Source of the DNA: Escherichia phage JN01
Sequence record: MN882542
Length of the DNA stretch: 64,000 nucleotides
Reading direction: 5' to 3' (one strand)
Shown here: piece by piece, positions 1 to 64,000 of the stretch
How the letters are laid out: each line of letters starts with the position of its first letter
Numbering within the stretch: position 1 is the first letter of the stretch
The notes under the pieces: generated by a model
The model's input: the letters and a program-made list of their open reading frames with translations, nothing else
The model's database searches: none
Told to the model about the DNA's origin: nothing
Program-made: the position numbers and the translations under genes

Positions 1-1134
1 TTCCCTAAACTGGTTTATATTCATGACCAGAAGAGACACGATGAGAATATCTGTCAAGGCCAACTGTACAGTAAAGCTATTGAGTGTTGCTCTAAAGCAA
101 TGTATCCAGATTTCTTAAGCGTATCTGGTCATGGTGCTGTAGCAGAGGCTTTTGAGCGTTCTGGCAAGGTAATTTCACCGATGGGTTGCAGAGCTTTCTT
201 ATCCCCATATCTTAACGAGAATGGAGAAGAGTTCTACGTTGGTCGTGCTAATATTGGTGCTGTATCTTTGAACTTACCAATGATTTACCAGTATTCTAAA
301 GAGAATGGTTTAGATTTCTGGAAAGAGCTTGATAAGTACCTAGAGATGATTCGCAGCTTCCACAAGAAACGCTACGAAATGATTGCTAACATGCCAGCAA
401 GTTCTAACCCTCTGGCATTCACACAAGGTGGTCTGTACAAAGGGACTAAGAAACCTACTGACAAGGTTGGTTGGGATATCGTGAAATCCTTCACAGCTTC
501 TTTTGGGGTTACTGCGCTTGATGAACTATCTGTTCTTGCTGAAGGTAAACGACTTCATGAAGTTGGAAGTTCTAGTTTTGCATACGATGTTCTGGCATAC
601 ATTAACATGAAAACTGAAGAGTTTAAGAATGAAGATGGCTTCCTGTATGCAGTATATGGCACTCCAGCAGAGTCATTGTGTGGAACTCAGCTAAAACAGT
701 TCAGAGATATGTTTGGCGTTATCAAAGGCGTTTCTGATAAGGAATATTTTACAAACAGTTTCCATATGAATGTTGCAGCAGATATCTCACCATTTGAGAA
801 GCAGGACTTAGAAGAGCCATTCTTCCATATCTGTAGAGGCGGCAGAATCCAGTATGTGAGGGTAGCTAACCCAGAAAACTTACCAGCACTTAAAAGTTGT
901 ATTACAAGAGGGATGTTGAAAGGTTTTTATCAGGGACTTAACTTTGACTTAGCAATCTGCGAACATTGTGGCAACAGACCAAAGGCTGATGTTGAAGAAT
1001 GTGAGGTTTGCCATTCACATGACATCTCTGTGATTAACAGAGTGTGTGGGTATCTTGGGTGGACTAAGATTAAAGGCGAATCCCGAATGAACGATGCAAA
1101 AATTGCTGAGATTCGTGACAGGGTTTCTATGTAA
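1..1134 (+). CDS. nrdD: anaerobic ribonucleoside-triphosphate reductase NrdD, C-terminal part (5' end lies upstream of window)
   Basis: Frame 1 is open from position 1; C-terminal glycyl-radical motif RVCGYLG and CxxC...CxxC zinc ribbon (CEHCG...CEVCH) typical of class III RNR. Confidence 0.85.
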   Translation, partial: FPKLVYIHDQKRHDENICQGQLYSKAIECCSKAMYPDFLSVSGHGAVAEAFERSGKVISPMGCRAFLSPYLNENGEEFYVGRANIGAVSLNLPMIYQYSKENGLDFWKELDKYLEMIRSFHKKRYEMIANMPASSNPLAFTQGGLYKGTKKPTDKVGWDIVKSFTASFGVTALDELSVLAEGKRLHEVGSSSFAYDVLAYINMKTEEFKNEDGFLYAVYGTPAESLCGTQLKQFRDMFGVIKGVSDKEYFTNSFHMNVAADISPFEKQDLEEPFFHICRGGRIQYVRVANPENLPALKSCITRGMLKGFYQGLNFDLAICEHCGNRPKADVEECEVCHSHDISVINRVCGYLGWTKIKGESRMNDAKIAEIRDRVSM

Positions 1135-1143
1135 AACTTGACA

Positions 1144-1190
1144 AGGTGGTGTGAGTCTTGATAGGCTTACATCACCTTTTTTATTGGATG
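1144..1190 (+). terminator. candidate intrinsic terminator after nrdD
   Basis: Inverted repeat AAGGTG...CACCTT followed by TTTTTTAT. Confidence 0.35.
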
Positions 1191-1288
1191 TTAGATATGG
1201 CAGAGAGCATCATGGGCCTGTTCATAGGTTCTGTCTTACTGGGGTTCTTTTTAGGACTCTCTTATTGTGAGTTGAGAGATAAGTTAAA

Positions 1289-1489
1289 ATGTTTAAAATA
1301 TCAAAAACGTTGATATACATACTTCACATTCTAATCTTCTTTTTTGGAGTTAGTGTTATGGTATGGGGTTTTTCAGACCCACAATGGAGTTTCGCATATC
1401 ATGGTCAGATGGATTTATGGTCATGCTTCAAACCATTTTTAGGGTTAGCTATAGCATTCAGTGCATTACCAACTAGGGTGAAATTATGA
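1289..1489 (+). CDS. small hydrophobic protein
   Basis: 66 aa ORF with strongly hydrophobic N-terminal segment (ILHILIFFFGVSVMVWGF). Confidence 0.4.
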   Translation: MFKISKTLIYILHILIFFFGVSVMVWGFSDPQWSFAYHGQMDLWSCFKPFLGLAIAFSALPTRVKL

Positions 1490-1881
1490 TTAAGTTGAAC
1501 CAAAAACAGTTAGAGTGGGTTAAAGACTACGCCTCAGAGTGTGGCTCTTGCGAAAAGAATCACGTAAGATACTCAACATTCCATACAGTCTTCACATTGT
1601 ACATCAGCGACAATGTTCTAAGTGATTCCGTGGAAGACGGTGTAGCGTTACCTAATGAGTTACTTGATAAACTAGCTGTAGTCACTGGAACTTGGTCTGA
1701 AGAAGACGGTCATGAATTATCTGATGATATTGTCTTCTACACTCTTGAAAACATCATGAATCCAGAGTACATTATGCTAATGACTTGTGCACAAGACTGT
1801 GTGCCATTACAAAACTTCATTAAAGAACACTGTGAAGAATTTATTACTAAACAGGTTCCTTGTCAGGTTGTGTTTGAATAA
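1486..1881 (+). CDS. hypothetical protein
   Basis: 131 aa ORF, start overlaps previous stop (ATGA), no recognisable motif. Confidence 0.5.
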   Translation: MIKLNQKQLEWVKDYASECGSCEKNHVRYSTFHTVFTLYISDNVLSDSVEDGVALPNELLDKLAVVTGTWSEEDGHELSDDIVFYTLENIMNPEYIMLMTCAQDCVPLQNFIKEHCEEFITKQVPCQVVFE

Positions 1882-1916
1882 GTAAAACAATTAAATAATA
1901 TTGGTGAGGTAACTAG

Positions 1917-2402
1917 ATGAATTACATGGAGATTCGACCATTCGACACAGCTAATGGTGAAGGGGTTCGTGTAAGCCTCTTCGTAGCTGGCTGCAAACAT
2001 CACTGTGAAGGCTGCTTTAACAGGGAGTCTTGGAAGTTTAATGCTGGTAAAGAGTTTACTTATGCAAACCTCTACGGCATCATTAAATTAATGGATGATG
2101 AGGCCATCAGTGGGTTGTCAATACTTGGTGGAGAACCTCTTGATGACAGAAACATTCAAGAAGTCACCAACATATGTAAACGTATTAAAACTGTTTACCC
2201 AGAAAAGTCTATCTGGCTCTGGACAGGTTTTCAGTTACACGAAAAAATTCATCTAGATGTGATGAAATATGTTGACGTGGTGATTGATGGTAAGTATGAT
2301 TCTTCTAAACCAACAGTTAAACCATATCGTGGTTCTGATAACCAAAACCTCTGGAGAAAAGAGTATGGATGGCAAGGCGATTGTCAATGGCGAGCAGAGT
2401 AA
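1917..2402 (+). CDS. nrdG: anaerobic ribonucleotide reductase activating protein NrdG (radical SAM)
   Basis: CxxxCxxC cluster (CKHHCEGC) near N-terminus, about 160 aa, immediately downstream of nrdD; RBS GGTGAGG upstream. Confidence 0.85.
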   Translation: MNYMEIRPFDTANGEGVRVSLFVAGCKHHCEGCFNRESWKFNAGKEFTYANLYGIIKLMDDEAISGLSILGGEPLDDRNIQEVTNICKRIKTVYPEKSIWLWTGFQLHEKIHLDVMKYVDVVIDGKYDSSKPTVKPYRGSDNQNLWRKEYGWQGDCQWRAE

Positions 2403-2441
2403 ATCTCGTCGTAAAATTGGCTACGGAAAAGGTGAGATAAT

Positions 2442-2742
2442 GATTATCTCTTTTAATAGTGCTTTATTAGGCACTTATAAGGTTAAGACTGAACTCCTTG
2501 ATGAGTGGAAAAAGTATACAAACTCACTTTTTGGTAATGTTGGAATGGAAGCCTTAGCAGAGATTGAGAAGGCTGGAACATTCGAAGTTGTTGGTAAAGG
2601 CCACTTTACAATGTTCTACAAAACAAATTTAAACGTTGGTGACAGTGTTGTTGGTGTCACTGAAGAAGAACTTAAAACATTTTGTGAAAAGATTGAGAGA
2701 GATATCAAATGGGAATCTGGAACAGTTTTAAATCAAAAGTAA
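2442..2742 (+). CDS. hypothetical protein
   Basis: ORF-track start at 2284 is TTG inside nrdG; ATG at 2442 has AAGGTGAG RBS. Alternative ATG at 2365 not excluded. Confidence 0.35.
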
Positions 2743-2966
2743 AAGCAGCATTGGCATCACTAGGTATGCTCACTGGTGTTGACGTTACTCATCTCATGCA
2801 GAATTTCAAGATGGATGAGAGGCTGGCTAATGAGATTATGAAAAGCATCTATGTAGGTCGTGGAAAAGGTGGTAAAAAACAAGCACACCGACCAACTGGT
2901 GCAGCAGCAATTAAACGTGCAGCTAAAAAAGCTCGTAACCGTAAACGTAACAAGAAGGCTAAATAA
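2709..2966 (+). CDS. hypothetical small basic protein
   Basis: 85 aa ORF with Lys/Arg-rich C-terminus (KKARNRKRNKKAK). Confidence 0.35.
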   Translation: MGIWNSFKSKVKAALASLGMLTGVDVTHLMQNFKMDERLANEIMKSIYVGRGKGGKKQAHRPTGAAAIKRAAKKARNRKRNKKAK

Positions 2967-2968
2967 TC

Positions 2969-3289
2969 ATGAGCAAAGTTTATAACACTCGTAAATTACA
3001 GATTTTCGTACTGTGCCAGTTTATGGCTAAAGAGTATAACTGCTACTATTGTGGTACAGGGTTCATCAGTGACAATGACGGTTCATATCTACCATTCAAA
3101 GAGGCTGTAAAACTCTTCAATGAAGAGAAAAGCTCTAAGAAAGATATTGAAAAGGTTAAGCTAACCTACAGCAAGAAAGATAAGAAGATTATCTGCCTAG
3201 ATAACTTTGTGAAAGTTACTGGAGAAGCAAAAGAGTTTATGGATGAGAGTGAAATCTCATTCACAAGCATCTTGAAAGTAGCTCAGTAA
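2969..3289 (+). CDS. hypothetical protein
   Basis: 106 aa ORF directly after previous stop. Confidence 0.5.
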   Translation: MSKVYNTRKLQIFVLCQFMAKEYNCYYCGTGFISDNDGSYLPFKEAVKLFNEEKSSKKDIEKVKLTYSKKDKKIICLDNFVKVTGEAKEFMDESEISFTSILKVAQ

Positions 3290-3301
3290 ACAGATACTAT
3301 A

Positions 3302-3330
3302 AGGGGACTGTAAAGGTTCCCTTTTTTATT
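3302..3330 (+). terminator. intrinsic terminator
   Basis: GGGGAC-tgtaaa-GGTTCCC hairpin followed by TTTTTTATTTT. Confidence 0.55.
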
Positions 3331-3341
3331 TTGGAGATAAT

Positions 3342-3857
3342 ATGTATCTGTCAAATCTGAAACGTTCTGCTGCAATGTCAGTTCTAAGACTCAGCTTCGA
3401 GGAACGTCAAGAGTTCATTGACTCCCACCAATACGACCCTTCTAACTCAAATCACATGATTCTCTGGAATCGTGATAGTACCCGTGAAAGAGCACTATTC
3501 CGATATTACCCACACTACACCATAGATAACCTGTATGAATGTTTTGTTGTGAAGAACACTATCACAGTGCTCAATAAACTTTGCAGATACACAGGTAATC
3601 AAGCATTCACATTAGGTCACCACAAACCTGTTACAAAAGGTGGTGAACATCACTGTGCAAACTGGTTTATCCAAACTAAACTTGATAACCAGAAGCAAGG
3701 AGATAGTCTTTTAAGCACCTCTAAGATGACCTATGAAGAGCAAGAGAAATATATCAAAAATAATATGCCAGATGTGCTTGACAACAACTATACAGATTTG
3801 GCAATATCTCTCCTGTTGAAGTTCGAGACAGTTTATAGGGCAACTTACAATGGCTAA
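3342..3857 (+). CDS. hypothetical protein, possible HNH-like nuclease
   Basis: 171 aa; segment GHHKPVTKGGEHHCANWFIQTKLDNQKQ loosely resembles an HNH core; RBS GGAG before ATG. Confidence 0.4.
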   Translation: MYLSNLKRSAAMSVLRLSFEERQEFIDSHQYDPSNSNHMILWNRDSTRERALFRYYPHYTIDNLYECFVVKNTITVLNKLCRYTGNQAFTLGHHKPVTKGGEHHCANWFIQTKLDNQKQGDSLLSTSKMTYEEQEKYIKNNMPDVLDNNYTDLAISLLLKFETVYRATYNG

Positions 3858-4128
3858 AGAGAAGTGGGAAATTTTACCATTAGTGAGTGAAGGTGGTAAC
3901 GGTTGTGAGATGTACATGATACGTGGTCATGTCCCAGAACCGATTGCACTTGAGATGGTAAACAACTTTACAGATGGCTCTTACAAAGACTTAGGAGAAC
4001 CAACTGTCAAGCAACAATGGGTTAAACCTGTACCAGACAGCACAGGTAACTGTAGTGTACTTTATCACGTTGTAGACCCTACAAAATGCAAATCTGCAAT
4101 GGCAGTAACAAACGTAACTTTTGATTGA
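3850..4128 (+). CDS. hypothetical protein
   Basis: 92 aa ORF overlapping previous stop. Confidence 0.45.
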   Translation: MAKEKWEILPLVSEGGNGCEMYMIRGHVPEPIALEMVNNFTDGSYKDLGEPTVKQQWVKPVPDSTGNCSVLYHVVDPTKCKSAMAVTNVTFD

Positions 4129-4137
4129 GAGAGAATT

Positions 4138-4593
4138 ATGATTTTTTGCAGCTTCCAAAAAAGAATTATTGAGATTCTATACAATAAGTTTGGGACAGAT
4201 AACACATTTGACTCAAATGAAGCTATTGAAGCTCTACAAGAAGGAAGTGATTACATCAAAAAACAGCCAATAGCAAACATCAGGTACTACTTGACTCAGA
4301 TGAGAAAGTGGGGTGTACTCATCGTGGTAGGACAGATTAAGCAACAAGGGAGGATGCTCATCAACCAATTAAATAGAGGTTTTATTGAGAAGCACATTCA
4401 GCTAGACTATTTACTTAAAGAGCCACGAAACCAACGTGAAGAGCAGCAAAAAGACTTAAGTGGTGGTGTAGATGTGTCTCCAGACATAAAATTCTTTATT
4501 GGTGAGTTGATGTTTGATACACTCCAAGATGCTGTTGAACACTGCAAAAAGTATATTATCAAAGTAAAACGTGCAAAAATTATTTGGGAGTAA
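4138..4593 (+). CDS. hypothetical protein, paralog family type A (copy 1)
   Basis: 151 aa; N-terminus MIFCSFQKRIIEILYNKFGTDNTFDSNEAIEAL and C-terminus AVEHCKKYIIKVKRAKIIWE shared with 5015..5479. Confidence 0.6.
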   Translation: MIFCSFQKRIIEILYNKFGTDNTFDSNEAIEALQEGSDYIKKQPIANIRYYLTQMRKWGVLIVVGQIKQQGRMLINQLNRGFIEKHIQLDYLLKEPRNQREEQQKDLSGGVDVSPDIKFFIGELMFDTLQDAVEHCKKYIIKVKRAKIIWE

Positions 4594-4597
4594 TAAC

Positions 4598-4993
4598 ATG
4601 TTTGAGCTTCTGAAGGTTCTGTATATAAATTTTGGCTATGATAAAACATTTTCTGGCTCACAACTAACTAAGGTTTTTAATAAATATCTACCACATGCTT
4701 CAATCAGGGATAAAGCTAATTGGTCTCACAGATTACGTAAAAGTGGGTATATTAGCGTTGTTGGAGCGACAGGCTTTAATAATGAGTATCTTATGAGAAT
4801 CAATGAAAGCAAAGCTAAAAATGTGCTTTTAAGTTGTAATGGCCATCAACAAAAGGATGAAGAGGTTAGTGTAGGTGAAGTAGGGTACTTCATAGGTGAC
4901 ATACACTTTACCAGTATGGAGGCAGCAGTTGAGCATTGTAAGAGAACGGTTATCCAAACAAAAAGAAAGCGTATTGTTTGGGAAGAAGTTTAA
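4598..4993 (+). CDS. hypothetical protein, paralog family type B (copy 1)
   Basis: ORF-track start 4571 is GTG; ATG at 4598 gives MFELLKVLYINFGYDKTF; C-terminus AVEHCKRTVIQTKRKRIVWE shares the family tail. Confidence 0.55.
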   Translation: MFELLKVLYINFGYDKTFSGSQLTKVFNKYLPHASIRDKANWSHRLRKSGYISVVGATGFNNEYLMRINESKAKNVLLSCNGHQQKDEEVSVGEVGYFIGDIHFTSMEAAVEHCKRTVIQTKRKRIVWEEV

Positions 4994-5014
4994 ACATTTG
5001 ATTAGGAATACACT

Positions 5015-5479
5015 ATGATTTTTTGCAATTTACAGAAGCACGTAATAGAGATTTTATACAAAACCTTCGGGACAGAAAACACTTTTGACTCTAACGAAGC
5101 AATTGACGCATTAAGAGAGAATAGCCTTTTTATACGAGGCCAGTCAATCAGTAATACCCGTGGGTATCTAACAATGTTAAGACAGTCTGGTGTACTGCTG
5201 ACTGTAGGGCAGGTAAAAAGCAAAGGTAGGCTAAGTATTAATCAATTAAATCGAGCCTTTATGGAGAAGCACATACAACTGTCAAGGATGCTAGATAATA
5301 CGCGTGAAGAGTTGGGGAGTTCACAAAAAGCAAGTTCATCTGATGTTAAAGATGTGGATGTACAACCTGACGTAAGATACTTTATTGCTGATGTTATGTT
5401 TAAAACACTCGATGAAGCTATTGAGCACTGCAAAAAGCATCTTATTAAAGTTAAACATGCAAAAGTTATTTGGGAGTGA
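5015..5479 (+). CDS. hypothetical protein, paralog family type A (copy 2)
   Basis: 154 aa; MIFCNLQKHVIEILYKTFGTENTFDSNEAIDAL ... AIEHCKKHLIKVKHAKVIWE. Confidence 0.6.
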   Translation: MIFCNLQKHVIEILYKTFGTENTFDSNEAIDALRENSLFIRGQSISNTRGYLTMLRQSGVLLTVGQVKSKGRLSINQLNRAFMEKHIQLSRMLDNTREELGSSQKASSSDVKDVDVQPDVRYFIADVMFKTLDEAIEHCKKHLIKVKHAKVIWE

Positions 5480-5483
5480 TGCT

Positions 5484-5864
5484 ATGATTGAACTGTTAAA
5501 AGTCCTGTATAATAAGTTTGGTTATGATAAAACTTTTACTTGTTCACAGATACGTAGTATCCATGACAAGGAATTTCCAAATGTATCCAAGACAAACAAG
5601 TCAACTCGGTTCAATCGTCTTCGCCAGAGGGGTTACATTAAAATAGTTGGATATAAGAATAACTCTTTCGAGTATGTAATGCAGATTAACAGAGAAGTAT
5701 CAAGTAAAATACTTGAAGAGCCAACAGCCGAAGAACAAAAGATACAAGATGGTGAAGTTCGCTTCTTTGTGGAGAAGGAAAGTTTTGGGTCAATAGATGA
5801 AGCTATCGAGTATTGTAAAAAGAACATTATCCAGATAAAGCGTAGAAAGGTTATTTGGGAATAA
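5484..5864 (+). CDS. hypothetical protein, paralog family type B (copy 2)
   Basis: ATG at 5484 gives MIELLKVLYNKFGYDKTF; C-terminus AIEYCKKNIIQIKRRKVIWE. Confidence 0.55.
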   Translation: MIELLKVLYNKFGYDKTFTCSQIRSIHDKEFPNVSKTNKSTRFNRLRQRGYIKIVGYKNNSFEYVMQINREVSSKILEEPTAEEQKIQDGEVRFFVEKESFGSIDEAIEYCKKNIIQIKRRKVIWE

Positions 5865-5883
5865 AGAGAGAGAGAGAGAAACT

Positions 5884-6765
5884 ATGAAAACATCTATCCG
5901 TGTTACAGTTCATTCACCAACTAAAGGGACTCATGAAGAAGAGTTTAACATCATCCAATTCCCTTCTGGTGAGATTGGTGGAAACTTTTCACCAGAGTTT
6001 GTTGATTTTACTGCTTATGCAGCATCATCTATCAACAATGTGATTATGATTGTAAAAGGTTATGATAAAGATACATTGTTTGCTGTGGCACTTGCTAAAG
6101 AGGCGGTGGACAACTTAGTACCTCATAAGTTTGCTATGAAGACCATTATCTTTTACTATTTGCCAAATGCACGTTATGACCGTCACATGTTTAAAGGTGA
6201 TGCAGCAGCTTTGAAAGTGTTTGCACAACAGGTTAATGCAATGGGTTTTGATGCAGTCTGTGCAGTTGACCCTCACAGCTATGTACCAGATAACCTGTTT
6301 AACTGCTTCCAGAGTATTCCTCAAAAGGAAATTGCAGTCCACTATGCAAATGACCCACTGGTTGATTACTTAGTAGCCCCAGATGCAGGTGCTTCTAAGA
6401 AGATTGCAGAGACTGCTAAAGAGGTGGATAAACCATACATCACAATGGCTAAGGTACGTGACCTTAAGACTGGTGAAATTACTGGTATGCGAATCCTTGA
6501 TGATGTTGATTTGACCGACAAAACTGTTATGATTCTCGACGATATCTGTGATGGTGGTCGAACCTTCATAGAAGCAGCTAAACATCTTCGTGAAGCAGGT
6601 GCAAAACGTGTGGAACTCTATGTAACACATGGTATCTTCTCTAAAGGCGTTGAAAACCTTCTTGACAATGGTATTGACCATATTTACACTACAAACTCTT
6701 TAGGGGAAGCTAAAGACCGTGGCTTAACACATTATGGTCAAGTTACTGTAGCAAACCTTGATTGA
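5884..6765 (+). CDS. prs: ribose-phosphate pyrophosphokinase (PRPP synthetase)-like protein; possibly ADP-ribose pyrophosphokinase of a NAD reconstitution pair
   Basis: PRTase-type motifs VAPDAGA and ILDDICDGGRTF, 293 aa; RBS GAGAGAGA before ATG. Confidence 0.75.
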   Translation: MKTSIRVTVHSPTKGTHEEEFNIIQFPSGEIGGNFSPEFVDFTAYAASSINNVIMIVKGYDKDTLFAVALAKEAVDNLVPHKFAMKTIIFYYLPNARYDRHMFKGDAAALKVFAQQVNAMGFDAVCAVDPHSYVPDNLFNCFQSIPQKEIAVHYANDPLVDYLVAPDAGASKKIAETAKEVDKPYITMAKVRDLKTGEITGMRILDDVDLTDKTVMILDDICDGGRTFIEAAKHLREAGAKRVELYVTHGIFSKGVENLLDNGIDHIYTTNSLGEAKDRGLTHYGQVTVANLD

Positions 6766-6769
6766 AACT

Positions 6770-6796
6770 TTATAGGGGCTTCAAAGCCCCATTTTG
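6770..6796 (+). terminator. hairpin with weak T-tract between prs-like and NAMPT-like genes
   Basis: GGGGCTT-caa-AGCCCC followed by ATTTTG; may act as attenuator. Confidence 0.35.
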
Positions 6797-6811
6797 AGAG
6801 AGATTAAAAAG

Positions 6812-8593
6812 ATGACTAAATCACTTTATGCAGTACCAGCAGGTTTAAACGCAGATGCTTACAAATCTGGTCATGTTTACCAGTACCCTAGTGCAACAGA
6901 GTACTTGATGTTTAACCTGACACCACGTAGCAATAAATGGTTTAACAGCCCTTTAGCAATTGACGGTGTAGTGGCTTTTGGTATTCAACGTTTTGTTAAA
7001 GATTACTTGATAGACCACTGGAATGCCACCTTCTTTGAACGTGACAAAAAAGAAGCAATTGATGAAATCTTAGAAGTCATGAACGGTGTTCTGGGTAAAG
7101 ATGCTATTGGTCGAGAGCATTGGGAAGCACTTCATGACTTGGGTTATCTACCAGTTGAAGTATACGCTGTAGAAGAAGGCACAGTTGTCCCTATGCGTGT
7201 CCCAATGATTGTCTTCCAGAACACTATTTCAGGTTTCCATTGGGTAGCTGGGTATCTGGAAGATGCTTTCTCTGCTGAGATTTGGAAGGCTTGTACCATT
7301 GCAACTATTGCATTGCACTACAAACGTATCTGTAAGAAGTGGGCTGACCTTACTTGTGACAACGACTTGCATTTACCTTACCAGTGCCATGACTTTGCTA
7401 TGCGTGGTATGTCCGGCTTCACTGATGACGCATTTAATGCTGTAGGACACTTAACCAGCTTCAAAGGAACTGATAGCTTCCCTGCTGTATATACAGCTAA
7501 ACGCATCTATGGACAGTCCTACCCAATCTCTGATATTGGTAGCTCTGTACCAGCCACTGAACACTCTGTAATGTGTGCAAACATTGCTTGGGAAGGTGGT
7601 AATGAGTTGATTGAAGAAGAAAGACGCTTTAAAGGTGAGTTACAAACCTTCCGTCGTTTCTTAACAGAAACTTATCCAACTGGTATTGCAAGTGTTGTTT
7701 CAGACACTTATAATTTCTGGAGAACTGTATCAGAAATCTTACCAGCACTTCGTAAAGAGATTATGGAACGTGATGGCAAACTGGTAATTCGTCCTGACTC
7801 TGGCGACCCTGTACATATTGTCACAGGTTATAAAGCAATCCACTTAGAGTGTGCTAAAAAGGCTTATTACGAACACCTAAGCAAGCTGGAAGCCAGTGAC
7901 ACAATGTTGAATGCTGTTCTGAACATGAAGCTTGAAAACATCAACTATGGTATTGCTGGATGGCTACTGTCAGAAGGCTACGAAATGGTTGTTGACAGAG
8001 AAGACTTTGAAGTTGCTGATACAGTGCTGTTGAAAAATGCTTATATGGTTGGTTCTGCAAACGTTGTAACGCGTCCTGTAGCAGAGATTGATGGGGCCAT
8101 TAAGACACTGTATAACATCTTCGGAGGAACTATCAACTCTAAAGGCTTCAAGGTACTGGATGAGCACATCGGCCTTATCTATGGTGACTCTATCACGTTG
8201 GAACGTGCAAACGAAATCCTGAAGCGTTTGTATGAAATGGGTTTTGCAAGCTCTAACGTAGTGTTTGGTGTAGGTTCTTACACTTACCAGTACATTACTC
8301 GTGACACCTTTGCATTTGCTGTCAAAGCAACTCTTGCAAGCATTGGTGGTAAAGAGATTATGCTTGCAAAAGACCCTAAAACAGATAGTGGTGTTAAGAA
8401 GTCTGCTTTTGGTGGTGTAGCACCCATGTGGGATGGTGAGAATCTGAAAGCTGTAGATGGCTATGGGTTCCAGAGCTTTGCAGATGCACTTGAACATCCA
8501 GCTTGTGCTTTACGTTTAGTCTTTAGCGACTCTGAGCAGTTCGGCTACACAACTCTTGGCGATATTCGAAATAATATTGACAAGCAGCTTTAA
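6812..8593 (+). CDS. nadV: nicotinamide phosphoribosyltransferase (NAMPT/NadV) family protein
   Basis: N-terminal NADAYKSGHVYQYP resembles the NAMPT substrate motif (DSYKVTHYKQYP); about 593 aa; ORF-track start 6794 is TTG, ATG at 6812. Confidence 0.75.
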   Translation: MTKSLYAVPAGLNADAYKSGHVYQYPSATEYLMFNLTPRSNKWFNSPLAIDGVVAFGIQRFVKDYLIDHWNATFFERDKKEAIDEILEVMNGVLGKDAIGREHWEALHDLGYLPVEVYAVEEGTVVPMRVPMIVFQNTISGFHWVAGYLEDAFSAEIWKACTIATIALHYKRICKKWADLTCDNDLHLPYQCHDFAMRGMSGFTDDAFNAVGHLTSFKGTDSFPAVYTAKRIYGQSYPISDIGSSVPATEHSVMCANIAWEGGNELIEEERRFKGELQTFRRFLTETYPTGIASVVSDTYNFWRTVSEILPALRKEIMERDGKLVIRPDSGDPVHIVTGYKAIHLECAKKAYYEHLSKLEASDTMLNAVLNMKLENINYGIAGWLLSEGYEMVVDREDFEVADTVLLKNAYMVGSANVVTRPVAEIDGAIKTLYNIFGGTINSKGFKVLDEHIGLIYGDSITLERANEILKRLYEMGFASSNVVFGVGSYTYQYITRDTFAFAVKATLASIGGKEIMLAKDPKTDSGVKKSAFGGVAPMWDGENLKAVDGYGFQSFADALEHPACALRLVFSDSEQFGYTTLGDIRNNIDKQL

Positions 8594-8607
8594 AAGTATA
8601 TGATAAG

Positions 8608-8632
8608 AGGCTCCTACGGGAGCCTTTTTAAT
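8608..8632 (+). terminator. intrinsic terminator
   Basis: GGCTCC-tacg-GGAGCC hairpin followed by TTTTTAATTT. Confidence 0.65.
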
Positions 8633-8646
8633 TTCTGGAGAAGATT

Positions 8647-8982
8647 ATGAAAATCAAAGAAATGAACATCAACATTGTCTTAGAAGAACGTTGGGAGAAC
8701 ATCAAGAAGCCTGAAAATGGTCATAAGTTCCTCAACAAAATCTTAGTGGCAGCTAAAGAAGAACTGACTGGCAAGGTTGCAGCAGCAATCACAATAAAGG
8801 TGTGTGTAAAAGGTCTTCCAGACAATCACCAATTTGCACTTGACGAGTTTAAAGAAAGCTTCTACAATCCAAACAAACAGATGCTTGAAAGTAACTTTGC
8901 AGTATCTACAAGTATCGTCCATGACAGAAGCTTTATCCTTTACAAGAATATGAGAGGTGAGTCATGCAAGCATATTGGATAG
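8647..8982 (+). CDS. hypothetical protein
   Basis: 111 aa ORF with GGAG RBS. Confidence 0.5.
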   Translation: MKIKEMNINIVLEERWENIKKPENGHKFLNKILVAAKEELTGKVAAAITIKVCVKGLPDNHQFALDEFKESFYNPNKQMLESNFAVSTSIVHDRSFILYKNMRGESCKHIG

Positions 8983-9140
8983 AAATTTTACTGTCACTTG
9001 GTAGTGTAGCAGTTCTTGTTTATCTTCTTTGTAAGTACTTTGCAGAGCATAAAAAATGTGACTACTGTGATGGAGAAGGTTATACAAGAGCAGGTTGTTG
9101 CCCTATGTGTGGCGGTTCTGGTAAAATGTTTAATAAGTAA
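8964..9140 (+). CDS. small membrane-anchored protein with DnaJ-type zinc finger (not in ORF track, below 60 aa)
   Basis: ATG 8964 after GAGAGGTGAG; hydrophobic N-terminus then CDYCDGEG and CPMCGGSG (two CxxCxGxG repeats); overlaps 3' end of previous ORF. Confidence 0.35.
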   Translation: MQAYWIEILLSLGSVAVLVYLLCKYFAEHKKCDYCDGEGYTRAGCCPMCGGSGKMFNK

Positions 9141-9168
9141 TTCAACAGTAAACTAAGAGGAAAGTATT

Positions 9169-11535
9169 ATGCGCATGGTAAACGACCACGCAGAAGTGAT
9201 TAAGAGTTCAACTTCTTTAGAGACATCTCAAGCACAGATTACAATGACACCTGAAATGTTCAGCCTTCTGAGTTCTGGTGTATATACCTTTAAAGAGCGA
9301 GCAGTAATTCGTGAACTGTCATGTAACGCAGTAGATGCTCAGAAAGAAGCTGGAAAAGAGAACATCCCGTTCCATGTGCATTTACCTACTCGTTTTGAGC
9401 CTTACTTTGAAGTTCGTGATTTTGGAACTGGATTGACTCATGATAAAGTTATGAGTTTGTATCTAAATTACGGGGCTTCTACGAAGAATGACTCTAATGA
9501 CTACATTGGTGCAATGGGTATCGGCTCAAAATCTCCATTTGCAATCGCTCAGTCATTCACAGTATCTAGCTATGTTGACGGTGTTGTTAATAAGTACTCT
9601 GTTTATCTTGAGAATGGTATCCCTCAAGTAACTAAACTTACCACTAACCCAACAAAAGAACCTAATGGATTAGCTGTACGTGTAGCAGTTGCTGACCATC
9701 GTATTTCAAAGTTCTTTGAAGAGGCTGGTAATGTATACTCATACTTTGCTGTAAAACCAGAAAGTAATATCGAGTATGACGATGTGTTAGCAGATATGAA
9801 TGTTATTGCCCGTGAAGAAGGTGTTTATGATGCCATGATTCATAAGCAAAGCTGGCGTTCTAGTGGTAATAGGACAGAATTTAATGTGGTGATGGGTAAT
9901 ATTGCCTATCCAGTGAATATGGAAGCATTACTTGGTGATGATTTCTTCAAAGTATTGCCAGAATTTTTCCGTAGGAGCGTAGACCTTGTAAACATCTACA
10001 TGCCTATTGGTTCAGTTGCTATTGCAGCTTCTCGTGAAGCATTGCAGATGAATGACACGACAAAAAATGTTATCATCGAGGCTACTAAAAAGATAACTGA
10101 AGCAATTACAAAGGATGTTATCAAGAAAGTTAATAGCCAACCTACACTCATGGATGCTGCACAGGCTTATGCTGAGTTACGCTTGAACTCACGAGAGATG
10201 TTTAATGCTGTGTGTCCAAAGCTAGAGTGGGGTGGTGTTAAGCTTGATTCTCTGGAAGAAGAATTACTAAACATTCGTCGTGGAATTATCTACGCAGAAG
10301 ACGGCTCAGTCATTTATGAACGTGACGGTAAAGGTAATATTAAGGTTGATAGGAACGGAAACAACATCCCTAAAGTAGATTATCTTTATAATCCAGTTGC
10401 TTATGTCAAGTTCAACTCTTTAGAGAGTAAGATTCGTGCAACATCGCTTTCCTACACTCAAGAGGCAAGTATGTTCAATATCTTTGGCGCAATGCGTAAA
10501 AGCCAAATTGAACAGTTTTTGTTTGTTATCAATGACCGTCGCAATAAAAACGGTACTGAGAAAACTGTAGGACGCAACCAGATTCTGCGTGGTGCATGTC
10601 GAGACTATGCCAGCGAGTCAAGTCTGTTTCACAGATACAATGGCATTGTCTTTGTATTCTCTACTGAGAAAGAGCTAGATGATTTAATCAATCTGCACAA
10701 ACTTGATAAAAGCTTGTTAAAGATTGTGAAGATGTCTGATAAGGAACACCATTATCAGCGTAAAGAAGCTGTAAGAGGTGTTGTAAAACTCTGGAAAGCT
10801 GTTCCAGCAGAAGGTGTAGCTTCATACAAAGAGGTGTCAGAAGACTTAGATACGATTGAAGAGCCTCAGCTTTATATTAAGGCAGTAGGTGACACAGTTG
10901 ATGGCGAATGTTTTTGCTCATCTCCAGAAGATGTAGCTAAGTCAGTTGCCAATGTCATTGAAAAGACAGTCTATGTTTTCCGAAAAGCAAATTGGAAAAA
11001 GATACCAGAAGACTGGATTGAAGTAGATGAGAAGCTCTTGAACGACAGCTTAACTGATGTTCACTGGATTAATCATAACAGGTATATGACACGTATCTAT
11101 ATGAATGGTGTCCTTGACCTTACAAGCAGTTGGATTATTGCCAGAAACTTTACGTTCAATAACAGGAAGATTTCTCGTGGTTATTGCTATTCACGAGACA
11201 CAAACAAAACTATCTTCTTAGAAGGTAATGAAGATGCTGTTGAGGCAATGTTTGGCAAAATCCAATACGTTGCTGCACCGTTTGCATACACTTATACTGT
11301 TAGTCGGTTGCAAACTTTGAAAGAGTGCCTTGACAACGATACAAAGCTGTACAAGAAAATTAAGAAAGCTGGTGACCGTATGGTCATTAAGGTGACAAAC
11401 TACCTTTCAAAAAGAAAACAAGAAAACTTCTTGCTTTCTCATTTAGATTGGAATAAAGTGTCACCCATAGAAGTGAGTAAGTTCTTAGGTTTTGATGTGA
11501 AGTGTGTTCCAGAAGGAACTACAATTTACGATTAA
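9169..11535 (+). CDS. rIIA: rIIA-like protein with GHKL/HATPase-type N-terminal domain
   Basis: 788 aa; Bergerat-fold motifs ELSCNAVDA, RDFGTGL, GIGSKSPF near N-terminus; size and fold as in T4 rIIA; followed by an rIIB-sized gene. Confidence 0.55.
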   Translation: MRMVNDHAEVIKSSTSLETSQAQITMTPEMFSLLSSGVYTFKERAVIRELSCNAVDAQKEAGKENIPFHVHLPTRFEPYFEVRDFGTGLTHDKVMSLYLNYGASTKNDSNDYIGAMGIGSKSPFAIAQSFTVSSYVDGVVNKYSVYLENGIPQVTKLTTNPTKEPNGLAVRVAVADHRISKFFEEAGNVYSYFAVKPESNIEYDDVLADMNVIAREEGVYDAMIHKQSWRSSGNRTEFNVVMGNIAYPVNMEALLGDDFFKVLPEFFRRSVDLVNIYMPIGSVAIAASREALQMNDTTKNVIIEATKKITEAITKDVIKKVNSQPTLMDAAQAYAELRLNSREMFNAVCPKLEWGGVKLDSLEEELLNIRRGIIYAEDGSVIYERDGKGNIKVDRNGNNIPKVDYLYNPVAYVKFNSLESKIRATSLSYTQEASMFNIFGAMRKSQIEQFLFVINDRRNKNGTEKTVGRNQILRGACRDYASESSLFHRYNGIVFVFSTEKELDDLINLHKLDKSLLKIVKMSDKEHHYQRKEAVRGVVKLWKAVPAEGVASYKEVSEDLDTIEEPQLYIKAVGDTVDGECFCSSPEDVAKSVANVIEKTVYVFRKANWKKIPEDWIEVDEKLLNDSLTDVHWINHNRYMTRIYMNGVLDLTSSWIIARNFTFNNRKISRGYCYSRDTNKTIFLEGNEDAVEAMFGKIQYVAAPFAYTYTVSRLQTLKECLDNDTKLYKKIKKAGDRMVIKVTNYLSKRKQENFLLSHLDWNKVSPIEVSKFLGFDVKCVPEGTTIYD

Positions 11536-11616
11536 AGTGTTTGACAAGGGGCTTCAAAGCCCCTTAGAATAACCTCACAAAATGATTTATTAACTAACAA
11601 GAGAGAGAGTAATAAG

Positions 11617-12726
11617 ATGACTACTAAAACTAAAGCACAGATTGACGCAGAAATCTACAAACTGGTTAAAGAAGGTAAGCTGACTAAAACAGCTATTGCA
11701 CAGAAGTTCAATACCTCAACCCGTTCAGTTGGTCGTGCTGTAGAGCGTCATGAAGCAACTTTAAAAGGTAAGAAAAAGGTAGCTTCGACACCAGCTAAGA
11801 AGACTTTGAAGCAAGTTGCTAAGTCAGTTAAAAAGAAAGCTGGAAAACCAGTTGAAAAGGTTGTTAAAGACACTGTACAGAAAGTTCCAGTAAATAAACT
11901 GCACGAAGCTATGCAGAAAGATGACAAGATTGAGTACATGATTACTGGCGACTCTGTAATTATGACTTACGGTTCAGAATCTGAAATTGTTGAGTCTACT
12001 CATCCGAACTATCAAGAGATTGTAGTTCACGTTGTGAAAGGTGAGTTCAAGAAAGCATTTGAACTGATGAACATTCGTAAGTCTATCGAAAACTTCACTC
12101 AGGGTGCTATCACAATCAAAGGTGACAAGTTATTCTACGGTGCTGTTGAGATGCGTTCTACTCTGGTTGACCGTATTCTTCACATGATGAAGACTGGTGA
12201 TAAAGGTTTTGAACGACTTGTAATGTTCTTCGAAAAACTGATGGAAAACCCATCTAAAGACTCCGTAGAACAGCTTTGGGGATTTGTATCTCACCTTGAT
12301 GTTGAAATTGATGAAGAAGGCTACATCATTGGTTGGAAGAAAGTTTCTACTCGTGAAGGCAAGCTGGTTGACTCCCACACCTACAAAGTGCCTAATGATT
12401 TGGGTAACATTGTAGAAATGCCACGTTGGATGGTTGATAACAACCGTAACGTAACTTGCTCTCAGGGTCTTCATGTTGGTGCTTGGGATTATGTTCGTTA
12501 CTTCTCAGGTGATACAATCCTGAAGGTTCGTGTCCATCCACGAGATGTTGTATCTGTTCCGACTGATTACAACGATATGAAGATGCGTTCATCCCGTTAT
12601 GAAGTTGCAGCAATCGTTGATAATCAACGTAAAGTTCTGAAAGCATGGGATGGTAAGACTGAAGCTTTGCATGTCATCGTTGGTACTGCTGGGGAACTCA
12701 TCTCTCAACGCAAACGTGAAATCTAA
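11617..12726 (+). CDS. rIIB-like protein (by position and size), Lys-rich N-terminal region
   Basis: 369 aa ORF immediately downstream of rIIA-like gene; no independent motif. Confidence 0.4.
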   Translation: MTTKTKAQIDAEIYKLVKEGKLTKTAIAQKFNTSTRSVGRAVERHEATLKGKKKVASTPAKKTLKQVAKSVKKKAGKPVEKVVKDTVQKVPVNKLHEAMQKDDKIEYMITGDSVIMTYGSESEIVESTHPNYQEIVVHVVKGEFKKAFELMNIRKSIENFTQGAITIKGDKLFYGAVEMRSTLVDRILHMMKTGDKGFERLVMFFEKLMENPSKDSVEQLWGFVSHLDVEIDEEGYIIGWKKVSTREGKLVDSHTYKVPNDLGNIVEMPRWMVDNNRNVTCSQGLHVGAWDYVRYFSGDTILKVRVHPRDVVSVPTDYNDMKMRSSRYEVAAIVDNQRKVLKAWDGKTEALHVIVGTAGELISQRKREI

Positions 12727-12741
12727 TAAGTAATTTCTTAA

Positions 12742-12770
12742 AAGGCTGCTTCGGCGGCCTTTTTTATTTG
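12742..12770 (+). terminator. intrinsic terminator
   Basis: GGCTGC-ttcg-GCGGCC hairpin followed by TTTTTTATTT. Confidence 0.6.
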
Positions 12771-12800
12771 TATTTTGTGCAGAGTGCTGTATAATTGTGG
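12768..12800 (+). promoter_or_regulatory. candidate sigma70-type promoter
   Basis: TTTGTA, 17 bp spacer, TATAAT upstream of 12827 ORF. Confidence 0.4.
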
Positions 12801-12826
12801 TCACGATAAACTAAACAGGAGAACCA

Positions 12827-13375
12827 ATGAAGAAGTTGATTCTAGGTTTGTGCTTAATGTTTACAGCACAATTATCTTATGCAGTTGACTGCCCAGAGCT
12901 ATCAATTAGCCAAAAAGTAAACATGTTAAAAGCTTACCAGTATGGTGAGAATAATATGGGTAAAGGTTGGGGTATCACTCTAGCTGCTATAGCCTTACAA
13001 GAGTCAGAGTTAGGTCTGAATATGGAGAATAAAAAGACCCATGACTATGGTATCTTCCAGAATCACTTGAAGACTGTTGTAAAGCGTAACAAAATCAGTC
13101 CTAATGTGGCTAAAAAGAAACTCTTAAAAGACTTTGACTATGCTGCAAAGGAAACACACAAAGAGCTTGAGTTTTGGACGAAGGTGCATGGTCAACCAAA
13201 GTCAAAGAAGACTTTACAAAAAGTTTTAGCGTCATATAATGCTGGGTATTCGTACAAAATCCCTAAAGCTAAGAAATACTCTCAAGATGTCTACAACAAT
13301 ATGAAAGTTATTGCTCAATGTGAATTTGCAACAAACATTTCTAAGGTAAACCATGAAAAAATTAAGAAAGTCTGA
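12827..13375 (+). CDS. secreted protein, possible lytic transglycosylase (SLT)-like
   Basis: N-terminal signal peptide (MKKLILGLCLMFTAQLSYA); LQESEL and DYGIFQ loosely resemble SLT catalytic E-S and GLMQ motifs. Confidence 0.4.
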   Translation: MKKLILGLCLMFTAQLSYAVDCPELSISQKVNMLKAYQYGENNMGKGWGITLAAIALQESELGLNMENKKTHDYGIFQNHLKTVVKRNKISPNVAKKKLLKDFDYAAKETHKELEFWTKVHGQPKSKKTLQKVLASYNAGYSYKIPKAKKYSQDVYNNMKVIAQCEFATNISKVNHEKIKKV

Positions 13376-14048
13376 TGAAGTCCTGTGTCATGCTTATGAC
13401 TTACATCCTCATGAGTTAGGTCTTGATTCCTGTGTATGGACGTCAGAACAGTGCAGGGATTTTGAAGACACTGCAAGAGAAGTTGTATGTTCACTTGAAG
13501 AGTTCCACACATCAGAACCAATTGTGAACGTTGTGGACAAAGAAACTGGACAATCTATAGGTGTAAGACGTGACAGTTTAGTTATAGTCAATAAAGACCT
13601 TGTAGAAAAAGGTAACCTCATCTTAGCAGATATTGATGGTGTTCTTACAAATTTTAATCACGAAGACTGCTCAACGGAACTGATTGATGGGTCATTTTCA
13701 CAGTACACTAATTTGCTTGACTCTGTAAGTGCAAAACCAACGTATGTTTTCAATATTATTGATGCAATTGCTAACCATGCTGCCATTGGACTCTTGACAG
13801 CGAGGGGTGAATCTCAGAGAATACCTACTGAGATGTTTTTAAGGCATTACATAGAACATGATTACATGCTTTTCATGCGTGGTTTTGGAACTAACTCTAT
13901 AAGTGCAGAAAGTTTAAAAGTTAGGATGATTCAGTCTTGCATTCTTCCTTACTTTAATATAGTATGCTTTATAGAAGATACAGAGAAGAATGTTCAGAAG
14001 GTAAACAGAATCCTTCCACACATTAAAACCATGTTAGTCAAACATTGA
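13353..14048 (+). CDS. hypothetical protein with HAD-like phosphatase motif
   Basis: 231 aa; LILADIDGVLTNF matches HAD motif I (hhhDxDG[TV]). Confidence 0.4.
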   Translation: MKKLRKSDEVLCHAYDLHPHELGLDSCVWTSEQCRDFEDTAREVVCSLEEFHTSEPIVNVVDKETGQSIGVRRDSLVIVNKDLVEKGNLILADIDGVLTNFNHEDCSTELIDGSFSQYTNLLDSVSAKPTYVFNIIDAIANHAAIGLLTARGESQRIPTEMFLRHYIEHDYMLFMRGFGTNSISAESLKVRMIQSCILPYFNIVCFIEDTEKNVQKVNRILPHIKTMLVKH

Positions 14049-14058
14049 GAGAAAACTT

Positions 14059-14523
14059 ATGAACAATATCATTACGGTAGCACTGGACGATACGACAAAC
14101 AAATCTGTAGTAGTTCGTAAATTGATTCAAGGTAACTTTGAAGGTAAAATTTTTCGTGCTGTTAATGTAAAAGCTGATGGCAGCATTCGTGAATATCGTG
14201 CATTGTTGAATGTTAAAAAGCACGTAAAAGGTGCTGGTTCAACGACTGCACACAAAGAAAACCTGATGACTATCTATGATATGGGTAAGGCTTCAGAGTT
14301 AGGTGCTGAAGGTATCGTTAAAGAAGGTGCTCCGTATCGCTCTTTCAATCTGGAAACTACTCTTATGCTTTCCTTTACAAGTGGTTCTAAAACAATCACT
14401 TACCTCTTTACTGATGCTGCAACGGTATCTGCTATCAAGGATAGCACCGTCAAAGCTGGGGTAGCTGCTGCTGCAAAAGCTTCTTCGATGGCTGCAAATG
14501 TCCTTGCTAAAGTCCTCGGTTAA
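14059..14523 (+). CDS. hypothetical protein
   Basis: 154 aa ORF with Ala-rich C-terminus. Confidence 0.5.
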   Translation: MNNIITVALDDTTNKSVVVRKLIQGNFEGKIFRAVNVKADGSIREYRALLNVKKHVKGAGSTTAHKENLMTIYDMGKASELGAEGIVKEGAPYRSFNLETTLMLSFTSGSKTITYLFTDAATVSAIKDSTVKAGVAAAAKASSMAANVLAKVLG

Positions 14524-14535
14524 GGTTAAGATACA

Positions 14536-14562
14536 GGCTCCTTCGGGAGCCTTTTTCATTTC
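14536..14562 (+). terminator. intrinsic terminator
   Basis: GGCTCC-ttcg-GGAGCC hairpin followed by TTTTTCATTT. Confidence 0.65.
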
Positions 14563-14575
14563 AGGAGATTGTTAA

Positions 14576-14923
14576 ATGACATTTAAAGAGTTCTGCCAAG
14601 CTACTTTCATAATTGTTTTCTTAGTTGGGGCAGGTGTCTGGGGAGGATACTCTTACAGAGACTACCAAGTTGCTGAAACTGAGCTAAATAATGAGAAACT
14701 AATAAGTGTTGCTAAAGACGCTTATCAGGAAGGTTTAGCCACACTCAGCACCAATTACAAAAATGATTTGAAAGATGTGCTTGCTAAGAATAAGCACACA
14801 AAAGAGGTACTAACGTATGAAAAGACTAAGCCAGAGTTTTATAATGTTTGTGTTACTGATAATTATGTCAGGGTGTTCAACGAACAAAGTGAACAGTACA
14901 TTCAAAAACTCCCAAGTAAGTGA
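14576..14923 (+). CDS. candidate i-spanin (inner-membrane spanin)
   Basis: 115 aa; N-terminal TM helix (FIIVFLVGAGVWGG) then charged helical periplasmic region; overlaps a lipoprotein ORF in another frame as in Rz/Rz1. Confidence 0.45.
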   Translation: MTFKEFCQATFIIVFLVGAGVWGGYSYRDYQVAETELNNEKLISVAKDAYQEGLATLSTNYKNDLKDVLAKNKHTKEVLTYEKTKPEFYNVCVTDNYVRVFNEQSEQYIQKLPSK

Positions 14924-15086
14924 GAGTGACAAGTACACTCAAGAAGAATCAAGATTCACTGTCAAAGGTAATACTGGCAGCGATGTGGCAGCAGCCCTTG
15001 AGTTTTATCGTGATGGTTTTTACCAGTGCACAATCAAAGCTAATAACCTTATTGATATGATTTTATTAGGAAACAAACAGCAATGA
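14817..15086 (+). CDS. candidate o-spanin (outer-membrane lipoprotein)
   Basis: Signal peptide with lipobox (LLIIMSGC); start embedded in 3' third of the i-spanin candidate in a different frame. Confidence 0.45.
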   Translation: MKRLSQSFIMFVLLIIMSGCSTNKVNSTFKNSQVSESDKYTQEESRFTVKGNTGSDVAAALEFYRDGFYQCTIKANNLIDMILLGNKQQ

Positions 15087-15352
15087 CAGAGAATGAAGAT
15101 ACTTTCTATGTAGAAGGGTACTTACTACTACCACGACCAAAAGAAACTTATATGCGGGTTGATTTCTCACCAACCATTATGGATAACGTGATGTGCCATA
15201 TCTTTATGCAAGGTGTCACAGCACAGCTTAAGCATGTTGGTAAAGAGTGCAAAATAAAGGTTGACACTCATCCAGAAATCAAAGAGAATCACTACACATG
15301 GTTCTTACCAGACTCTAAAGAAATCTTAGCAGTTCTTAAAACGAGGAAATGA
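15083..15352 (+). CDS. hypothetical protein
   Basis: 89 aa ORF, start overlaps previous stop. Confidence 0.45.
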   Translation: MTENEDTFYVEGYLLLPRPKETYMRVDFSPTIMDNVMCHIFMQGVTAQLKHVGKECKIKVDTHPEIKENHYTWFLPDSKEILAVLKTRK

Positions 15353-15663
15353 TTATGCAATTCCAGCCAACAAATCGTGGATTTTCTTATGCAGAATTTA
15401 AAGATGCTAAAGGAGAGATTTGTACTTTACAAGAAAGTTCATCATATGAACCATGTATCTGGTTAGGTGCTAAAGAGGTCTCTGTTCAGTACCTAGATGG
15501 TGGCTGGAAAACACTTGATATCCCAGCATTAGTAGGCAAAGATTTTGTAGGTAACCAAAGAATGAAACTCAACCAAGAACAGGTGAAAGAGTTGTTACCA
15601 TACCTTCAGTACTTTGCTGAAAATGGTGAATTACCAACAGAGGAACTTACAAATGCAGATTAA
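15349..15663 (+). CDS. hypothetical protein
   Basis: 104 aa ORF, ATGA overlap with previous. Confidence 0.45.
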   Translation: MIMQFQPTNRGFSYAEFKDAKGEICTLQESSSYEPCIWLGAKEVSVQYLDGGWKTLDIPALVGKDFVGNQRMKLNQEQVKELLPYLQYFAENGELPTEELTNAD

Positions 15664-15979
15664 TGGAAGAGACTTTGTAGCCGTTTACTACGAGAAAGAT
15701 AAAGAAGTTGGCGTAGCACAAGTATCTTATGGTAATGGTAAGTGGTTGTATGGGACAATCGCAGTAGTCGGAACAAGAAGTGATACAAAAACTTTTAAAG
15801 ATTGTGTTGACCTTCTTGAAGAATCCATCCACAATCATTGGTGTCTGATATGGATGACTGACAACGAAGTGATAGAACGCTTCAAAAAGATTGGTATCAA
15901 CATTGATAGCATTGAGCATGTTGATTTGTATGAGCTAACTGAGAAGGTAAACTATGAAAGTAATACTAGCCAGAGATAA
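15652..15979 (+). CDS. hypothetical protein
   Basis: ORF-track start 15614 is TTG; ATG at 15652 preceded by GAGGA. Confidence 0.4.
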
Positions 15980-16187
15980 AAAGACACGTAAGATTGTAAG
16001 TTCAGCAGTATTCAAAGGGAGACATGAAGTCGTCCCGTTTGCAGGAGAAGATGTGTTAACTTACAAGAAGGTGATGAAACGTGAGTTCAGTAACCATTTC
16101 CGTGACTTCTTCTCTGAACCATTAGAAGATTTTAAAAGTCGTTGTGGTAAAGGTATCATCACTCAAGAGGTAATTATTCATGGCTGA
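15954..16187 (+). CDS. hypothetical protein
   Basis: 77 aa ORF. Confidence 0.4.
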   Translation: MKVILARDKKTRKIVSSAVFKGRHEVVPFAGEDVLTYKKVMKREFSNHFRDFFSEPLEDFKSRCGKGIITQEVIIHG

Positions 16188-16380
16188 CTTCTGCAAAGAC
16201 TGCTCTATCGAAATGTTCGGACGTGATACAGGTGACTTAAAAGGTCTTATCACTGAAGATGACTTTAAAGCTGGCTATGCAATGCCAGTAATCTGTGAAG
16301 GTTGTGGATGTATCTGGGTAGACCACGAAGGGCAACGTGTAAAACCTTCAGAAGATAAAGAATCTTGGGAGAGATGCTAA
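16180..16380 (+). CDS. small zinc-ribbon protein
   Basis: 66 aa with CKDC ... CEGCGC cysteine pairs. Confidence 0.45.
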   Translation: MADFCKDCSIEMFGRDTGDLKGLITEDDFKAGYAMPVICEGCGCIWVDHEGQRVKPSEDKESWERC

Positions 16381-17166
16381 ATGGGTATTGTAAAAATCAT
16401 CAATGGGGACATCTTCTCCGCATTTGATAAAGGTAAGTTTGATATCATTGGTCACGGTTGCAACTGTATGAATTTAATGGGTGCAGGTATCGCTGACAAG
16501 GTTTCTAAACTTTACCCAAAAGCATATGAGACCGATACAGAAGTTTATCTGTATGCAGGTGGTATAGGCCACAAACCCTGTGAAAATTTACTAGGCAATT
16601 TCTCTGTAGCACGTTTAGAACAAGGCCGTATAGCTAACCTTTACACTCAGCTTAAGACTGGTAACGATGCCCGATACAGTGCTTTAGAATCATCTTTGAA
16701 ACAACTTAACAGATACTGTGAAGTTAATCAGTTGAAGAAAGTTGGGTTACCTATGATTGGTGCAGGTATCGGTGGACTAGACCCTCAAGCCGTCACAGTT
16801 ATCATTAATCAGGTGATGAAGAGTGTAGATGTGTATCTGTATGTCTACGAAGGAGAGATGTACCACAAGTTACGCTCAGGTTGGAAGAACTACTGTGAAC
16901 CAGAATACTTTGCAGGTGTAGTAGTGTTCACTGATGATGCAGTTACCCTCTTCAGACGAAGAAAAGGTAAGATACATCAAAGTAACCCTCCGGTTGAAAA
17001 GATGTCTCTAAGTAACGCTCTAGTTACCCACCTGTCGAAGAGCAATCACAGAATTGCAGTAACATTTGGCAGTGATGCAGATACATATATCTATGCAAGA
17101 ACTGATGAGGATGTTGAGGAAATTTTCTCTTCACCGGAAGTTACCTTCTTAGACGCAAAAAACTAA
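16381..17166 (+). CDS. macro-domain-like protein (ADP-ribose binding/processing), tentative
   Basis: N-terminal INGDIFSAF...DIIGHGCNCMNLMGAGIA resembles macro-domain GDIT...D-IVNAAN...GGGV-AI pattern; 261 aa. Confidence 0.45.
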   Translation: MGIVKIINGDIFSAFDKGKFDIIGHGCNCMNLMGAGIADKVSKLYPKAYETDTEVYLYAGGIGHKPCENLLGNFSVARLEQGRIANLYTQLKTGNDARYSALESSLKQLNRYCEVNQLKKVGLPMIGAGIGGLDPQAVTVIINQVMKSVDVYLYVYEGEMYHKLRSGWKNYCEPEYFAGVVVFTDDAVTLFRRRKGKIHQSNPPVEKMSLSNALVTHLSKSNHRIAVTFGSDADTYIYARTDEDVEEIFSSPEVTFLDAKN

Positions 17167-17204
17167 GAAACTCTGTAGAATATTCACAATAGACTAAGCC
17201 TTTC

Positions 17205-17250
17205 TTATCTGGTAAATTTTTCAGGTAAGGAGGGCTTTTTTATTTCAGGA
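17205..17250 (+). terminator. candidate terminator after macro-domain gene
   Basis: Imperfect inverted repeat ending GGAGGGC followed by TTTTTTATTT. Confidence 0.35.
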
Positions 17251-17420
17251 TTGTGCAGGTAGTGTTCTGGACAGAAATCTGTAGAGAGAATTTTGAACTC
17301 CAAAGAGAAAATTCATTTTCAAACTGTGCAGGTAATCTCCAAAGAGCTTTTTCATTTTCAAAACGTGCAGACCCCGCTCAGGTCGGGCAAGAAAAATCAT
17401 TTTAGAATTGTGCAGGTAGG
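17240..17420. repeat. four direct repeats, consensus about TTTCATTTTCAAANTGTGCAGGTA
   Basis: Copies near 17240, 17311, 17351, 17396 in an ORF-poor stretch upstream of the early-region promoter. Confidence 0.6.
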
Positions 17421-17594
17421 TGGGTGTAGGTGGGGATGTCGCCATTTCTCACAAGGCTACCACATCTGAAAAGAGAAGTCAACAGAAAAATTTGTAGCGG
17501 ATTGAAAAATAATTCTTGATTGTAGTTCTGTTTTGTGGTAGTCGCGTGCGCCCGTTTCATTACATTTTTGCCAAAAATATTTTTAAAATTTTTA

Positions 17595-17623
17595 TTGACT
17601 CCTCGAACGGGTTTTTATAGTAT
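17595..17623 (+). promoter_or_regulatory. candidate sigma70-type early promoter
   Basis: TTGACT, 17 bp spacer, TAGTAT; then conserved leader with TAGGAGA RBS before 17677. Confidence 0.5.
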
Positions 17624-17676
17624 TTGCATCAGACGGGGCGACAAGCCCGATAGCCTTAAACTAGGAGAATCTAAAA

Positions 17677-17883
17677 ATGCTATACGGTCGTGAATTGATG
17701 GTTACAACTAACGTTAACACAAATGTAAAACGTTTTTACATGCAAATTTGTGGCGTATGGTCTAGAATATCAGAAGCTGATTATTGCAACTATGTAGAAA
17801 CGGCAATCAACTCTGATTGTTATCTTACAAGGAATACTAAAAAATTTACGAGACAGACAGCAGTTTATTACTACGATATCTAA
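17677..17883 (+). CDS. hypothetical early protein
   Basis: 68 aa ORF behind conserved leader/RBS. Confidence 0.5.
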   Translation: MLYGRELMVTTNVNTNVKRFYMQICGVWSRISEADYCNYVETAINSDCYLTRNTKKFTRQTAVYYYDI

Positions 17884-17971
17884 TAAAGTACTTTACAAGG
17901 GGTTTAAAAGTTGATATCTTAAGCCCCAGATAAAGAGCTTTATCAACAACCTTAAACTAGGAGATTCAAAA
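17884..17971 (+). promoter_or_regulatory. intergenic cassette type 1 (promoter overlapping stem-loop, conserved leader and RBS)
   Basis: TTTACA, 17 bp, TATCTT; stem GGGGTTTAA...TTAAGCCCC; then AGATAAAGAGCTTTA...CCTTAAACTAGGAGATTCAAAAATG. Confidence 0.55.
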
Positions 17972-18352
17972 ATGGCATATCGTGCACCTAAATTCATCAA
18001 TAAAGACAACTTCCGCAACGCACTGGAAAAATCACTTGACGAGAATTTTACAGGTCAGATTATTGTTGTTCACGCATTCAATTTTAAGTATGACATTAAC
18101 GGGAACAGAATCAACCATTACACGGCAACCATGTTAGATGGTGCGCTTTCAAGTGAAAAAGCCGTACTGAATGCGCTTGCTGGACGTGGTAAAAACCTGA
18201 TAAGATGCGATAAGAGACGTTATCAAGGTGGCGCATATGGTTATGATGATGCTGTTTACCATCTTGAAAATATGGGCTATTCAGTGGAGAAAGCTGGAGC
18301 GTCTCAAATAATCGGTAGTGATGGTTATGTGACAATTTTCAAAATTAACTGA
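17972..18352 (+). CDS. hypothetical early protein
   Basis: 126 aa ORF with conserved start context aaaATGGC. Confidence 0.55.
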   Translation: MAYRAPKFINKDNFRNALEKSLDENFTGQIIVVHAFNFKYDINGNRINHYTATMLDGALSSEKAVLNALAGRGKNLIRCDKRRYQGGAYGYDDAVYHLENMGYSVEKAGASQIIGSDGYVTIFKIN

Positions 18353-18440
18353 TAAAGTACTTTACAAGGGGCTTATAGTTCGATAAAGTAAGCCCCAGAT
18401 AAAGAGCTTTACCACTCAATCCTAAATTGGAGATTCTAAA
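18353..18440 (+). promoter_or_regulatory. intergenic cassette type 1
   Basis: TTTACA-17-TAAAGT with stem GGGGCTTAT...AAGCCCC; conserved leader and AGGAG/TGGAG RBS. Confidence 0.55.
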
Positions 18441-18698
18441 ATGGCTATTATCAAAAACGTTGTAATTACTGCAAAAACTCGCGATGACGCTCGCATCATG
18501 GCGAAAAAGTTAGGCGGGAAAGTTGTTGACAACGGAAAACAATCTGCTGTAAGATGGGGCGTGAAGGCTGATAAACAACTAACCTTAAAACGCAGTTCAA
18601 ACAATCTTTTTAAAGGTGTAAAATCACTCGGTAAAGTGAACGTGTTTACCAAAAAAGGCTATAAAATGCACTTATCATTAACTGGCAATTTAATCTGA
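18441..18698 (+). CDS. hypothetical early protein
   Basis: 85 aa basic ORF. Confidence 0.55.
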   Translation: MAIIKNVVITAKTRDDARIMAKKLGGKVVDNGKQSAVRWGVKADKQLTLKRSSNNLFKGVKSLGKVNVFTKKGYKMHLSLTGNLI

Positions 18699-18788
18699 TA
18701 AAGTACTTTACATGGGGCTTAAAAGCTGATATCTTAAGCCCCAGATAAAGAGCTTTACCACTCAATCCTTAAACTAGGAGATTCAAAA
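18699..18788 (+). promoter_or_regulatory. intergenic cassette type 1
   Basis: Near-identical copy of 17884..17971 (TTTACA-17-TATCTT, GGGGCTTAA stem). Confidence 0.55.
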
Positions 18789-19301
18789 ATGAAAACTGTA
18801 GACGCTACCTTTGAAGTTGTAAAAGAAAAATTCACCATTATTTATGAAGCTATTAATTGCTTTGAAGCAAGCCATAATCTTGATAATTGGAAGTTTACAG
18901 ATGACCATCAAGGCGGCGTGACTGTTAAAAATCCCAACTGTCAGCGTAATGATTTTAAATATGCAATCCCTTTACATTACAGCCTTAAACAGCTTTCAAG
19001 TGACTATGCAAAACAAGGCCGGGAAAATCCATCAAAAGAGGCTTACATCAGCTTACAGAAAGAACTAGAAAGAGATTTGGATGCTTCAGAGTATAACATT
19101 GCCGCTAAAGTTGTGGATGCCAACGGTAAAACGATTTTAGACAGTTTTTATATTGGTTACGCTTTCGATTGGTGCTACAGTGACGGCGATGATTTAGATG
19201 ACAGGCTAAAAGAGGAAGTGAACAACGCAGACGCAGAATCTGAAGTATTAGAACGCTTGGAAGCATTAAAAGATTCAGTGATGAATATCTTTAAGGACTA
19301 A
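18789..19301 (+). CDS. hypothetical early protein
   Basis: 170 aa acidic ORF. Confidence 0.55.
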   Translation: MKTVDATFEVVKEKFTIIYEAINCFEASHNLDNWKFTDDHQGGVTVKNPNCQRNDFKYAIPLHYSLKQLSSDYAKQGRENPSKEAYISLQKELERDLDASEYNIAAKVVDANGKTILDSFYIGYAFDWCYSDGDDLDDRLKEEVNNADAESEVLERLEALKDSVMNIFKD

Positions 19302-19392
19302 ATAGACCTCTTTACACGGGGCTAACAAGCTGATATGATAGCCCCAGATAAAGAGATTTATCAAATTAACCCTTAAACTAGGAGATTCTAAA
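19302..19392 (+). promoter_or_regulatory. intergenic cassette type 1 variant
   Basis: TTTACA-17-TATGAT with stem GGGGCTAAC...AGCCCC; conserved RBS. Confidence 0.5.
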
Positions 19393-19689
19393 ATGAAATT
19401 ATCAAATAAAGTTAGGGAAAACCTTAGCAAATTACTCAATAAAATTGATTTTATCGAGACATCAAGAAATAGTCATGATGTTATGGAATGGTTACACGGC
19501 AAAATAAAAGGCCGTCGTGTAGTGATTTGCTTATGGAACAGTTGCAGGGAGTATAAAAAACCTGTATTGCAAGTTAATATATACGATAATACTTTTAAAA
19601 GTCCTGTTAAATCTAAAAGTGATTTATTAGAATCTTATGAGATAACTGTAAATGGCAAGGTATCACGTAAAGAGGTAACACCATGTTAA
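19393..19689 (+). CDS. hypothetical early protein
   Basis: 98 aa ORF. Confidence 0.55.
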   Translation: MKLSNKVRENLSKLLNKIDFIETSRNSHDVMEWLHGKIKGRRVVICLWNSCREYKKPVLQVNIYDNTFKSPVKSKSDLLESYEITVNGKVSRKEVTPC

Positions 19690-20015
19690 TGATGGGTATC
19701 ACTGCAATCATTGCCATTATAGCACTTTATAAGGCTTACAGCGCATATAATTTGGCAAGTAAGGCAATCACGCAGCAGGTCAATAATAACCTTGTAATGA
19801 GCTTTCTGGAGCGTTTAAGCGATGAACAAATAAAACGGTTAGAAATGAGCTTCAGATTTCAATCAAAAACTTATCAAATCAGCGACATTTTCAAAGATGA
19901 TTTTCAGCTTGTCGATGATTATAACTCTCTGATAAATGCTTTAAATATCAGTGATTTAAAAGATTATCATGCTGTAATAGTTCAAGAATTGAGCAAACGA
20001 AAAAATTCCTCTTGA
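19683..20015 (+). CDS. hypothetical membrane protein
   Basis: 110 aa; hydrophobic N-terminus (MGITAIIAIIALY). Confidence 0.5.
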   Translation: MLMMGITAIIAIIALYKAYSAYNLASKAITQQVNNNLVMSFLERLSDEQIKRLEMSFRFQSKTYQISDIFKDDFQLVDDYNSLINALNISDLKDYHAVIVQELSKRKNSS

Positions 20016-20105
20016 TTTTGGTTTTTAAAACAAGTAAATTACTAATCAACGGGGAGGGAATGACCTTCCCCACTAAGTAAAGTCCTTAAACTAGGAGATT
20101 CGAAA
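20016..20105 (+). promoter_or_regulatory. intergenic cassette type 2 (promoter, then leader stem-loop GGGGAGGG/CCTTCCCC, then RBS)
   Basis: TTGATT, 17 bp, TAAATT; leader ACTAATCAACGGGGAGGGAATGACCTTCCCCACTAAGTAAAGTCCTTAAACTAGGAGATTC. Confidence 0.55.
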
Positions 20106-20378
20106 ATGTATACTACTAACAATGGTCGCACTTTGAACGTAACCCTGCGCCACTATGTGAACGGTGTAATGCACTTCGAGGATTTACAAGCTGAACAACA
20201 TATATTGGATTGGCAACTTGCAGGACTCCAAAAAACTGCTACCGGATACGGGAAAAAGATTCCAACTAGCTGGAAAGTATACTACGAAGGACGTTTGCGC
20301 AGAATTTATCAAGATGTATGCAGCAATAGCGCATCAAGTTACATCATGGTAAAAGGTAAAAAATTACACTTAGTATAA
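20106..20378 (+). CDS. hypothetical early protein
   Basis: 90 aa ORF. Confidence 0.55.
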   Translation: MYTTNNGRTLNVTLRHYVNGVMHFEDLQAEQHILDWQLAGLQKTATGYGKKIPTSWKVYYEGRLRRIYQDVCSNSASSYIMVKGKKLHLV

Positions 20379-20463
20379 AGTACTTTACAAGGGGCTTATA
20401 GTTCGATAAAGTAAGCCCCAGATAAAGAGCTTTATCACTCAATCCTAAATTGGAGATTCTAAA
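20379..20463 (+). promoter_or_regulatory. intergenic cassette type 1
   Basis: Copy of 18353..18440. Confidence 0.55.
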
Positions 20464-20868
20464 ATGGCTATTAATAATCGTGAGTTATCAATCTTAAAAG
20501 CACGTTTGACCGTTAACCGGATTAATGTTATTACGTCATCAGCACCTGATGAGACATTGCACAACATTATCGGGAAGATTCAAAGTGTTATCTTAGACGT
20601 TGAAAGCGTAAAAAACTCACTGGCTGACGTTGCAGCAGGTATCACGCTAGACGGTGCACAATATGAAATGGCTGACATGTTAGGCAAATCTAAGGTAATG
20701 AATAAAGAGCTTGATTTAAAAATGTTTCGTTTTGCTGTTAAAGTGTGGCTATCTGTCGAGTATGACGCAAATTTTGCAATCGCTGACTTTTTTGCAACAT
20801 GGTTGCAACGTAATTTAACAAATCATGATTTTCGTGATATCTGCGATGTAATTTACGCAGAACTATAA
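20464..20868 (+). CDS. hypothetical early protein
   Basis: 134 aa ORF. Confidence 0.55.
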   Translation: MAINNRELSILKARLTVNRINVITSSAPDETLHNIIGKIQSVILDVESVKNSLADVAAGITLDGAQYEMADMLGKSKVMNKELDLKMFRFAVKVWLSVEYDANFAIADFFATWLQRNLTNHDFRDICDVIYAEL

Positions 20869-20971
20869 AAATTTTTCTTGATTTTGGTTTTTAAAACAAG
20901 TAAATTACTAATCAACGGGGAGGGAAGGACCTTCCCCACTAAGTAAAGTCCTTAAACTAGGAGATTCAAAA
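20869..20971 (+). promoter_or_regulatory. intergenic cassette type 2
   Basis: Copy of 20016..20105 with one base change in the stem-loop. Confidence 0.55.
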
Positions 20972-21172
20972 ATGGCTATTATTAACGGCTTAAACATTGA
21001 AACTACTCACATCAAAGACATTAAAGTCGGTGATGTAGTCCTTTCCCACGGCGTAGAAAAAACTGTCACTGCAAAGGATATCAAAGAGGATTCTTTCATG
21101 GGTAGAACTCTCTTCGGTGATTCTTATTGCTTAGGTTATCTTGCAGTTTTAAAAGTTGTCAAAAATAACTGA
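20972..21172 (+). CDS. hypothetical early protein
   Basis: 66 aa ORF. Confidence 0.5.
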   Translation: MAIINGLNIETTHIKDIKVGDVVLSHGVEKTVTAKDIKEDSFMGRTLFGDSYCLGYLAVLKVVKNN

Positions 21173-21267
21173 TAAAGTACTTTACAAGGGGCTTAAAAGC
21201 TGATATCTTAAGCCCCAGATAAAGAGCTTTACCACTAAATCAAGTCCTTAAACTAGGAGATTCAAAA
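21173..21267 (+). promoter_or_regulatory. intergenic cassette type 1
   Basis: TTTACA-17-TATCTT with GGGGCTTAA stem; conserved leader and RBS. Confidence 0.55.
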
Positions 21268-21810
21268 ATGAAATGCTTTCACGGTACTACTCAAGAAAAC
21301 TTCATCAACTTAATTAATAACGGTGATAAACCATCAGGCGCATGGAATTGTTCGGATATGGATGGCAATTTTTACGTTTATCCAGAAAATAAAATCTATG
21401 GCGACGATGAGGAAGAAATAATCTCTGAAGGCATTCAACAAGCTTTAGGCAATGCCACTATAACGGCAGCTTTTCAGATGAAAACTCAAAATATTGTTAT
21501 CTTAGAACTTGATATCCCAGAGGATGAGTTGAATGATGATTATTCTTGTGATAATATGTCGAGCGTAGCAAGTTTTACAGAATACTTCGATTTAAATTGG
21601 ATTAAAAAGGTTTACGTAACCGAGTTTAATGCAATGTTTTCACCTTTTTGTCTTCCTTCACTGGATAACCCAAATTTAAACTATCTTGAGGAGACATTAG
21701 AACTACTTGCTAAAAGTGTTCAACAGTCGGACAGTATTCAGGTTTTTTGTGACATCATGGATACACTGACAGGAAACATTACAGAAGAGGATTTAAAGAG
21801 CTTTTTATAA
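21268..21810 (+). CDS. hypothetical early protein
   Basis: 180 aa acidic ORF. Confidence 0.55.
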   Translation: MKCFHGTTQENFINLINNGDKPSGAWNCSDMDGNFYVYPENKIYGDDEEEIISEGIQQALGNATITAAFQMKTQNIVILELDIPEDELNDDYSCDNMSSVASFTEYFDLNWIKKVYVTEFNAMFSPFCLPSLDNPNLNYLEETLELLAKSVQQSDSIQVFCDIMDTLTGNITEEDLKSFL

Positions 21811-21876
21811 TAACCTATACAATCACCTTATAAATACTGATTATCCCCTCATAGGGGCTTTTAGGAGGCTTAAATC

Positions 21877-22119
21877 ATGCTTACAACCATTTACCTCATC
21901 CTTTCTATTTGTAATGGTCATTCATGCGATTTTAAAGGGCTTGAGGAGTTTACAGGGAGTAAAGAAAATGCCGTTCAAGTGTGCCAGATAGCAAGGCAAG
22001 ACTATCCCGCCAGTGATGATATACAATGTTACTTTAAGACAGAAGATGAAGACGGTATCTATTTTGACAGCGTAGATGGTCAATATGAAATTATCATTGA
22101 AAAGACTAGACAAGCCTGA
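21877..22119 (+). CDS. hypothetical protein
   Basis: 80 aa ORF, hydrophobic N-terminus, TAGGAGG RBS. Confidence 0.5.
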   Translation: MLTTIYLILSICNGHSCDFKGLEEFTGSKENAVQVCQIARQDYPASDDIQCYFKTEDEDGIYFDSVDGQYEIIIEKTRQA

Positions 22120-22198
22120 TAAAAGTCTGTAAATTGTCAATCAACGGGAGGTAATAACCTCCCCACTAAGTAAAGTCCTTAAACTAGGAGATTCTAAA
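22120..22198 (+). promoter_or_regulatory. intergenic cassette type 2 variant
   Basis: TAGACA-17-TAAATT; stem GGGAGGTAATAACCTCCCC; conserved RBS. Confidence 0.5.
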
Positions 22199-22540
22199 AT
22201 GGCTTATGTAACCGTAATTACCGATAAAGCTGGCTCATCTTGGTCAACTCAAGTAAGTGATAAGATGTCACCTATGCAGTGCCTAAAATACTTTGAGCAA
22301 TGGAACAAAGGCGAGAATGTCAGCCCCTTTCAAGTCATGCAGATTATCCATACAGATAACGAAGGGAATAAAACTGTTTTGAATAGTGAGTACTACGCAA
22401 CCCGATTTGAAACGAGATGTAAAGCAATGAAGCTTTTGCGTGAGTCTGGTTATTCTCATATCGCCTCACTAATCTGGGATGACCTGCTAAAAAATCAGCG
22501 TATCAGCTATGTAAAACCTGAAAAAATATTCATCAGTTAA
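22199..22540 (+). CDS. hypothetical early protein
   Basis: 113 aa ORF. Confidence 0.55.
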   Translation: MAYVTVITDKAGSSWSTQVSDKMSPMQCLKYFEQWNKGENVSPFQVMQIIHTDNEGNKTVLNSEYYATRFETRCKAMKLLRESGYSHIASLIWDDLLKNQRISYVKPEKIFIS

Positions 22541-22760
22541 TCAATAACTTACAAAAAACTTTTTAAAAAGTATTGACAATACCCCTTGACATTGGTAAAT
22601 TTGTTCGAGGGGGTTTATCTAAAAGGGATTAACTTAAAAGATTCTTTATAGATAAGCTTAAAAAATTGCTTGCAATCAGATATCAAAACAAGTAAATTAC
22701 TAATCAACGGGAGGGATAACCTCCCTACTAAGTAAAGTCCTTAAACTAGGAGATTCAAAA
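22541..22760 (+). promoter_or_regulatory. extended intergenic region ending in a type 2 cassette
   Basis: Tandem TTGACA boxes near 22572 and 22586, then TTGCAA-17-TAAATT, stem GGGAGGGATAACCTCCC and RBS. Confidence 0.45.
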
Positions 22761-23291
22761 ATGAACAAGTTCAAAGCTATCAACTTCATTCGTTCAAATA
22801 GTGTTATGTCAAAGCCTGTTAAAGATACCTATGAATTTCGTTGCAATGGGGTGCATTTTGCAACCATCACCAAATCAGAAAACGGAGCTTATTACATCCA
22901 TCGCCGTAATGTTGCAACCGTTGTTGTCTCTCACTTTATGCAAGCTGTCGCGGAACTTCTCCCGATGTTTTTAGGGCTTTACTTGGATGAGTGTAAAAAC
23001 GTTCACAATCACGTTAAAAACCTTTTAAACAGCTATAAAATGGCTTATGAACGTTCTATCAAGTCATTGAACAAGTTTTACAACGCACCTGAAAACACTG
23101 TGTCAATAGCCTATGGTGTAAGCGGTGAAATGGTAAACTTATCCAATGTGGAAGAAATCAAGCTGCATGATTTACGCCCTAACGGTTACGCTAAAACCAT
23201 CGGTGAAGGTTTAACTTTCAATATCAAGAACTTAGAAAAAACTTTAAAAGATATTGAAAAAGATATTGACGAGACAATCAAAAGTCTGTAA
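22761..23291 (+). CDS. hypothetical early protein
   Basis: 176 aa ORF. Confidence 0.55.
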   Translation: MNKFKAINFIRSNSVMSKPVKDTYEFRCNGVHFATITKSENGAYYIHRRNVATVVVSHFMQAVAELLPMFLGLYLDECKNVHNHVKNLLNSYKMAYERSIKSLNKFYNAPENTVSIAYGVSGEMVNLSNVEEIKLHDLRPNGYAKTIGEGLTFNIKNLEKTLKDIEKDIDETIKSL

Positions 23292-23357
23292 ATTGTCAAT
23301 CAACGGGGAGGGAATGACCTTCCCCACTAAGTAAAGTCCTAAACTGGAGTTATCAAG
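23292..23357 (+). promoter_or_regulatory. intergenic cassette type 2 variant
   Basis: TAAATT box and GGGGAGGGAATGACCTTCCCC stem; divergent RBS GGAG. Confidence 0.45.
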
Positions 23358-23621
23358 ATGGAAAACGTCGAACTGACCACACTTTTACAAATTGCAACCG
23401 ACAAAGAGGATGTAGCATTATTCCACCGTATCGAAAGTGATTTGTTCAATGGTGAAATCATTAAAGAATCTTACGAAGTGGTCGGATTCAAAGATGGTAA
23501 ATCATTTGGATTCTTTGACCTCGACAAAGGCAACGCTATTACAAAGTATGATGTTTTATCTTGTGAGATTCTGACAAAATACAACGAAAAAAGACTTGCA
23601 ACATACGCCAACATGCAGTAA
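23358..23621 (+). CDS. hypothetical early protein
   Basis: 87 aa ORF. Confidence 0.5.
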   Translation: MENVELTTLLQIATDKEDVALFHRIESDLFNGEIIKESYEVVGFKDGKSFGFFDLDKGNAITKYDVLSCEILTKYNEKRLATYANMQ

Positions 23622-23686
23622 ATTACTAATCAACGGGAGGGATGACCTCCCTACTAAATAAAGTCCTTAAACTAGGAGATTCTAAA
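23622..23686 (+). promoter_or_regulatory. intergenic cassette type 2
   Basis: TTGCAA-17-TAAATT overlapping the end of the previous ORF; stem GGGAGGGATGACCTCCC; conserved RBS. Confidence 0.5.
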
Positions 23687-23935
23687 ATGGCAACTATCCG
23701 CGCAATTGTAAATTCTTATGGCTGCTACACTCTGGACGCTAAATTTGATATTGGTGGGACTGATGAGTGTTTCGAACTGGTGAAGACAGTCATTAAACAA
23801 GTTATCCCAGACTATAACCCTACTGATGACTTCTGGAAAGATGCAGTAAAAGAGGCGTTGAACGATGAATATCATTACCATTATTGGGGTGACTTGATTG
23901 TCTCACTGTACTACAATAAACAAGGTTGCAACTAA
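23687..23935 (+). CDS. hypothetical early protein
   Basis: ORF-track start 23642 lies inside the cassette; conserved cassette ATG at 23687 gives MATIRAIV. Confidence 0.5.
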   Translation: MATIRAIVNSYGCYTLDAKFDIGGTDECFELVKTVIKQVIPDYNPTDDFWKDAVKEALNDEYHYHYWGDLIVSLYYNKQGCN

Positions 23936-23961
23936 TCGACGCAACGGGGCAAATAGCCCCA

Positions 23962-23996
23962 GATACCTTTACAGCCCCTTAAATGGGGCTTTTTTA
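23962..23996 (+). terminator. intrinsic terminator closing the rightward early block
   Basis: AGCCCC-ttaaat-GGGGCT hairpin followed by TTTTTTAC. Confidence 0.6.
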
Positions 23997-25534
23997 CGTC
24001 TTATCAAATCCTATACAACCCTTTTCCTTTCCTTTCCAGAATCTTACTAGACCTTAAAAAGCAATAACTTTATAGCCTTTTACTAAGTCAATTAATTGGC
24101 CTTGTTAATAATCCCTTAAATAAAAGACAATAACCCCAGAAAGGGGGTAACCCATTTAAACGCCCTATAAAGCCCTATAACGGCCTTTTTAACCTAACTT
24201 AAGGGATTGCATTAACTAACCTTAAAAAGCCCTTTATAAAGCTTCTCAGAGCCTTAAAAGAATCTTATAAGGGTGTAAGCTTTATTATCTCGTTAGCTAT
24301 CTTGTGAACTACTAAAAAGGGCTTGTTAGTGTCTTAAAAGTATGTTATAGGGGCTATAAAGTTGCTTAAAAGTAGCTTAAAAGTTACGTAAATGCTAGCC
24401 CCCTTAACATTTTCTTAACAATTTCTTAACAAACCCTACATAGTTATGCTTTTAAGACACTTGTTAGCAACTTGTTAGCCCCTTGTTAAATCTCTGTTAA
24501 AACCACGTAAAAGCCTTGTAAGAGCCTTTGACATAGCCTTTAAAGCTCCTGTAAAGCCCTATAAAGAGCTTTCTACATAGTTGGTGTGTAATTACTAGAA
24601 AGAGACTAAAAAGAGCTTATAAGGAGCTATAAAGGGCTTTTAAGAGGGCTATTTAAAGGGTCACTAAGAGGGAAAGGGAACGATAAGAAAAGAGATAGTG
24701 ACCATGTTAATAGCTTGTTAAAAAGATTAAACACTTGTTAGGAACTTGTTAATTATCTTAACAAAATAACTCTTTAAAATTAACTTGTTAGCTCTTGTTA
24801 GTCATCTGTTAAGACTCTGTAAAGACCATGTATCAACTGTTAAGAAACTGTTAAGTTCTTGTTAGTTCTGTTAAGAATCTGTTAAGACCTCTGAAGAGAT
24901 GTTAAGAGGATGTAGTAGCTGTTAAGAGATTGTTAAGGATATTTTAAAATTCTGCAAAGGGATGGTAAGGGAGCTGTTAAGGGCTACCAAGCAGATATAC
25001 ATCCTAATCAGATATTTTTCAGTTCCTTCAAAGACCCTAAAAAATGACTTGATAGTCCTATTTTATAAAAATTTTAAAATTCTGAATAATTACCTAGACA
25101 GTCTTCTAAAAATACAGGCATAAACAGGCTTATAAGATACCTTGTTAGTACCGTGTTAGACCTTGTGAGATAAGGTCTGTAAAGATATTCCTGTTAAGTT
25201 TGTTAAAACAGTCTATATAGAGGCTTAGTATTTCCTAGTGAACACCTATAGAGGGTATCATAGCTGACATAGAGATTAAGAGGTGTATAGGAGCTTCTAA
25301 GAGGGTGTAGAGGTATGGTTAAGGTGATTGTATAGGTTGTTAAGAAGGCTTGTTAGAAGAGTGTTTAGAAGGGCTATACAGAGGGGCTATTAAGACCACT
25401 AGATAGATACTAAGATACTATATAGTACTATATAACTATATAGAGAGTAAGATTAAGAAGGATGTTAAGAAGGGTAGATATTTTATTCACATATGATGGT
25501 GACCCAGAGGTTGGGACAACCGATAAAATTTTAT
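23997..25534. repeat. ORF-free island densely packed with short motifs (C/T)TGTTA(A/G), CTTAAAAG, CTATAAAG
   Basis: No ORF of 60 aa or more on either strand; 30 or more TGTTA-type motifs, about 11 bp apart between 24735 and 24990. Confidence 0.7.
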
Positions 25535-25565
25535 AAAAATTAAAAAGCCCCCAATTAAGGAGGCT
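25535..25565 (-). terminator. intrinsic terminator closing the leftward block
   Basis: Minus-strand RNA reads GCCUCC-UUAAUU-GGGGGC then UUUUUAAUUUUU. Confidence 0.55.
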
Positions 25566-25576
25566 CTTAAGATATT

Positions 25577-26170
25577 TTAAACCAGTGTTTCCAGAACTGT
25601 TTTCAATGATGACTTGGTTGTCTGATAAAAATGAGTAAATCCATTGTTATTATCGAATACCTGCATCATGATATCATCTCCCTTGATTGGGTACACTCGG
25701 ATATCATAGTGAAAACCATTAAAGACACAAGAACCACTACAGAATCCTCTAAAGTCATCCACTGAGATGTACTCTTCATGACCTGTGATTTTTATACAAA
25801 CACCTTTACTCGGTCTCTTAGGGTTGATATCTTCCATCACAGACATACTCTGACCACCAAGAGACACTATAGTGACCACTTTACGGTTCTTCTGTCTAAA
25901 GTACATCTTAACTTTCTGTAAAGTGTCTTCATAGAACGGATAAGACTTCTCTACAAAGATTCCTTCTAATGGCTCTTTACCGTTTACAATACCTCTGGTA
26001 TGACGTACTGCAAAGATAATTTGTTGGAGCCAATCAAAATTTTCTTCGGATAGTGCTTCTCGAATATCATTCCAATCAAGGACTAGATAGTTACCTTCAA
26101 CATCTTTTAAGTTATCTTTTTCCATATCTATCACACCATTATCGTAAAACTTGGTAATCTGGTACTGCAA
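25577..26170 (-). CDS. hypothetical protein
   Basis: 197 aa ORF. Confidence 0.5.
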   Translation of the reverse strand: MQYQITKFYDNGVIDMEKDNLKDVEGNYLVLDWNDIREALSEENFDWLQQIIFAVRHTRGIVNGKEPLEGIFVEKSYPFYEDTLQKVKMYFRQKNRKVVTIVSLGGQSMSVMEDINPKRPSKGVCIKITGHEEYISVDDFRGFCSGSCVFNGFHYDIRVYPIKGDDIMMQVFDNNNGFTHFYQTTKSSLKTVLETLV

Positions 26171-26603
26171 ACTTGTTGTTGTTGTTTTTAATGAGGTCTT
26201 CTTTTGTTACAAAGAATGTAAGCCCACATAAGTGTGTATAGTGGCTACCATACTCAAATACTTTAAGTAAGTATTCGCCATCATCATAAACATGCTCTAC
26301 TACACCTTTTGCAACAATCTTTCCAGTCTTGAAATCTTTAAGAGGGTATACATTACCAACTTTAGGAACTGTTTTCATCTCAGGTTCTTTTAGCTTCTCA
26401 CCAGCTTCTACATCACCTAGTAAGTGAGAACTATCAAAAGCTACATGTTGCATATAAGCTTCTGAGCATTCCCAGATAAAGCAACTTACAAGAACCTTAG
26501 CAGCATGTCTTGAACAATTCAGCTTATCACAAATCTCTTTGTACATTTCATCTTTAGTTGAGTTGTCAAGCATTGCTTTTTGGACTACTTCTTTAATTTT
26601 CAT
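26139..26603 (-). CDS. hypothetical protein
   Basis: 154 aa ORF. Confidence 0.5.
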   Translation of the reverse strand: MKIKEVVQKAMLDNSTKDEMYKEICDKLNCSRHAAKVLVSCFIWECSEAYMQHVAFDSSHLLGDVEAGEKLKEPEMKTVPKVGNVYPLKDFKTGKIVAKGVVEHVYDDGEYLLKVFEYGSHYTHLCGLTFFVTKEDLIKNNNNKFAVPDYQVLR

Positions 26604-27021
26604 AAGCTCTCCGAATAACCCTATTAAGCATCTCTAAAGTCAGCTTTCCAGATTCTAAATGTGGCATGATGAGTTTTAAAGCTTTTTCAACATCATGCAC
26701 AACATCTATTATACCTTCTGCATAGGCTTCTACAAGGATATCTTTTACATTTTGTGATTTACCTTTTTGTGGTATCACTAGACGCATATCAAACTCATTT
26801 GCTTGAGGATGGTTCTTACCTTGCCAATAACCATCTTTGTTAAAGCTGATGTAGTCACCGTGGTAAAAGTGTACACCATTAGCTTTAAACTTCTCCAGCA
26901 CAAGGCATTGAATTGGGTATTCAGTATTCCACTCCCTGACTCCTATAACCTTCACTGTTGCGATGTACTCCTGTGTTTTTGCATCTATGATGTCAAGTTC
27001 TTGACCAGCTATGATTTGCAT
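26593..27021 (-). CDS. hypothetical protein
   Basis: 142 aa ORF. Confidence 0.5.
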   Translation of the reverse strand: MQIIAGQELDIIDAKTQEYIATVKVIGVREWNTEYPIQCLVLEKFKANGVHFYHGDYISFNKDGYWQGKNHPQANEFDMRLVIPQKGKSQNVKDILVEAYAEGIIDVVHDVEKALKLIMPHLESGKLTLEMLNRVIRRAYEN

Positions 27022-27075
27022 ATTCGCTACCTTCTAAGTTCCTACAAAGGGGCTATCAAGTAACCCCTCAAGTGA

Positions 27076-27300
27076 CTACTCAGACTTTTCAGTCTTCTTA
27101 TCGGATTTCTTACTAGTCTTCTTCTCAGCTTTCTGCTCAGGTTCCTTCTCAGAAGTTACCTTGATAACCATATCAAGAAGCTCTGATAAGTCACTCTTCA
27201 GCAGAGTAACAGGCTGCTCATTGTAGAAGTTTTTGTCAAGATAAACTTTAAACTCTTCTATAGAAGGAAATCCAAAAATTGGTACAGGTGTCTTAATCAT
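27076..27300 (-). CDS. hypothetical protein with Lys/Glu-rich C-terminus
   Basis: 74 aa ORF. Confidence 0.45.
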   Translation of the reverse strand: MIKTPVPIFGFPSIEEFKVYLDKNFYNEQPVTLLKSDLSELLDMVIKVTSEKEPEQKAEKKTSKKSDKKTEKSE

Positions 27301-27376
27301 TACTTAGTTTCTCCATAAGCATCTTTCAAGATTGCCTTGTTAATCATTTCAGCGATTGCAAAACGAACACATACAG

Positions 27377-27910
27377 CTATAATTGTAGGTTGCATTCTTT
27401 ACTTACCTCTTCAAGTTTAACCTCAGAGTCCTTAAGACGTTTCTTATGAACTCTAAACCTCATTAGTGCGATGATGATACCAACTAAAGGAACAGCATAC
27501 AAGTACCAAACATCATATACCTTTGCAGTAATCTGTGTAATGGTCAAGTCTTGAGCTATGGAACTGATTGCTGATACTGCCAGTAATGTTGCTAGGAAAA
27601 ACGCTAGTATCATTACCGTGCTTAAACAACCTCTGGCATGGTGTTCATGCTTAATGCACTTATTCTTTTCGTCAACAACTCTGTTGTAGTCATTTGTAAA
27701 GTCTCTGTAGAAAGCTTTCAAGTATTCTTTATTGTAGCCTTCAAAGCAACCTGTACCGTACCAATAATCACCACCAAAATGTGCTATGATACCAGTATCC
27801 CCATTTGGTTTAGTTACTCTCAAAGATGTGTGATGACGAGTATCTTGATAGTCTATTTTGTATCTTTCTTCGTAAATCATTTTCCAATCCCTCTCAATCG
27901 TTTGTTCCAC
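27377..27910 (-). CDS. hypothetical membrane protein
   Basis: 177 aa; two predicted TM helices in C-terminal half. Confidence 0.5.
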   Translation of the reverse strand: MEQTIERDWKMIYEERYKIDYQDTRHHTSLRVTKPNGDTGIIAHFGGDYWYGTGCFEGYNKEYLKAFYRDFTNDYNRVVDEKNKCIKHEHHARGCLSTVMILAFFLATLLAVSAISSIAQDLTITQITAKVYDVWYLYAVPLVGIIIALMRFRVHKKRLKDSEVKLEEVSKECNLQL

Positions 27911-28095
27911 TCAAGGTCAACAAGTCTTTGTAGGACTTTCCCTCTAGGTGTTACACCTTTTAAATCTGCATCATAACAATGGTAAAAGTCACCTTCAGCG
28001 TGTTTACCATAGCATTTTCTGATGTTCTGACTCCTACGATACTGCTCTAATAGGGATAGTCTGTAGTAATCTTCAACTGTAGTTAATTTTTTCAT
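27877..28095 (-). CDS. hypothetical protein
   Basis: 72 aa ORF. Confidence 0.4.
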   Translation of the reverse strand: MKKLTTVEDYYRLSLLEQYRRSQNIRKCYGKHAEGDFYHCYDADLKGVTPRGKVLQRLVDLEWNKRLRGIGK

Positions 28096-28178
28096 TCTTT
28101 CACCACGTATCTTCTCAAGAAACTAAAAAGGGAACTACCTCTCGATAGCTCCCATCATAGTTAATATTGTATACTCGG

Positions 28179-28760
28179 TCAAGAGTATTTTTTAGGCAGT
28201 AATGCACTACGCTTGTTACTCTCTTCACTCAATAGTGCGATAAATTCATCACCTTTCCCTTTCCACGGACTGAATGTAGGGATGTGCTCTCTGATAGCCT
28301 CAATCACTGTTTTCAGGGCATTGTTCTTTAACCACCAATCAGACACTGCCGAAGCTACAATGTAGTAAGCACCATCATCTGTGAAGATTGGCTCAGAGAT
28401 ACATGGTGAAATCATAGTGGTAATGATAGAACCATTATTCATGTAGTATGTTCTTTTTTCAACCTTATCAAGAAGCTTATGAAGGTCTGCAAAGAGACTT
28501 ACCACCTCTTTATGGTCAATATCTTTTTCAAGGTTTGCCCTGTATTTCAATAGTGCAGCATCAACCTCTTTATCATTGAATTTGAAGTATTGGACTTCTT
28601 CATTCACACATACACTGATATTGTTGGTGTTTATCGTCAATTTGCACAGTTTGACTGGAGAGTTGATGTTGGTCTGGAAAAGTGCTACACAGCCTTCTAC
28701 ATTCCCGAAATGCTTGACTAGTGTAACTTCTGGTTGGATGTGCTCATGCTCTTCTGACAT
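28179..28760 (-). CDS. hypothetical protein
   Basis: 193 aa ORF. Confidence 0.5.
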   Translation of the reverse strand: MSEEHEHIQPEVTLVKHFGNVEGCVALFQTNINSPVKLCKLTINTNNISVCVNEEVQYFKFNDKEVDAALLKYRANLEKDIDHKEVVSLFADLHKLLDKVEKRTYYMNNGSIITTMISPCISEPIFTDDGAYYIVASAVSDWWLKNNALKTVIEAIREHIPTFSPWKGKGDEFIALLSEESNKRSALLPKKYS

Positions 28761-29104
28761 TACAGTTTCCTCATTAAATACTTTTTAAGTTGTGTGTTAG
28801 GTTTCTCAAAAACTTCTATAGAAGATATCTTGACAGATTCACCACGCATACCAGTGTGTTTGAAAATATAGTACTCCAACATACCTATGTATTTTGCTGG
28901 TAAGTCATACTTGACGTACACTGTTACAGAATCTTCAAATTCAACAACCTTTGTACCATCTTTGTAGTTAAACTCTTTAGGATGGTTGTAATTGTCGATG
29001 TCGTACATTAAAAAGAGTCTTTTCCGTTGCATGTCAAGCTTATTGGTTAAAGACTCTTTGATATCTGAGAAGTTTTTATAGACTATGACATGGAGCTTAC
29101 TCAT
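28760..29104 (-). CDS. hypothetical protein
   Basis: 114 aa ORF. Confidence 0.5.
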   Translation of the reverse strand: MSKLHVIVYKNFSDIKESLTNKLDMQRKRLFLMYDIDNYNHPKEFNYKDGTKVVEFEDSVTVYVKYDLPAKYIGMLEYYIFKHTGMRGESVKISSIEVFEKPNTQLKKYLMRKL

Positions 29105-29390
29105 CGTTAAACTCTCTGACGAAGAAATAGTTGACTTTGTTATTACCTACCATAAGGTCAAAGCAGGTGTTCTCAAAAGGTTTGTTGTAGGCATCATATG
29201 AAGTGTACGTATCAGCTACTTGTTTAGTATTGAGCTTTTTACTTGATGGATTTAAGAGGCCACCATACAGTTTCTTGATAGCCTCTTCTACAACAGACCA
29301 GATGATTTCGTCAGTAATTTCTTCGTACAGGTCAAGTTCACGCTCTAGTGAGAAGTCACAAATAGGGAAAATAACCTGTACTTTACTCAT
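29097..29390 (-). CDS. hypothetical protein
   Basis: 97 aa ORF. Confidence 0.45.
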   Translation of the reverse strand: MSKVQVIFPICDFSLERELDLYEEITDEIIWSVVEEAIKKLYGGLLNPSSKKLNTKQVADTYTSYDAYNKPFENTCFDLMVGNNKVNYFFVREFNDE

Positions 29391-29785
29391 TAACGGATAA
29401 CCTGTGTGACTTGAATTGCTTCAGTTACGGACAATTCACCTACTTTCTCTTCTTTGATAAAAGTGAAGGTGAGTTCAACAGGTTCTTCTTCTTCTTGCTC
29501 AACTGGAATGCCGTTAAGCTCATCAAAGATTGATTGAGTTGTCCAATCTTCTCCACCATCTGGGTAGTGGATTGCGTAAAGTGGAAACTCTAAATTATAC
29601 CAAGCAAAAACAGGGCAACCATCTGCATCATCTCGACATCTGTGGAGATATGTGTTTGTGCCTTCAAAATGCAAATGGAGATTACCATTCTTCTCAAAGA
29701 GAAGAGCATCTTGCAGGTCTAGTTCCTCATTTTTGCTGTAACGGCTGACATCAACTTTAACGTGAATATGACTGTTATTATTCAT
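29390..29785 (-). CDS. hypothetical protein
   Basis: 131 aa acidic ORF. Confidence 0.5.
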   Translation of the reverse strand: MNNNSHIHVKVDVSRYSKNEELDLQDALLFEKNGNLHLHFEGTNTYLHRCRDDADGCPVFAWYNLEFPLYAIHYPDGGEDWTTQSIFDELNGIPVEQEEEEPVELTFTFIKEEKVGELSVTEAIQVTQVIR

Positions 29786-30176
29786 AAAAACCTCTCTCTG
29801 CTTGTTCGATTTTTGCTCTTAAAATTTCGCAATGTTGTAAATGGTAGTTAGCTTCTTGTTCATGTGTTGCTAACTGCCTTTCAAGAACAGTTTTATAATA
29901 ACCTGCAAGTTGCTCTCTTGTCAATGGGTTCTCCGAAATAATATCGAGACCACTTTCACCTAGAGTATTAAACTGCCCATTTTCATTTACATGGTAAGTT
30001 TCAAACTTGAATAAACCGTTATTAGCAGCCTCAATAGGTGAGAGTTCAACCAACTCAACGGTGAACATTGTATGCACTCTATCACCAACTGTAACAACGT
30101 TACTTCCAATGATGCGTACAAGCGAACCATTACGTGTGTACTTAAAAGTTCCAAAGTCACTGGCCCAAAGCTTCAT
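29778..30176 (-). CDS. hypothetical protein
   Basis: 132 aa ORF. Confidence 0.5.
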   Translation of the reverse strand: MKLWASDFGTFKYTRNGSLVRIIGSNVVTVGDRVHTMFTVELVELSPIEAANNGLFKFETYHVNENGQFNTLGESGLDIISENPLTREQLAGYYKTVLERQLATHEQEANYHLQHCEILRAKIEQAERGFYE

Positions 30177-30187
30177 AATTTTCTCCT

Positions 30188-30218
30188 TAGAAAATAAAAA
30201 AGGCTCCCGAAGGAGCCT
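30188..30218 (-). terminator. intrinsic terminator downstream of endolysin
   Basis: Minus-strand RNA: GGCUCC-UUCG-GGAGCC then UUUUUUUAUUUU. Confidence 0.55.
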
Positions 30219-30227
30219 ATGAAGATA

Positions 30228-30692
30228 TTACTTTGGATATACACTGTCAAGATAAATGTCAGCTTCCATTCTACGTCTGTTTTTCAGGCCGTTTGAAGTG
30301 ACCTTCTTACCCTTGACTGTAACCTTGTTCCACCACTGCATAGCTTCTGCACAACCTACCTTATTACCAGCATTGTGGCGCTTGATAAATGTAGAATCCT
30401 GCATAGCTGTGATACCGATGTTGTATGTTTCACTTACAAGTGCATCGAACTCATTCTGAGAGGTTGGAACCTTGATAGCTTTATTCACTGCTGCAACGAA
30501 CTTCTCAACATCTGCAAGAAGATACTGTTCAGCCTGTTCAGCAGTAATTTTCATACCCAGCTTAACAGGTTTTCCGTCAATACGGATTGTACCATACCCG
30601 ATTGTTGGGATTCCGGCAGAGTCTTCGTAAGCCTCTAACTTCAGACCTTCAAAGAACTTGATAGCTTCTAAACCTTTTCTTGAGAGTTGCAT
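30228..30692 (-). CDS. endolysin, GH24 T4-lysozyme-like muramidase
   Basis: N-terminal LEAIKFFEGLKLEAYEDSAGIPTIGYGT matches the phage lysozyme catalytic E...D...T motif; 154 aa. Confidence 0.8.
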   Translation of the reverse strand: MQLSRKGLEAIKFFEGLKLEAYEDSAGIPTIGYGTIRIDGKPVKLGMKITAEQAEQYLLADVEKFVAAVNKAIKVPTSQNEFDALVSETYNIGITAMQDSTFIKRHNAGNKVGCAEAMQWWNKVTVKGKKVTSNGLKNRRRMEADIYLDSVYPK

Positions 30693-31576
30693 TATGCCTC
30701 CCCTGTTGGGTTAACTGTAACTGTTGCTGCATTAGATGTTACAGAGCCACCTGCGCCAGTCACTACACAGGTATAGCTTCCTGCATCAGCAGTAGTTGCA
30801 CCTTCTTTGGTGTAAGTTGCAGCAGTTGCGTCTGGGATGACTTCCTCACCTTTCTTCCACTGGTAACCTGTTGCACCGGTTGCCACAACATTCAGCGTTA
30901 AGGTTTCACCTTCAGTGATTTCTTGATTTGCTGGCTGTTGAGTGATAACTGGCAAAGCATTCACAGTTACTGTTGCTGCATCTGAGGTGACACTTGTTCC
31001 ACCATCTCCAGAGACAACACAAGTGTATGAACCAGCATCAGAAGGTGCTACGGATGGTTTTGTGTAAGTTGCAGAAGTGGCACTAGGAATGTCCTCACCA
31101 TCTTTCTTCCACTGATAACCAGTGGCATTAGACGCAACAACACTCAGAGTAAGTGTCCCACCTTCATTGACTGTTTGGTTTGTTGGTTGCTGAGTGATTG
31201 ATGGTGGTGTGATGGCATCTTTCAACTTAGCATTCAGCATTGAGAAAGGTTTAACTCTTGCCAGCCATTCACAGTAAATTGTGTCAACATCTTTACCGTT
31301 GATGATTGCATACTGTAAATCCATGAAGAAATCAGCAGTTCTCATCTGTGCACCAACACTGTAAAGGAGTTCATCACTAAAAGGAACTTTGTAGTCTGGT
31401 TTGTAGTCAAACTTCTTAACTTCTGCGATGTCAGCTTCAGGCCAATATGAGCTATAGGTGAGTGGTAAAATAGCTTCTTGATATGTTCTAAAATCATATC
31501 TCTTACCAGCCTTTACATTTGCGATGAAACCCTTCACAAATTCTTTGAAGTCTGGGTAAGTCTTTGCTTTAATCAT
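30692..31576 (-). CDS. protein with N-terminal paralogous domain and two C-terminal Ig-like domains
   Basis: Two about 85 aa repeats with YQWKK...SYTCVV, typical of Ig I-set-like domains; N-terminal 120 aa paralogous to 31573..31944. Confidence 0.6.
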   Translation of the reverse strand: MIKAKTYPDFKEFVKGFIANVKAGKRYDFRTYQEAILPLTYSSYWPEADIAEVKKFDYKPDYKVPFSDELLYSVGAQMRTADFFMDLQYAIINGKDVDTIYCEWLARVKPFSMLNAKLKDAITPPSITQQPTNQTVNEGGTLTLSVVASNATGYQWKKDGEDIPSATSATYTKPSVAPSDAGSYTCVVSGDGGTSVTSDAATVTVNALPVITQQPANQEITEGETLTLNVVATGATGYQWKKGEEVIPDATAATYTKEGATTADAGSYTCVVTGAGGSVTSNAATVTVNPTGEA

Positions 31577-31944
31577 TTCTTTTTAGCCTCTAAACGTGCG
31601 TTTAATCTAAAATAGCCTTTATGTTGTGGAGACACATCACCAACAACGATACCTTCAACTTTATAACCTTTACCGATTACATACTGGATATCCATAAGAA
31701 ATGTACCAAGTCCTACAATGTGGAACATTGGGTATAATAACTTATCTGAATCTGGGAGATTAATATCTGGGTTGTAGGTAGGCTGTTTACTAGTAGGTGT
31801 AATATCTTCTTCAGGCCATTTACTTAGTCTCCATGTCAAAGGTGTTGGGATAACATCATTAAGATTGTACCTCCCACCATTCTCCACGGAATGGATATAG
31901 GATTGTAGGAAGCAATAAAAGTCTTTTGCACTCTTAGCTTTCAT
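31573..31944 (-). CDS. hypothetical protein, paralog of N-terminal domain of 30692..31576
   Basis: Shared motifs YNPDINLPDSDKLLY / YKPDYKVPFSDELLY and FLMDIQYVI / FFMDLQYAI. Confidence 0.55.
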   Translation of the reverse strand: MKAKSAKDFYCFLQSYIHSVENGGRYNLNDVIPTPLTWRLSKWPEEDITPTSKQPTYNPDINLPDSDKLLYPMFHIVGLGTFLMDIQYVIGKGYKVEGIVVGDVSPQHKGYFRLNARLEAKKK

Positions 31945-31991
31945 TAAATATCCTTATAAATAGATAAAGGGGCATTAGCCCCTGTTTATAC

Positions 31992-32582
31992 TTAAGCTTT
32001 GGTCTTAAGTAGGTTCTTAAGTTTTTTGAGATTCATGCTCTCGTCAAACTTAAAACCAAATCCATTGACATAATCAATGAACTCGGATTTCTTACTAAGT
32101 GATAGCGCGTAACTCATATCAAAGTTATTACTGGTTTCTGCGTCTGGACTAGAGTTCACATCAAATGAAATTTCTGTAGGCTCTTGCTTGCTACTTCTCA
32201 TATTATCAATTAATAGGCATGTATAGTTCGCTGGATAGAAGTTTGCACTGCCATCAACATACCCATACTTATTGTTGTGAATAAGGTTTGAAAATACCTT
32301 AAGAAATGTTTCTGAGTCGTGGCATACAAGTTTGAATTGACTGCACTCTCCAAGAGCCACTAAAGAGTAAGGGCTTTCACTATCAATGTCGTAGTTTGGA
32401 TTTGATGTTGTAACCGTCACACGCATCAAGTTATTAGCGATGGTCTTCTGTTTAAAAGAATTTGGGACATAGTGAAGACCTCTATCACACTGATTAACTA
32501 ACTCTTTAAGTAGGTCATTTGCATAAGGTGAATTAATTGATACAGAGCCATCACTATTGTAATTAAAACTTACTGTTAACAT
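31992..32582 (-). CDS. hypothetical protein
   Basis: 196 aa ORF. Confidence 0.5.
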   Translation of the reverse strand: MLTVSFNYNSDGSVSINSPYANDLLKELVNQCDRGLHYVPNSFKQKTIANNLMRVTVTTSNPNYDIDSESPYSLVALGECSQFKLVCHDSETFLKVFSNLIHNNKYGYVDGSANFYPANYTCLLIDNMRSSKQEPTEISFDVNSSPDAETSNNFDMSYALSLSKKSEFIDYVNGFGFKFDESMNLKKLKNLLKTKA

Positions 32583-32809
32583 TTTTCAGTTCTCCTGCGG
32601 TTTATAATTTTGCTGCAATAGAGAAACGAAGTAAACTCACTGGAAGAAACCATTAAGTGTTGTTCACTAGACTGAGCCATTGCCCTGAAATACATTCCAG
32701 TCAAAGCATCGTAGTGACTATTCTTTCCAATTGAGGTTATATAGCCATGACTCTTTGCAGTTTTATATAAATCTATAATATCTGCGATTTCTAATTGGGA
32801 ACTACACAT
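32576..32809 (-). CDS. hypothetical protein
   Basis: 77 aa ORF. Confidence 0.4.
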   Translation of the reverse strand: MCSSQLEIADIIDLYKTAKSHGYITSIGKNSHYDALTGMYFRAMAQSSEQHLMVSSSEFTSFLYCSKIINRRRTEKC

Positions 32810-32973
32810 AGATAATCCTCTTGTCTTCTGTAATTTTGAAAGAACAGGTACAGACCAATTTCAGAGGATGAATAGTAGAGCAACTCTACCCTTTTTGATT
32901 CCTTACAGTGATTGGTATTTTTACCTTTCTTCGGGTTGTTTGATTTTCTCATTAAGTCTCCTTTGTAGAACAA
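32791..32973 (-). CDS. hypothetical protein
   Basis: 60 aa ORF, first gene of leftward block. Confidence 0.35.
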   Translation of the reverse strand: MFYKGDLMRKSNNPKKGKNTNHCKESKRVELLYYSSSEIGLYLFFQNYRRQEDYLCVVPN

Positions 32974-33201
32974 GGCAGACCTACAGCTTTAAGTAAGATG
33001 GTACAGTAATCCATACAACAAGTCAAGAACTATTGCAAGTTAAAAAAGTTGTTGACAAAGGACTTGACAAGGTGTAGGCTTATAAATACTTAGAAGATAA
33101 CTTAAAAGGTTCCTCTAAAAAGGCTATTTAAACAGATATCTTTCTGGATATCTATCTTTTATCTTAAAAGCCTTTTAAGAGGTCTTATAAGAGGCATACC
33201 A
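32974..33201. promoter_or_regulatory. divergent promoter region
   Basis: Strand switch; TTGACA boxes at 33052 and 33066, TATAAATA at 33078, CTTAAAAG/CTTATAAGAGG words shared with the 24-25.5 kb island. Confidence 0.45.
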
Positions 33202-33573
33202 ATGAAAAACAGAACAAACAAAGGCCAGTTTAAAAAAGGCCAGTCTGGAAACCCATCTGGAAGACCAAAAGGCTCTCGTAACAAAAGCTCACTCGTAAAA
33301 GCTCAACTGACCATTGATAATTCTGCTGAGTTCGCTGCAAAGCTGTTTGAGGCGATTGTTACAAGGGACGCTGCTAAGCTTGCAGAGTTCGGTTTGACGA
33401 CTGACGATGTAAACCTGAAGTCGATGATGGAAGCTGGTAAAACTATCATGACCCACTCAGCAGGTGAGATGAAAGCAATTGCAGCAGACACTAAGAAGAC
33501 CCCTGATAACGGTGGTCAACCTCAGACAGATAACAAACCAACGTTCTCTGCTGTAGCGACTCTCAAAAAATAA
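33202..33573 (+). CDS. hypothetical protein with N-terminal KKGQSGNPSGRPKG motif
   Basis: 123 aa; basic Gly/Pro-rich N-terminus. Confidence 0.5.
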   Translation: MKNRTNKGQFKKGQSGNPSGRPKGSRNKSSLVKAQLTIDNSAEFAAKLFEAIVTRDAAKLAEFGLTTDDVNLKSMMEAGKTIMTHSAGEMKAIAADTKKTPDNGGQPQTDNKPTFSAVATLKK

Positions 33574-33653
33574 TTTTAAAAGGTGTTGACAGACTCTACA
33601 AAGTTGCTCTAAAGTCTGTCACATCAAACAACAATGAGAGAAGAGAGTAAAAT

Positions 33654-35069
33654 ATGAGCGAGTTATTTAAACATGCGCACCTTCATGCAGGTCGAACTGA
33701 AAATGGTGCTGTAAACCATACTTCATCAATGTCTGCTCTGGTAGACTTCTACAAATCCGCTGGCTCAAGCCGTAGCAATGTAGAAATCTTACCAGACCTG
33801 TTCTACAAAGCTTTGCGTGAGGATGTTGATGTTGCAGTTCGTATTTTACTGCATATGCGAGATGTACGAGAAGGTATGGGTGAGCGTAAAGCCTTCCGAA
33901 CTGTTTTATTTCAAGCGATTGAAGATAAAGTTTTAGAACCTACACAGGTTCTTCGCATTATGGATAAGATTGCAGAACTTGGTCGTTTTGATGACTTCAA
34001 AATCTTCGTAGGTACTCGTTTTGAGACAGATGCCTTCAAACATTTAGAAGCAGCATTACTAGACCCTGCAACAGCAGGTTTAGCAGCTAAGTGGTTACCA
34101 CGAGTAAAACCACGCCACAAACAGTTTGTAAAACGTTTCTGCAAGTTTGCAAACTTAAGTGAGAAGGAGTATCGCACACTGTTGTCTGCACTGTCTGATA
34201 CGGTTGAGCAAAAAATCTCTGCGAATGAGTTTGGCAAGATTGACTATAGTAAGATTCCTTCACTCGCTGCTGCACGTTACCAAAAGCTCTTTAACCGTAA
34301 AGATGGGGAACGTTACAAAGCTTACATCGAGTCACTCTCAAAAGGTGAGGCTAAGATTAACGCTGGTGCTGTTTACCCATACGATGTGATTAAATCTATC
34401 AAGTATGGTAATGCAGATGTAGCTAATGAGCAGTGGAAAGCACTACCAAACTGGATGGCAGAAGGTGAGAACATCTTGTGTATGACTGATGTTTCAAGCT
34501 CAATGTCTTGGGTGAATCTTGGTTCAATCACTGCCCTTGATATTGGTGTATCCCTTGCCTTGTATGTAGCAGAACGCAACACAGGTTGCTTTAAGAATGA
34601 GTTGATGGTTTATTCAACAAACCCTCATTTCATTGAACTGAGTGGTGATTTACAAAACCGTCATCGTCAAGTAATGCGTCATGTTGAATATGGTTCAACT
34701 AACTTACAAGCAGCTTTTGACCGTATTCTTGAAATAGGTAAGAGAAACAACTTGACTCAGAAAGATATGCCAAGTAAGCTTATTATCTTCTCTGATATGG
34801 AGTTTAATCAGGTTGATGGTGCAAATGGTCGTACAAACTTTGAAGCAATTCAGAGTAAGTACAAAAAAGCTGGATACGAAATGCCACAACTAGTATTCTG
34901 GTACTTAGCAAACCGTAATGGTACTTGCGAAGTATCTGTTAAGGATAATGGTGTAGCAATGGTATCAGGGTTCTCTCCAGCCACTTTAAAAGCTCTGCTT
35001 GGTGGTGAGAAGTTTGACCCAATCAGCGTAATGCTCAAAGCAGTAATGATTGACCGTTACATCTGGTAA
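33654..35069 (+). CDS. vWA-domain protein, candidate Ro60/Rsr-like (TROVE-vWA) RNA-binding protein
   Basis: 471 aa; C-terminal vWA with MIDAS DxSxS (LCMTDVSSSM) and downstream Thr/Asp positions; N-terminal 270 aa helical domain; sits just upstream of stem-closed Y-RNA-like elements. Confidence 0.5.
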   Translation: MSELFKHAHLHAGRTENGAVNHTSSMSALVDFYKSAGSSRSNVEILPDLFYKALREDVDVAVRILLHMRDVREGMGERKAFRTVLFQAIEDKVLEPTQVLRIMDKIAELGRFDDFKIFVGTRFETDAFKHLEAALLDPATAGLAAKWLPRVKPRHKQFVKRFCKFANLSEKEYRTLLSALSDTVEQKISANEFGKIDYSKIPSLAAARYQKLFNRKDGERYKAYIESLSKGEAKINAGAVYPYDVIKSIKYGNADVANEQWKALPNWMAEGENILCMTDVSSSMSWVNLGSITALDIGVSLALYVAERNTGCFKNELMVYSTNPHFIELSGDLQNRHRQVMRHVEYGSTNLQAAFDRILEIGKRNNLTQKDMPSKLIIFSDMEFNQVDGANGRTNFEAIQSKYKKAGYEMPQLVFWYLANRNGTCEVSVKDNGVAMVSGFSPATLKALLGGEKFDPISVMLKAVMIDRYIW

Positions 35070-35087
35070 AAAGTTTTAAAAAGGGTA

Positions 35088-35116
35088 TTGACAATGTGTT
35101 TGATACCCTTTAATAT
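35088..35116 (+). promoter_or_regulatory. candidate sigma70-type promoter for the tRNA cluster
   Basis: TTGACA, 17 bp spacer, TAATAT; second candidate TTGACA-18-TAAAGT at 35179..35208. Confidence 0.5.
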
Positions 35117-35234
35117 GTTCTACATAGAAACGAAATGAGAGCTTTTCTAAGATACTGAAAAATATTTTAAAAAAGTTCTTGACAACCACTAAAAAATAAT
35201 GTTAAAGTGGTTACATAGAGTTTGAAAAGTTTAT

Positions 35235-35308
35235 CTCTGTTTAGCTCAGCTTGGTAGAGCGTTCCGTTTGGGGCGGTAAGGCCGGAGGTTCAAGTCCTCC
35301 AACAGAGA
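35235..35308 (+). tRNA. tRNA-Pro(TGG)
   Basis: Hand-folded cloverleaf, anticodon loop TTTGGGG, T-arm GGAGGTTCAAGTCCTCC, CCA encoded. Confidence 0.7.
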
Positions 35309-35318
35309 CCAAATTAAT

Positions 35319-35392
35319 GTTCCAGTAGACAAAATGGTAAAGTCACCACTCTTTCAAAGTGGATATTTGAGGGTTCAAATCCCTTCTGGAAT
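35319..35392 (+). tRNA. tRNA-Glu(TTC)
   Basis: Acceptor GTTCCAG/CTGGAAT, anticodon stem-loop CCACT-CTTTCAA-AGTGG, T-loop TTCAAAT, CCA encoded. Confidence 0.7.
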
Positions 35393-35403
35393 GCCAGTTT
35401 TGA

Positions 35404-35476
35404 CAGAAGACCAATTACAGCAAGTTTAATCTTATTCATCTGACACGAAATCGGACAAAGAAGAGATTTGGTCTGG
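35404..35476 (+). ncRNA. stem-closed structured element A (Y-RNA-like candidate)
   Basis: 5' arm CAGAAGACCAA pairs with 3' arm TTGGTCTGG; conserved ACAGCAA box after 5' arm. Confidence 0.35.
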
Positions 35477-35487
35477 TCATTAAGAAT

Positions 35488-35561
35488 TGCGGGTATAGAG
35501 AAAGGGCGTCTCACATGTCTCATTAGCATGGTATCGGCAGGTTCGACTCCTGCACCCGCCT
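35488..35561 (+). tRNA. tRNA-Met or Ile2 (CAT), slightly atypical acceptor/D junction
   Basis: Anticodon stem-loop CATGT-CTCATTA-GCATG, T-arm GCAGGTTCGACTCCTGC, CCA encoded; 1-72 pair mismatched. Confidence 0.55.
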
Positions 35562-35570
35562 CCAATTTTG

Positions 35571-35630
35571 CAGAAGACCGTATTCAGCAACAAACTACTT
35601 TTTGCGGATAAAAGAAAAAACACGGTCTGG
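35571..35630 (+). ncRNA. stem-closed structured element B (Y-RNA-like candidate)
   Basis: 5' arm CAGAAGACCGT pairs with 3' arm ACGGTCTGG; the two bases beside GACC covary relative to element A (AA/TT vs GT/AC). Confidence 0.35.
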
Positions 35631-35641
35631 CAATGTATTAA

Positions 35642-35715
35642 GGTTAGGAAGCACATAAGGTATGTGCGGTCGCCTGTTAAGCGAATGGCACAGGGTTCGA
35701 ATCCCTGACTAACCG
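35642..35715 (+). tRNA. tRNA-Asn(GTT)
   Basis: Acceptor GGTTAGG/ACTAACC, anticodon loop CTGTTAA, T-arm CAGGGTTCGAATCCCTG, CCA encoded. Confidence 0.65.
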
Positions 35716-35727
35716 CCAAATTTAAAT

Positions 35728-35812
35728 GTGTCGTTATCCCGTAGATGGTAGCGGTGGGGACTGTAAATCCCTTGTCATTGAGACTCGGTAGGTTCGACTC
35801 CTACACGGCACA
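35728..35812 (+). tRNA. tRNA-Tyr(GTA), class II
   Basis: Anticodon stem-loop GGGGA-CTGTAAA-TCCCT, long variable arm, T-arm GTAGGTTCGACTCCTAC, CCA encoded. Confidence 0.7.
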
Positions 35813-35821
35813 CCAAATAAA

Positions 35822-35895
35822 GGTTATGTAGTTTAACTGGTTAAAATACTCCCCTGTCACGGGAGATGATGAGGGTTCAAATCCCTTCGTAACCG
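35822..35895 (+). tRNA. tRNA-Asp(GTC)
   Basis: Acceptor GGTTATG/CGTAACC, anticodon stem-loop CTCCC-CTGTCAC-GGGAG, T-loop TTCAAAT, CCA encoded. Confidence 0.7.
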
Positions 35896-35984
35896 CCAAA
35901 TTATAATAAGTATTTCAAAATGCTGTTTGAGAGGGCTATTTAGCCTCTCCCTTAAAGAGTTCTTACGAGTATTCTTTAAAGGAG

Positions 35985-36061
35985 CAGAAGACCAAATTCA
36001 GCAAGTACGTATGATATTTTCAAGCCAATTTAATTTTGAAAAAATTTAAAACTTGGTCTGG
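35985..36061 (+). ncRNA. stem-closed structured element C (Y-RNA-like candidate)
   Basis: 5' arm CAGAAGACCAA, ATTCAGCAA box, 3' arm TTGGTCTGG. Confidence 0.35.
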
Positions 36062-36074
36062 CTCAACAAATTTA

Positions 36075-36206
36075 CAGAAGACCGTTTACAGCAAAACTTA
36101 AACAATCTATTTCTCCGGTAAAGAAAAGGCGAAGGTTCGATTCCTTCACTCGGCAGGTGTCGAGTTGGTGTAATGGTAGCACTTAAGATGATAAACAACG
36201 GTCTGG
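36075..36206 (+). ncRNA. stem-closed element D with embedded tRNA-like module (YrlA-like Y RNA candidate)
   Basis: Arms CAGAAGACCGTT / AACGGTCTGG enclose hairpin TTTCT-CCGGTAA-AGAAA, T-arm GAAGGTTCGATTCCTTC, capped helix ACTCGGC-AGGT-GTCGAGT and D-arm GTGTAATGGTAGCAC. Confidence 0.45.
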
Positions 36207-36216
36207 TAATTATCTT

Positions 36217-36354
36217 TGTAGATAAGTTATTAAGCTTACCTGTGAGTATGCGACCACAAAGGGTGAAAGGGTAAATTCTAGATTTAAACCCAACAATGCA
36301 CATCGCTACAGACCTTAAGCAAGTCTGGGTAGCTTATCTACAAAGATAATTTAA
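36217..36354 (+). ncRNA. structured element E: 21 bp inverted repeat pair around a CAGACC...GGTCTG hairpin
   Basis: TTATCTTTGTAGATAA at 36221 and its reverse complement TTATCTACAAAGATAA at 36335; inner hairpin CAGACCTTAAGCAAGTCTGG. Confidence 0.3.
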
Positions 36355-36355
36355 T

Positions 36356-36428
36356 GGAAGTGTAGCAGAATGGTGATGCGGCAGACTTTTAATCTGACAG
36401 GCGATGGGTTCGAATCCCTCCACTTCTA
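36356..36428 (+). tRNA. tRNA-Lys(TTT)
   Basis: Acceptor GGAAGTG/CACTTCT, anticodon stem-loop CAGA-CTTTTAA-TCTG, T-loop TTCGAAT, CCA encoded; paralog of 38064..38135 with compensatory stem changes. Confidence 0.6.
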
Positions 36429-36435
36429 CCAATAT

Positions 36436-36509
36436 GGTTCAGTCGCAGATAAGGTAATGCAGGGGTTTCATAAGCCCTATGAATGTGGGTTCGATTCCCA
36501 TCTGAACCT
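36436..36509 (+). tRNA. tRNA-Met(CAT)
   Basis: Acceptor GGTTCAG/CTGAACC, anticodon stem-loop GGGGT-TTCATAA-GCCCT with three G-C pairs, T-arm GTGGGTTCGATTCCCAT, CCA encoded. Confidence 0.65.
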
Positions 36510-36513
36510 CCAA

Positions 36514-36586
36514 GCTGGTATAGTTAAGAAGGTTATAACACTCCCCTGATAAGGGAATATCGGTGGTTCGATTCCACCTACCAGTA
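36514..36586 (+). tRNA. tRNA-Ile(GAT)
   Basis: Acceptor GCTGGTA/TACCAGT, anticodon loop CTGATAA, T-arm GGTGGTTCGATTCCACC, CCA encoded. Confidence 0.7.
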
Positions 36587-36604
36587 CCAATTTCAATAAA
36601 GTTG

Positions 36605-36633
36605 TTGACATTGAGATGTGACTACTTTATAGT
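36605..36633 (+). promoter_or_regulatory. candidate sigma70-type promoter inside tRNA cluster
   Basis: TTGACA, 17 bp spacer, TATAGT. Confidence 0.5.
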
Positions 36634-36956
36634 AACTGAAAATAATTCAGCATATGTATAATTCAAACACCAATACATGAGCGTTAGACGTAACACAATG
36701 TGGGGAAATTTGTTGTACATATTCTGAATAGTTTTCGTTGCGTAGCGTCTATTTTGCAAATTTAAAATAAATGCAAACGACAATGTTTTTCTGGCAGTAG
36801 CTTGATAGGCTAAACACCAGTGAGGTCTTCCAATCCCTCATCAAAGAATTTGGCGTACTCGCCCACGGTATGATTAATAAGGTGGGCAACATTCTAAAGG
36901 GTATCCCTTATGGGGCTTGGCTTAAATGCAATGAGTACCCTTTAAAATGTTAATTA

Positions 36957-37035
36957 CGGGGCGTATCTCAGCGGTCTTCTAAACCGCCGTTAACCGAGTA
37001 AGTGGAGTATGCGGGTTCGAGTCCTGCCGCCTCGA
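36957..37035 (+). tRNA. atypical tRNA-like gene, Arg(TCT)-type anticodon loop, no recognisable D-arm
   Basis: Acceptor CGGGGCG/CGCCTCG, anticodon stem-loop GCGGT-CTTCTAA-ACCGC, T-arm GCGGGTTCGAGTCCTGC, CCA encoded; only 7 nt between acceptor and anticodon stem, 23 nt variable region. Confidence 0.4.
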
Positions 37036-37053
37036 CCAATTTTGGATGAAATC

Positions 37054-37401
37054 ATGAAAACTTGTATTAGGTGCAAACTTAGCAAGGATGAAAGTGATTT
37101 CTACATGAAAGATGGTAGGAGAACTCATTCATACTGTAAAAAGTGTGTTAATGAGCAAACCATAGAAAGACAAAGAGCACTTAAACTTTCAGCTATTGAG
37201 TACAAAGGTGGAGTTTGTCATGATTGTGGTAAAAGGTATCATCCAGCAGTGTATGACTTCCATCATTTGAATCCTTCAGAGAAAGATTTTAACATTGGTC
37301 ATAGAAAAAGTCTTAAGTTCTCTCAGGAGCTAAAGGACGAACTTGACAAATGTGTTTTGCTATGTTCAAATTGCCATAGGGTAAGACATGCAAAGTATTA
37401 G
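37054..37401 (+). CDS. HNH endonuclease (homing-endonuclease-like) inside the tRNA cluster
   Basis: CxxC...CxxC zinc pairs with HNH core DFHHLNPSEKDFNIGH...CSNCHRVRH; ORF-track start 37009 falls in the tRNA-like T-arm, ATG at 37054 preferred. Confidence 0.75.
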   Translation: MKTCIRCKLSKDESDFYMKDGRRTHSYCKKCVNEQTIERQRALKLSAIEYKGGVCHDCGKRYHPAVYDFHHLNPSEKDFNIGHRKSLKFSQELKDELDKCVLLCSNCHRVRHAKY

Positions 37402-37538
37402 TTAGCAGATTGCTTAGACGACCTTATCGGGTCTCCGTGTAAGGAGGTGGTCTGTATCTCATGTTTTCCAGAACATGTAAATAATCTGAGAAGGGGCTTT
37501 ACAGTGTTGTGAGAATACGGTAAGCTTCGAATTATAGT

Positions 37539-37618
37539 GTGGGACGATGTTAAGACTCTAAGGCATGAGCAACGGCCTCCAAAACCGTTTCAAAGTGGTT
37601 CAACTCCTCCGTCCCATG
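37539..37618 (+). tRNA. atypical tRNA-like gene, Trp(CCA)-type anticodon loop, oversized D region and weak T-stem
   Basis: Acceptor GTGGGAC/GTCCCAT, anticodon loop CTCCAAA in stem ACGG/CCGT, T-loop TTCAACT, CCA encoded; may be degenerate. Confidence 0.35.
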
Positions 37619-37633
37619 CCAAAGTCTTATTAG

Positions 37634-37721
37634 GGGTAGGTAGCGGCTAATGGTAGCCAAACTGTCTTGAAAACAGTTGCCACTGTAGAGATACGGTGAG
37701 GGTTCGACTCCTTTACTTACC
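37634..37721 (+). tRNA. tRNA-Ser(TGA), class II
   Basis: Anticodon stem-loop ACTGT-CTTGAAA-ACAGT, long variable arm, T-arm GAGGGTTCGACTCCTTT. Confidence 0.7.
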
Positions 37722-37879
37722 GCCTAATAAGATTTAAAGCCAAGCTTCATTCGGATGTTGCTTTGGTATCCCTCGTGTATTGTCGTACACACTGATAAAG
37801 CACCTAGTAGGTGTCACGGAGAAGAGATAATATCAAGCTCTCCAAAGGTTCTAGTCACCGGATTAAACAAGACTATGCA

Positions 37880-37908
37880 AAGACCTATTTAGGTCTTTTT
37901 AGAGGGCT
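37880..37908 (+). terminator. hairpin with T-tract inside tRNA cluster
   Basis: AAGACCTA-ttt-AGGTCTT followed by TTTAGAG; repeats the AGACC/GGTCT arm motif. Confidence 0.4.
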
Positions 37909-37979
37909 TCTAAGGTTATTACAGCTTGTTGTGGAACCTTGTTGCTTAGGTTCTTAGAAGTTCTCTAAAAAGATTTAAT

Positions 37980-38053
37980 GCACCTATAGCCCAACTGGTA
38001 GAGGCAGCAGACTTAGAATCTGCTCAGTGTGAGTTCGAATCTCTCTAGGTGTA
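37980..38053 (+). tRNA. tRNA with anticodon TAG (Leu by anticodon), short variable arm
   Basis: Anticodon stem-loop GCAGA-CTTAGAA-TCTGC, 3 bp D-stem, 5 nt variable loop, discriminator A, CCA encoded. Confidence 0.5.
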
Positions 38054-38063
38054 CCAAATTAAT

Positions 38064-38135
38064 GCAGGTGTAGCAAAATGGTTATGCGGCTGACTCTTAA
38101 TCAGTAAGACGATGGGTTCAATTCCCTCCACCTGT
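38064..38135 (+). tRNA. tRNA-Lys(CTT)
   Basis: Anticodon stem-loop CTGA-CTCTTAA-TCAG, T-loop TTCAATT, CCA encoded. Confidence 0.6.
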
Positions 38136-38144
38136 ACCAAACAT

Positions 38145-38218
38145 TGGGGATGTAGTTTACATGGTTAAAACATAAGTTTTGCAAACTTAAGTACAGGGTT
38201 CAATTCCCTGCTTCTCCA
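38145..38218 (+). tRNA. tRNA-Ala(TGC)
   Basis: D-arm GTTT...AAAC, anticodon stem-loop TAAGT-TTTGCAA-ACTTA, T-arm CAGGGTTCAATTCCCTG, CCA encoded. Confidence 0.7.
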
Positions 38219-38226
38219 CCAATTAG

Positions 38227-38298
38227 TGCATCCATAGTTTAAACGGGAAAATTACAGTCTTCCAAACTGAGGTTGAGGGTTCGATTCCCTCTGGATGC
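38227..38298 (+). tRNA. tRNA-Gly(TCC)
   Basis: Acceptor GCATCCA/TGGATGC, anticodon loop CTTCCAA, T-arm GAGGGTTCGATTCCCTC, CCA encoded. Confidence 0.7.
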
Positions 38299-38308
38299 TC
38301 CAAATTAA

Positions 38309-38382
38309 TGCTCCTATCGTATAATTGGCTATTACGGTTGCCTTGTAAGCAACTTATCAGGGTTCGAATCCTTGTGGGAGCA
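38309..38382 (+). tRNA. tRNA-Thr(TGT)
   Basis: Anticodon stem-loop GTTGC-CTTGTAA-GCAAC, T-arm CAGGGTTCGAATCCTTG, CCA encoded. Confidence 0.7.
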
Positions 38383-38388
38383 CCAATT

Positions 38389-38476
38389 CAGAGGTCAAGT
38401 GAAAGACCGCTGGTGTCAACTGAAGACCGTAACAAATTCCACGGAGTTGAGTTAGCGGCACAACTTCAGACCTCTT
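38389..38476 (+). ncRNA. structured element F (multi-stem, GAAGACCGT motif)
   Basis: Outer stem CAGAGGTC/GACCTCT; nested pairs CCGCT/AGCGG, CAACT/AGTTG, CCGT/ACGG; contains CTGAAGACCGTAAC related to elements A-D. Confidence 0.35.
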
Positions 38477-38480
38477 TCAT

Positions 38481-38552
38481 ACTCGCTTAGTTTATATGGT
38501 AAAACATCACCCTTACAAGATGGAGAAAAAGGTTCAAGTCCTTTAGTGAGTA
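38481..38552 (+). tRNA. tRNA-Val(TAC)
   Basis: Acceptor ACTCGCT/AGTGAGT, D-arm GTTT...AAAC, anticodon loop CTTACAA (one stem mismatch), T-arm AAAGGTTCAAGTCCTTT, CCA encoded. Confidence 0.55.
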
Positions 38553-38556
38553 CCAT

Positions 38557-38631
38557 GTTCCAGTATCCCAATTGGCAGAGGATGCAAGCTCAAACCTTGT
38601 ACTAGTGACGGTTCGAATCCGTCTTGGAACA
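38557..38631 (+). tRNA. tRNA with anticodon CAA (Leu by anticodon), short variable arm
   Basis: Anticodon stem-loop GCAAG-CTCAAAC-CTTGT, T-arm GACGGTTCGAATCCGTC, discriminator A, CCA encoded. Confidence 0.5.
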
Positions 38632-38639
38632 CCAATTTT

Positions 38640-38712
38640 GCAGGATTAGTTCAAATGGATAGAGCAACAGTCTACGAAGCTGTTAATAGGGGTTCGAATC
38701 CCTTATCCTGCG
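38640..38712 (+). tRNA. tRNA-Arg(ACG)
   Basis: Acceptor GCAGGAT/ATCCTGC, anticodon stem-loop ACAGT-CTACGAA-GCTGT, T-loop TTCGAAT, CCA encoded. Confidence 0.7.
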
Positions 38713-38733
38713 CCAGATAAGTAAGAGTGATTT

Positions 38734-38976
38734 ATGCAAACATTAATCGTCGTTGAACATGAAAATTCCAATAGCATTGAGTTTGTAAGGGTTCCCACTA
38801 TAGATACCCACATTTTCTTGAAAGTAGGCTGGGAATGTGACCCAATAAGAGTAGAAAAATTTATTGGTCATTACTTTGGTGGAAGACAACTTAAAAGTGT
38901 TAATTTTGAGACAATGTTACCAGAAAACTCAGAAACAAATAATAATGTTTACCTCCTTACAAGGATTAGACAATGA
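38734..38976 (+). CDS. hypothetical protein
   Basis: 80 aa ORF within tRNA cluster, weak RBS. Confidence 0.35.
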   Translation: MQTLIVVEHENSNSIEFVRVPTIDTHIFLKVGWECDPIRVEKFIGHYFGGRQLKSVNFETMLPENSETNNNVYLLTRIRQ

Positions 38977-39530
38977 GATATTTGAAGTATGTTTCATGGA
39001 TTTTCTTAGCTTTGCTAGAGCCATTTGCAGCAATCTTAGCAGTCATCTTAGCACCTTTTGTAGTTCTATTCTACAGTGAGAAGAGAGGACACTTACCTTT
39101 CGGCTTCAGATGGATGGAAACATATGACAACCCAATTGATGGTGATAAAGGTCATGTCGAACGATGGGCTAAGATTAGAAAGATTGGTAAGCTTGGTATC
39201 TATATGCAGAGAGTTGGTTGGCTCTGGAGAAACAAAGCTTATAACTTCTCTTACCATGTGTTAGGAAGAGATGTAAAAGATGTTACTAAGTGGAAAGGTA
39301 ATATCAATGTAAGTTCTAACCCTGAAGATAATCAGACAGGTTATCTCCTAATGTGGAACAGTAATGCTTGGGGATTATTCGCTTTTATCCCATCAATTAA
39401 ACTCTTTGGTAAGCAATTCTACTGGAGAATTTATGTTGGATGGAAACTTAAAAGTGTTGTTCCAAAAGAAAGAGCATTCTCAAGGGAAAGAGTTATGTTG
39501 GCATTCTTTATTCATCCACTGAGAAAGTAA
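38973..39530 (+). CDS. hypothetical membrane protein
   Basis: 185 aa; hydrophobic N-terminus (WIFLALLEPFAAILAVILAPFVVLF), Trp-rich. Confidence 0.45.
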   Translation: MRYLKYVSWIFLALLEPFAAILAVILAPFVVLFYSEKRGHLPFGFRWMETYDNPIDGDKGHVERWAKIRKIGKLGIYMQRVGWLWRNKAYNFSYHVLGRDVKDVTKWKGNINVSSNPEDNQTGYLLMWNSNAWGLFAFIPSIKLFGKQFYWRIYVGWKLKSVVPKERAFSRERVMLAFFIHPLRK

Positions 39531-39538
39531 AGATTTAA

Positions 39539-39611
39539 AGGGGATTAGTTTACAAGGTTAAAACCTCGGTCTTTGAAATCGAAGAAGTTGGTTCAATTCC
39601 AACATCCCCCG
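39539..39611 (+). tRNA. tRNA-Gln(TTG)
   Basis: Anticodon stem-loop TCGGT-CTTTGAA-ATCGA, T-arm GTTGGTTCAATTCCAAC, CCA encoded; 1-72 pair mismatched. Confidence 0.6.
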
Positions 39612-39616
39612 CCAAT

Positions 39617-39692
39617 GCTCCATTACTCCAATTGGCAGAGAGGCCAGACTTAAAATCTGTGTTATGTATCGGTTCGAATCCGATATGGAGTA
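39617..39692 (+). tRNA. tRNA with anticodon TAA (Leu by anticodon), short variable arm
   Basis: Anticodon loop CTTAAAA, T-arm ATCGGTTCGAATCCGAT, discriminator A, CCA encoded. Confidence 0.5.
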
Positions 39693-39700
39693 CCAAATTT

Positions 39701-39773
39701 AGCGGTATAGCATAACTGGTAATGCAGCAGTCTCTGAAGCTGTCTTATTAAGGTTCAAATCCTTATGCCGCTG
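39701..39773 (+). tRNA. tRNA-Gln(CTG)
   Basis: D-arm GCAT...ATGC, anticodon stem-loop GCAGT-CTCTGAA-GCTGT, T-arm TAAGGTTCAAATCCTTA, CCA encoded. Confidence 0.55.
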
Positions 39774-39807
39774 CCACTTCTAAGGATTCTTACGAGAGCC
39801 CTTAAAT

Positions 39808-39880
39808 GTGGCCTTATCATAAATGGTAATGACCCATGCTGTGAACATGGTCTATACGGGTTCAAATCCCGTAGGTCACC
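39808..39880 (+). tRNA. tRNA-His(GTG)
   Basis: Anticodon stem-loop CCATG-CTGTGAA-CATGG, T-arm ACGGGTTCAAATCCCGT, CCA encoded. Confidence 0.7.
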
Positions 39881-39888
39881 CCAATTTA

Positions 39889-39963
39889 TAGTCCAAGTAG
39901 CTTATATGGTTAAAGCGCGTGTCTGAAAAACATGAGAAGAGGGTTCAAATCCCACTGGACTAC
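39889..39963 (+). tRNA. tRNA-Phe(GAA), irregular acceptor/D junction
   Basis: D-arm GCTT...AAGC, anticodon stem-loop CGTGT-CTGAAAA-ACATG, T-loop TTCAAAT; acceptor register ambiguous. Confidence 0.5.
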
Positions 39964-39981
39964 CAATTTCAAAGGTGCTTA

Positions 39982-40716
39982 ATGAAAGAGATGACAGAAC
40001 AAGGTAAGGAGATTTTTAGTCTCTTAAAAACCGGTAGAGGGTTTTCTAATCCCCTTATTACTGGTGCAGCAGTTCTCGGTGGAACCGTAGCTGCCTCTAC
40101 ATCACTTGTAAGCTCTATTAGCTCTGTAGCAGACCCTACAATAAAGGATAAACTTGTTGCTGCTGGACTTACAACAGTTCTGCTTAATAGCTTTACAACG
40201 AGTCTGACAAGCACTACATCAACTACTAAGACACTGACAGATTACGGTCAAAAGTCCATTGATGAGTTTTCATCACGTATGCAGGTAGCAAAAGGGTATT
40301 CCAATGTTATGGGTGCAGCAGGAGAGCAAGTTGGTTGTACACCATTTAGTGGTATTATGGGTGTTGCTACAGAGTACGGTCAAAAAGCTATTGACACAAT
40401 TAACAGTACACTAGACGGTGTTAATGATGTATTAAGTGACTTACAAGATGCTATTGATAAAGGTCTTGATACTGTTTCTGATTTAGCTAACCAAGCTGTT
40501 AGCAAGATTAATGAAGGTATCTCGAAGATTACAGCTTATGCAGATGAAGTTGTGCAGATGATTGAAGAAGAAGCTGCCCTTATTGCAGAGTACCTTAAAA
40601 CGAATATCAATGGGTTCTTAGCAGGTATCTTACCAGACTGGTTTGATGATGCTTGTAAAACTGGTGTAATTGATACTATTGCAACACCAGAAATGAAGAA
40701 CGCATTACAGAAATAA
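39982..40716 (+). CDS. hypothetical protein (Ser/Thr-rich central region)
   Basis: ORF-track start 39919 is GTG inside the tRNA; ATG 39982 preceded by AAAGGTGCTTA. Confidence 0.5.
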   Translation: MKEMTEQGKEIFSLLKTGRGFSNPLITGAAVLGGTVAASTSLVSSISSVADPTIKDKLVAAGLTTVLLNSFTTSLTSTTSTTKTLTDYGQKSIDEFSSRMQVAKGYSNVMGAAGEQVGCTPFSGIMGVATEYGQKAIDTINSTLDGVNDVLSDLQDAIDKGLDTVSDLANQAVSKINEGISKITAYADEVVQMIEEEAALIAEYLKTNINGFLAGILPDWFDDACKTGVIDTIATPEMKNALQK

Positions 40717-40717
40717 T

Positions 40718-40807
40718 GGAAGATTAACCCTAAAAGGTAAGGGAGCAGTTTGCTAAACTGCCAGTAGCTGAGAAATCGGTGTACCAGTTCAAGTCTGGTA
40801 TCTTCCT
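40718..40807 (+). tRNA. tRNA-Ser(GCT), class II
   Basis: Acceptor GGAAGAT/ATCTTCC, anticodon stem-loop GCAGT-TTGCTAA-ACTGC, long variable arm, T-arm ACCAGTTCAAGTCTGGT, CCA encoded. Confidence 0.7.
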
Positions 40808-40814
40808 CCAATTT

Positions 40815-40887
40815 GAATCCGTGACAGAAATGGCTATGTACCTGTCTGCAAAACAGGTTTATAAGGGTTCGAGTCCCTTCGGATTCT
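40815..40887 (+). tRNA. tRNA-Cys(GCA)
   Basis: Acceptor GAATCCG/CGGATTC, anticodon stem-loop CCTGT-CTGCAAA-ACAGG, T-arm AAGGGTTCGAGTCCCTT, CCA encoded. Confidence 0.7.
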
Positions 40888-40924
40888 CCAAGTTATTTTA
40901 CTCTCTCTCTCAATTAAAATAATA

Positions 40925-40995
40925 ATAATGCCCTGCTATAAGTATTCTTCCTTTCGCTACCGAAGAGTATTTTTAGACAGGGCTTTTTTACAGAG
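40925..40995 (+). terminator. terminator closing the tRNA cluster
   Basis: GCCCTG...CAGGGC stem with structured loop, followed by TTTTTTAC. Confidence 0.5.
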
Positions 40996-41051
40996 TTATA
41001 CTTTATAAGAAGACTTATACAGTATGTCTCTGACGTACATTGTGGTTTCTC

Positions 41052-41082
41052 CTTGACGGTCTCTGTACCGTCTTTTTTAAGG
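41052..41082 (+). terminator. intrinsic terminator
   Basis: GACGGT-ctctgt-ACCGTC hairpin followed by TTTTTTAAGG. Confidence 0.55.
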
Positions 41083-41114
41083 AGAAACATGGTTAATTAT
41101 TTGGAGAAAACATA

Positions 41115-41315
41115 ATGAGCGAGACCGTTTATAAAGAACTTTATGAAGCTAATAAGAAGCTAGAATTTATGCAGAACACTATCATGGCAATTGCAGACAG
41201 ATTGTCTGTAGCAACAGGTATTGATATCAAAGAAGCCTCTATGGATGCACTTCTTGATGCTGTTGATGCAAAGTTCGAAGTTAAGAAAGAAGAGACTGCT
41301 ACAGACTCTGAATAA
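41115..41315 (+). CDS. hypothetical small acidic protein
   Basis: 66 aa ORF immediately upstream of large terminase. Confidence 0.5.
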   Translation: MSETVYKELYEANKKLEFMQNTIMAIADRLSVATGIDIKEASMDALLDAVDAKFEVKKEETATDSE

Positions 41316-41336
41316 TTCTATTTGCGGAGGTGCTTA

Positions 41337-42938
41337 ATGGACTTAAATGCTGTTAAGCAGAAGCGAGTGGAAGATGTTAGGAAAGTCCTAGCTGGAGAGT
41401 TGGGGCTTTCTGATGAAGTAAAAGAAATTATCAAATCATTCGGTAAAGACCCCTCTAAATTCCTTCCAACTCAAATTCTGACTTTATTAAGATACACACC
41501 AGACCAAGTTAGACTTATCTTCAAATTGATGACTGATAAGAACTATGTAGCCCCTCAGCCGGGTTCTCAAGAGGTGTTTTTAAATACTAATGCTGACTTG
41601 GTTTTATATGGTGGTGCTGCTGGTGCTGGTAAAACTGCTGCATTGTTAATGGACTCTTTAAGGTTTATTGAAGACCCTAACTATAATGCTGTATATTTCC
41701 GTCGAAATACAACACAGTTACAAGGTGGTTTATGGCCTGCTGCAAAGAAACTATTTGGTAAGTTTGGTGGGGTTCCTCACGAGCAGAAGATGACTATCAC
41801 ATTCCCCTCTGGGGCAACTATCAAGTTCACCTACCTAGAACTTGAAAAGCACGCTGAAGGTCATCAGGGTATTGAATACTCAGCTATCTACTTTGACGAA
41901 GGTACACACTTCTCTGCTTCACAGATTTCATACCTACAGACCCGTCTACGTTCTGGTGCTGAAGGTGACTCATACATGAAGATTTCTATGAACCCAGATA
42001 GAGACCACTTCATTTATGATTGGGTAGAACCATTCTTAGATGAAGAAGGTTACCCAGACCCTGAGAAGTGCGGTCGTATTCGTTGGTATGTTATGAATGA
42101 TGGTGTGATGGTTTCTGATTGGGAAAGAGACAAGATTCTTGAAATGTTCCCTCTTGAGATTCCTCAGACATACACCTTCATCTCTGGTACGATTGATGAT
42201 AACCCAATCCTTGACTTCTTAGAACCTAAATATCGTGGTAAGTTGGAAAACAACACACCTGTAAACGTTGCAAGACTTCGTTTCGGTAACTGGAAGGCTC
42301 GTGCAGAAGGTTCAAACTATTGGCAAAGACAGTGGTGTGAGATTGTTGATTCACTCCCAGAAGATGTGTTTGATGTCAGAGCATGGGACTTAGCAGCAAC
42401 TTTACCATCTGAGATTAACCCTAATCCAGACTGGACAGCGGGTGTTAAGATGGGTAAATCTAAAAAAGACGGTTGCTATTATATCATTGATGTAGTAAGA
42501 TTTAGAGATAGACCCTCTGGAGTCGAAACACAAATTAATTTGACTGCTGAAAGTGACGGTAAGCGAACTGGTATTTTTATCCCTCAAGACCCAGGCGCTG
42601 CTGGTAAATCCTATGCAACATCCCTCATCAGGAAACTTGCCGAGAAAGGTTATCGCGCAAGAGCTAAACCAACAAATAAAGATAAAGTTACCCGCTTTGC
42701 GGGATTTTCTGCTGCTTCTGAAGCTGGACTTGTAAAAGTCTTGAGAGGTAGCTGGAACGAAGCTTACTTCCAAGAACTTGAAGGTTTTTGTGGTGATGGC
42801 AAAACTAAAGATGACCAAGTGGATGCTACCAGTGATGCTTTCAACAGTCTTAACGAAGTTAAATTATTCAAGCCACCATCAATGGGTGCTCATACAGACT
42901 TAGTGAGAGGAAACCCATATGAGGGGCTTAGACGTTGA
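41337..42938 (+). CDS. terL: terminase large subunit
   Basis: Walker A VLYGGAAGAGKT; about 530 aa; ORF-track start 41322 is TTG, ATG at 41337 preceded by GGAGGTG. Confidence 0.8.
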   Translation: MDLNAVKQKRVEDVRKVLAGELGLSDEVKEIIKSFGKDPSKFLPTQILTLLRYTPDQVRLIFKLMTDKNYVAPQPGSQEVFLNTNADLVLYGGAAGAGKTAALLMDSLRFIEDPNYNAVYFRRNTTQLQGGLWPAAKKLFGKFGGVPHEQKMTITFPSGATIKFTYLELEKHAEGHQGIEYSAIYFDEGTHFSASQISYLQTRLRSGAEGDSYMKISMNPDRDHFIYDWVEPFLDEEGYPDPEKCGRIRWYVMNDGVMVSDWERDKILEMFPLEIPQTYTFISGTIDDNPILDFLEPKYRGKLENNTPVNVARLRFGNWKARAEGSNYWQRQWCEIVDSLPEDVFDVRAWDLAATLPSEINPNPDWTAGVKMGKSKKDGCYYIIDVVRFRDRPSGVETQINLTAESDGKRTGIFIPQDPGAAGKSYATSLIRKLAEKGYRARAKPTNKDKVTRFAGFSAASEAGLVKVLRGSWNEAYFQELEGFCGDGKTKDDQVDATSDAFNSLNEVKLFKPPSMGAHTDLVRGNPYEGLRR

Positions 42939-42954
42939 TAGCTAGGTGAGAAGA

Positions 42955-44421
42955 ATGGCAGATATTACAGAAACACAAGAAAGCTTACCACCATTTAGAA
43001 TGGGTGAAGTAGGTTCTTTGGGTCTGAAGGTTAAGAATGGTAGAATCTATGAAGAACCTCGTCAGGCACTAAGGTTCCCTGAAAGTATTAAAACTTTCCA
43101 ATTAATGATGCGTGACCCTGCTGTAGCAGCATCTGTAAATATTATTAAGATGTTTGTCAGAAAAGTCAACTGGAGATTCGTACCTCCAAAGGGAAAAGAG
43201 CAAGACCCTAAAATGCTTGAAAGAGCAGACTTCTTTAATTCTTTAATGGATGACATGGAGCATGATTGGGCAGATTTTATTAACTCTGTAATGTCATTCT
43301 GCACTTATGGGTTCTGTGTTAACGAAAAGGTTTATAAGAAACGTCAGGGTAAAAAAGGAAAGTATCAGTCAAAATTTGATGATGGTCTAATTGGGTGGGC
43401 TAAATTACCAATCAGAAATCAATCAACGCTTGATAAGTGGTATTTTGACGAAGACTTTAGAAAAGTTACTGGTGTCAGACAAAATCTAAGAAATGTTTCA
43501 CATATTGCTGGAGCAATTAATCTTGGAGAAAGACCACTAACAAGAAAACTCCCACGAGCTAAATTCATGCTGTTTAAGTATGATGATGAGTATGGTAACC
43601 CAGAAGGTCGTTCACCATTACTTAATGCTTATGTACCGTGGAAGTATAAAGTACAGATTGAAGAGTATGAAGCTGTTGGTGTTTCAAGAGACTTAGTAGG
43701 TATGCCAAAAATTGGTTTACCACCAGACTATCTAGATGAAAATGCAGAACCTGAAAAGAAAGCTTTCGTACAATACTGCAAAACTGTTGTTAATGATATG
43801 ATTGCTAATGACAGAGCAGGTTTAATCTGGCCTAGATATATCGACCCAGAAACTAAAGAGGATATCTTTGAGTTCTCATTAGTTTCTAGACAGGGTGCTA
43901 AAGCATATGATACAGGTTCTATTATTGACAGATATTCTAAGCAGATTATGATGGCATTTATGTCAGATGTTCTTGCTATGGGTCAGTCAAAATATGGTTC
44001 ATTCTCTCTTGCAGATTCTAAGACAAGCTTATTAGCAATGTCAGTAGATATTCTGCTGAAGCAAATTAAGAACGTAATTAACCGTGATTTAGTTGCACAG
44101 ACTTATGCTCTTAATATGTGGGATGATGAAGAACATGTACAAATCACATATGATGATATCGAAACTCCAGACCTTGAAGCAATTGGTTCTTATATTCAGA
44201 AGACTGTTGCAGTAGGTGCTTTGGAAGTTGACAAAGAACTATCTAACAAACTTAGAGAGCATATTGGTCTTCCTCCTGCTGATGAGTCTCAGCCAGTATC
44301 TGAAAAGCTTTCTCCGAATAGCCAAAGCCGTTCAGGAGATGGTTATAAGACCGCTGGAGAAGGTACTGCAAAGACACCTTCAGCGAAAGACCCAAGCACA
44401 GCAAATAAGGCAAATAAATAA
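42955..44421 (+). CDS. portal protein
   Basis: About 490 aa directly downstream of terL, upstream of prohead protease; ORF-track start 42946 is GTG, ATG at 42955 after AGGTGAG. Confidence 0.65.
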   Translation: MADITETQESLPPFRMGEVGSLGLKVKNGRIYEEPRQALRFPESIKTFQLMMRDPAVAASVNIIKMFVRKVNWRFVPPKGKEQDPKMLERADFFNSLMDDMEHDWADFINSVMSFCTYGFCVNEKVYKKRQGKKGKYQSKFDDGLIGWAKLPIRNQSTLDKWYFDEDFRKVTGVRQNLRNVSHIAGAINLGERPLTRKLPRAKFMLFKYDDEYGNPEGRSPLLNAYVPWKYKVQIEEYEAVGVSRDLVGMPKIGLPPDYLDENAEPEKKAFVQYCKTVVNDMIANDRAGLIWPRYIDPETKEDIFEFSLVSRQGAKAYDTGSIIDRYSKQIMMAFMSDVLAMGQSKYGSFSLADSKTSLLAMSVDILLKQIKNVINRDLVAQTYALNMWDDEEHVQITYDDIETPDLEAIGSYIQKTVAVGALEVDKELSNKLREHIGLPPADESQPVSEKLSPNSQSRSGDGYKTAGEGTAKTPSAKDPSTANKANK

Positions 44422-44921
44422 TGGCTGAAGTTATCTCTATTTCAAATGCTACACGAGTGCATTCGTATAGAGGTGTCCTTGTCATTACTGATAAGTTATC
44501 TGTAGAGGCTGGCTCAAGGGTCAGCCTTTCAGGTTATGTTAGTGATGGTGGAATCTCTGACGTTTTCACTATTTGTAGGTTACTTGATGCACCAATGAGT
44601 GGAAAATCGTTTATTTCAGGAAATTGTAGTGAAATTGTTAAAATTCCATTTGACAGTTCATGCCTTTTGGGTGTAAAGTTATATAACTGCGAGAATAAAC
44701 GTGTCAATGTTAATAGCATTGAAGCCGCTTTCATTACCCTTGACACTGCATTTCAATCTCCAATGACAGTTAACAAAGAAACAAATAGACTTGAATACAT
44801 TTTTTCACAAAATGATTACAAAGTACTTGTCAAAGGTAAAGTATATGATATGATTGTAAATGTGGTAGATGAATCTGGTAACCATTCAACAGTCCTTAAA
44901 CAAAAAGTAAGGTTTAATTAA
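44421..44921 (+). CDS. hypothetical protein (head module)
   Basis: 166 aa ORF, ATGA overlap with portal. Confidence 0.5.
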   Translation: MAEVISISNATRVHSYRGVLVITDKLSVEAGSRVSLSGYVSDGGISDVFTICRLLDAPMSGKSFISGNCSEIVKIPFDSSCLLGVKLYNCENKRVNVNSIEAAFITLDTAFQSPMTVNKETNRLEYIFSQNDYKVLVKGKVYDMIVNVVDESGNHSTVLKQKVRFN

Positions 44922-45253
44922 TGGGAACATTAACTATTGATGGTAAGAATAAAATCCTCGCCACGCTAACCCCAACGACTATTATTTTACACAATGTAGA
45001 CCCAACGGCAGACCCTACAGCAAATAAGGTTACTCAGCCAGTGGCTATTTATTTTTCTGAACCGGATAATGGCTTAATTGCCTCAGAAGACACAGTTAAT
45101 ATTACTGTCCCAGCTTCTGCAACGGTCTCACACTATAGCTTGTGGGATGCTAACGATAAATGCGTGGCAACTGGTGCTCTTAGCAAACCTCAATTCTTTG
45201 CTGAAGAAGGTATCTATGTTATCTCTTCAGTCTCTGTAGATTTAAACAAATAG
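44921..45253 (+). CDS. hypothetical protein (head module)
   Basis: 110 aa ORF. Confidence 0.5.
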   Translation: MGTLTIDGKNKILATLTPTTIILHNVDPTADPTANKVTQPVAIYFSEPDNGLIASEDTVNITVPASATVSHYSLWDANDKCVATGALSKPQFFAEEGIYVISSVSVDLNK

Positions 45254-45264
45254 GGTGAGTAAAA

Positions 45265-46611
45265 ATGAGTTCGAATATCTTCAGACTTGCTGATAGATTA
45301 TTCAACCAACCTTTACTAGCCACTGAATCATTAGCTCACTCAGCAGCAACTTATGTGAATAACAGATTGCTGGGTGATGTCCAAGCAGCAGTAAACTTTG
45401 ATAAACCCAAAGGTGAAGCAAGAAGTCTTTTAAAAGTAAAAGATGACATTGCTATTATTCCTATTATGGGTGGTTTAACTCATCGTATGACATTCATTGA
45501 TGCAATGTGTACAGGTGGTTTAAGCTCTTATGAAGGTTTACGTAGAGGCTTTGACGAAGCTTTAGCAGATGAGTCAATCAAGACTATTGTTCTGCATATT
45601 GATTCTGGTGGTGGTGAAGCTTCAGGTTGCTTTGAATTAGCACGTCACATTATGGCTTCAAGAGGCCAAAAGAAAATTATTGCTTATGTAGATGAGTTCG
45701 CTTGTTCCGCTGCATATGCTCTTGCATCTTCTGCTGAAGAAATTATTGCATCACCAGACGCAGATGTTGGTTCTATTGGTGTAATCATGGTTCATCAGGA
45801 ATTGACTAAGGCATTTGAAAAGAATGGCGTAACAATTAACGTCATTAAAGCTGGTGAGTTTAAAGGTATGGGTTCACCATTCCAAGCACTTTCAGAAGAA
45901 AGCAAAGAAAGACTTCAAAAGAGAATTAATGATACCTACGCAACCTTTACAGGTTTTGTAGCTGAATCACGTAATCTCTCTGAAGAAGCTGTAAAGAATA
46001 CTGAGGCGAATGTTTATTCTGCTCAGGAAGCTCTTGAACTTGGTTTAATTAACTCAATCATGTCTCAAGATGATTTCTTAAATTACTTACAAGGTTCTGA
46101 AGAGGCTCCTGTAAGTTTAAACGTTAACAATTCAGGTGAAGAAATGACTGAACAAGAAAAGCAAGAACTAGAAGCTTTGCGTCTTCAGGTTGCTCAAATG
46201 AAAGCTAAAGAACAGGAAGCTGCTTTGTCAGATTTGACTAATAAGATTTCTGCTTCTGCTGAAGCTTTTGGATTTGATGCAAAAGAAGCTGCAACGACTA
46301 TTTTAGGTGCTGGTCTTGATAACCCTCTGAGTGTTCTGTTTATGAATGCTATGGAAGGTGCTAACCAGAAACTTAATGAAACTATCGCATCCCATGCTTC
46401 TGCAATGGAAGAAAAAGAATCAGAAATTACCAAGCTGAAAGAAACTGCTGGTGCTGTTCTTGAACATTCCAACGCTATGGAAGAAGTGGGTAATGACGGC
46501 GAAGCTGATTTGGTTGAAGAAGAAAAAGAACCAGCTAAGAATGCTTCCGAAGACACCGCTGAACAACGCAAACTGGCTCTCCAGAATGCTCTAAAATCTC
46601 TTATCAAATAA
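45265..46611 (+). CDS. prohead protease, S49 (SppA/ClpP-like) family, with C-terminal scaffold-like domain
   Basis: N-terminal S49-like fold (IDSGGGEASG, GSIGVIMVHQ); C-terminal Ala/Glu/Lys-rich helical region; position as lambda gpC. Confidence 0.65.
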   Translation: MSSNIFRLADRLFNQPLLATESLAHSAATYVNNRLLGDVQAAVNFDKPKGEARSLLKVKDDIAIIPIMGGLTHRMTFIDAMCTGGLSSYEGLRRGFDEALADESIKTIVLHIDSGGGEASGCFELARHIMASRGQKKIIAYVDEFACSAAYALASSAEEIIASPDADVGSIGVIMVHQELTKAFEKNGVTINVIKAGEFKGMGSPFQALSEESKERLQKRINDTYATFTGFVAESRNLSEEAVKNTEANVYSAQEALELGLINSIMSQDDFLNYLQGSEEAPVSLNVNNSGEEMTEQEKQELEALRLQVAQMKAKEQEAALSDLTNKISASAEAFGFDAKEAATTILGAGLDNPLSVLFMNAMEGANQKLNETIASHASAMEEKESEITKLKETAGAVLEHSNAMEEVGNDGEADLVEEEKEPAKNASEDTAEQRKLALQNALKSLIK

Positions 46612-46622
46612 GGAACACAATA

Positions 46623-47000
46623 ATGGCATATCAAGGTTTTACTAAGTTAGGTAAAAGAGAACCTCTGAATGATATCATTCTTTGGGAACAGGTTACCCCA
46701 ACAGGCCACTCTCGTAAAGAGTACACCCCACAGGCATCTACAGAATATCGTGTAGGTGAAGTTCTGAAAGCAGACGGTACTAAGGTTACAGCAGGGCAAG
46801 AAGCTCAGGCTGATTCAGTATGTATCGTTAACTTTTATGCAGACCTGCAACTGTCTTATCATGGTCAGTTGAAAGTTGTTGGTATTTACCGCGACGCAGA
46901 ACTGAAAGACATGCTTACTCTTGAAGCAAGCGTTGACGCTGCCGCAGTCAAGAAAGCTCTGGCTGCCAAAGGTATTGATTTCGTACCAACTGGCCTGTAA
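46623..47000 (+). CDS. head decoration protein (gpD-like), tentative
   Basis: 125 aa ORF between protease and major capsid gene. Confidence 0.45.
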   Translation: MAYQGFTKLGKREPLNDIILWEQVTPTGHSRKEYTPQASTEYRVGEVLKADGTKVTAGQEAQADSVCIVNFYADLQLSYHGQLKVVGIYRDAELKDMLTLEASVDAAAVKKALAAKGIDFVPTGL

Positions 47001-47033
47001 TAACAATAATAAGACATTCTGGAGAATTTTACA

Positions 47034-48140
47034 ATGTTGACTAATTCTGAAAAAAGCAGATTTTTCCTTGCTGACCTGACTGGTGAAGTCCAGTCTATCC
47101 CAAATACTTATGGGTATATTTCCAACTTAGGTCTGTTCCGTTCAGCACCAATCACCCAAACTACTTTCCTTATGGACTTGACTGATTGGGATGTTAGCTT
47201 GCTTGATGCGGTAGACCGTGATAGCCGTAAAGCAGAGACTAGCGCACCTGAGCGTGTTCGTCAAATCAGCTTCCCAATGATGTACTTCAAAGAAGTTGAA
47301 AGCATTACTCCTGATGAGATTCAGGGTGTACGTCAGCCAGGCACTGCAAACGAACTGACTACTGAAGCTGTAGTACGTGCTAAGAAGCTGATGAAGATTC
47401 GTACCAAGTTCGATATTACTCGTGAGTTCCTGTTTATGCAAGCTCTGAAGGGTAAAGTTGTTGATGCTCGTGGTACTCTGTACGCTGACCTGTACAAGCA
47501 GTTCGACGTTGAGAAGAAGACTGTTTACTTCGACCTTGCCAACCCTAATGCTGACATCGACGCTTCTATCGAAGAACTGCGTATGCACATGGAAGACGAA
47601 GCTAAGACTGGCACTGTAATCAACGGCGAAGAAATTCACGTAGTTGTTGACCGTGTATTCTTCAGCAAACTGGTTAAGCATCCTAAGATTCGTGACGCTT
47701 ATCTTGCACAGCAGACTCCGCTGGCTTGGCAACAGATTACTGGTTCTCTGAGAACTGGTGGTACTGACGGCGTTCAGGCTCATATGAACACCTTCTACTA
47801 CGGTGGTGTTAAGTTTGTCCAGTACAACGGTAAGTTCAAAGACAAGCGTGGTAAGGTTCACACTCTGGTGGGCATTGATGGTGTAGCAGCAACTGTTGGT
47901 GTTGGTCATGCTTTCCCTAACGTATCTATGCTGGGTGAAGCAAACAACATCTTCGAAGTTGCATATGGTCCATGTCCTAAGATGGGTTATGCAAATACAC
48001 TTGGTCAGGAACTGTACGTATTCGAATACGAAAAAGACCGTGACGAAGGTATTGACTTCGAAGCTCACTCTTACATGCTGCCATACTGTACTCGTCCTCA
48101 GTTGCTGGTAGATGTTCGCGCTGACGCTCAAGGTGGCTGA
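47034..48140 (+). CDS. major capsid protein (lambda gpE-like), tentative family
   Basis: 368 aa ORF after protease and decoration genes; biased codon usage. Confidence 0.6.
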   Translation: MLTNSEKSRFFLADLTGEVQSIPNTYGYISNLGLFRSAPITQTTFLMDLTDWDVSLLDAVDRDSRKAETSAPERVRQISFPMMYFKEVESITPDEIQGVRQPGTANELTTEAVVRAKKLMKIRTKFDITREFLFMQALKGKVVDARGTLYADLYKQFDVEKKTVYFDLANPNADIDASIEELRMHMEDEAKTGTVINGEEIHVVVDRVFFSKLVKHPKIRDAYLAQQTPLAWQQITGSLRTGGTDGVQAHMNTFYYGGVKFVQYNGKFKDKRGKVHTLVGIDGVAATVGVGHAFPNVSMLGEANNIFEVAYGPCPKMGYANTLGQELYVFEYEKDRDEGIDFEAHSYMLPYCTRPQLLVDVRADAQGG

Positions 48141-48160
48141 TAAACTTAGGAGGGTTATGA

Positions 48161-48610
48161 ATGTGCTATACAGGCGACCCAGCCAATAACCCTCTTGATA
48201 GAGTAAGAATCCTCTGCACAGACACCAATAATGATGAAATTCTTATTGAGCAGTCTGTGCTAGAGTGGTTCTATCTAGAATCTGGAAAGGATGAAAAGAA
48301 AGCAGCCATCAAAGCTCTTAAATATTTACTCTTTCAAGTAGCCAAGATGGGAGATGAGAAGGTTGGTGGTGTTTATTTACGTAACTCTTCCAGATTCAAA
48401 TCTCTGAAAGCTGTTTATGATGACCTTGTTAAAAGCTCTGTTTCAGGACTGCCCTATGCAGGTGGTATTAATCAGTGCGATATTGACATGCGTCGTCAAA
48501 ATCCTTGCTCTGTCAAGAAATACACAGAATATGGTGATGCTGCCAGATACGAAGGCAGAGATTACTGCAACCGTGTTAATGGCGTATTTATTATCGAGCG
48601 AGATGAATAA
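48161..48610 (+). CDS. hypothetical protein (head-tail connector region)
   Basis: 149 aa ORF. Confidence 0.5.
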   Translation: MCYTGDPANNPLDRVRILCTDTNNDEILIEQSVLEWFYLESGKDEKKAAIKALKYLLFQVAKMGDEKVGGVYLRNSSRFKSLKAVYDDLVKSSVSGLPYAGGINQCDIDMRRQNPCSVKKYTEYGDAARYEGRDYCNRVNGVFIIERDE

Positions 48611-49092
48611 TGGTTAAAAGGGTTATTCACCCCGCTAGAGCAAAATTAGTCGGGGCTATGAAGAACTTGCAAACGGCTAATGCTCAAGTTGGGTATTTTC
48701 AAGAACAAGGTCAACATAGCTCTGGTTTTTCTTATCCTGCTTTAATGTATTTACAAGAAGTTATTGGGGTTCCTTCAGCTTCTGGTAAAGTATATCGTAG
48801 GTTGTTTGAAATCACTATGATGCTAAACAGACAGACCTTGTTAGAGCAGACTAAGAAGAATCTATATAAGCAACTTAGCAGTCTCAACACAGACCCTTCA
48901 AATACCTTAGAAGCATTTGCAAAGAATGCTCAGAAGGCAATTAAAAGAGGTTTTGGTAATTCTGCTATCCTCCCTCCTAACGCACCTTCCACAGTCAAGA
49001 AAAAAGGCTTTAATGCACCTCTTGTTGAGACAGGTGACTTAAGAGATAACCTTGCTTATAAAATTTCTACTAAGAAGGGTATTAAAAAATGA
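48610..49092 (+). CDS. hypothetical protein (head-tail connector region)
   Basis: 160 aa ORF, ATGA overlap. Confidence 0.5.
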   Translation: MVKRVIHPARAKLVGAMKNLQTANAQVGYFQEQGQHSSGFSYPALMYLQEVIGVPSASGKVYRRLFEITMMLNRQTLLEQTKKNLYKQLSSLNTDPSNTLEAFAKNAQKAIKRGFGNSAILPPNAPSTVKKKGFNAPLVETGDLRDNLAYKISTKKGIKK

Positions 49093-49490
49093 GGCTCTTA
49101 AACAGACACAGCTTTGTAGTAAAGCGTAAAGTCTCTGAAGACGGTTATTATAATGATGATGGTGATTGGGTAGCTTCACAAGATATTGTAGAGGTTAACT
49201 GTAAAGGTAATATCCAGCCGTATATCAAAGGTTCTGTAAAGAATGGTACACAGATTGCTTTACCGGAAGGTATTAGGCTTACCGATACAAGAATCCTGTA
49301 TACCACATATAAACTTAGAACTTCAGATGATGTAGAGTGGAATGAGTCTGATATTGTTATGATTGATGGTCATGAGTATGAAGTATTTATGACTATGGAT
49401 TGGTCACAGCAATTAGCCCATACGTCCCATTATGAATATATCATTATTAGAAGGGATAAAATGAATGCAGTTAGAAACAGCAGAACTTGA
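49089..49490 (+). CDS. hypothetical protein (head-tail connector region)
   Basis: 133 aa ORF. Confidence 0.5.
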   Translation: MRLLNRHSFVVKRKVSEDGYYNDDGDWVASQDIVEVNCKGNIQPYIKGSVKNGTQIALPEGIRLTDTRILYTTYKLRTSDDVEWNESDIVMIDGHEYEVFMTMDWSQQLAHTSHYEYIIIRRDKMNAVRNSRT

Positions 49491-50064
49491 AAAAGGTCTA
49501 GTTAGAACCTTAGTGGATGTTATTGGTCACAGACTAGCTCGTGATAAAAATAATAGACCAAATGTAATTAGAGCTTACCCTTCTGATAACTCAAATGACA
49601 AAGGTTTAAAACCTGACCAGCCATTTATTACCGTATATTGTCAAGATGCTGCAACACCTTATGGTTGGGTTCTTGATAAGTTTGTTGAGGATGATGTAGT
49701 TTGCTACAGAATTGCTTTTCAGATTCCAGTATTAATTACGGTAAATGGTAAAGGTGCTCACAGTATTATGCTTGAGCTTAAACAACGATTAGAGATGAGT
49801 TCAGTCAGAGATTTAATTCTTGAAGAGACAGGAGCTACAGTTCTAGATACTGGAGCTATCCCAAATGACTACACTTATCTTAATACAGATTTCGAAAATT
49901 CTGCACCTCTTGTTGTAACTCTTGTAAAAAATTCAGTCCTGAAAGATGAACGTGGAGGTATTATTGAACGTGTCATTGTTGATGGTGAATTGGTTTACGA
50001 AGAAGGACAAGAGCCACCAGAATATACTATCCATCTAGATGTAGACTCCAAAGGGGTAAAATAA
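49465..50064 (+). CDS. hypothetical protein (tail completion region)
   Basis: 199 aa ORF. Confidence 0.5.
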   Translation: MQLETAELEKGLVRTLVDVIGHRLARDKNNRPNVIRAYPSDNSNDKGLKPDQPFITVYCQDAATPYGWVLDKFVEDDVVCYRIAFQIPVLITVNGKGAHSIMLELKQRLEMSSVRDLILEETGATVLDTGAIPNDYTYLNTDFENSAPLVVTLVKNSVLKDERGGIIERVIVDGELVYEEGQEPPEYTIHLDVDSKGVK

Positions 50065-51417
50065 ATGTGGAATCCAATTGTTAATGTAGATATTACATTG
50101 AACACCGCAGGAACTACAAGAGAAGGTTTTGGGCTACCACTATTTTTAGCTTCAACAGATAACTTTGAAGAAAGAGTCCGTGGTTACACTTCCTTAACTG
50201 AAGTTGCTGAAGATTTCGATGAAAACTCTGCTGCATATAAGGCTGCTAAACAACTTTGGAGTCAGACTCCTAAAGTAACCCAGCTTTATATTGGTAGACG
50301 TGCTATGCAGTACACTGTATCAATTCCTGACTCTGTTACTGAAAGTACCGATTATTCTTTAACTGTAGCTGTTAGAGGTGGAGTTTCTCAACCATTCCAG
50401 TACACTTCACAGTCAGAAGATACTGCTGAGAAGGTGTTACAGCAGCTTAAAACACAGATTGAAGCAGAACCTTCTGTAAAAGACCTTGTTACTGTCAATG
50501 TAACTGGTGCTGGCGGTTCAGCAACAATGGTAATCACCAAAGCTGGCGATAATGACTTCGTGAAGGTTACTACTACAGCACAAACAGTGTCAATTGCAAG
50601 CACAACTGCTGACACAGCATCGACTGCTCTGGCAGCTATTGAAGCTTATTCAACTGACTGGTATTTCATTGCAGCAGAAGACAGAACTCAACAGTTTGTC
50701 TTAGCAATGGCTTCTGAGATTCAAGCTCGTAAGAAGATTTTCTTTACAGCTAACTCTGATGTAGCAGCACTGCAAGGTACAGAATTAGCCAGTGCAAATG
50801 ACGTTCCAGCACAACTTGCTAAGAATAAGTACACTCGTACAGTTTGCTTGTGGCATCACACAGCAGCAGAAGATTATCCAGAAATGGCATACATTGCTTA
50901 TGGTGCTCCATATGATGCAGGTTCAATTGCTTGGGGTAACGCACAGTTAACTGGTGTAGCTGCTTCTCTACAGCCATCTAATCAGAGACCTCTGACAAGT
51001 ATTCAGAAGTCAGCTTTAGATGCACGTCACTGTAACTTTATTGACCTTGATGGTGGTGTTCCAGTGGTTCGTAGAGGGATTACTTCTGGTGGGGAATGGA
51101 TTGATATCATCCGTGGTGTTGACTGGTTAGAATCAGACCTGAAAACTTCTCTGAGAGACTTGCTAATTAACCAGAAGGGTGGTAAGATTACTTATGATGA
51201 TACTGGTATTACCCGTATTCGTCAAGTCATTGAAACCTCTCTGCAAAGAGCAGTCAACAGAAACTTCCTGTCATCTTACACAGTTAATGTTCCTAAAGCC
51301 TCTCAAGTTGCTTTAGCAGACAAGAAAGCTCGTATCCTGAAAGATGTTACCTTCGCAGGTATCTTAGCAGGGGCTATCTTGGATGTTGACTTGAAAGGTA
51401 CAGTGGCTTACGAATAA
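50065..51417 (+). CDS. tail sheath protein (contractile tail), by size and synteny
   Basis: 450 aa ORF followed by a 148 aa tube-sized ORF, chaperone pair and tape measure. Confidence 0.5.
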   Translation: MWNPIVNVDITLNTAGTTREGFGLPLFLASTDNFEERVRGYTSLTEVAEDFDENSAAYKAAKQLWSQTPKVTQLYIGRRAMQYTVSIPDSVTESTDYSLTVAVRGGVSQPFQYTSQSEDTAEKVLQQLKTQIEAEPSVKDLVTVNVTGAGGSATMVITKAGDNDFVKVTTTAQTVSIASTTADTASTALAAIEAYSTDWYFIAAEDRTQQFVLAMASEIQARKKIFFTANSDVAALQGTELASANDVPAQLAKNKYTRTVCLWHHTAAEDYPEMAYIAYGAPYDAGSIAWGNAQLTGVAASLQPSNQRPLTSIQKSALDARHCNFIDLDGGVPVVRRGITSGGEWIDIIRGVDWLESDLKTSLRDLLINQKGGKITYDDTGITRIRQVIETSLQRAVNRNFLSSYTVNVPKASQVALADKKARILKDVTFAGILAGAILDVDLKGTVAYE

Positions 51418-51432
51418 TAGAGGTAAATTGGA

Positions 51433-51879
51433 ATGGCTATGTATCAGCAATATTCCCCTAAAGACGTTGTGTGTAGCTGGAATGGTATTGCCATTGAAGG
51501 CTTTGCCCCAGACTCATTCTTACGTCTACAGAGAACATCACCACTTGTGACACCAGTTGTAGGTGCAGGTGGTCAAGTTGCTCTGACAAGAAATGCAGAC
51601 AAGACAGGTACTATTGAGATTGAGCTAATGCAGACTTCTCTCTCTAATCAGATGCTTTCTGCAATTCAAGCTAAACAAGACAATATGGAACTTGAAGAAG
51701 ATATCTCTTCTAACTTCGTAATCTACGACCCATCAGGCTCTGTTCTGGCAACTGGTATTAATGCTTGGTTGCAGGAACTACCACAGATTGAACTTGGTCG
51801 TGACCAGAACTCTAAGACTTGGATTTTTGGTTGTGAGAAGCTAGACTACACTTCTACAATTCCAGCGTCAAGTGTTTAA
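51433..51879 (+). CDS. tail tube protein, by size and synteny
   Basis: 148 aa ORF between sheath-sized ORF and chaperones. Confidence 0.5.
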   Translation: MAMYQQYSPKDVVCSWNGIAIEGFAPDSFLRLQRTSPLVTPVVGAGGQVALTRNADKTGTIEIELMQTSLSNQMLSAIQAKQDNMELEEDISSNFVIYDPSGSVLATGINAWLQELPQIELGRDQNSKTWIFGCEKLDYTSTIPASSV

Positions 51880-51889
51880 TAAATCCTAT

Positions 51890-51925
51890 AAGGGGGAGAC
51901 TTTAAAAGGTCTTCCCCTTTTTTGT
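51890..51925 (+). terminator. intrinsic terminator after tube gene
   Basis: GGGGGAGAC-tttaaaa-GGTCTTCCCC followed by TTTTTTG. Confidence 0.6.
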
Positions 51926-51952
51926 TTCTTTTAAAAGTATTAAGGAATCACA

Positions 51953-52351
51953 ATGAAAACAGAATCTAGAGTAATTAATGGTAAGAAAGTAAATATCGTT
52001 CTGCTTGGGGCAAGAGATGGTATTAAGATGTCTATGAAGTTGGGTAAAATTGTTGTTCCAACCTTTGCACAGATGCTGTCAAGTTTGACTGATAAAGATA
52101 AGAAAGAAGCTCCGATGGTTCCGTTTAAAGAACTTGTTGAAGCTTGTTTTGACAGAATTGAAGAAATTAACCTTGAAGAAATGGCTACCCTGTTATTTCA
52201 AGGGGCAACTGTTGATGACTTCCCACTTAATATTGATACATACTTCCAAGCAAACTATGGTGAATTTATTGATTACTTAGCATTTGCGCTGGAGGCAAAC
52301 TTCGGAAGTTTTTTCGAAGCAAGCATTTTCAAAAGCCTAACTTCTCAGTAA
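51953..52351 (+). CDS. tail assembly chaperone
   Basis: 132 aa ORF immediately upstream of tape measure. Confidence 0.5.
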   Translation: MKTESRVINGKKVNIVLLGARDGIKMSMKLGKIVVPTFAQMLSSLTDKDKKEAPMVPFKELVEACFDRIEEINLEEMATLLFQGATVDDFPLNIDTYFQANYGEFIDYLAFALEANFGSFFEASIFKSLTSQ

Positions 52352-52353
52352 AC

Positions 52354-52592
52354 ATGGGTAACACTCTACAGACACCACTAACTGATGCTGCTGTAGAGGC
52401 AACCTATGAAGAAGCAGACGAGATGAAATTTGTGCTTGCTATTTATGGTATGGAAGGGTGTAAAGAAACACTTGACCAACTCTTTGCTATGACATTCTCT
52501 GATTTATTATCATTGAGACAATTTCTTGAAATTCAGAGGTCGTATAAAGAGGAAATTGCTTACAACGAACTTAGAAGAGCAGGAAAAATGTA

Positions 52593-52593
<1 letters not shown>
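52354..52593 (+). CDS. tail assembly chaperone, second ORF
   Basis: 79 aa ORF between chaperone and tape measure. Confidence 0.45.
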
Positions 52594-57977
<5,384 letters not shown>

Positions 57978-57978
<1 letters not shown>

Positions 57979-59447
57979 TGGCAGGACTAACTACAACAGG
58001 ATTACAAACTCTAAGATATCAGGAGATTTTTGATAATATCAAATCAAGACTTCTTAGAGATATTTCACCAAACCTTGACGTTTCTGAAGATAGTCAATTA
58101 GGACTCTTCCTAGCTTCAATTGCAAGGTCTTTAGCAGATACCCATGAGATTCTATCAGAAGTCTATGACGGTGGAACAATTGACAAGGCCGAAGGCTTTA
58201 ACCTTGATGATATTACAGCTTTAAATGCTGTATATAGATATGTTGCTCAGGCAACAAGAGGTCAGGTAGAGTTTACTGGAACGACTGGTGCTACCATTCC
58301 TTCAACAACAAGATTAAGAAGTACTGCCGGAAATATCTTTTATCCAGTTAACAACATTACCCTAACCCCATCATATTGTGTTGAAGCTGTCCTTGAAGTT
58401 AACTCTTTACGAACTGATGCAGATTATGTTATTATTATTGATAACGTCATTTTCTCATATAAACCAACCTCATCAGACACAATCACCACACTTCTAACAA
58501 AATTAGCAGAAGCTATTAATGGTGGTATTGTAGCAAAGGCAGAAGTCATTAATGATGGAGCATCATTGAGAGTCTATAAAGATGAGGGTGATATCATTGC
58601 CAGAACAAACCCTATGGTTGTCACTGCGACAACATTTCTGACCTTTACAAAAATTACAACTATTTCAGATGTAGTAGCTGAAGAGGTGGGTGCTACCCCT
58701 GCTTTGGCTGGTACACTTATTGAGATTGAGACAACTGTTGATGGTCTTGACAGTATTTATAACAGGTATGACTTAACAACTGGTAGAAATGAAGAAACTG
58801 ACACAGAACTGAGACAGAGATATTTAGAATCCTTAGCAGTTACTGGTGTGGGGACTTTAGATGCAATTGTAGCTGCTGTTAAAAGAGTTCAAGGTGTCTC
58901 AGATGCTTCAGGTGTTGAAAATGATACTGAAGAGACAAACTCAGAAGGTCTTCCACCAAAATCTTTTAAGATTGTCGTAGTTGGTGGTCAAAATGATAAT
59001 GTAGCTCAGGCAATCTGGGATACAAAACCTGCTGGTATTAGGGCTTATGGTTCAATTTTTGGTACAGCCTATGATTTAGGTGGTTTGGCACATAATATCT
59101 ATTTTAGCAGACCAACACCAAAATACGCATTTGTTAAGGTGTCTTACTCACTATATGATGAAGAAAGCTTGACAATCCCTGAAGAGGATATCAGAGACAG
59201 TATTGTACAAGGTATTAATGCCTACGGAAGAACTCTTAAGGTTGGTAATGACGTTATCCCTAACAGAATCTATGGATATATCTATGACGTAATTAAAGGT
59301 ATTGAGATTAATGAAGTTAAAGTAGCATTATCAAACAGTCAATCAGTTCCACCTAGTGACGGACAGTATACTACAGCAAGAATTACTGTTGACGGTGACC
59401 AATATACTGTTTGGGAAAGCAGCCAGTATACCATCACTAAGGAGTAA
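57978..59447 (+). CDS. baseplate J-like protein (by size and position)
   Basis: 489 aa ORF after gp25-like ORF, as in Mu/P2-type baseplates. Confidence 0.45.
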
Positions 59448-59449
59448 TA

Positions 59450-60304
59450 ATGTTTGAAAAGATTGATAGTGTTTATTACAAAACACTTGATGAACGAACT
59501 GTAACACAGTTTAAAGATAAGTTTATCTACACAAGCATCTTGAAAGCAATCACTGATGAGTTACAAACACTAGAGGATGTTTGCTGGCAGATGCACACAG
59601 AGAGAAATATCAGGACATCAGTAGGTCAACAACTTGATAATATTGGCTCACTGATTAAAGTTCCTAGACCTTTAGGTGCTGATGATGAAACATATAGAGC
59701 TATGCTTTATATCCAAATCTTCCTAAGACGCTCTGACACTACTCCAACATTCTTGCAAAAAGCAATTATGACACTGTATGGTGCAACTTTCTCTCAGATT
59801 TTTGAGCATATTACTCCTAAGACTGGTGGTATCGTTATCCGTATCAACACTAGGAAAAGCGTTCTAGATGCTGCATATACACTGTCAAAGATTTCTGCAA
59901 CAACTACTGGTTCTGCTGTTATCTTAAGAGATGTTACTTTAAAAGGAACTGCTTGGACACCTGTAGAGGTTGCTGATTCAGCACTTGCTATTGTTGATGA
60001 TAAAGAGAACTGGTTCGTAACTGATGCTAACAGGGGTCTTGTTACAAATAACACTGGTGGCTCTCTGGAGTCCAACCTAGTAGGGAGTCTTGCAGATGCT
60101 GGTGTTATTGATGGTTACTTTAAGGTTGACAGAACAGCAAACTCACAGAGTGATGATTACATGACTGTAGATAGGTCTAATAATAGTGGATATTTCATCG
60201 TTGGTAAAGAAGCTGTTGCAGGTGGTGCATACGGAATCATGGCTGAGGTTGCACAAATTGTCAAAGGCAGAAAAGATAAATCACAACAAGAAGGAAATTC
60301 TTAA
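59450..60304 (+). CDS. baseplate/tail protein I-like (by position)
   Basis: 284 aa ORF. Confidence 0.4.
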
Positions 60305-60606
60305 TGGCAGTTTTAAATTGGTCTACAAATGAAGTGGATACTGATGGTAATCAGTTAAAAGTTTTACCACCACCGGAAATTCAAGAGACAGGTCTTTTAA
60401 AGGGTGAGCCTATGGGTAGACAGTGGTTCAACTATATTATCAACTACCTGCTGAATAAAGTAAACGGCACTGTTGGGGAAGTTCGCTCATATGCAACTGA
60501 GCAACCAGATTTAGTGGCTAATGGCTGGAATCTAATTAAGTCTGAGACAGGGACTGCATCAACAAGCACAAGAAACCTTTACACATATGAATATGTAGGA
60601 GCTTAA
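60304..60606 (+). CDS. hypothetical tail protein
   Basis: 100 aa ORF. Confidence 0.4.
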
Positions 60607-60608
60607 TA

Positions 60609-61784
60609 ATGGCAGTAGGTGAAATTCAAATTAGTGCCTTGCCACAAGCGGCCTTACCAATTGATTTGAGTGATATCTTCCATCTTAAGCAAGGTGTTGA
60701 GGATAAAAGATGTACGCTTGAACAGTTGTTAGCACCTCACACATCTTTGAGGAATAACCCTCATGGTGTAACTAAATCGCAAGTTGGTCTTGATAATGTT
60801 ATTAACTCACTCCAATTGGTCGCAGCTAATAACTTGTCAGACATTGTAGATGTTGCTGAGGCAAGAGCAAATCTACAGATTATGTCGTCAGATGAAGTGA
60901 GCAGTTTAATTCAGAGACATATCGACGACAAAAGTAACCCACACAACACAACGAAAGCACAGGTTGGTTTAAGTAATGTTCAGAACTGGACAACATCCAA
61001 CCTGTACAATGAAGATGCTGATAAATATGCTACCGCGAGAGCAGTGAATAATCTATACAAAGCTATCCAAGCATCATATCCAGTGGGGACTATTCATCTG
61101 TCTGTTAACTCTGCTAACCCATCCACTTACTTGCTTTGTGGAGGTACTTGGGAGTTGGTTTCTAAAGGTAGGGCGCTTGTTGGTTATGATACAGAAGCTA
61201 GACCTGTTGGTTCAACGTTCGGTTCTCAGACTGTAGCATTAACAAATAATAATTTACCAGCACACACCCACTCTATCTATTTAACAGGTGGTGGTCACAC
61301 ACACTCTGCAAGCGTATCTATCTCTAGTTTTGATTATGGTTCAAAAAGTACATCAACTTTTGATTACGGTACAAAAACGACTAATAGTGCTGGTGCTCAC
61401 ACTCACACGTTTAGCGGCACGACAAGTAATGATGGTAACCATAACCATAGAGTACCACTGAGAGGTAATGATAGAAGTGGGGGGGATGCTATTACTGCAT
61501 CTGCTTATGCTGGGGTTAATAATAATACGTATACTGATTTAGCAGGTGCTCACACCCATAGCTTCTCAGGCACAACTGCATCATCTGGTGCTCATAACCA
61601 TACTGTTGCAATTGGTGCTCATAGCCACACTGTTAATATTGGTTCACACAGTCATACGGGTACTGTTACTGTCTCTAGCTCTGAACATACACACTCAGGA
61701 ACATCTGGTTCTGTTGGTGGTGGTCAAGCTTTCAGTGTTGAACAGCCATCTTTTGTACTATATGTATGGCAGAGAACAGCTTAA
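60609..61784 (+). CDS. tail fiber protein with His-rich HxH repeats
   Basis: C-terminal half has repeated AHTHTFSGTTS, GAHTHSFSGTTASSGAHNHTVAIGAHSHTVNIGSHSHTGT motifs. Confidence 0.65.
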   Translation: MAVGEIQISALPQAALPIDLSDIFHLKQGVEDKRCTLEQLLAPHTSLRNNPHGVTKSQVGLDNVINSLQLVAANNLSDIVDVAEARANLQIMSSDEVSSLIQRHIDDKSNPHNTTKAQVGLSNVQNWTTSNLYNEDADKYATARAVNNLYKAIQASYPVGTIHLSVNSANPSTYLLCGGTWELVSKGRALVGYDTEARPVGSTFGSQTVALTNNNLPAHTHSIYLTGGGHTHSASVSISSFDYGSKSTSTFDYGTKTTNSAGAHTHTFSGTTSNDGNHNHRVPLRGNDRSGGDAITASAYAGVNNNTYTDLAGAHTHSFSGTTASSGAHNHTVAIGAHSHTVNIGSHSHTGTVTVSSSEHTHSGTSGSVGGGQAFSVEQPSFVLYVWQRTA

Positions 61785-61830
61785 TTTCTTTACAGGGGCT
61801 TTATAGCCCCTTTTAAGAGGAAAATTTATA

Positions 61831-64000
61831 ATGGCAGATTACAAATTGAGTCAATTAAACTCAATAGACACAATTCGTTCAGAAGACCTATTGCACATCA
61901 GAGTTAAGAAAAGACCTGAAATGTTGGGTGACGAAGACCGTAGAATGACCTATCAAGACTTCTTAGCTTCCTTCAAACTAGAAAGGTTTGTTCAGATTGC
62001 TGGGAGCACTATGATTGGGGATTTAGGTATTGTCAAGTTACTTTACGGTGGCAAGGCTGTATTTGACCCAACAGGCTCTTCTGAGATTACTATTGGGGAT
62101 GTTTTAAAGACTTTTAAACTTAACGCAAATGGTCTTAAACTCACTATTGCAGATGCTTCAAGGTCAGCAACTGTTTATCATACTTTGAATAAACCAAGCC
62201 CTAATGAACTTGGTATGAGAACTAATGAAGAGAATGATGCAAGATATGCAAGGCTTGCTGTTACAAACACATTCTCTGGAACTCAGAATATTCAAGGTGA
62301 TGCTAACTTACTTCGCCTTAGAAACCAAAATGCAAATAATGCACAATACATTGAAGGTGTAAACCTAGATGGTTCAGCTAGATGGTGGGTTGGTATTGGT
62401 AGTAATGGCTCTGACGAAGTAAAACTGTACAATAACAAATACAACTCAGTTTTGACTGTTGCAAGTAATATCTCTGTTAATAAGTCTTTAGCAATCACTG
62501 GACAAGTTCAACCTTCAGATTTCTCTAACTTAGATGCCAGATACTTTACTCAGACAGTTGCTAATCAGAGATTTGCACAGTTAGCTGCTAATAATAATTT
62601 TACTGGAACAAACACGTTTAGTAGAAACCTACTTATTATCAGTGATAGTGCTGCTTTAAGGTTGAAAAATGCAACATCTAGTTCCCTATTTATTCAGGGA
62701 GTTGACTCTCAGAATGCCAACAGATGGTATGTAGGGAATGGTGATAACACCGCCTCTGTGTTACTACACAACTATGTACATGGTTCAAATATTAGACTTG
62801 ATAATGGGTATATCTCAGTAAACCAAAATTTCAGAATCACTGGTCAAGTCCAACCTTCAGATTGGGCTAATATTGACTCTAGATATATTCCGGCAGCAAC
62901 TTTGAATACAATTGCAAGAACCAATGCAATGAATACTTTTAATGGTGTGCAGACAGTTGTTAGTGATAACGAAGGTCTAGTTATTAGAAACTCTACTCAG
63001 AGCAAGCCATTATATATTCGTGGTGTGGACACTGCTAATGTATCAAGATGGTGGATTGGTATTGGTGGTGCAGATAGTAATAACGTGACACTAAGTAACA
63101 GCTTTTCTGGGACTCAGATTTCTCTTGAGTCAACGTTAGTAAGTGTAAATAAGAATCTGTATATCAATGGTCAGGTTCAACCACAAGACTGGACTAATAT
63201 TGATGGGAGATACTATAACAAATCATCTGCTGATAGCAGATACCTGAGAATCAGAAGCACTGGATTTAACAATGTTAATGGGAATAAATGGGCTAAGATT
63301 GCTACTGTCACCATGCCACAAGGAACATCAACAGCAGTAATTGAACTATTTGGTGGTGCTGGTTTCAACTATGGTATATATAACCAAGCCTGTAAAACAG
63401 AAATTGTTCTTAGTACAGGGAATGGTAAACCAAAAGGCTTAAATGTTGTTGCATGGAAAAACGCACCGAATGATGTTGTAGGCCAAGTTGGTTATGTTAA
63501 TACCTCTGGTGATAATTATGACATTTATTGCTATGTTGGTGGTTATCAAAATGCTACGACAGCTAGGGTTCAGTCCTCAGATAATGCAACAGTACAACTG
63601 TTTGCATCCCCAGAGACATACGATAATGCTCCAGATGACTATGTTGCTGGGACAATTGCTTATTATTATACTAGTCTCTTGAAACCAACACCTACAGATA
63701 TTGGTGCATACACTAAAGCTGAAACTGACCAGAAAATTGCAGAAGCAATTAGTGACTCTACAGACCTGAATAAAATCTACCCAGTAGGTATTGTAACGTG
63801 GTTTAACAGTAATGTTAACCCTAATACAGCACTTCCTGGTCTAACTTGGACGTACCTGAATAATGGTGTTGGTAGAACTATTAGAATTGCAGCAGCAAAC
63901 GGTTCAGATGTTGCTACAACTGGTGGTTCAGATTCTGTAACGCTATCTGTTGGTAACTTACCTTCACACACACATAGTTTCTCTGCTACCACTTCATCAT
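61831..64000 (+). CDS. large tail fiber protein (3' end beyond window)
   Basis: Frame open from ATG 61831 to window end; three about 105 aa internal repeats (ITGQVQPSDxxNxDxRY); ends with LPSHTHSFSATTSS. Confidence 0.6.
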   Translation, partial: MADYKLSQLNSIDTIRSEDLLHIRVKKRPEMLGDEDRRMTYQDFLASFKLERFVQIAGSTMIGDLGIVKLLYGGKAVFDPTGSSEITIGDVLKTFKLNANGLKLTIADASRSATVYHTLNKPSPNELGMRTNEENDARYARLAVTNTFSGTQNIQGDANLLRLRNQNANNAQYIEGVNLDGSARWWVGIGSNGSDEVKLYNNKYNSVLTVASNISVNKSLAITGQVQPSDFSNLDARYFTQTVANQRFAQLAANNNFTGTNTFSRNLLIISDSAALRLKNATSSSLFIQGVDSQNANRWYVGNGDNTASVLLHNYVHGSNIRLDNGYISVNQNFRITGQVQPSDWANIDSRYIPAATLNTIARTNAMNTFNGVQTVVSDNEGLVIRNSTQSKPLYIRGVDTANVSRWWIGIGGADSNNVTLSNSFSGTQISLESTLVSVNKNLYINGQVQPQDWTNIDGRYYNKSSADSRYLRIRSTGFNNVNGNKWAKIATVTMPQGTSTAVIELFGGAGFNYGIYNQACKTEIVLSTGNGKPKGLNVVAWKNAPNDVVGQVGYVNTSGDNYDIYCYVGGYQNATTARVQSSDNATVQLFASPETYDNAPDDYVAGTIAYYYTSLLKPTPTDIGAYTKAETDQKIAEAISDSTDLNKIYPVGIVTWFNSNVNPNTALPGLTWTYLNNGVGRTIRIAAANGSDVATTGGSDSVTLSVGNLPSHTHSFSATTSS
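62270..63230 (+). repeat. intragenic tandem repeats (about 320 bp, 3 copies) in the large tail fiber gene
   Basis: Protein-level repeats around NGQVQP(S/Q)D(F/W)xNxDxRY recur about every 105 aa. Confidence 0.5.

What the first reader, a model, noticed from the sequence alone, without database searches (positions are those of the whole stretch)
35404..38476. Family of GAAGACC / GGTCTGG stem-closed elements recurring between tRNA genes
Seen in sequence: beyond elements A-D, the same arm vocabulary recurs in a hairpin at 37880..37908 (AAGACCTA...TAGGTCTT), in multi-stem element F (38389..38476, with CTGAAGACCGTAAC) and in the hairpin CAGACC...GGTCTG inside an inverted-repeat pair at 36217..36354. 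Conservation of the arms with variable interiors and compensatory changes suggests selection on RNA structure or on a protein-binding duplex, rather than chance.
Basis: seen in the sequence. Interest (0 to 1): 0.55.

Follow-up and report, generated by a model that had tools for sequence, protein, structure and literature searches.

The report
Phage Y-RNA-like genes among tRNAs

Summary
The window is a Felixounavirus tRNA cluster. The real repeat family has four members, all on the + strand: A 35401-35479, B 35568-35633, C 35982-36064 and D 36072-36209. Each has:
- a covarying 4-bp outer helix;
- an AGA/G internal loop;
- a 7-8 bp helix (AGACCNN/NNGGUCU);
- an invariant junction, UWCAGCAA;
- a variable interior.

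The "GAAGACC/GGTCTGG" words are only the local spelling of a helix that covaries freely elsewhere. The same module (AG-R-N4..UWCAGCAA ... N4-Y-CU-G) sits on the coding strand, mostly within 500 nt of homologues of ORF 33654-35069, in many unrelated phage and MAG contigs. That ORF (DUF2828 + vWA) folds like Ro60. D encloses a permuted tRNA-like domain (V, T arm, closed 7-bp acceptor stem, D arm), which is the YrlA architecture. Models built only from other lineages recover A, B, C and D.

A related phage, Arno18, keeps the tRNAs but lacks both the protein and the modules.

The hairpin at 37880, element F and the 36217-36354 repeat share only background-frequency 5-6-mers and are not members.

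Best reading: these are Y-RNA-like partners of a phage Ro60-like protein, a new variant of a known kind. Binding itself is untested.

The parts
33654..35069 (+). Gene for a 471-aa DUF2828 + DUF7788/vWA protein with a Ro60-like fold. It is the proposed protein partner.
   Evidence: Pfam DUF2828/DUF7788/VWA_2 and PHROG 850 'RNA-binding protein'. AF2 model pLDDT 88.9. The top 11 PDB fold matches are all full-length Ro60/TROVE structures (E about 1e-7, TM 0.52-0.65). The MIDAS residues D279, S281, S283, T349 and D381 are invariant in 38 homologues.
35179..35208 (+). Sigma-70-like promoter (TTGACA-18-TAAAGT, with TG extension) just upstream of the first tRNA. A second site lies at 35088-35116.
   Evidence: Consensus scan. 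The number of sites in the region equals the shuffle expectation, so this is only suggestive.
35401..35479 (+). Element A, a short Y-RNA-like RNA. Outer helix TGAC/GTCA, AGA/G loop, helix AGACCAA/TTGGTCT (35408-35414 / 35468-35474), junction TTACAGCAA (35415-35423). It lies between tRNA-Glu and tRNA-Met.
   Evidence: The leave-out covariance model R2 gives 34.6 bits, E 3e-5. The interior has two divergent alleles among relatives while the module is invariant.
35568..35633 (+). Element B, a short Y-RNA-like RNA. Outer helix TTGC/GCAA, AGA/G loop, helix AGACCGT/ACGGTCT, junction ATTCAGCAA. It lies between tRNA-Met and tRNA-Asn.
   Evidence: R2 gives 34.8 bits, E 2.7e-5. The outer helix changes GC -> GU -> AU across relatives.
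35982..36064 (+). Element C, a short Y-RNA-like RNA. Outer helix GAGC/GCTC, AGA/G loop, helix AGACCAA/TTGGTCT, junction ATTCAGCAA.
   Evidence: R2 gives 25 bits, E 0.004. Alignment across relatives.
36072..36209 (+). Element D, a long YrlA-like RNA. The same module (TTAC/GTAA, AGA/G, AGACCGTT/AACGGTCT, TACAGCAA) encloses a permuted tRNA-like domain:
- CUAU at 36107-36110;
- V hairpin at 36110-36126;
- T arm at 36131-36147 (GAAGG-TTCGATT-CCTTC);
- closed 7-bp acceptor stem at 36148-36165;
- U8 and G9;
- D arm at 36168-36182 (GTGT-AATGGTA-GCAC).
   Evidence: (partial tRNA match over V and T). Model R3, built only from 8 long forms of other lineages, hits 36075-36209 full length at 63.3 bits, E 1.7e-10, as the top hit in the window. 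The acceptor-like stem shows compensatory changes in phage SUSP1.
36208..36352 (+). Long inverted repeat: a closing stem of about 24 bp around a ~100-nt interior. It is a separate conserved structure and not a family member.
   Evidence: MFE -46.9 kcal/mol, z -6.5. Four compensatory pairs in the closing stem in SUSP1, while the interior diverges. No R2 or R3 hit.
37880..37897 (+). Small palindrome AAGACCTA-TT-TAGGTCTT followed by Ts. It overlaps and competes with a 27-bp hairpin at 37899-37978. Not a family member.
   Evidence: (the long hairpin has z -4.9).
38386..38480 (+). Element F, a 95-nt irregular hairpin between tRNA-Thr and tRNA-Val. It is nearly invariant in relatives, present as a single copy, and not a family member. 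Its function is unknown.
   Evidence: z -2.9. No covariation is available because it is about 97% identical even in SUSP1. Covariance model R1 finds only the window and SUSP1 copies among 34 sources.

Best explanation
Elements A-D are four small non-coding RNA genes of the Y RNA kind. They are proposed to be the cognate RNA partners of the phage's Ro60-like protein (ORF 33654-35069), which is encoded directly upstream on the same strand.

Proposed pathway:
1. They are transcribed with the tRNA cluster from the promoters at about 35088 and 35179.
2. They are released by the tRNA-processing cuts on either side, because each lies 4-12 nt from a flanking tRNA or from its neighbour.
3. Their 5' and 3' ends pair into a stem: outer helix, AGA/G internal loop, then a 7-8 bp helix with invariant A-U and G-C at its base and an unpaired G after it.
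4. The stem is topped by the invariant junction UWCAGCAA, opposite an A-rich 3' strand.

This module is the proposed protein-binding site. It is analogous to the bulged stem of Y RNAs but has a different sequence.

The interiors would be effector modules. They are short and fast-evolving in A-C (YrlB-like). In D the interior is a permuted tRNA mimic (V, T, closed acceptor stem, D), as in bacterial YrlA.

By analogy with Ro60/Y RNA/PNPase particles, the RNP would recruit or gate a host RNA-handling enzyme. The homologous protein of phage Bas63 (gp130) is reported to counter the Ppl defence system.

Shown here: the family, its structure, its covariation, its genetic coupling to the protein, and the Ro60-like fold.

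Inferred: expression and processing, physical binding, and the downstream function.
For: 1. Protein. The AF2 model (pLDDT 88.9) matches only Ro60/TROVE structures at the top. These include Xenopus Ro60, D. radiodurans Rsr and Thermus phage phiLo Ro60, all over full length with probability 1.0. The MIDAS motif is invariant.

2. Coupling.
- In 80 viral loci fetched through the protein (39-99% identity), a strict descriptor (AG + 7 bp + CAGCAA ... CUG) gives 94 hits on the gene's strand and 0 on the other. Shuffles give 0-2. Hits occur in 45 of 80 loci.
- A relaxed version gives 142 versus 15 hits, in 61 of 80 loci.
- In an independent set of 80 bacterial or MAG contigs, fetched after the descriptor was fixed, the count is 19 versus 1.
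- 68 of 113 hits lie within 500 nt of the gene: 0.44 per kb against 0.019 per kb beyond 2 kb.
- Model R2 gives 65 hits at E<=0.01, all on the + strand.

3. Structure. The helix covaries fully. Across 54 distinct sequences there are 137 double-sided changes, with all four Watson-Crick types at three positions. Slid controls pair at 31-42%.

4. Features not required by the descriptor are also conserved: an A 5' of the AG in 62 of 85, a T before WCAGCAA in 81 of 85, and an A-rich 3' junction.

5. Leave-out tests. R2 was built from 38 non-Felixounavirus short forms. It ranks B, A and C first in the 64-kb window. R3 was built from 8 long forms of other lineages. It ranks D first at 63 bits, E 1.7e-10.

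6. YrlA likeness.
- D has the V-T-AS-D order and the YUAY described for YrlA.
- RNAalifold on the long forms recovers the module helix, T arm and acceptor stem, with 15 of 17 pairs compensated.
- Rfam YrlA (RF02553) gives sub-threshold but significant full-length hits (29-39 bits, E 4e-5 to 0.04) exactly on long forms in L078 and L021.

7. Co-absence and uncoupling from tRNAs. Ounavirinae phage Arno18 keeps the tRNA cluster but has no DUF2828 homologue and no module. Conversely, L008 and L009 carry modules next to the gene with no tRNA genes within 7 kb.

8. Literature. Bas63 gp130 (a Felixounavirus) is 'structurally similar to Ro60', lies upstream of the tRNAs and counters Ppl. The authors only guessed that some annotated tRNAs might be Y RNAs (PMC11482910).
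Against: - There are no expression, end-mapping or binding data.
- The protein is Ro60-like by predicted fold only. It has no Pfam TROVE match and no PDB sequence match beyond the vWA region.
- The canonical Ro-binding motifs (GGUCCGA, GNCGAAN0-1G) are absent.
- D gets no Rfam YrlA hit at E<=10, and its relatives stay below the gathering score.
- About a quarter to nearly half of the protein loci (19 of 80 relaxed, 35 of 80 strict) have no hit. Possible reasons are variant motifs seen by eye, short flanks, or true absence.
- The 100% pairing figure is circular, because the sequences were selected by a pairing descriptor.
- The A15/C48 positions of D do not form the usual Levitt pair.
Confidence: 0.74

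Rival explanations
1. The elements are tRNA-cluster punctuation. In this view they are structured spacers that guide RNase P, RNase E or RNase III processing of the polycistronic tRNA precursor, independently of the upstream protein.
For: They sit in tRNA-sized slots 4-12 nt from flanking tRNAs. The 7-bp helix followed by an unpaired G resembles an acceptor stem plus discriminator. In some Clostridia-type loci the helix literally takes the acceptor position.
Against: Arno18 keeps the same tRNAs without the elements. L008, L009, L019 and L022 carry the module beside the protein gene with no tRNAs nearby. The position of the module tracks the protein gene, not the tRNAs. Most tRNA junctions in this same window have no such element.
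Confidence: 0.07
2. The module is a cis-acting operator. In this view the Ro60-like protein binds it in its own transcript, or in the tRNA-operon transcript, to autoregulate expression, and no trans-acting RNP forms.
For: 42 of 113 strict hits lie within 500 nt upstream of the gene, where a leader would be.
Against: In the window all four copies lie downstream of the gene and beyond two promoter-like sites. Copies come in tandem sets of 2-7. Long forms carry an elaborate tRNA mimic that an operator does not need.
Confidence: 0.1
3. The elements are decayed tRNA genes or tRNA-derived relics, or DNA-level inverted repeats (miniature mobile elements or homing-endonuclease targets), with no RNA function.
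For: D contains tRNA arms. HNH endonuclease genes are inserted in the cluster. The arms are inverted repeats.
Against: - The strand bias is absolute: 94 versus 0, and 65 versus 0.
- The AGA/G loop is asymmetric.
- G-U intermediates occur in helices.
- Helix sequence turns over freely while pairing is preserved across very distant lineages.
- The acceptor-like stem of D changes by compensation.
- No target-site duplications were seen.
Confidence: 0.04

Closest known systems
Bacterial and mycobacteriophage YrlA / YrlB Y RNAs (Rfam RF02553; Chen et al. 2014, PMC4201824)
   Same: - They are encoded within about 2 kb of the Ro60-type gene, often several per locus.
- The 5' and 3' ends form a stem.
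- One RNA per locus carries a permuted tRNA mimic in the order V, T arm, closed acceptor stem, D arm, preceded by YUAY. The others are short.
- Rfam YrlA gives significant sub-threshold hits on long forms in sister loci.
   Different: - The partner protein belongs to DUF2828, not Pfam TROVE.
- The proposed binding module (AG-helix-UWCAGCAA ... CUG) replaces GNCGAAN0-1G.
- The RNAs are embedded in phage tRNA or tmRNA clusters.
- Element D itself is not detected by RF02553.
Thermus phage phiLo Ro60 with Yrl1/Yrl2 (PDB 9KOP/9L5Y; PMC12135203)
   Same: It is a phage-encoded Ro60-fold protein with two adjacent phage-encoded Y-like RNAs. It is among the best fold matches of the window protein. That RNP was shown to assemble with host PNPase.
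   Different: phiLo Ro60 is a canonical TROVE protein, and its RNAs were picked by the CGAA motif. There is 16% identity to the window protein and no tRNA cluster context.
Metazoan Y RNAs with Ro60
   Same: A terminal stem with a bulged, conserved helix serves as the protein site, and a variable internal module serves as the effector part.
   Different: The sequence motif differs (GGUCCGA/UUGAC with a bulged C). Metazoan Y RNAs have no tRNA-like domain and are transcribed by RNA polymerase III.
Bas63 gp130 (PhageMaP preprint, PMC11482910)
   Same: It is the orthologous Felixounavirus protein, noted there as Ro60-like and as lying upstream of the tRNAs. Its deletion sensitises the phage to Ppl.
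   Different: That work named no RNA. It guessed that some annotated tRNAs might be Y RNAs. The candidates found here are the unannotated spacers, not the tRNAs.

Membership tests
Y RNA (functional class: ncRNAs bound by Ro60 orthologues) | Encoded next to a Ro60 orthologue gene | tested here: met
   A-D start 332 nt downstream of the Ro60-fold gene on the same strand. Across 160 loci, 68 of 113 modules lie within 500 nt of the gene. Caveat: the protein is Ro60-like by predicted fold, not by sequence family.
Y RNA (functional class: ncRNAs bound by Ro60 orthologues) | 5' and 3' ends pair into a stem carrying a conserved, bulged protein-binding helix | tested here: met
   The elements have an outer helix, an AGA/G loop and a 7-8 bp helix with invariant A-U and G-C at its base. 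The helix covaries.
Y RNA (functional class: ncRNAs bound by Ro60 orthologues) | Canonical Ro-binding sequence (GGUCCGA in animals; GNCGAAN0-1G in YrlA/YrlB) | tested here: not met
   The 5' strands read (N)CAGAAGACC in the window and AAAGRNNNN elsewhere.
Y RNA (functional class: ncRNAs bound by Ro60 orthologues) | Physically bound to, and stabilised by, the Ro60 protein | not testable with these tools
   This needs immunoprecipitation, EMSA or Northern blots in a deletion mutant.
YrlA (Rfam RF02553) | Permuted tRNA-like domain: (V) - T arm - closed acceptor stem-loop - D arm, with YUAY before V | tested here: met
   Element D has CUAU, a V hairpin, GAAGG-UUCGAUU-CCUUC, a 7-bp acceptor stem, U8, and a D loop with GG. 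The same order occurs in 8 long forms elsewhere, with 15 of 17 pairs compensated.
YrlA (Rfam RF02553) | Score at or above the Rfam gathering threshold (69 bits) | tested here: not met
   Element D has no hit at E<=10. Sister long forms score 29-39 bits.
Ro60 / TROVE protein | HEAT-repeat ring plus vWA domain with a MIDAS motif | tested here: met
   The top 11 Foldseek PDB hits are all Ro60, full length, TM 0.52-0.65. DxSxS...T...D is invariant. This rests on a predicted model.
Ro60 / TROVE protein | Sequence match to Pfam TROVE (PF05731) or to solved Ro60 chains | tested here: not met
   Only DUF2828, DUF7788 and VWA_2 match at E<=10. phmmer against the PDB finds nothing. A profile search reaches E 1.7, and only in the vWA region.
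tRNA gene | Complete cloverleaf recognised by ARAGORN or by Rfam tRNA at >=29 bits | tested here: not met
   ARAGORN calls none of A-D. Rfam tRNA covers only the V and T part of D, at 22 bits.
A-D family, as applied to the three extra items of the finding | AG...CUG-closed 7-bp helix with a UWCAGCAA junction, recognised by the family covariance model | tested here: not met
   No R2 or R3 hit at E<=10 at 36208-36352, 37880-37908 or 38386-38480. The one exception is a 13.7-bit, E 2.4 chance-level match at 37908-37945. The shared 5-6-mers occur at background frequency.

The most novel reading that the evidence does not exclude
DUF2828 proteins and these RNAs together form a large, previously undescribed branch of Ro60/Y-RNA ribonucleoproteins. 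It is spread through many phage lineages and phage-like contigs in bacterial MAGs. Its RNA-binding module is not the classical Ro site but appears to be built from a tRNA acceptor-stem-like 7-bp helix plus an unpaired G and a UWCAGCAA junction. The particles would act as anti-defence or RNA-surveillance devices, for example against Ppl or by capturing host PNPase, operating alongside phage tRNA and tmRNA sets.
Probability: 0.45. Interest if true: 0.8.

Novelty: new variant of a known kind. Interest (0 to 1): 0.68.

Why it matters
Ro60/Y RNA particles are known from animals, about 5% of bacteria and a few phages with canonical TROVE proteins. This work gives concrete, testable RNA partners for a much more common phage protein family. 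PHROG 850/DUF2828 had 2855 homologues at E<=1e-5 among the candidates scored, and it is currently annotated only as 'RNA-binding protein' or 'hypothetical'.

It corrects a published guess that some annotated tRNAs are the Y RNAs. It defines a short sequence-and-structure signature that can annotate these RNAs in hundreds of Felix O1-like therapeutic phages, where they are now unannotated or covered by spurious small ORFs.

It also links them to a protein already implicated in escape from the Ppl defence system. Finally, it offers a natural series of tRNA mimics, both permuted and non-permuted, attached to one protein-binding module.

Tried and rejected
- **Rfam scans.** The cluster was scanned at E<=5, and D alone at E<=10. 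No family covers A-D. The only hits are chance-level ones (Dicty_Class_I at E 2) and a partial tRNA match.
- **Known motifs, checked by eye.** The hairpin ribozyme (AGAA / N*GUC loop A), hammerhead and kink-turn do not fit. The 3' strands do not carry GUC or tandem GA, and the motif is not conserved outside Felixounavirus.
- **DNA palindrome or MITE reading.** Rejected on strand asymmetry and G-U pairs.
- **Sequence searches of the protein.** Searches against PDB chains and Pfam at E<=10 give no TROVE signal. Only the fold search was informative.
- **Literature.** A search for DUF2828 found nothing relevant. Supplements of the YrlA paper are not held, so real YrlA sequences could not be aligned directly.
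- **Element F.** Its covariance model finds no relatives beyond Felixounavirus and Suspvirus. BLAST of F, the IR and the 37880 region finds only near-identical copies. Their functions stay open.
- **Neighbouring genes.** They were checked for RNA-repair enzymes and none was found. The neighbours are a lysozyme, an Ig-domain protein, DUF5681, DUF7338 and DUF7217.
- **First descriptor.** A version requiring the AGA bulge and the 4-bp outer helix was too Felixounavirus-specific and was replaced.

Full report
**Context.** The window is a Felixounavirus (Felix O1-like) genome segment. Megablast gives 97.5% identity to Escherichia phage vB_EcoM_D4, with 367 phage records matching. ARAGORN finds 25 tRNA genes on the + strand between 35235 and 40890. 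The finding concerns the non-tRNA spacers of this cluster.

**The observation.**
- Exact CAGAAGACC occurs four times in the cluster (35404, 35571, 35985, 36075). GGTCTGG occurs four times (35470, 35624, 36055, 36200).
- The longer pattern AGAAGACCNNWTWCAGCAA occurs 4 times perfectly, against 0.9 matches expected at up to 3 mismatches.
- Folding and inspection show a shared architecture in four elements: A 35401-35479, B 35568-35633, C 35982-36064 and D 36072-36209.
- Each has a 4-bp outer helix that differs in every copy yet always pairs (TGAC/GTCA, TTGC/GCAA, GAGC/GCTC, TTAC/GTAA). Next comes an asymmetric internal loop (AGA on the 5' side, G on the 3' side), then a 7-8 bp helix (AGACCAA/TTGGTCT or AGACCGT(T)/(A)ACGGTCT), then the junction WTWCAGCAA.
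- The three extra items of the finding exist as sequence, but the inner hairpin of the 36217-36354 repeat is CAGAC/GTCTG, not CAGACC/GGTCTG.
- Outside A-D, AGACC and GGTCT occur in the cluster at the window's background rate. The 'shared arm vocabulary' of the extra items is therefore what chance gives.

**The upstream gene.** ORF 33654-35069 ends 332 nt before element A, on the same strand.
- It carries Pfam DUF2828 and DUF7788/vWA and belongs to PHROG 850, 'RNA-binding protein'.
- Sequence searches do not connect it to anything solved.
- An AlphaFold2 model from a 38-sequence alignment has pLDDT 88.9 and pTM 0.89.
- Foldseek against the PDB returns Ro60/TROVE proteins as the 11 best matches, all full length. 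They include Thermus phage phiLo Ro60, Xenopus Ro60 with Y RNA or misfolded RNA, and D. radiodurans Rsr (E about 1e-7, TM 0.52-0.65).
- The vWA MIDAS residues are invariant in the family.
- A 2024 preprint noted the same structural similarity for the orthologue gp130 of Felixounavirus Bas63. It showed that deleting the gene sensitises the phage to the Ppl defence system. It only speculated that some annotated tRNAs might be Y RNAs (PMC11482910).

**Coupling of RNA and protein.** I fetched 80 viral loci through the protein (39-99% identity).
- In the 48%-identical L006 the same four-element arrangement recurs with entirely different helix sequences: AGAGCAC/GTGCTCT, AGAGCAGT/ACTGCTCT and AGGACAC/GTGTCCT. 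The TTCAGCAA junction is unchanged.
- A strict descriptor (AG, at least 7 bp, CAGCAA within 2-3 nt, 3' strand ending CT then G) gives 94 hits on the gene's strand, none on the opposite strand and 0-2 in shuffled sequence. Hits occur in 45 of 80 loci.
- A relaxed version gives 142 versus 15 hits, in 61 of 80 loci.
- Eye inspection of 'negative' loci shows variants such as UGGUUCC..UACAGCAA..GGAACCA-G and AAGAUGNN..UUCUGCAA.
- An independent set of 80 bacterial or MAG contigs, fetched after the descriptor was fixed, gives 19 versus 1.
- 68 of 113 strict hits lie within 500 nt of the gene, a roughly 23-fold higher density than beyond 2 kb.
- The helix covaries freely: 54 distinct sequences, 137 double-sided changes, all four Watson-Crick pairs at three positions. 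The 100% pairing there is circular, because the set was chosen by pairing. The strand and shuffle controls are the non-circular evidence.
- Features the descriptor did not require are also conserved: an A before the AG, a U before WCAGCAA, and an A-rich 3' junction.

**Leave-out membership tests.**
- A covariance model built from 38 short forms, none from Felixounavirus or Suspvirus, was run with filters off on both strands of the window. It ranks B, A and C first (34.8, 34.6 and 25.0 bits; E 3e-5, 3e-5, 4e-3) and D sixth. D is penalised for its long interior.
- Nothing is found at the 37880 hairpin, F or the inverted repeat.
- On the 80 viral loci the same model gives 65 hits at E<=0.01, all on the + strand. 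These include A-C of L001-L005, which were not in the training set.

**The long form.** Element D encloses CUAU, a V hairpin, a T arm with the canonical UUCGAUU loop, a 7-bp stem closed by a 4-nt loop, U8 and G9, and a D arm with GG in its loop.
- This is the V - T - acceptor stem-loop - D order, preceded by YUAY, that defines bacterial YrlA RNAs (PMC4201824).
- The same arrangement inside the same module occurs in L006, L011, L021 (twice), L075, L078 (twice), L165 and others.
- RNAalifold on eight of them recovers the module helix, T arm and acceptor stem, with 15 of 17 pairs compensated.
- A model built from those eight hits window 36075-36209 full length at 63.3 bits, E 1.7e-10. That is far above the next hits: element A at 26 bits and tRNA pairs at no more than 24.5 bits.
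- Rfam's own YrlA model gives significant but sub-threshold full-length hits (29-39 bits against a gathering score of 69) on long forms in L078 and L021. The alignment matches the tRNA-like core, not the outer stems.
- Element D itself is not detected by RF02553.
- In Clostridia-type loci the module helix instead occupies the acceptor-stem position of a normally ordered D - anticodon - T body. This, the 7-bp length and the trailing unpaired G suggest the module derives from a tRNA acceptor stem.

**Within the genus.** Alignments of A-D from the window, five IMG/VR Felixounaviruses, NBEco005 and SUSP1 show invariant modules.
- Interiors of A and B are replaced by unrelated alleles.
- GC -> GU -> AU transitions occur in the outer helix of B.
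- The acceptor-like stem of D changes by compensation in SUSP1.
- Pectobacterium phage Arno18 (Ounavirinae) retains the tRNA-Pro/Glu/Met/Tyr/Asn/Asp cluster. It has no homologue of the protein anywhere in its genome (tblastn E>0.1) and no module.
- L008 and L009 have modules beside the gene and no tRNA genes within 7 kb.
- The elements therefore follow the protein, not the tRNAs.

**Mechanism.** Shown here: a strand-specific, covarying RNA family, its tRNA-mimic long form, its genetic linkage to a Ro60-fold protein, and its absence where the protein is absent.

Inferred: co-transcription with the tRNAs from the sigma-70-like sites at 35088 and 35179. Those sites are not enriched over shuffles. 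Release by flanking tRNA processing is also inferred, as are binding of the module by the protein and an effector role of the interiors.

The effector role could be recruitment of host PNPase or tRNA enzymes. Precedents are D. radiodurans, Salmonella and phiLo RNPs and the Ppl-counter phenotype of Bas63 gp130.

**The three extra items.**
- The 36208-36352 repeat is a genuine structure: z -6.5, with four compensatory pairs in the 24-bp closing stem in SUSP1.
- The 37880 palindrome overlaps a 27-bp hairpin (z -4.9).
- F is a nearly invariant 95-nt hairpin with no relatives outside Felixounavirus and Suspvirus.
- All three are interesting spacers, but they are different things and their functions remain unknown.

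**Novelty.** The searchable literature links phage Y RNAs only to canonical TROVE proteins: mycobacteriophages, CcrColossus, Bacillus phage G and phiLo. It contains no description of these RNAs or of the UWCAGCAA module.

The closest annotated record leaves A-D unannotated or under spurious small ORFs.

I rate it a new variant of a known kind: Y RNA/YrlA-like RNAs with a new binding module and a new protein family partner.

Noticed in passing
window 36208-36352 (+): A 145-nt element closed by a ~24-bp stem (MFE -46.9 kcal/mol, z -6.5). The stem keeps pairing through four compensatory changes in phage SUSP1 while the interior diverges. It may be an RNase III-type processing site or a further ncRNA.
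   Followed up: partly
window 38386-38480 (+): Element F is a 95-nt irregular hairpin between tRNA-Thr and tRNA-Val. It is about 97% identical even in SUSP1, where neighbouring spacers are about 84% identical. It is a single copy with no relatives found outside Felixounavirus and Suspvirus. Function unknown.
   Followed up: partly
window 37899-37978 (+): A 27-bp near-perfect hairpin (z -4.9) lies just upstream of tRNA-Leu. It competes with the small AAGACCTA/TAGGTCTT palindrome. There is one compensatory and several one-sided changes in SUSP1.
   Followed up: partly
window 36957-37035 and 37541-37615 (+): Two tRNA-like genes were missed by ARAGORN. The first scores 31.7 bits with Rfam tRNA; its anticodon loop reads CUUCUAA (UCU, Arg by my own reading), and SUSP1 annotates a tRNA-Arg in the corresponding stretch (correspondence inferred from flanking matches, not aligned directly). 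The second is a weak tRNA-Sec-model hit (21 bits) with a possible CCA anticodon and an odd D region.
   Followed up: no
window 36605-36956 (+): A near-consensus promoter (TTGACA-17-TATAGT, 11 of 12) is followed by about 320 nt of highly structured non-coding sequence (z -4.25). It gives weak permuted-tmRNA/tmRNA model hits (23.6 and 11.9 bits). Relative to most relatives the window carries a ~92-nt insertion here.
   Followed up: partly
L021 8605-9054, L029 12822-13178, L030 13119-13481: In several distant phages the DUF2828 gene and its RNA modules lie next to a phage-encoded tmRNA gene as well as tRNA genes.
   Followed up: no
L103, L117, L120, L126, L144 and similar loci (Clostridia-type contigs): These loci carry a variant architecture. 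The module helix (AAGGCNC.../...GNGCCUU-G) takes the place of the acceptor stem of a normally ordered D arm - anticodon-like arm - T arm body, with NACAGCAA inserted after the 5' strand.
   Followed up: partly
L008, L009, L019, L022, about 8470-8730: A second, long (~250-nt interior) module-closed RNA (GGAUCG-GUACAGCAA ... CGAUCC-C-G) follows directly after a short one. Its interior shows no T arm, and its nature is unknown.
   Followed up: no
window 39017-39226 (+), inside ORF 38973-39530 (DUF7338): A descriptor hit (AGAGCCA..TTTGCAGCAA ... TGGCTCT-G) lies within a coding region and is conserved in L002 and L003. It is probably a chance match preserved by coding constraint.
   Followed up: no
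window 37054-37401 (+): An HNH endonuclease ORF is inserted in the tRNA cluster, starting about 20 nt after the atypical tRNA-Arg. Relatives carry different HNH or endonuclease VII insertions at varying positions.
   Followed up: no
L017 12696-12922: A group I intron (Rfam, 71.5 bits) lies in a distant phage locus that also encodes the DUF2828 protein.
   Followed up: no

Follow-up and report, generated by a model that had tools for sequence, protein, structure and literature searches.

Three genes in the tRNA array of Escherichia phage JN01 probably encode functional leucine isoacceptors belonging to the tRNA-Leu family known as class I or type I, which has a short variable loop, and as judged from their sequence, their most likely role is to supply the AT-rich Leu codons of the phage. 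The window, meaning the whole 64,000-nt stretch of DNA that was analyzed, is a Felixounavirus (Felix O1-like) genome. The array (positions 35235 to 40890) holds 25 tRNAs identified by ARAGORN, all on the plus strand with small ORFs between them, and is flanked by a Ro60-like DUF2828 gene and the terminase gene. The array also contains an Arg(UCU) element that is tRNA-like but degenerate, and a homologue of E. coli NrdA/NrdB was absent from the 64,000-nt window. According to ARAGORN, the three class I Leu tRNAs are the sole Leu tRNAs of the phage.

ARAGORN called tRNA-Leu(UAG) at positions 37980 to 38056 (77 nt, including an encoded CCA), tRNA-Leu(CAA) at 38557 to 38634 (78 nt), and tRNA-Leu(UAA) at 39617 to 39695 (79 nt), all on the plus strand. 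Using Infernal with the Rfam tRNA model, matches were found at 37980 to 38053 (57.3 bits, E = 9e-11), 38557 to 38631 (43.6 bits, E = 5e-7), and 39617 to 39692 (47.5 bits, E = 5e-8), respectively, all exceeding the RF00005 gathering score of 29 bits. These matches end at position 73, before the encoded CCA, as did the coordinates given in an earlier note on this DNA. Each ARAGORN cloverleaf has a 7-bp acceptor stem, a 3-bp D stem, an 11-nt D loop, A73, and CCA. Counted by standard numbering, the variable loop is UCAGU (5 nt) in Leu(UAG), ACUAGU (6 nt) in Leu(CAA), and GUUAUGU (7 nt) in Leu(UAA); a bracket parser, which assigns the boundary bases differently, returned lengths of 6, 5, and 8 nt. 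Class II assignment was reserved for a variable region of more than 10 nt with a stem-loop, and class I Leu assignment for a Leu anticodon with a loop of roughly 4 to 8 nt. None of the three Leu tRNAs has an extra arm or could form a stem in this region. A hidden long arm or a shifted anticodon register was rejected, as ARAGORN, Infernal, and RNAalifold agreed on a cloverleaf with a short loop and none of them found either feature. The description in the earlier note of three tRNAs with the leucine anticodons TAG, CAA, and TAA, variable loops of 5 to 7 nt, 3-bp D stems, and A73 was thus borne out, including under the automated folding it had named as a possible source of refutation.

The three genes differ in detail. 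Leu(UAG) has G1-U72, U8, A9, the D stem GCC/GGC, the D loop CAACUGGUAGA, and A73; its anticodon loop, CUUAGAA, contains A37 where the host has G37, and its T stem carries a U50-U64 mismatch. In one GenBank record, the orthologue of this gene is annotated as a pseudo "tRNA-OTHER." Leu(CAA) has G1-C72, U8, A9, the D stem UCC/GGA, the D loop CAAUUGGCAGA, and A73, and C38 of its anticodon loop (CUCAAAC) interrupts the A36-A37-A38 motif of the host. Leu(UAA) shares the D loop CAAUUGGCAGA, with G1-U72, U8, A9, the D stem CUC/GAG, A73, the anticodon loop CUUAAAA, and a C27-U43 mismatch in the anticodon stem.

The Ser and Tyr tRNAs of the same array served as internal controls and, as had been claimed, are long armed, with variable regions of 15 to 21 nt: tRNA-Tyr(GUA) (35728 to 35815, 88 nt, variable region of 15 nt), tRNA-Ser(UGA) (37635 to 37724, 90 nt, 19 nt), and tRNA-Ser(GCU) (40718 to 40810, 93 nt, 21 nt), all class II and on the plus strand. 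As Tyr(GUA) keeps its long arm, there has been no general loss of long arms in the phage. The region was matched by 312 records of Felix O1-like phages, 298 of which were at least 90% identical, and Leu(UAA) was at least 99% identical in 215 of 263 matching phage records; such high conservation in a young genus is poor evidence of selection and points to it only weakly. The Felix O1 genome paper lists these tRNAs and a study of Shigella phage Sf14 (PMC12482277) lists Leu tRNAs with the same anticodons, neither commenting on the arm, and no published description of short-arm Leu tRNAs in phages was found in the literature searched.

Leucine identity was assessed from the determinants of LeuRS. 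For the E. coli enzyme, A73, A15-U48, G18G19, and A20a are essential, the anticodon and the long arm are not, and an arm-less minimal E. coli tRNALeu is still charged (reviewed in PMC9976931). Every published identity element of E. coli LeuRS (U8:A14, A15:U48, G18G19 in register, A20a, and A73) is found in all three Leu tRNAs. U8, A14, and A15 occur in each, with U as the last base of the variable loop, so that U8:A14 and A15:U48 would be expected to pair in three dimensions, and the T-loop elbow is intact. In alignment, each base of the D loops CAACUGGUAGA and CAAUUGGCAGA has its counterpart in E. coli AAAUUGGUAGA, placing G18G19 in the Leu register and supplying A20a. A composite signature (U8, A14, A15, G18G19, A20a, a 17-nt D arm, U48, and A73) was found in 3 of 3 window Leu tRNAs, 22 of 34 class I Leu tRNAs, 48 of 76 class II Leu tRNAs, and only 2 of 655 tRNAs of other isotypes in the sample; A73 by itself occurs in 31 of the 34 sampled class I Leu tRNAs. 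The G3-U70 pair is absent from all three genes. In Sf14, tRNAscan-SE 2.0 isotype scores placed Leu at the top for the TAG (67.4), CAA (49.1), and TAA (60.2) tRNAs, with Ile2 (65.7) and Lys (63.4) as the runners-up for Leu-TAG (PMC12482277). With the isotype HMMs built here, a crude, sequence-only stand-in for the tRNAscan-SE models, 20 of 34 class I Leu tRNAs grouped with the class II Leu profile. Leu(UAA) fitted the Leu profile best (30.3 versus 23.1 bits), Leu(UAG) gave a near tie between Lys (36.2) and Leu (34.4), and Leu(CAA) scored weakly, with Tyr first and no clear assignment.

The comparison with Leu tRNAs of other phages that had been proposed in the earlier note revealed the same class I type across many phage groups. 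Class I Leu was identified in seven other cultured phage groups, and short-arm Leu tRNAs were present in phages of Klebsiella, Cronobacter, Pseudomonas, Bacillus, Enterococcus, Mycobacterium, and Streptomyces. Because the pattern used to search IMG/VR is unspecific, also matching Thr, Pro, Asn, and other tRNAs, class frequencies were taken from ARAGORN calls and redone on pattern-negative Leu tRNAs. Class I accounted for 19 of 91 Leu tRNAs in the IMG/VR sample and 16 of 48 outside the search pattern, an overall share of about 20 to 33%, and short forms were found in 0 of 34 Ser and 2 of 18 Tyr tRNAs. In genomes, all 120 hits of the core pattern were class I Leu; the type is chromosomal in many Actinomycetota and in some Planctomycetota and Cyanobacteria, is a single tRNA at 95 of the 120 loci, and is chromosomal and syntenic in Nocardia. 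Accordingly, neither a feature limited to Felix O1-like phages, given its presence in other phage groups, IMG/VR, and genomes, nor one limited to phages, given the synteny in Nocardia and the single tRNAs at those 95 loci, could be upheld. The premise that class II is the normal form of bacterial tRNA-Leu is correct for the enterobacterial host, whose Leu tRNAs all have the long arm, but is too broad, because many Actinomycetota have class I Leu as an ordinary chromosomal gene (PMC6614811; PMC7450476) and it is frequent in phages of many phyla. It follows that the feature extends beyond this phage.

From these sequences a class I core was derived, consisting of A9, C12-G23, C13, and a loop ending in AGU or CAGU. 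A9, C12, and C13 are present in all three window Leu tRNAs, with the loop of Leu(UAA), GUUAUGU, being the most divergent. Among class I Leu tRNAs, A9 occurs in 28 of 34, C12 in 30 of 34, and C13 in 24 of 34, whereas class II Leu tRNAs have G9 (66 of 76) and G12 (65 of 76). G1-U72 was rejected as a hallmark of class I: besides 18 of 34 class I tRNAs, 25 of 76 viral Leu tRNAs of class II have it, as do tRNAs of other isotypes. An RNAalifold analysis of 24 phage class I Leu tRNAs returned a cloverleaf with a 3-bp D stem and compensatory changes in 18 of 20 pairs. The core of the window Leu tRNAs shares 76 to 85% identity with other class I Leu tRNAs versus 54 to 62% with E. coli leuW, leuX, and leuZ; for Leu(UAG) the values are 85% to another class I Leu and 62% to E. 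coli Leu, and Leu(CAA) is 84% identical to a class I Leu(CAA) on a genome contig. No BLAST match to the three tRNAs was found among 5,426 complete E. coli genomes, and on this ground and the core identities, an origin by recent deletion from a host tRNALeu was rejected.

Codon usage, a comparison suggested in the earlier note for phage late genes and the host, was compared here between phage ORFs and E. coli coding sequences. The phage (39% G+C) uses UUA for 29.0%, CUU for 26.0%, CUA for 11.8%, and CUG for 14.2% of its Leu codons, versus 9.9%, 7.2%, 3.2%, and 60.6%, respectively, in E. coli. UUA, CUA, and CUU are therefore used approximately three times more often in the phage, and it is thus most likely that the three tRNAs are true Leu isoacceptors, of a type that is known but underappreciated. 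Of the two readings offered in the earlier note, unusual phage Leu isoacceptors serving AT-rich codons is favored by the identity set, the Sf14 scores, and codon usage; altered identity found no support.

We propose that the array, including the three Leu tRNAs, would be transcribed during infection and then processed, the CCA being encoded. Charging with leucine would be performed by the host LeuRS, which would read neither the anticodon nor the long arm. The supply of tRNAs for UUA and UUG would be raised through Leu(UAA) and Leu(CAA), and that for CUA and probably other CUN codons through Leu(UAG). The short loop would be an inherited trait of a lineage with a remodeled core (A9, C12-G23, C13, and the loop NCAGU) rather than the outcome of a recent deletion in a host gene. 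Leu would be the sole long-arm isotype able to take the short form, because the arm is an identity element for SerRS. One bacterial LeuRS has been shown to charge a naturally occurring type I tRNALeu (PMC6614811). In Fan et al. 2019 (PMC6614811), the E. coli enzyme, described there as specific for type II, did not leucylate a type I tRNALeu(CAA) from Streptomyces coelicolor; the presence of C48 instead of U48 in that tRNA may explain the failure.

It is extremely unlikely that the tRNAs read Leu codons while being charged by another synthetase, in a deliberate or statistical recoding of UUA, UUG, and CUA. Although without a long arm they resemble ordinary class I tRNAs, they carry all LeuRS determinants in a combination nearly exclusive to Leu (2 of 655 others), and the G3-U70 pair is lacking. 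The marginal Lys assignment of Leu(UAG) and the weak Tyr assignment of Leu(CAA) in the crude profiles, together with the closeness of the Sf14 Leu-TAG score (67.4) to Ile2 (65.7) and Lys (63.4), stand against the top placement of Leu by tRNAscan-SE for all three Sf14 tRNAs (PMC12482277) and the requirement of the Lys, Ile, Tyr, and Phe synthetases for anticodon bases missing here (PMC9976931). Furthermore, the same architecture forms a chromosomal, often isolated Leu(UAA) or Leu(CAA) gene in Actinomycetota, and competition from host Leu tRNAs would yield a mixed proteome. Retention of every LeuRS determinant and the encoded CCA in all three genes, their status as the sole Leu tRNAs of a phage whose overused codons they match, and the divergent class I Leu tRNAs with compensatory stem changes in Cronobacter phage CR3 and Klebsiella phage FBKp34 also make it very unlikely that they are non-functional relics, acquired horizontally, uncharged in Enterobacteria, and persisting only through the youth of the genus. 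A relic would nevertheless be in keeping with the failure of E. coli LeuRS on the Streptomyces tRNA (PMC6614811), the mismatches in the Leu(UAG) T stem and the Leu(UAA) anticodon stem, the pseudogene annotation of a Leu(UAG) orthologue in one record, and the degenerate Arg(UCU) element in the array.

Defense evasion as the main selected function is unlikely. The class I shape would be a poor substrate for toxins or nucleases that recognize long arms or host anticodon loops, so that Leu decoding would outlast an abortive-infection response, with the tRNAs still charged with leucine. DUF1814 nucleotidyltransferase toxins prefer long-arm tRNAs, MenT3 modifies tRNASer and one long-arm tRNALeu (PMC7450476), and the anticodon loops differ from those of host isoacceptors at positions 32, 37, and 38 (see also PMC12482277). 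Only Leu, whose synthetase ignores the arm, is converted, Ser remaining long (0 of 34 short) and Tyr mostly so (2 of 18 short). However, we know of no toxin that targets enterobacterial tRNALeu through its long arm, T4 and T5 get by with class II Leu, and both Leu types coexist in many phages. Since many Actinomycetota, too, normally have class I Leu on the chromosome, phage-specific selection is unnecessary to explain its existence. A broader and unlikely proposal is that short-arm tRNA-Leu is a mobile, broad-host "universal" Leu tRNA exchanged and retained by phages of hosts in unrelated phyla, charged almost universally since LeuRS would read only A73 and the elbow and unseen by defenses against class II tRNAs (AbiEii/MenT-type toxins) or host-type anticodon loops. 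Were this the case, Leu would be the only isotype of class II open to such disguise by phages, and this would account for the 0 of 34 Ser and 2 of 18 Tyr short forms versus 20 to 33% of viral Leu.

Bacterial tRNALeu is regarded, in textbooks and the recent primary literature, as class II, with E. coli LeuRS charging that type only. A coliphage and Salmonella phage genus with hundreds of sequenced genomes, however, relies exclusively on class I Leu tRNAs, a little-noticed type that is common in phage arrays and Actinomycetota chromosomes. If enterobacterial LeuRS charges them, a natural case would show that LeuRS can do without the long arm in vivo. The identity rules would be refined, the Streptomyces tRNA being likely discriminated against through C48 in place of U48, and suppressor or orthogonal tRNA engineering would gain compact Leu tRNA scaffolds of natural origin. 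If it does not, the tRNA-like genes conserved in hundreds of phage genomes have another role. There is also an annotation problem, as pipelines sometimes label such genes pseudo or "OTHER," and annotations never state the structural class.

Among known systems, the S. coelicolor type I tRNALeu(CAA) resembles the window tRNAs in its Leu anticodon, its short variable loop (5 nt, ACAGC versus NCAGU in the window), and the long-arm Ser tRNAs alongside it (Fan et al. 2019, PMC6614811). It is leucylated by a bacterial LeuRS, for which U8:A14 is important and A73 is unused (PMC6614811). It is chromosomal and has C48, whereas the window genes are phage borne, depend on an enterobacterial LeuRS, and have U48, with A15:U48 and A73 as in E. 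coli. The chromosomal class I Leu genes of Actinomycetota and of some Planctomycetota and Cyanobacteria, a type also implied for M. tuberculosis (PMC7450476), share the D arm UAGCCCAAYUGGYAGAGGC, a short loop ending in CAGU(G), A73, and a core identity of 76 to 85%; they differ in being single G+C-rich genes, with conserved flanks in Nocardia, mostly without an encoded CCA, and in another host phylum. The class I Leu tRNAs of Bixzunavirus, Streptomyces BE-type phages, Herelleviridae, Vequintavirinae, Stephanstirmvirinae, and Otagovirus match in architecture, core, and occurrence in arrays with long-arm Ser and Tyr; some of these phages also keep class II Leu, whereas the three Leu tRNAs of the window array are class I without exception.

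Host leuW (UAG), leuX (CAA), and leuZ (UAA) agree with the window tRNAs in their anticodons, in the length and register of the D loop (NAAYYGGUAGA), in A73, and in having a 3-bp D stem, but are 85 to 87 nt long with a 13- to 15-nt extra arm, G9, G12-C23, and A or G at position 13, and share only 54 to 62% core identity; their anticodon loops have U32, with G37 in leuW and A38 in leuX. The tRNALeu of phages T4 (UAA) and T5 (UAG) are likewise encoded by coliphages and directed at AT-rich codons but are class II (87 and 85 nt, respectively). Animal mitochondrial tRNALeu(UUR/CUN) are class I, and the LeuRS that charges them is of bacterial type and has A73 and A14 as its determinants (PMC9976931); unlike the window tRNAs, they are organellar, structurally relaxed, and served by a dedicated synthetase. 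Finally, as cited in PMC9976931, Larkin et al. (2002) showed that E. coli LeuRS charges an arm-less tRNALeu if A73 and the D/T-loop interactions are kept; that minimal tRNA, as described there, is artificial and class II derived, whereas the window tRNAs have a natural class I core.

The window carries an array of 25 tRNA genes, all on the + strand and spanning 35235-40890, among which ARAGORN identified tRNA-Leu(tag) at 37980-38056, tRNA-Leu(caa) at 38557-38634, and tRNA-Leu(taa) at 39617-39695 (all +). With the Rfam tRNA model (gathering score of 29), Infernal scored these at 57.3, 43.6, and 47.5 bits, respectively (E values of 9e-11 to 5e-7), and its hits match exactly the spans of the earlier note, which stop at position 73. 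All three cloverleaves drawn by ARAGORN have a 7-bp acceptor stem, a 3-bp D stem, an 11-nt D loop, anticodon and T loops of 7 nt each, A73, and an encoded CCA. Numbered by the standard scheme, the three variable loops read UCAGU (UAG), ACUAGU (CAA), and GUUAUGU (UAA), and no extra stem-loop could be drawn in any of the three cloverleaves. The earlier note was thus correct in reporting a 3-bp D stem, A73, and no long variable arm, and its claim that the Ser and Tyr tRNAs of the cluster keep that arm was borne out by variable regions of 15, 19, and 21 nt in Tyr(gta), Ser(tga), and Ser(gct) (88, 90, and 93 nt, respectively), which served as controls within the array.

Megablast matches to the window region were found in 312 phage records, with the best match at least 90% identical in 298. 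The matching phages infect Escherichia, Salmonella, Shigella, and Citrobacter and belong to the Felix O1-like myoviruses (Felixounavirus, Ounavirinae); the three tRNA-Leu genes are annotated in most of the records. The Felix O1 genome paper (PMC3185647) gives the three genes at 78, 78, and 79 nt with no remark on them, and no aminoacyl-tRNA synthetase is reported there. Annotation software types these phage tRNAs inconsistently: in Salmonella phage UAB_69 (OL656108.1) the class I Leu(UAG) orthologue at 28632-28706 (positions 382-456 of fetched locus L255) is annotated as a pseudo "tRNA-OTHER" and the His orthologue as a pseudo tRNA-Val. A Felix O1-like tRNA region with 94.8% identity also occurs at 59897-62408 of the 147-kb "Staphylococcus phage SA1" (GU169904.1), which is probably a chimeric or contaminated assembly.

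The array is flanked by a DUF2828/DUF7788 (Ro60-like) gene on one side and the large terminase gene on the other. The former, an open reading frame directly upstream of the array (33654-35069, +), has DUF2828, DUF7788, and weak VWA domains; Ro60/TROVE-like is our reading and not a statement of Pfam. A DUF2828 protein lies immediately upstream of the tRNA array of Klebsiella phage FBKp34, a "Ro-like RNA binding protein" is encoded within that of Streptomyces phage Genie2, and the cases besides the window include 5789-7228 of L006 and 2637-4262 of L008, both fetched loci. The recurrence of a Ro-like protein with phage tRNA arrays suggests a role in the quality control of tRNAs or small RNAs. Within the array, a tRNA-like element at 36957-37035 (+) scores 31.7 bits against Rfam tRNA, but ARAGORN did not call it. 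Its acceptor stem and T arm are good, CCA is encoded, and the anticodon loop (CUUCUAA) reads UCU (Arg, AGA), but just 4 nt stand in place of a 15-nt D arm and an insertion of approximately 20 nt follows the anticodon stem. At the corresponding position phage Sf14 carries a normal tRNA-Arg-TCT. The window element is a degenerate gene or else an Arg tRNA of aberrant structure.

Recognition by E. coli LeuRS depends on A73, the A15:U48 Levitt pair, G18G19, A20a, and D/T-loop interactions (reviewed in PMC9976931). A composite signature was scored across the 765 distinct tRNAs that ARAGORN identified in phage loci; it combines U8, A14, A15, G18G19 at fixed positions, A20a, a D arm of 17 nt, a variable region ending in U, and A73. 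It was present in all three window Leu tRNAs, 22 of 34 class I (short variable loop) and 48 of 76 class II (long extra arm) Leu tRNAs, and only 2 of 655 tRNAs of other isotypes. Of the computational evidence, this signature argues most strongly that the three accept leucine. A cruder test used sequence-only profile HMMs for each isotype, in which the anticodon was masked and the variable region left out; 20 of the 34 class I Leu tRNAs fell with the class II Leu profile. By these crude profiles the window UAA tRNA was assigned to Leu (30.3 versus 23.1 bits), UAG gave a near tie (Lys, 36.2; Leu, 34.4), and CAA had no clear best profile. For the tRNAs with the same anticodons in Shigella phage Sf14, which has the same Leu(UAG) and Leu(CAA) anticodon loops as the window, the tRNAscan-SE isotype models placed Leu best for all three (67.4, 49.1, and 60.2), classed as "consistent," in a paper where the variable arm goes unmentioned (PMC12482277).

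A sensitive BLAST search of 50,697 phage records with the Leu(UAG) gene returned near-full-length, ungapped matches annotated as tRNA-Leu in phages of Mycobacterium (76 records), Streptomyces (46), Pseudomonas, Enterococcus, Gordonia, Cronobacter, Klebsiella, Bacillus, and others. ARAGORN found class I Leu tRNAs in all seven phages fetched for comparison: Klebsiella FBKp34 (tag, with one longer Leu of 92 nt), Streptomyces Genie2 (tag, with one of 82 nt), Enterococcus Bop (tag, with one class II or longer), Mycobacterium Koguma (cag, gag, and caa, all short), Bacillus P59 (tag and taa), Cronobacter CR3 (caa and tag), and Pseudomonas PE09 (caa and tag), with no class II or longer Leu seen in the last four. 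Ser tRNAs were long-armed throughout the seven, as were Tyr tRNAs where present; the Leu tRNAs of T4 and T5 are class II. Among 120 IMG/VR loci fetched by a generic D-loop/T-loop pattern, variable regions of 9 nt or less were found in 19 of 91 Leu, 0 of 34 Ser, and 2 of 18 Tyr tRNAs. The short share was 16 of 48 among Leu tRNAs not themselves matching the pattern and 12 of 35 in loci with at least 10 tRNAs. Bacterial TyrRS normally meets a long-arm tRNATyr, and the two short viral Tyr genes, with variable loops of 4 to 5 nt, may be mis-typed or may encode Tyr tRNAs of archaeal or eukaryotic type.

Class I Leu tRNAs are a coherent structural type. RNAalifold folded 24 of them into a cloverleaf with a 3-bp D stem, and compensatory double changes were present in 18 of 20 pairs. 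Among viral Leu tRNAs, position 9 is A in 28/34 class I and G in 66/76 class II sequences, position 12 is C in 30/34 and G in 65/76, and position 13 is C in 24/34 and G or A in 71/76, while the class I loop usually reads (N)CAGU. The class I sequences thus differ systematically from class II in the core and are no collection of chance deletions.

The type also occurs in bacterial chromosomes. A scan of GTDB (one genome per species) with the pattern CCCAAYTGGYAGAGG-N(25-45)-GTTCRAVTC gave at least 120 matches, and every match listed had class I spacing. ARAGORN typed all 120 matches listed as tRNA-Leu of 74 to 78 nt (taa, 55; caa, 37; tag, 14; cag, 10; gag, 4). The great majority of their hosts belong to Actinomycetota (Mycobacterium, Nocardia, Corynebacterium, Rhodococcus, Gordonia, Bifidobacterium, Arthrobacter, Amycolatopsis, and Frankia), with some Planctomycetota, Cyanobacteria, and others; no Enterobacterales were among the 120. 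As 95 of the 120 are single-tRNA loci, and as six of seven other Nocardia Leu(UAA) loci align with the query locus over 1.5 to 3.7 kb of flanks, these are ordinary chromosomal genes. This distribution fits reports of a type I tRNALeu(CAA) with the loop ACAGC in S. coelicolor, charged by its own LeuRS (Fan et al. 2019, PMC6614811), and of long arms in only "several" Leu tRNAs of M. tuberculosis (Cai et al. 2020, PMC7450476). About a dozen of the 120 loci, mainly from Actinomycetota, hold 9 to 26 tRNAs in 8 kb; they look like arrays and are possibly prophages or mobile elements. One class I Leu (locus L228) was found on a contig assigned to a Nitrososphaerales archaeon; this contig may be viral or bacterial and mis-binned.

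In E. coli K-12 the isoacceptors leuW (UAG), leuX (CAA), and leuZ (UAA) are 85, 85, and 87 nt, with extra arms of 13 to 15 nt. Phage and host D arms are equal in length and register, with UG-GCG-AAAUUGGUAGA-CGC in the host and UA-GCC-CAACUGGUAGA-GGC, UA-UCC-CAAUUGGCAGA-GGA, and UA-CUC-CAAUUGGCAGA-GAG in the phage. Core identity of the window tRNAs was 76 to 85% to class I Leu tRNAs of genomes and other viruses, 67 to 71% to viral class II Leu, and 54 to 62% to E. coli Leu, and a search of 5,426 complete E. coli genomes gave nothing similar. In the anticodon loop, position 32 is C in all three phage tRNAs and U in the host isoacceptors, Leu(UAG) carries A37-A38 instead of the host G37-U38, and in Leu(CAA) C38 replaces A38, breaking the A36-A37-A38 motif. 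From what is known of TrmD and MiaA, Leu(UAG) would miss m1G37 and Leu(CAA) would miss i6A37, making these host-type modifications unlikely. The loop changes resemble those proposed elsewhere for anticodon-nuclease evasion.

The earlier note had also suggested tuning to AT-rich Leu codons. The window is 38.7% G+C, and in 68 long phage open reading frames (15,479 codons), compared with 35 annotated E. coli coding sequences (12,759 codons), UUA (29.0 versus 9.9% of Leu codons), CUU (26.0 versus 7.2%), and CUA (11.8 versus 3.2%) were more used; UUG stood at 12.6 versus 9.1%, CUG at 14.2 versus 60.6%, and CUC at 6.4 versus 9.9%. The phage anticodons UAA, CAA, and UAG cover UUA, UUG, and CUA, and by U34 wobble probably read further CUN codons. 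The bias and the matching anticodons therefore fit the classical codon-supply explanation, which the Felix O1 authors proposed for Leu[TTA] (PMC3185647). On this explanation the genes would be transcribed and processed, and the tRNAs would be charged by host LeuRS and used on the ribosome.

The earlier note had alternatively proposed altered identity. This is unlikely, as determinants of any other synthetase are absent and the same architecture is the normal Leu tRNA in Actinomycetota. That the genes are nonfunctional relics seems improbable: all LeuRS determinants are retained, and class I Leu tRNAs of other enterobacterial phage lineages have diverged with compensatory changes. More interesting, though speculative, is the idea that phages may favor the short form because it escapes defenses recognizing long-arm tRNAs: MenT3 prefers such tRNAs (PMC7450476), as does the abortive-infection toxin AbiEii, judged by product size, and only Leu among the long-arm isotypes has a synthetase that ignores the arm. 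However, chromosomal class I Leu tRNAs in Actinomycetota make such pressure unnecessary for the existence of the type.

The three genes are already annotated in GenBank and listed in two papers, and mitochondria and S. coelicolor were already known to have type I tRNALeu. No description was found in the literature of the class I nature of Leu tRNAs in Felix O1-like and many other phages, or of reliance on them by phages whose hosts have only class II Leu. What is directly observed for the window tRNAs is their fold, their LeuRS identity elements, their place in the class I Leu family, and their agreement with phage codon usage; charging by host LeuRS is the weak point of the mechanism. Fan et al. 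report no leucylation of the Streptomyces type I tRNALeu(CAA) by E. coli LeuRS, which they describe as type II specific (PMC6614811). That tRNA, however, has C48 and comes from a system not using A73, whereas charging of the window tRNAs is judged likely because they have the A15:U48 and A73 required by E. coli LeuRS and because arm-less E. coli tRNALeu constructs are charged (PMC9976931).

Follow-up and report, generated by a model that had tools for sequence, protein, structure and literature searches.

The window, by which we mean the whole 64,000-nucleotide stretch of sequence record MN882542 (Escherichia phage JN01), ends in two neighboring genes that share HxH motifs, the larger of which is also repetitive. 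This raises the questions of what the two genes encode, whether their likeness is more than compositional, and how the repeats have evolved. We put the probability at about 0.9 that both encode receptor-recognition fibers with gp37-type HxH tips, with a triplicated pyramid shaft in the longer one and recombination of cassettes between phages.

The locus encodes the fiber pair of a Felixounavirus

The window is from a Felixounavirus, a Felix O1-like myovirus. A megablast search with the fiber region returned 228 records at 90 to 98% nucleotide identity, many of them Felixounavirus genomes, and in 51 of the 228 the match spans 80% or more of the query; the two genes are therefore close relatives of the fiber genes of classified Felixounavirus genomes. 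All features described here lie on the plus strand. The first gene (positions 60609 to 61784, 391 amino acids [aa]) matched the tail fiber family phrog_2097 (E = 2e-137) and the second (61831 to 63999, the first 723 codons from an ATG at 61831, open to the window end) matched phrog_4277 (E = 0, covering 1 to 663 of 780). Together with the nucleotide and protein matches to relatives, these results identify the two reading frames, at the level of sequence, as the short tail fiber (STF) and long tail fiber (LTF) genes, upholding the tail fiber identity proposed in a first-pass annotation of this DNA.

The open reading frame list gives the order J-like wedge protein (489 aa), wedge 1 (284 aa), a 100-aa platform protein, a fiber of about 390 aa and a fiber of 780 to 850 aa. 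An identical wedge/platform/STF/LTF order was found in wV8, PHB11, HY02, Mushroom, Felix O1, and others, and on contigs L015 and L016, and the pair occupies the position in the structural module of Felixounavirus STF/LTF pairs of the Bas63 gp26/gp27 type. The 100-aa protein (60304 to 60606) matched phrog_4141 (8e-61) and has the same place in wV8, Felix O1, and others. From synteny and length only, we take its product to be the counterpart of Bas63 gp25, the "LTF-platform," which is the attachment point of the long fiber on the baseplate (PMC12609058). No gp38- or gp57A-type chaperone gene adjoins the fiber genes; on L015, the LTF gene is followed by genes for a 65-aa protein and then a 123-aa protein, the latter a holin by annotation in relatives.

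The STF orthologs are wV8 gp82, Felix O1 NP_944921, Bas63 gp26, and Sf14 gp52, and those of the LTF are wV8 gp83, Felix O1 NP_944923, Bas63 gp27, and Sf14 gp53. The STF protein is 94 to 99.5% identical to several Felixounavirus STFs (99.5% for phage SP3_SHan-2021), and the exact protein was found on two metagenome contigs. Bas63 is Escherichia phage JohannRWettstein, with gp26 as its STF and gp27 as its LTF (PMC12609058); these two proteins and their Sf14 counterparts, gp52 and gp53 (PMC11821841), were described by cryo-electron microscopy (cryo-EM) in 2025. Both phages are of the same genus or subfamily as the window and resemble it in gene order (wedge 2, wedge 1, platform, STF, LTF), in protein lengths (391 aa for the STF and about 790 to 850 aa for the LTF), in the collar, HxH needle, and head of both fibers, in the repeated beta domains of the LTF with conserved helical linkers between them, and in the variability of tips and repeats.

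The fiber architecture is thus already known, having been published in 2025 for close relatives, and the earlier description of it is correct. Reading the two genes as STF and LTF adds little to the knowledge of a well-understood phage organ, and its practical value is one of annotation, as many records still list both genes under "hypothetical" or, worse, under "capsid and scaffold protein."

The HxH motifs of the STF are not a product of composition

The STF begins with a putative baseplate-binding region (residues 1 to 45, 60609 to 60743) that contains the motif ..GVEDKRCTLEQLLA and whose role is taken from the cryo-EM papers. LTF residues 18 to 46 (..GDEDRRMTYQDFLA) resemble this region weakly, with a Smith-Waterman z of 3.9 and a score reached by 23 of 5,000 shuffles; the N-terminal motif has also been noted for Sf14 gp52 and gp53 (PMC11821841). 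A shaft follows (60756 to 60980) in which a regular-expression search located two copies of NPHxxTKxQVGLxNV, at residues 50 to 64 and 110 to 124. His44, His52, and His112 are nearly invariant among 48 homologs, and residues 100 to 131 are matched by many PHROG tail families.

The first-pass annotation had pointed to a dense block of (A/S)H(T/N/S)H motifs in this protein, and such a block is present. The STF contains 24 histidines, and HxH occurs in it nine times, starting at residues 219, 230, 264, 278, 315, 329, 338, 347, and 360; six of these motifs have that exact form, the remaining three being GHTH, NHNH, and EHTH. Composition-preserving shuffles of the STF gave a mean of 1.4 and a maximum of 8 HxH motifs, and nine were reached in 0 of 100,000; nor were nine ever reached when block 210 to 370 alone was shuffled. 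No open reading frame in the window other than the STF has more than two. In the 48 homologs, both histidines of each motif are kept or lost together (e.g., 38/38/38, 39/39/39, and 48/48/48), and the middle residue varies; the needle pairs at 230, 264, and 278 are co-conserved in 38 to 48 of the 48. The STF HxH motifs are nonrandom and under selection.

Both fibers end in a gp37-type tip

As a structural reference we used PDB entry 2XGF, the T4 gp37 receptor-binding tip of Bartual et al. (2010). STF residues 146 to 362 matched it with an E value of 3.1e-27, and homology extends across collar, needle, and head, with HxH motifs of the STF at iron-coordinating positions. The 103 ungapped columns shared by the STF and 2XGF hold six of the seven iron-binding HxH motifs of T4 in exact register (motifs 2 to 7); HMMER aligns motif 1 with an offset of two residues.

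The STF tip was divided on this basis. The collar (residues 154 to 225, YPVG...NLPAHTHS, 61068 to 61283) is of the Gp10_C type, matching Pfam PF21939 with 67.4 bits against a gathering threshold of 27 (3.4e-18), and it also matches the T4 gp10 C-terminal domain 2FKK (4.5e-6) and the 2XGF collar. It contains the first, collar-proximal motif, HxH 219, which T4 gp37 lacks. By alignment to 2XGF, the ascending needle strand (residues 226 to 280, 61284 to 61448) carries HxH 230, 264, and 278, the equivalents of T4 motifs 1 to 3, and a duplicated FDYG(S/T)K motif. For the head (residues 281 to 312, 61449 to 61544), the alignment to the T4 gp37 head segment, which separates HxH motif 3 from motif 4, is free of gaps. 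Column entropy among the 48 homologs is maximal at residues 286 to 300, within the head, and substitutions between the window and wV8 STFs are concentrated there; the head is hypervariable and is presumed to be the receptor-contact tip. The descending strand and C terminus (residues 313 to 391, 61545 to 61784), delimited by 2XGF and homologs, hold HxH 315, 329, 338, and 347 (T4 motifs 4 to 7) and an additional HxH at 360, followed by GGGQAFSVEQPSFVLYVWQRTA; a C-terminal AFSV...W.RTA is common to the STF and LTF. T4 gp37 thus resembles the STF in collar, needle, and head, in the length of the head segment, and in a C terminus predicted to return toward the collar. In contrast, the STF is a 391-aa single-protein fiber on the baseplate, whereas gp37 forms the distal quarter of a four-protein fiber, and the STF has two extra collar-proximal motifs (219 and 360).

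The Gp10_C match raises an alternative in which the 391-aa protein would not be a receptor-binding fiber but a structural adaptor in the baseplate, like T4 gp10, with the His-rich part as a structural spacer. Gp10_C is the only above-threshold Pfam domain in the STF, PDB sequence matches include T4 gp10 (2FKK and 5HX2), and the weak Foldseek matches are to the gp10 family. However, the gp10 similarity is confined to the collar (residues 144 to 240) and leaves the N-terminal domains of gp10 unmatched, whereas the far stronger gp37 tip match (E = 3e-27) includes needle and head; the C-terminal domain, PF21939, is matched by both fiber collars, no other domain is shared, and T4 gp10 is a baseplate protein without needle or head. 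In addition, a hypervariable head suits a receptor-contact surface, and a fiber of 430 angstroms is seen in the cryo-EM work on Bas63 and Sf14 (PMC12609058, PMC11821841). We therefore regard an adaptor as very unlikely and retain the receptor-recognition fiber.

Between the two genes lies a hairpin (AGGGGCU-UUAU-AGCCCCU followed by UUUU, 61794 to 61811; fold -16.5 kcal/mol, z = -2.5), with an AAGAGGA ribosome-binding site between it and the LTF start codon. The equivalent site in wV8 is annotated as a rho-independent terminator, and the hairpin is kept in SP3. A simple consensus scan missed it because its T run is too short.

The in-window part of the LTF terminates in ...VGNLPSHTHSFSATTSS. 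Its neck helix and collar (residues 613 to 723, 63667 to 63999), which read ...DLNKIYPVG...NLPSHTHSFSATTSS, were recognized by Gp10_C similarity and STF homology; the Gp10_C score was 26.5 bits (threshold, 27), for a domain that the window end truncates after 83 of the 139 profile positions. This region is 88 to 94% identical in nucleotide sequence in all Felixounavirus relatives compared. The sole LTF HxH inside the window lies at residues 713 to 715 (63967 to 63975), so that the downstream partial fiber does finish in a His motif, as had been noted. Because the rest of the LTF tip falls outside the window, it was read from near-identical contigs. L015 and L016 are 99.4 and 99.75% identical to the window at the nucleotide level. 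The LTF that they encode is 849 aa long, and three differences separate it from the window LTF in the 723 aa common to both; the full-length LTF of the window is almost certainly also 849 aa. The complete LTF on 99.75%-identical contigs has four HxH motifs.

An LTF ortholog matched 2XGF with an E value of 5.5e-7 over residues 706 to 827, and the STF and LTF matched each other by BLASTP with an E value of 7e-17. Against shuffles, the similarity of the collars alone has a z of 13.9 and that of the His-rich tips alone a z of 11.9. These comparisons indicate that the STF and LTF are homologous in both collar and His-rich tip, as the first-pass annotation had suggested in proposing a shared T4-type tip; aligning the two His-rich blocks, the check it named, gave similarity beyond composition. 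The same conclusion has been published for Bas63 gp26 and gp27 (PMC12609058).

A purely compositional origin, in which low-complexity Gly/Ser/Thr/His sequence would account for both the HxH richness and the STF-LTF resemblance with neither homology nor function, can draw on the bias of the tip (HMMER bias scores of 23 to 31) and on repetitive codons that yield an out-of-frame 86-aa open reading frame (61546 to 61806). It is refuted by the HxH shuffles, by positional co-conservation of the His pairs in homologs down to 40% identity, and by the tip score, which 0 of 2,000 shuffles reached; the BLASTP value of 7e-17 is itself compositionally adjusted. We give this explanation practically no weight.

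An AlphaFold2 monomer model of the STF had a pLDDT of 63 and a pTM of 0.26, with the collar alone confidently modeled (pLDDT 79 to 88), and a Foldseek search of this model against the PDB returned no match below an E value of 1e-3. Such an outcome is expected for an intertwined trimer; the predicted needle geometry and metal sites accordingly derive from sequence homology and published work. A six-stranded trimeric needle with histidines facing the three-fold axis has been reported for the Bas63 homologs from cryo-EM-fitted AlphaFold models (PMC12609058).

The LTF shaft contains three diverged copies of a protein domain

The LTF N-terminal part (residues 1 to 143, 61831 to 62259), comprising the putative baseplate-binding region and first shaft domain, was delimited by its identity to relatives (89 to 97% at the nucleotide level in all Felixounavirus relatives compared) and has no significant similarity to the repeats. 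Pfam PF20744 (gp37_trimer) matches the LTF three times (E = 2.4e-76, 252.3 bits; threshold, 21.7 bits). With Smith-Waterman alignment, these matches define R1 (residues 144 to 251, 62260 to 62583), with a pyramid-like core and the linker ..ITGQVQPSDFSNLDARYFTQT, R2 (residues 252 to 365, 62584 to 62925), and R3 (residues 366 to 471, 62926 to 63243), which are 324, 342, and 318 nucleotides (108, 114, and 106 aa) long. The repeats are 40 to 45% identical in pairwise protein comparisons (z, 20 to 30). The non-repeat, globular middle domain D4 follows (residues 472 to 612, 63244 to 63666), as defined by ortholog alignment and segment identities; PHROG matches cover residues 478 to 629. D4 is of a long form in the window, wV8, HY02, Mushroom, finno, and HP1 and of a form about 60 aa smaller in PHB11, Pr103Blw, MET-P1-301, CL1, and Felix O1. 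The best DNA match for the D4 stretch of the window is only about 87%, and at the DNA level it is a fairly new variant.

A profile of the repeat cores matched T7 gp17 residues 368 to 436 (E = 2.3e-7) and Mu S (0.027). The cores thus resemble the T7 gp17 pyramid domain (4A0T and 7BOZ), Mu fiber protein S (5YVQ), and PF20744, and the same T7 gp17 similarity has been reported for Sf14 gp53 (PMC11821841). The LTF differs in having three tandem copies of the pyramid domain in its shaft and, beyond them, a gp37-type tip in place of the T7 gp17 tip domain.

The first-pass annotation had read these units both as three repeats of about 105 aa and as internal DNA tandem repeats of about 320 bp. The protein repeats are real. 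Compared as DNA, the units share only about 54% identity and were not reported by Tandem Repeats Finder; what is repeated is a protein domain, and the term DNA tandem repeat, as ordinarily understood, does not apply. An active array, in which slippage or unequal crossing-over would make fiber length vary among strains, would fit the head-to-tail arrangement with similar periods (324, 342, and 318 nucleotides) and the conserved 76-nucleotide core, the only repeat detectable in the DNA, which recurs at spacings of 342 and 327 nucleotides with 62 to 72% identity. Yet the three GQVxPxD linkers are present in 12 of 12 relatives, counting the variant third linker of SP3 (..PSN), so that the suggested comparison of repeat number gave three copies throughout; repeat number is likewise without variation in the Bas63 paper (PMC12609058). 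Core types are position specific, and alignment of LTF orthologs traced length differences to D4 and the tip. An active array is therefore extremely unlikely, and the sequence comparisons identify the repeats as old duplications of a T7 gp17 pyramid-like protein domain.

Proposed architecture of the two fibers

From homologs and the literature, we infer the trimeric state, needle topology, metal binding, attachment sites, and LPS receptor. Each fiber would be a homotrimer with its N terminus on the baseplate, the STF anchored by the J-like wedge protein and the LTF by the 100-aa protein encoded just upstream of the STF. In each tip, a short helical neck would lead into a Gp10_C collar starting with YPVG, from which the chain would run out along a thin needle, form a small hypervariable head, and return to the collar; since it runs out and back in a trimer, the needle would be six-stranded. 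At each HxH level, three chains would place six histidines around one metal ion, and the predicted ions would rivet the needle. In T4 gp37, the metal ion is Fe2+. The STF has nine HxH motifs, the seven of T4 plus two collar-proximal ones, and the LTF of this lineage four, with a head about twice as large. [quoted passage not shown] The head would touch the receptor, probably the LPS core for this phage group; the part of the LPS bound by each fiber is left unsettled in PMC8594841 and PMC11821841. Each LTF shaft unit, of about 105 aa and present in three diverged copies, combines a T7 gp17 pyramid-like beta domain with a conserved linker. Homologous recombination between phages at linkers, collar, and His or FDYGTKT motifs would swap cores, middle domain, or head as a whole. 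The published fits from cryo-EM and AlphaFold agree with this architecture for both Bas63 and Sf14 (PMC12609058, PMC11821841).

Cores, middle domain, and tips vary as cassettes

Nucleotide identity of relatives to the window is 85 to 97% in linkers, N terminus, and collar, whereas the cores are either 88 to 97% or 43 to 52% identical, in a combination that differs from phage to phage. Between PHB11 and the window LTF, for example, identity passes from 95 to 97% to 44 to 46% in adjoining segments and then back. We distinguished 17 position-specific core types; those at different repeat positions are at most 47% identical, and each of the four possible R1 x R2 pairings occurs. R1 of the window is of cassette type A, common to wV8, Felix O1, and others, with unrelated types in PHB11, HY02, CL1, and HP1. 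R2 is of type C, 87 to 90% identical to that of HY02, Pr103Blw, and Felix O1 and 46 to 52% identical to that of other relatives, and R3 is of type B.

These data support a model in which repeat cores, middle domain, and tip are separate cassettes, reshuffled between linkers that do not vary, with exchange taking place between phages, in register, at conserved linkers and conserved tip motifs. With repeat copy number constant, the exchange is not slippage among the internal repeats. Shaft variability could instead reflect relaxed constraint and mutational drift in situ: mutation tolerance is listed as a possible cause by the Bas63 authors (PMC12609058), and beta-rich fiber domains tolerate many substitutions. 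However, identity is bimodal rather than graded, and one core type recurs at 88 to 97% in otherwise different combinations; drift cannot produce bimodal identity together with all four R1 x R2 combinations, and we consider it unlikely. The earlier proposal of hotspots for host-range recombination is thus borne out by the cassettes as far as exchange is concerned, and an effect of fiber recombination on host range is something we infer only.

The cassette pattern offers a recombination-based answer to the shaft-repeat variability left open by the 2025 Bas63 paper, and is still one case of the long-known mosaicism of tail fiber genes. As a more speculative extension, one we think possible but would bet against, fixed junctions (linkers, collar, and His/FDYGTKT motifs) may allow shaft pyramid domains, D4, and head to be reassorted independently, the head to be copied between STF and LTF, and the shaft cores to bind glycans laterally or serve as targets of host defense. 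If the shaft cores do bind surface glycans laterally or are such targets, this would answer the open question of the Bas63 authors about domain variability. Diagnostics and biocontrol of Salmonella and E. coli make use of Felix O1-type phages, and a domain map that marks the linkers, the collar, FDYGTKT, and the HxH boxes as junctions could guide the engineering of chimeric fibers in these phages.

A passage of PMC3157838 citing Tetart et al. (1996, 1998) describes T-even distal-fiber adhesins in which exchanges occur in or beside the most conserved motifs and variable specificity segments are swapped. The junctions of the window lineage (GQVQPSD linkers, FDYGTKT, and HxH boxes) are analogous, although the phage group is different, and both the in-register exchange of whole shaft domains and the exchange between STF and LTF in one genome are known here by comparison alone. 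The latter is seen in Felix O1 and Mushroom, where the two fibers share a head block of about 70 residues at 81 to 85% nucleotide identity. Tip type and the host used for isolation correspond only loosely: SP3_SHan-2021, a phage obtained on Salmonella, has an "E. coli-type" STF.

A T4 gp37-type tip on both tail fibers

The short tail fiber (STF) gene, at 60609-61784 (+), encodes a 391-aa protein; after a 46-nt spacer, the long tail fiber (LTF) gene starts at ATG 61831 and runs without a stop codon for 723 codons, up to the window's edge, where it reads ...VGNLPSHTHSFSATTSS. The fiber region was 90-98% identical to that of many Felix O1-like myoviruses of the genus Felixounavirus (including wV8, HY02, and PHB11), with which it shares the gene order tape measure, hub, spike, wedges, 100-aa protein, STF, LTF. 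Two metagenome contigs that match the window at 99.4% and 99.75% identity encode the exact 391-aa STF, and on both the LTF is complete at 849 aa, differing from the window's LTF at 3 of the 723 residues they have in common.

STF residues 146-362 matched the sequence of the T4 gp37 receptor-binding tip (PDB entry 2XGF) with E=3e-27. A 103-column ungapped block placed six of T4's seven iron-binding HxH motifs, together with the intervening head segment, in exact register, and the remaining T4 motif lay 2 residues off register. STF HxH motifs 219 and 360, adjoining the collar, are without counterpart in T4 gp37. The STF collar matched Pfam Gp10_C and the C-terminal domain of T4 gp10. An LTF ortholog also matched 2XGF (5.5e-7), and BLASTP of STF against LTF with compositional adjustment on gave 7e-17. 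When the parts were aligned separately, the collar alone (both copies within the window) scored z=13.9 and the His-rich tip alone z=11.9, scores reached by 0/2000 shuffles in either case. By sequence comparison, STF and LTF are homologous to each other; the first-pass annotation's proposal of a shared T4-type tip was borne out, and its two His-rich segments are alike beyond composition.

The dense HxH block reported in the 391-aa fiber was likewise confirmed. The STF contains 24 His residues and nine HxH motifs, all within residues 219-362; shuffled STF sequences held a mean of 1.4 HxH motifs, or 1.9 when the block 210-370 was shuffled alone, and nine were reached in 0/100,000 shuffles either way. 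No other ORF of the window had more than two. In the LTF tip encoded on the metagenome contigs, HxH occurs four times, at 713, 737, 807, and 816. Across 48 STF homologs, down to 40% identity, both His residues of each motif were kept or lost jointly while the middle residue varied, and the variability maximum fell in the head, at residues 286-300. This pattern would fit a metal-riveted needle with a variable receptor-contact head.

An AlphaFold2 model of the STF monomer, built from the 48-sequence alignment, reached pLDDT 63 and pTM 0.26, with the collar alone confident, where an intertwined trimer is expected. A Foldseek search of this monomer against the PDB gave no match below E=1e-3, the best being to the gp10 family (0.014-0.09). 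Because monomer prediction is uninformative for an intertwined trimer, the fiber topology rests on homology and published work.

Cryo-electron microscopy of Bas63 resolved a 430-angstrom STF (gp26) and a 630-angstrom LTF (gp27), each of which combines a gp37-like collar with an HxH needle and a head; in the LTF, beta domains are repeated with helical linkers between them, and this fiber is attached via a small platform protein (PMC12609058). Compared by published description, the window's fibers correspond to this gp26/gp27 pair. The same two fibers occur in Sf14, the longer with T7 gp17 pyramid-like and Mu-like domains and the shorter with a gp10_C-like domain (PMC11821841). Felix O1-type phages need the lipopolysaccharide core (PMC8594841, PMC11821841). 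Nothing on the Bas63 fiber genes appears in the PhageMaP preprint. The window's fiber pair is a known, textbook-type receptor-binding apparatus, its structure described in close relatives in 2025, and the observation and interpretation of the first-pass annotation were essentially right. We make three modest additions: in the window's lineage the STF carries nine HxH motifs and the LTF four; the shaft domains vary as position-specific cassettes; and in Felix O1 and Mushroom the STF and LTF of one genome share a head. Each lies within the known mosaicism of tail-fiber genes.

The LTF repeats are protein domain duplications

The LTF contains three consecutive repeat units (R1 to R3, each a core plus a conserved linker), at 62260-62583, 62584-62925, and 62926-63243 (+). 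Pairwise protein identity between units was 40-45%, with z values of 20-30 (Smith-Waterman with shuffles), and Pfam gp37_trimer matched three times (E=2.4e-76). An internal tandem repeat of about 320 bp had been claimed. The three protein repeats of about 105 aa stood, but a DNA tandem array did not: the units share only about 54% DNA identity, with a recognizable core limited to 76 nt, and Tandem Repeats Finder returned nothing at about 320 nt in 60000-64000. The sole periodicity found there, of 27 nt, lies inside the HxH block. The repeats are ancient domain duplications.

A repeat-core profile matched T7 gp17 residues 368-436 (E=2.3e-7) and Mu S (0.027), reproducing the likeness to T7 gp17 pyramid-like and Mu-like domains noted for the longer Sf14 fiber (PMC11821841). 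The structural similarity of the repeats to T4 gp34 reported for Bas63 (PMC12609058) had no sequence-level match in T4 gp34 (5NXH).

Exchange of shaft domains between relatives

An alignment of eleven long fibers revealed discrete types of each repeat core, of the middle domain D4, and of the tip, whereas the N-terminus, linkers, and collar were nearly invariant. D4 (63244-63666) has the lowest DNA conservation of the region, with a best match in the phage collection of about 87%; among relatives it is either long or about 60 aa shorter, and both versions are found freely combined with either tip type, of four or six HxH motifs. The Bas63 study places most of the variability in the tips and repeat domains and reports a constant repeat number (PMC12609058).

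Nucleotide identity to the window was bimodal along the LTF. From the N-terminus onward, PHB11 was 97% identical, then 44% in the R1 core, 96% in the linker, 46% in the R2 core, 83% in the next linker, 48% in the R3 core, and 93% in the collar. The three cores of wV8 were 97%, 52%, and 76% identical to those of the window, and those of HY02 were 45%, 90%, and 43%. The 36 repeat cores fell into 17 types, each restricted to a single repeat position, and two R1 types occurred with two R2 types in 4/4 combinations. Drift would also produce variable cores but was rejected as their source, given the bimodal identity and the reassortment of R1 with R2 types. Slippage among the repeats was discarded as well, with every core type position-bound and cross-position identity at most 47%. 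The position-bound types and the 4/4 R1-R2 combinations support in-register cassette exchange at the conserved linkers.

Heads shared between STF and LTF

Within the Felix O1 genome, STF nucleotides 748-1017 and LTF nucleotides 1990-2259 form a shared 270-nt block; within Mushroom, STF nucleotides 751-945 and LTF nucleotides 2164-2358 share 195 nt. These blocks, 81-85% identical at the DNA level, contain the complete head with two HxH motifs before it and one after it. The encoded proteins are about 90% identical over about 70 residues that begin at FDYGTKT, take in the head, and end at the HxH following it, compared with 32% for the same region in the window's lineage. Because these blocks are shared, heads appear to have moved between STF and LTF genes with boundaries at conserved motifs, and in Felix O1 and Mushroom, but not in the window's lineage, both fibers probably present a nearly identical receptor-contact head. 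T-even adhesins are described as behaving in the same way (Tetart et al., cited in PMC3157838). Together with the cassette pattern, the shared heads give comparative support to the predicted recombination in repeats and tips.

A further candidate for a tip swap was left out of the evidence. In Salmonella phage SP3_SHan-2021 (SP3; MW296865.1, in stretches L008:4223-6902 and L014:1-288 of the record), an annotated 821-aa 'tail fiber' consists of LTF residues 1-586 joined at the collar sequence YPVG to STF residues 157-391, and over its last 708 nt it matches SP3's own STF at 100% identity. Beyond the chimera, the intergenic hairpin appears again, followed by LTF codons 1-55, where the record ends; the opposite end of the record opens within the 3' end of a normal LTF, and about 110 codons that would connect the two are absent. 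With this duplication and gap, the chimera is probably not real, a permuted contig having been looped at its ends during assembly. The same record labels the STF 'capsid and scaffold protein.'

Other features of the fiber module

In the STF-LTF spacer, at 61794-61811, RNA folding placed a GC-rich hairpin with a stem of 7 bp and a UUAU loop, followed by UUUU. The wV8 record lists the equivalent site as a rho-independent terminator, and SP3 retains the hairpin; a consensus terminator scan did not call it. The hairpin could lower LTF expression relative to STF. Long-fiber occupancy is variable in Bas63 virions (PMC12609058).

In the STF shaft, the motif NPHxxTKxQVGLxNV occurs twice (60756-60800 and 60936-60980) and was seen across many unrelated PHROG tail/structural families (matches at residues 100-131). 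An 86-aa ORF in another frame (61546-61806, +), inside the His-rich part of the STF, most likely results from the repetitive codons there and is not a gene. The 207-aa baseplate spike (56936-57559, +) also has a C-terminal HxH, at residues 188-190, the counterpart of the iron-binding di-histidine that Bas63 is reported to have at H188/H190 of its puncturing apparatus. The spike would be a third HxH metal-site protein of the same module.

Two annotated genes stand at the LTF position in Erwinia phage phiEa104 (Kolesnikvirus; L009:4662-6914), a 502-aa 'putative proximal tail fiber' and a 244-aa 'putative tail fiber protein,' which suggests a split or different long-fiber organization in this more distant relative. 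Hits H23, H49, and H50 (MG065664.1, MG065668.1) matched Felixounavirus fiber genes at 81-85% nucleotide identity under the names 'Campylobacter phage A132/A126' (host Campylobacter jejuni) and, for one record, 'Staphylococcus'; because the host assignment is unlikely, these records are possibly contaminated or mislabeled.
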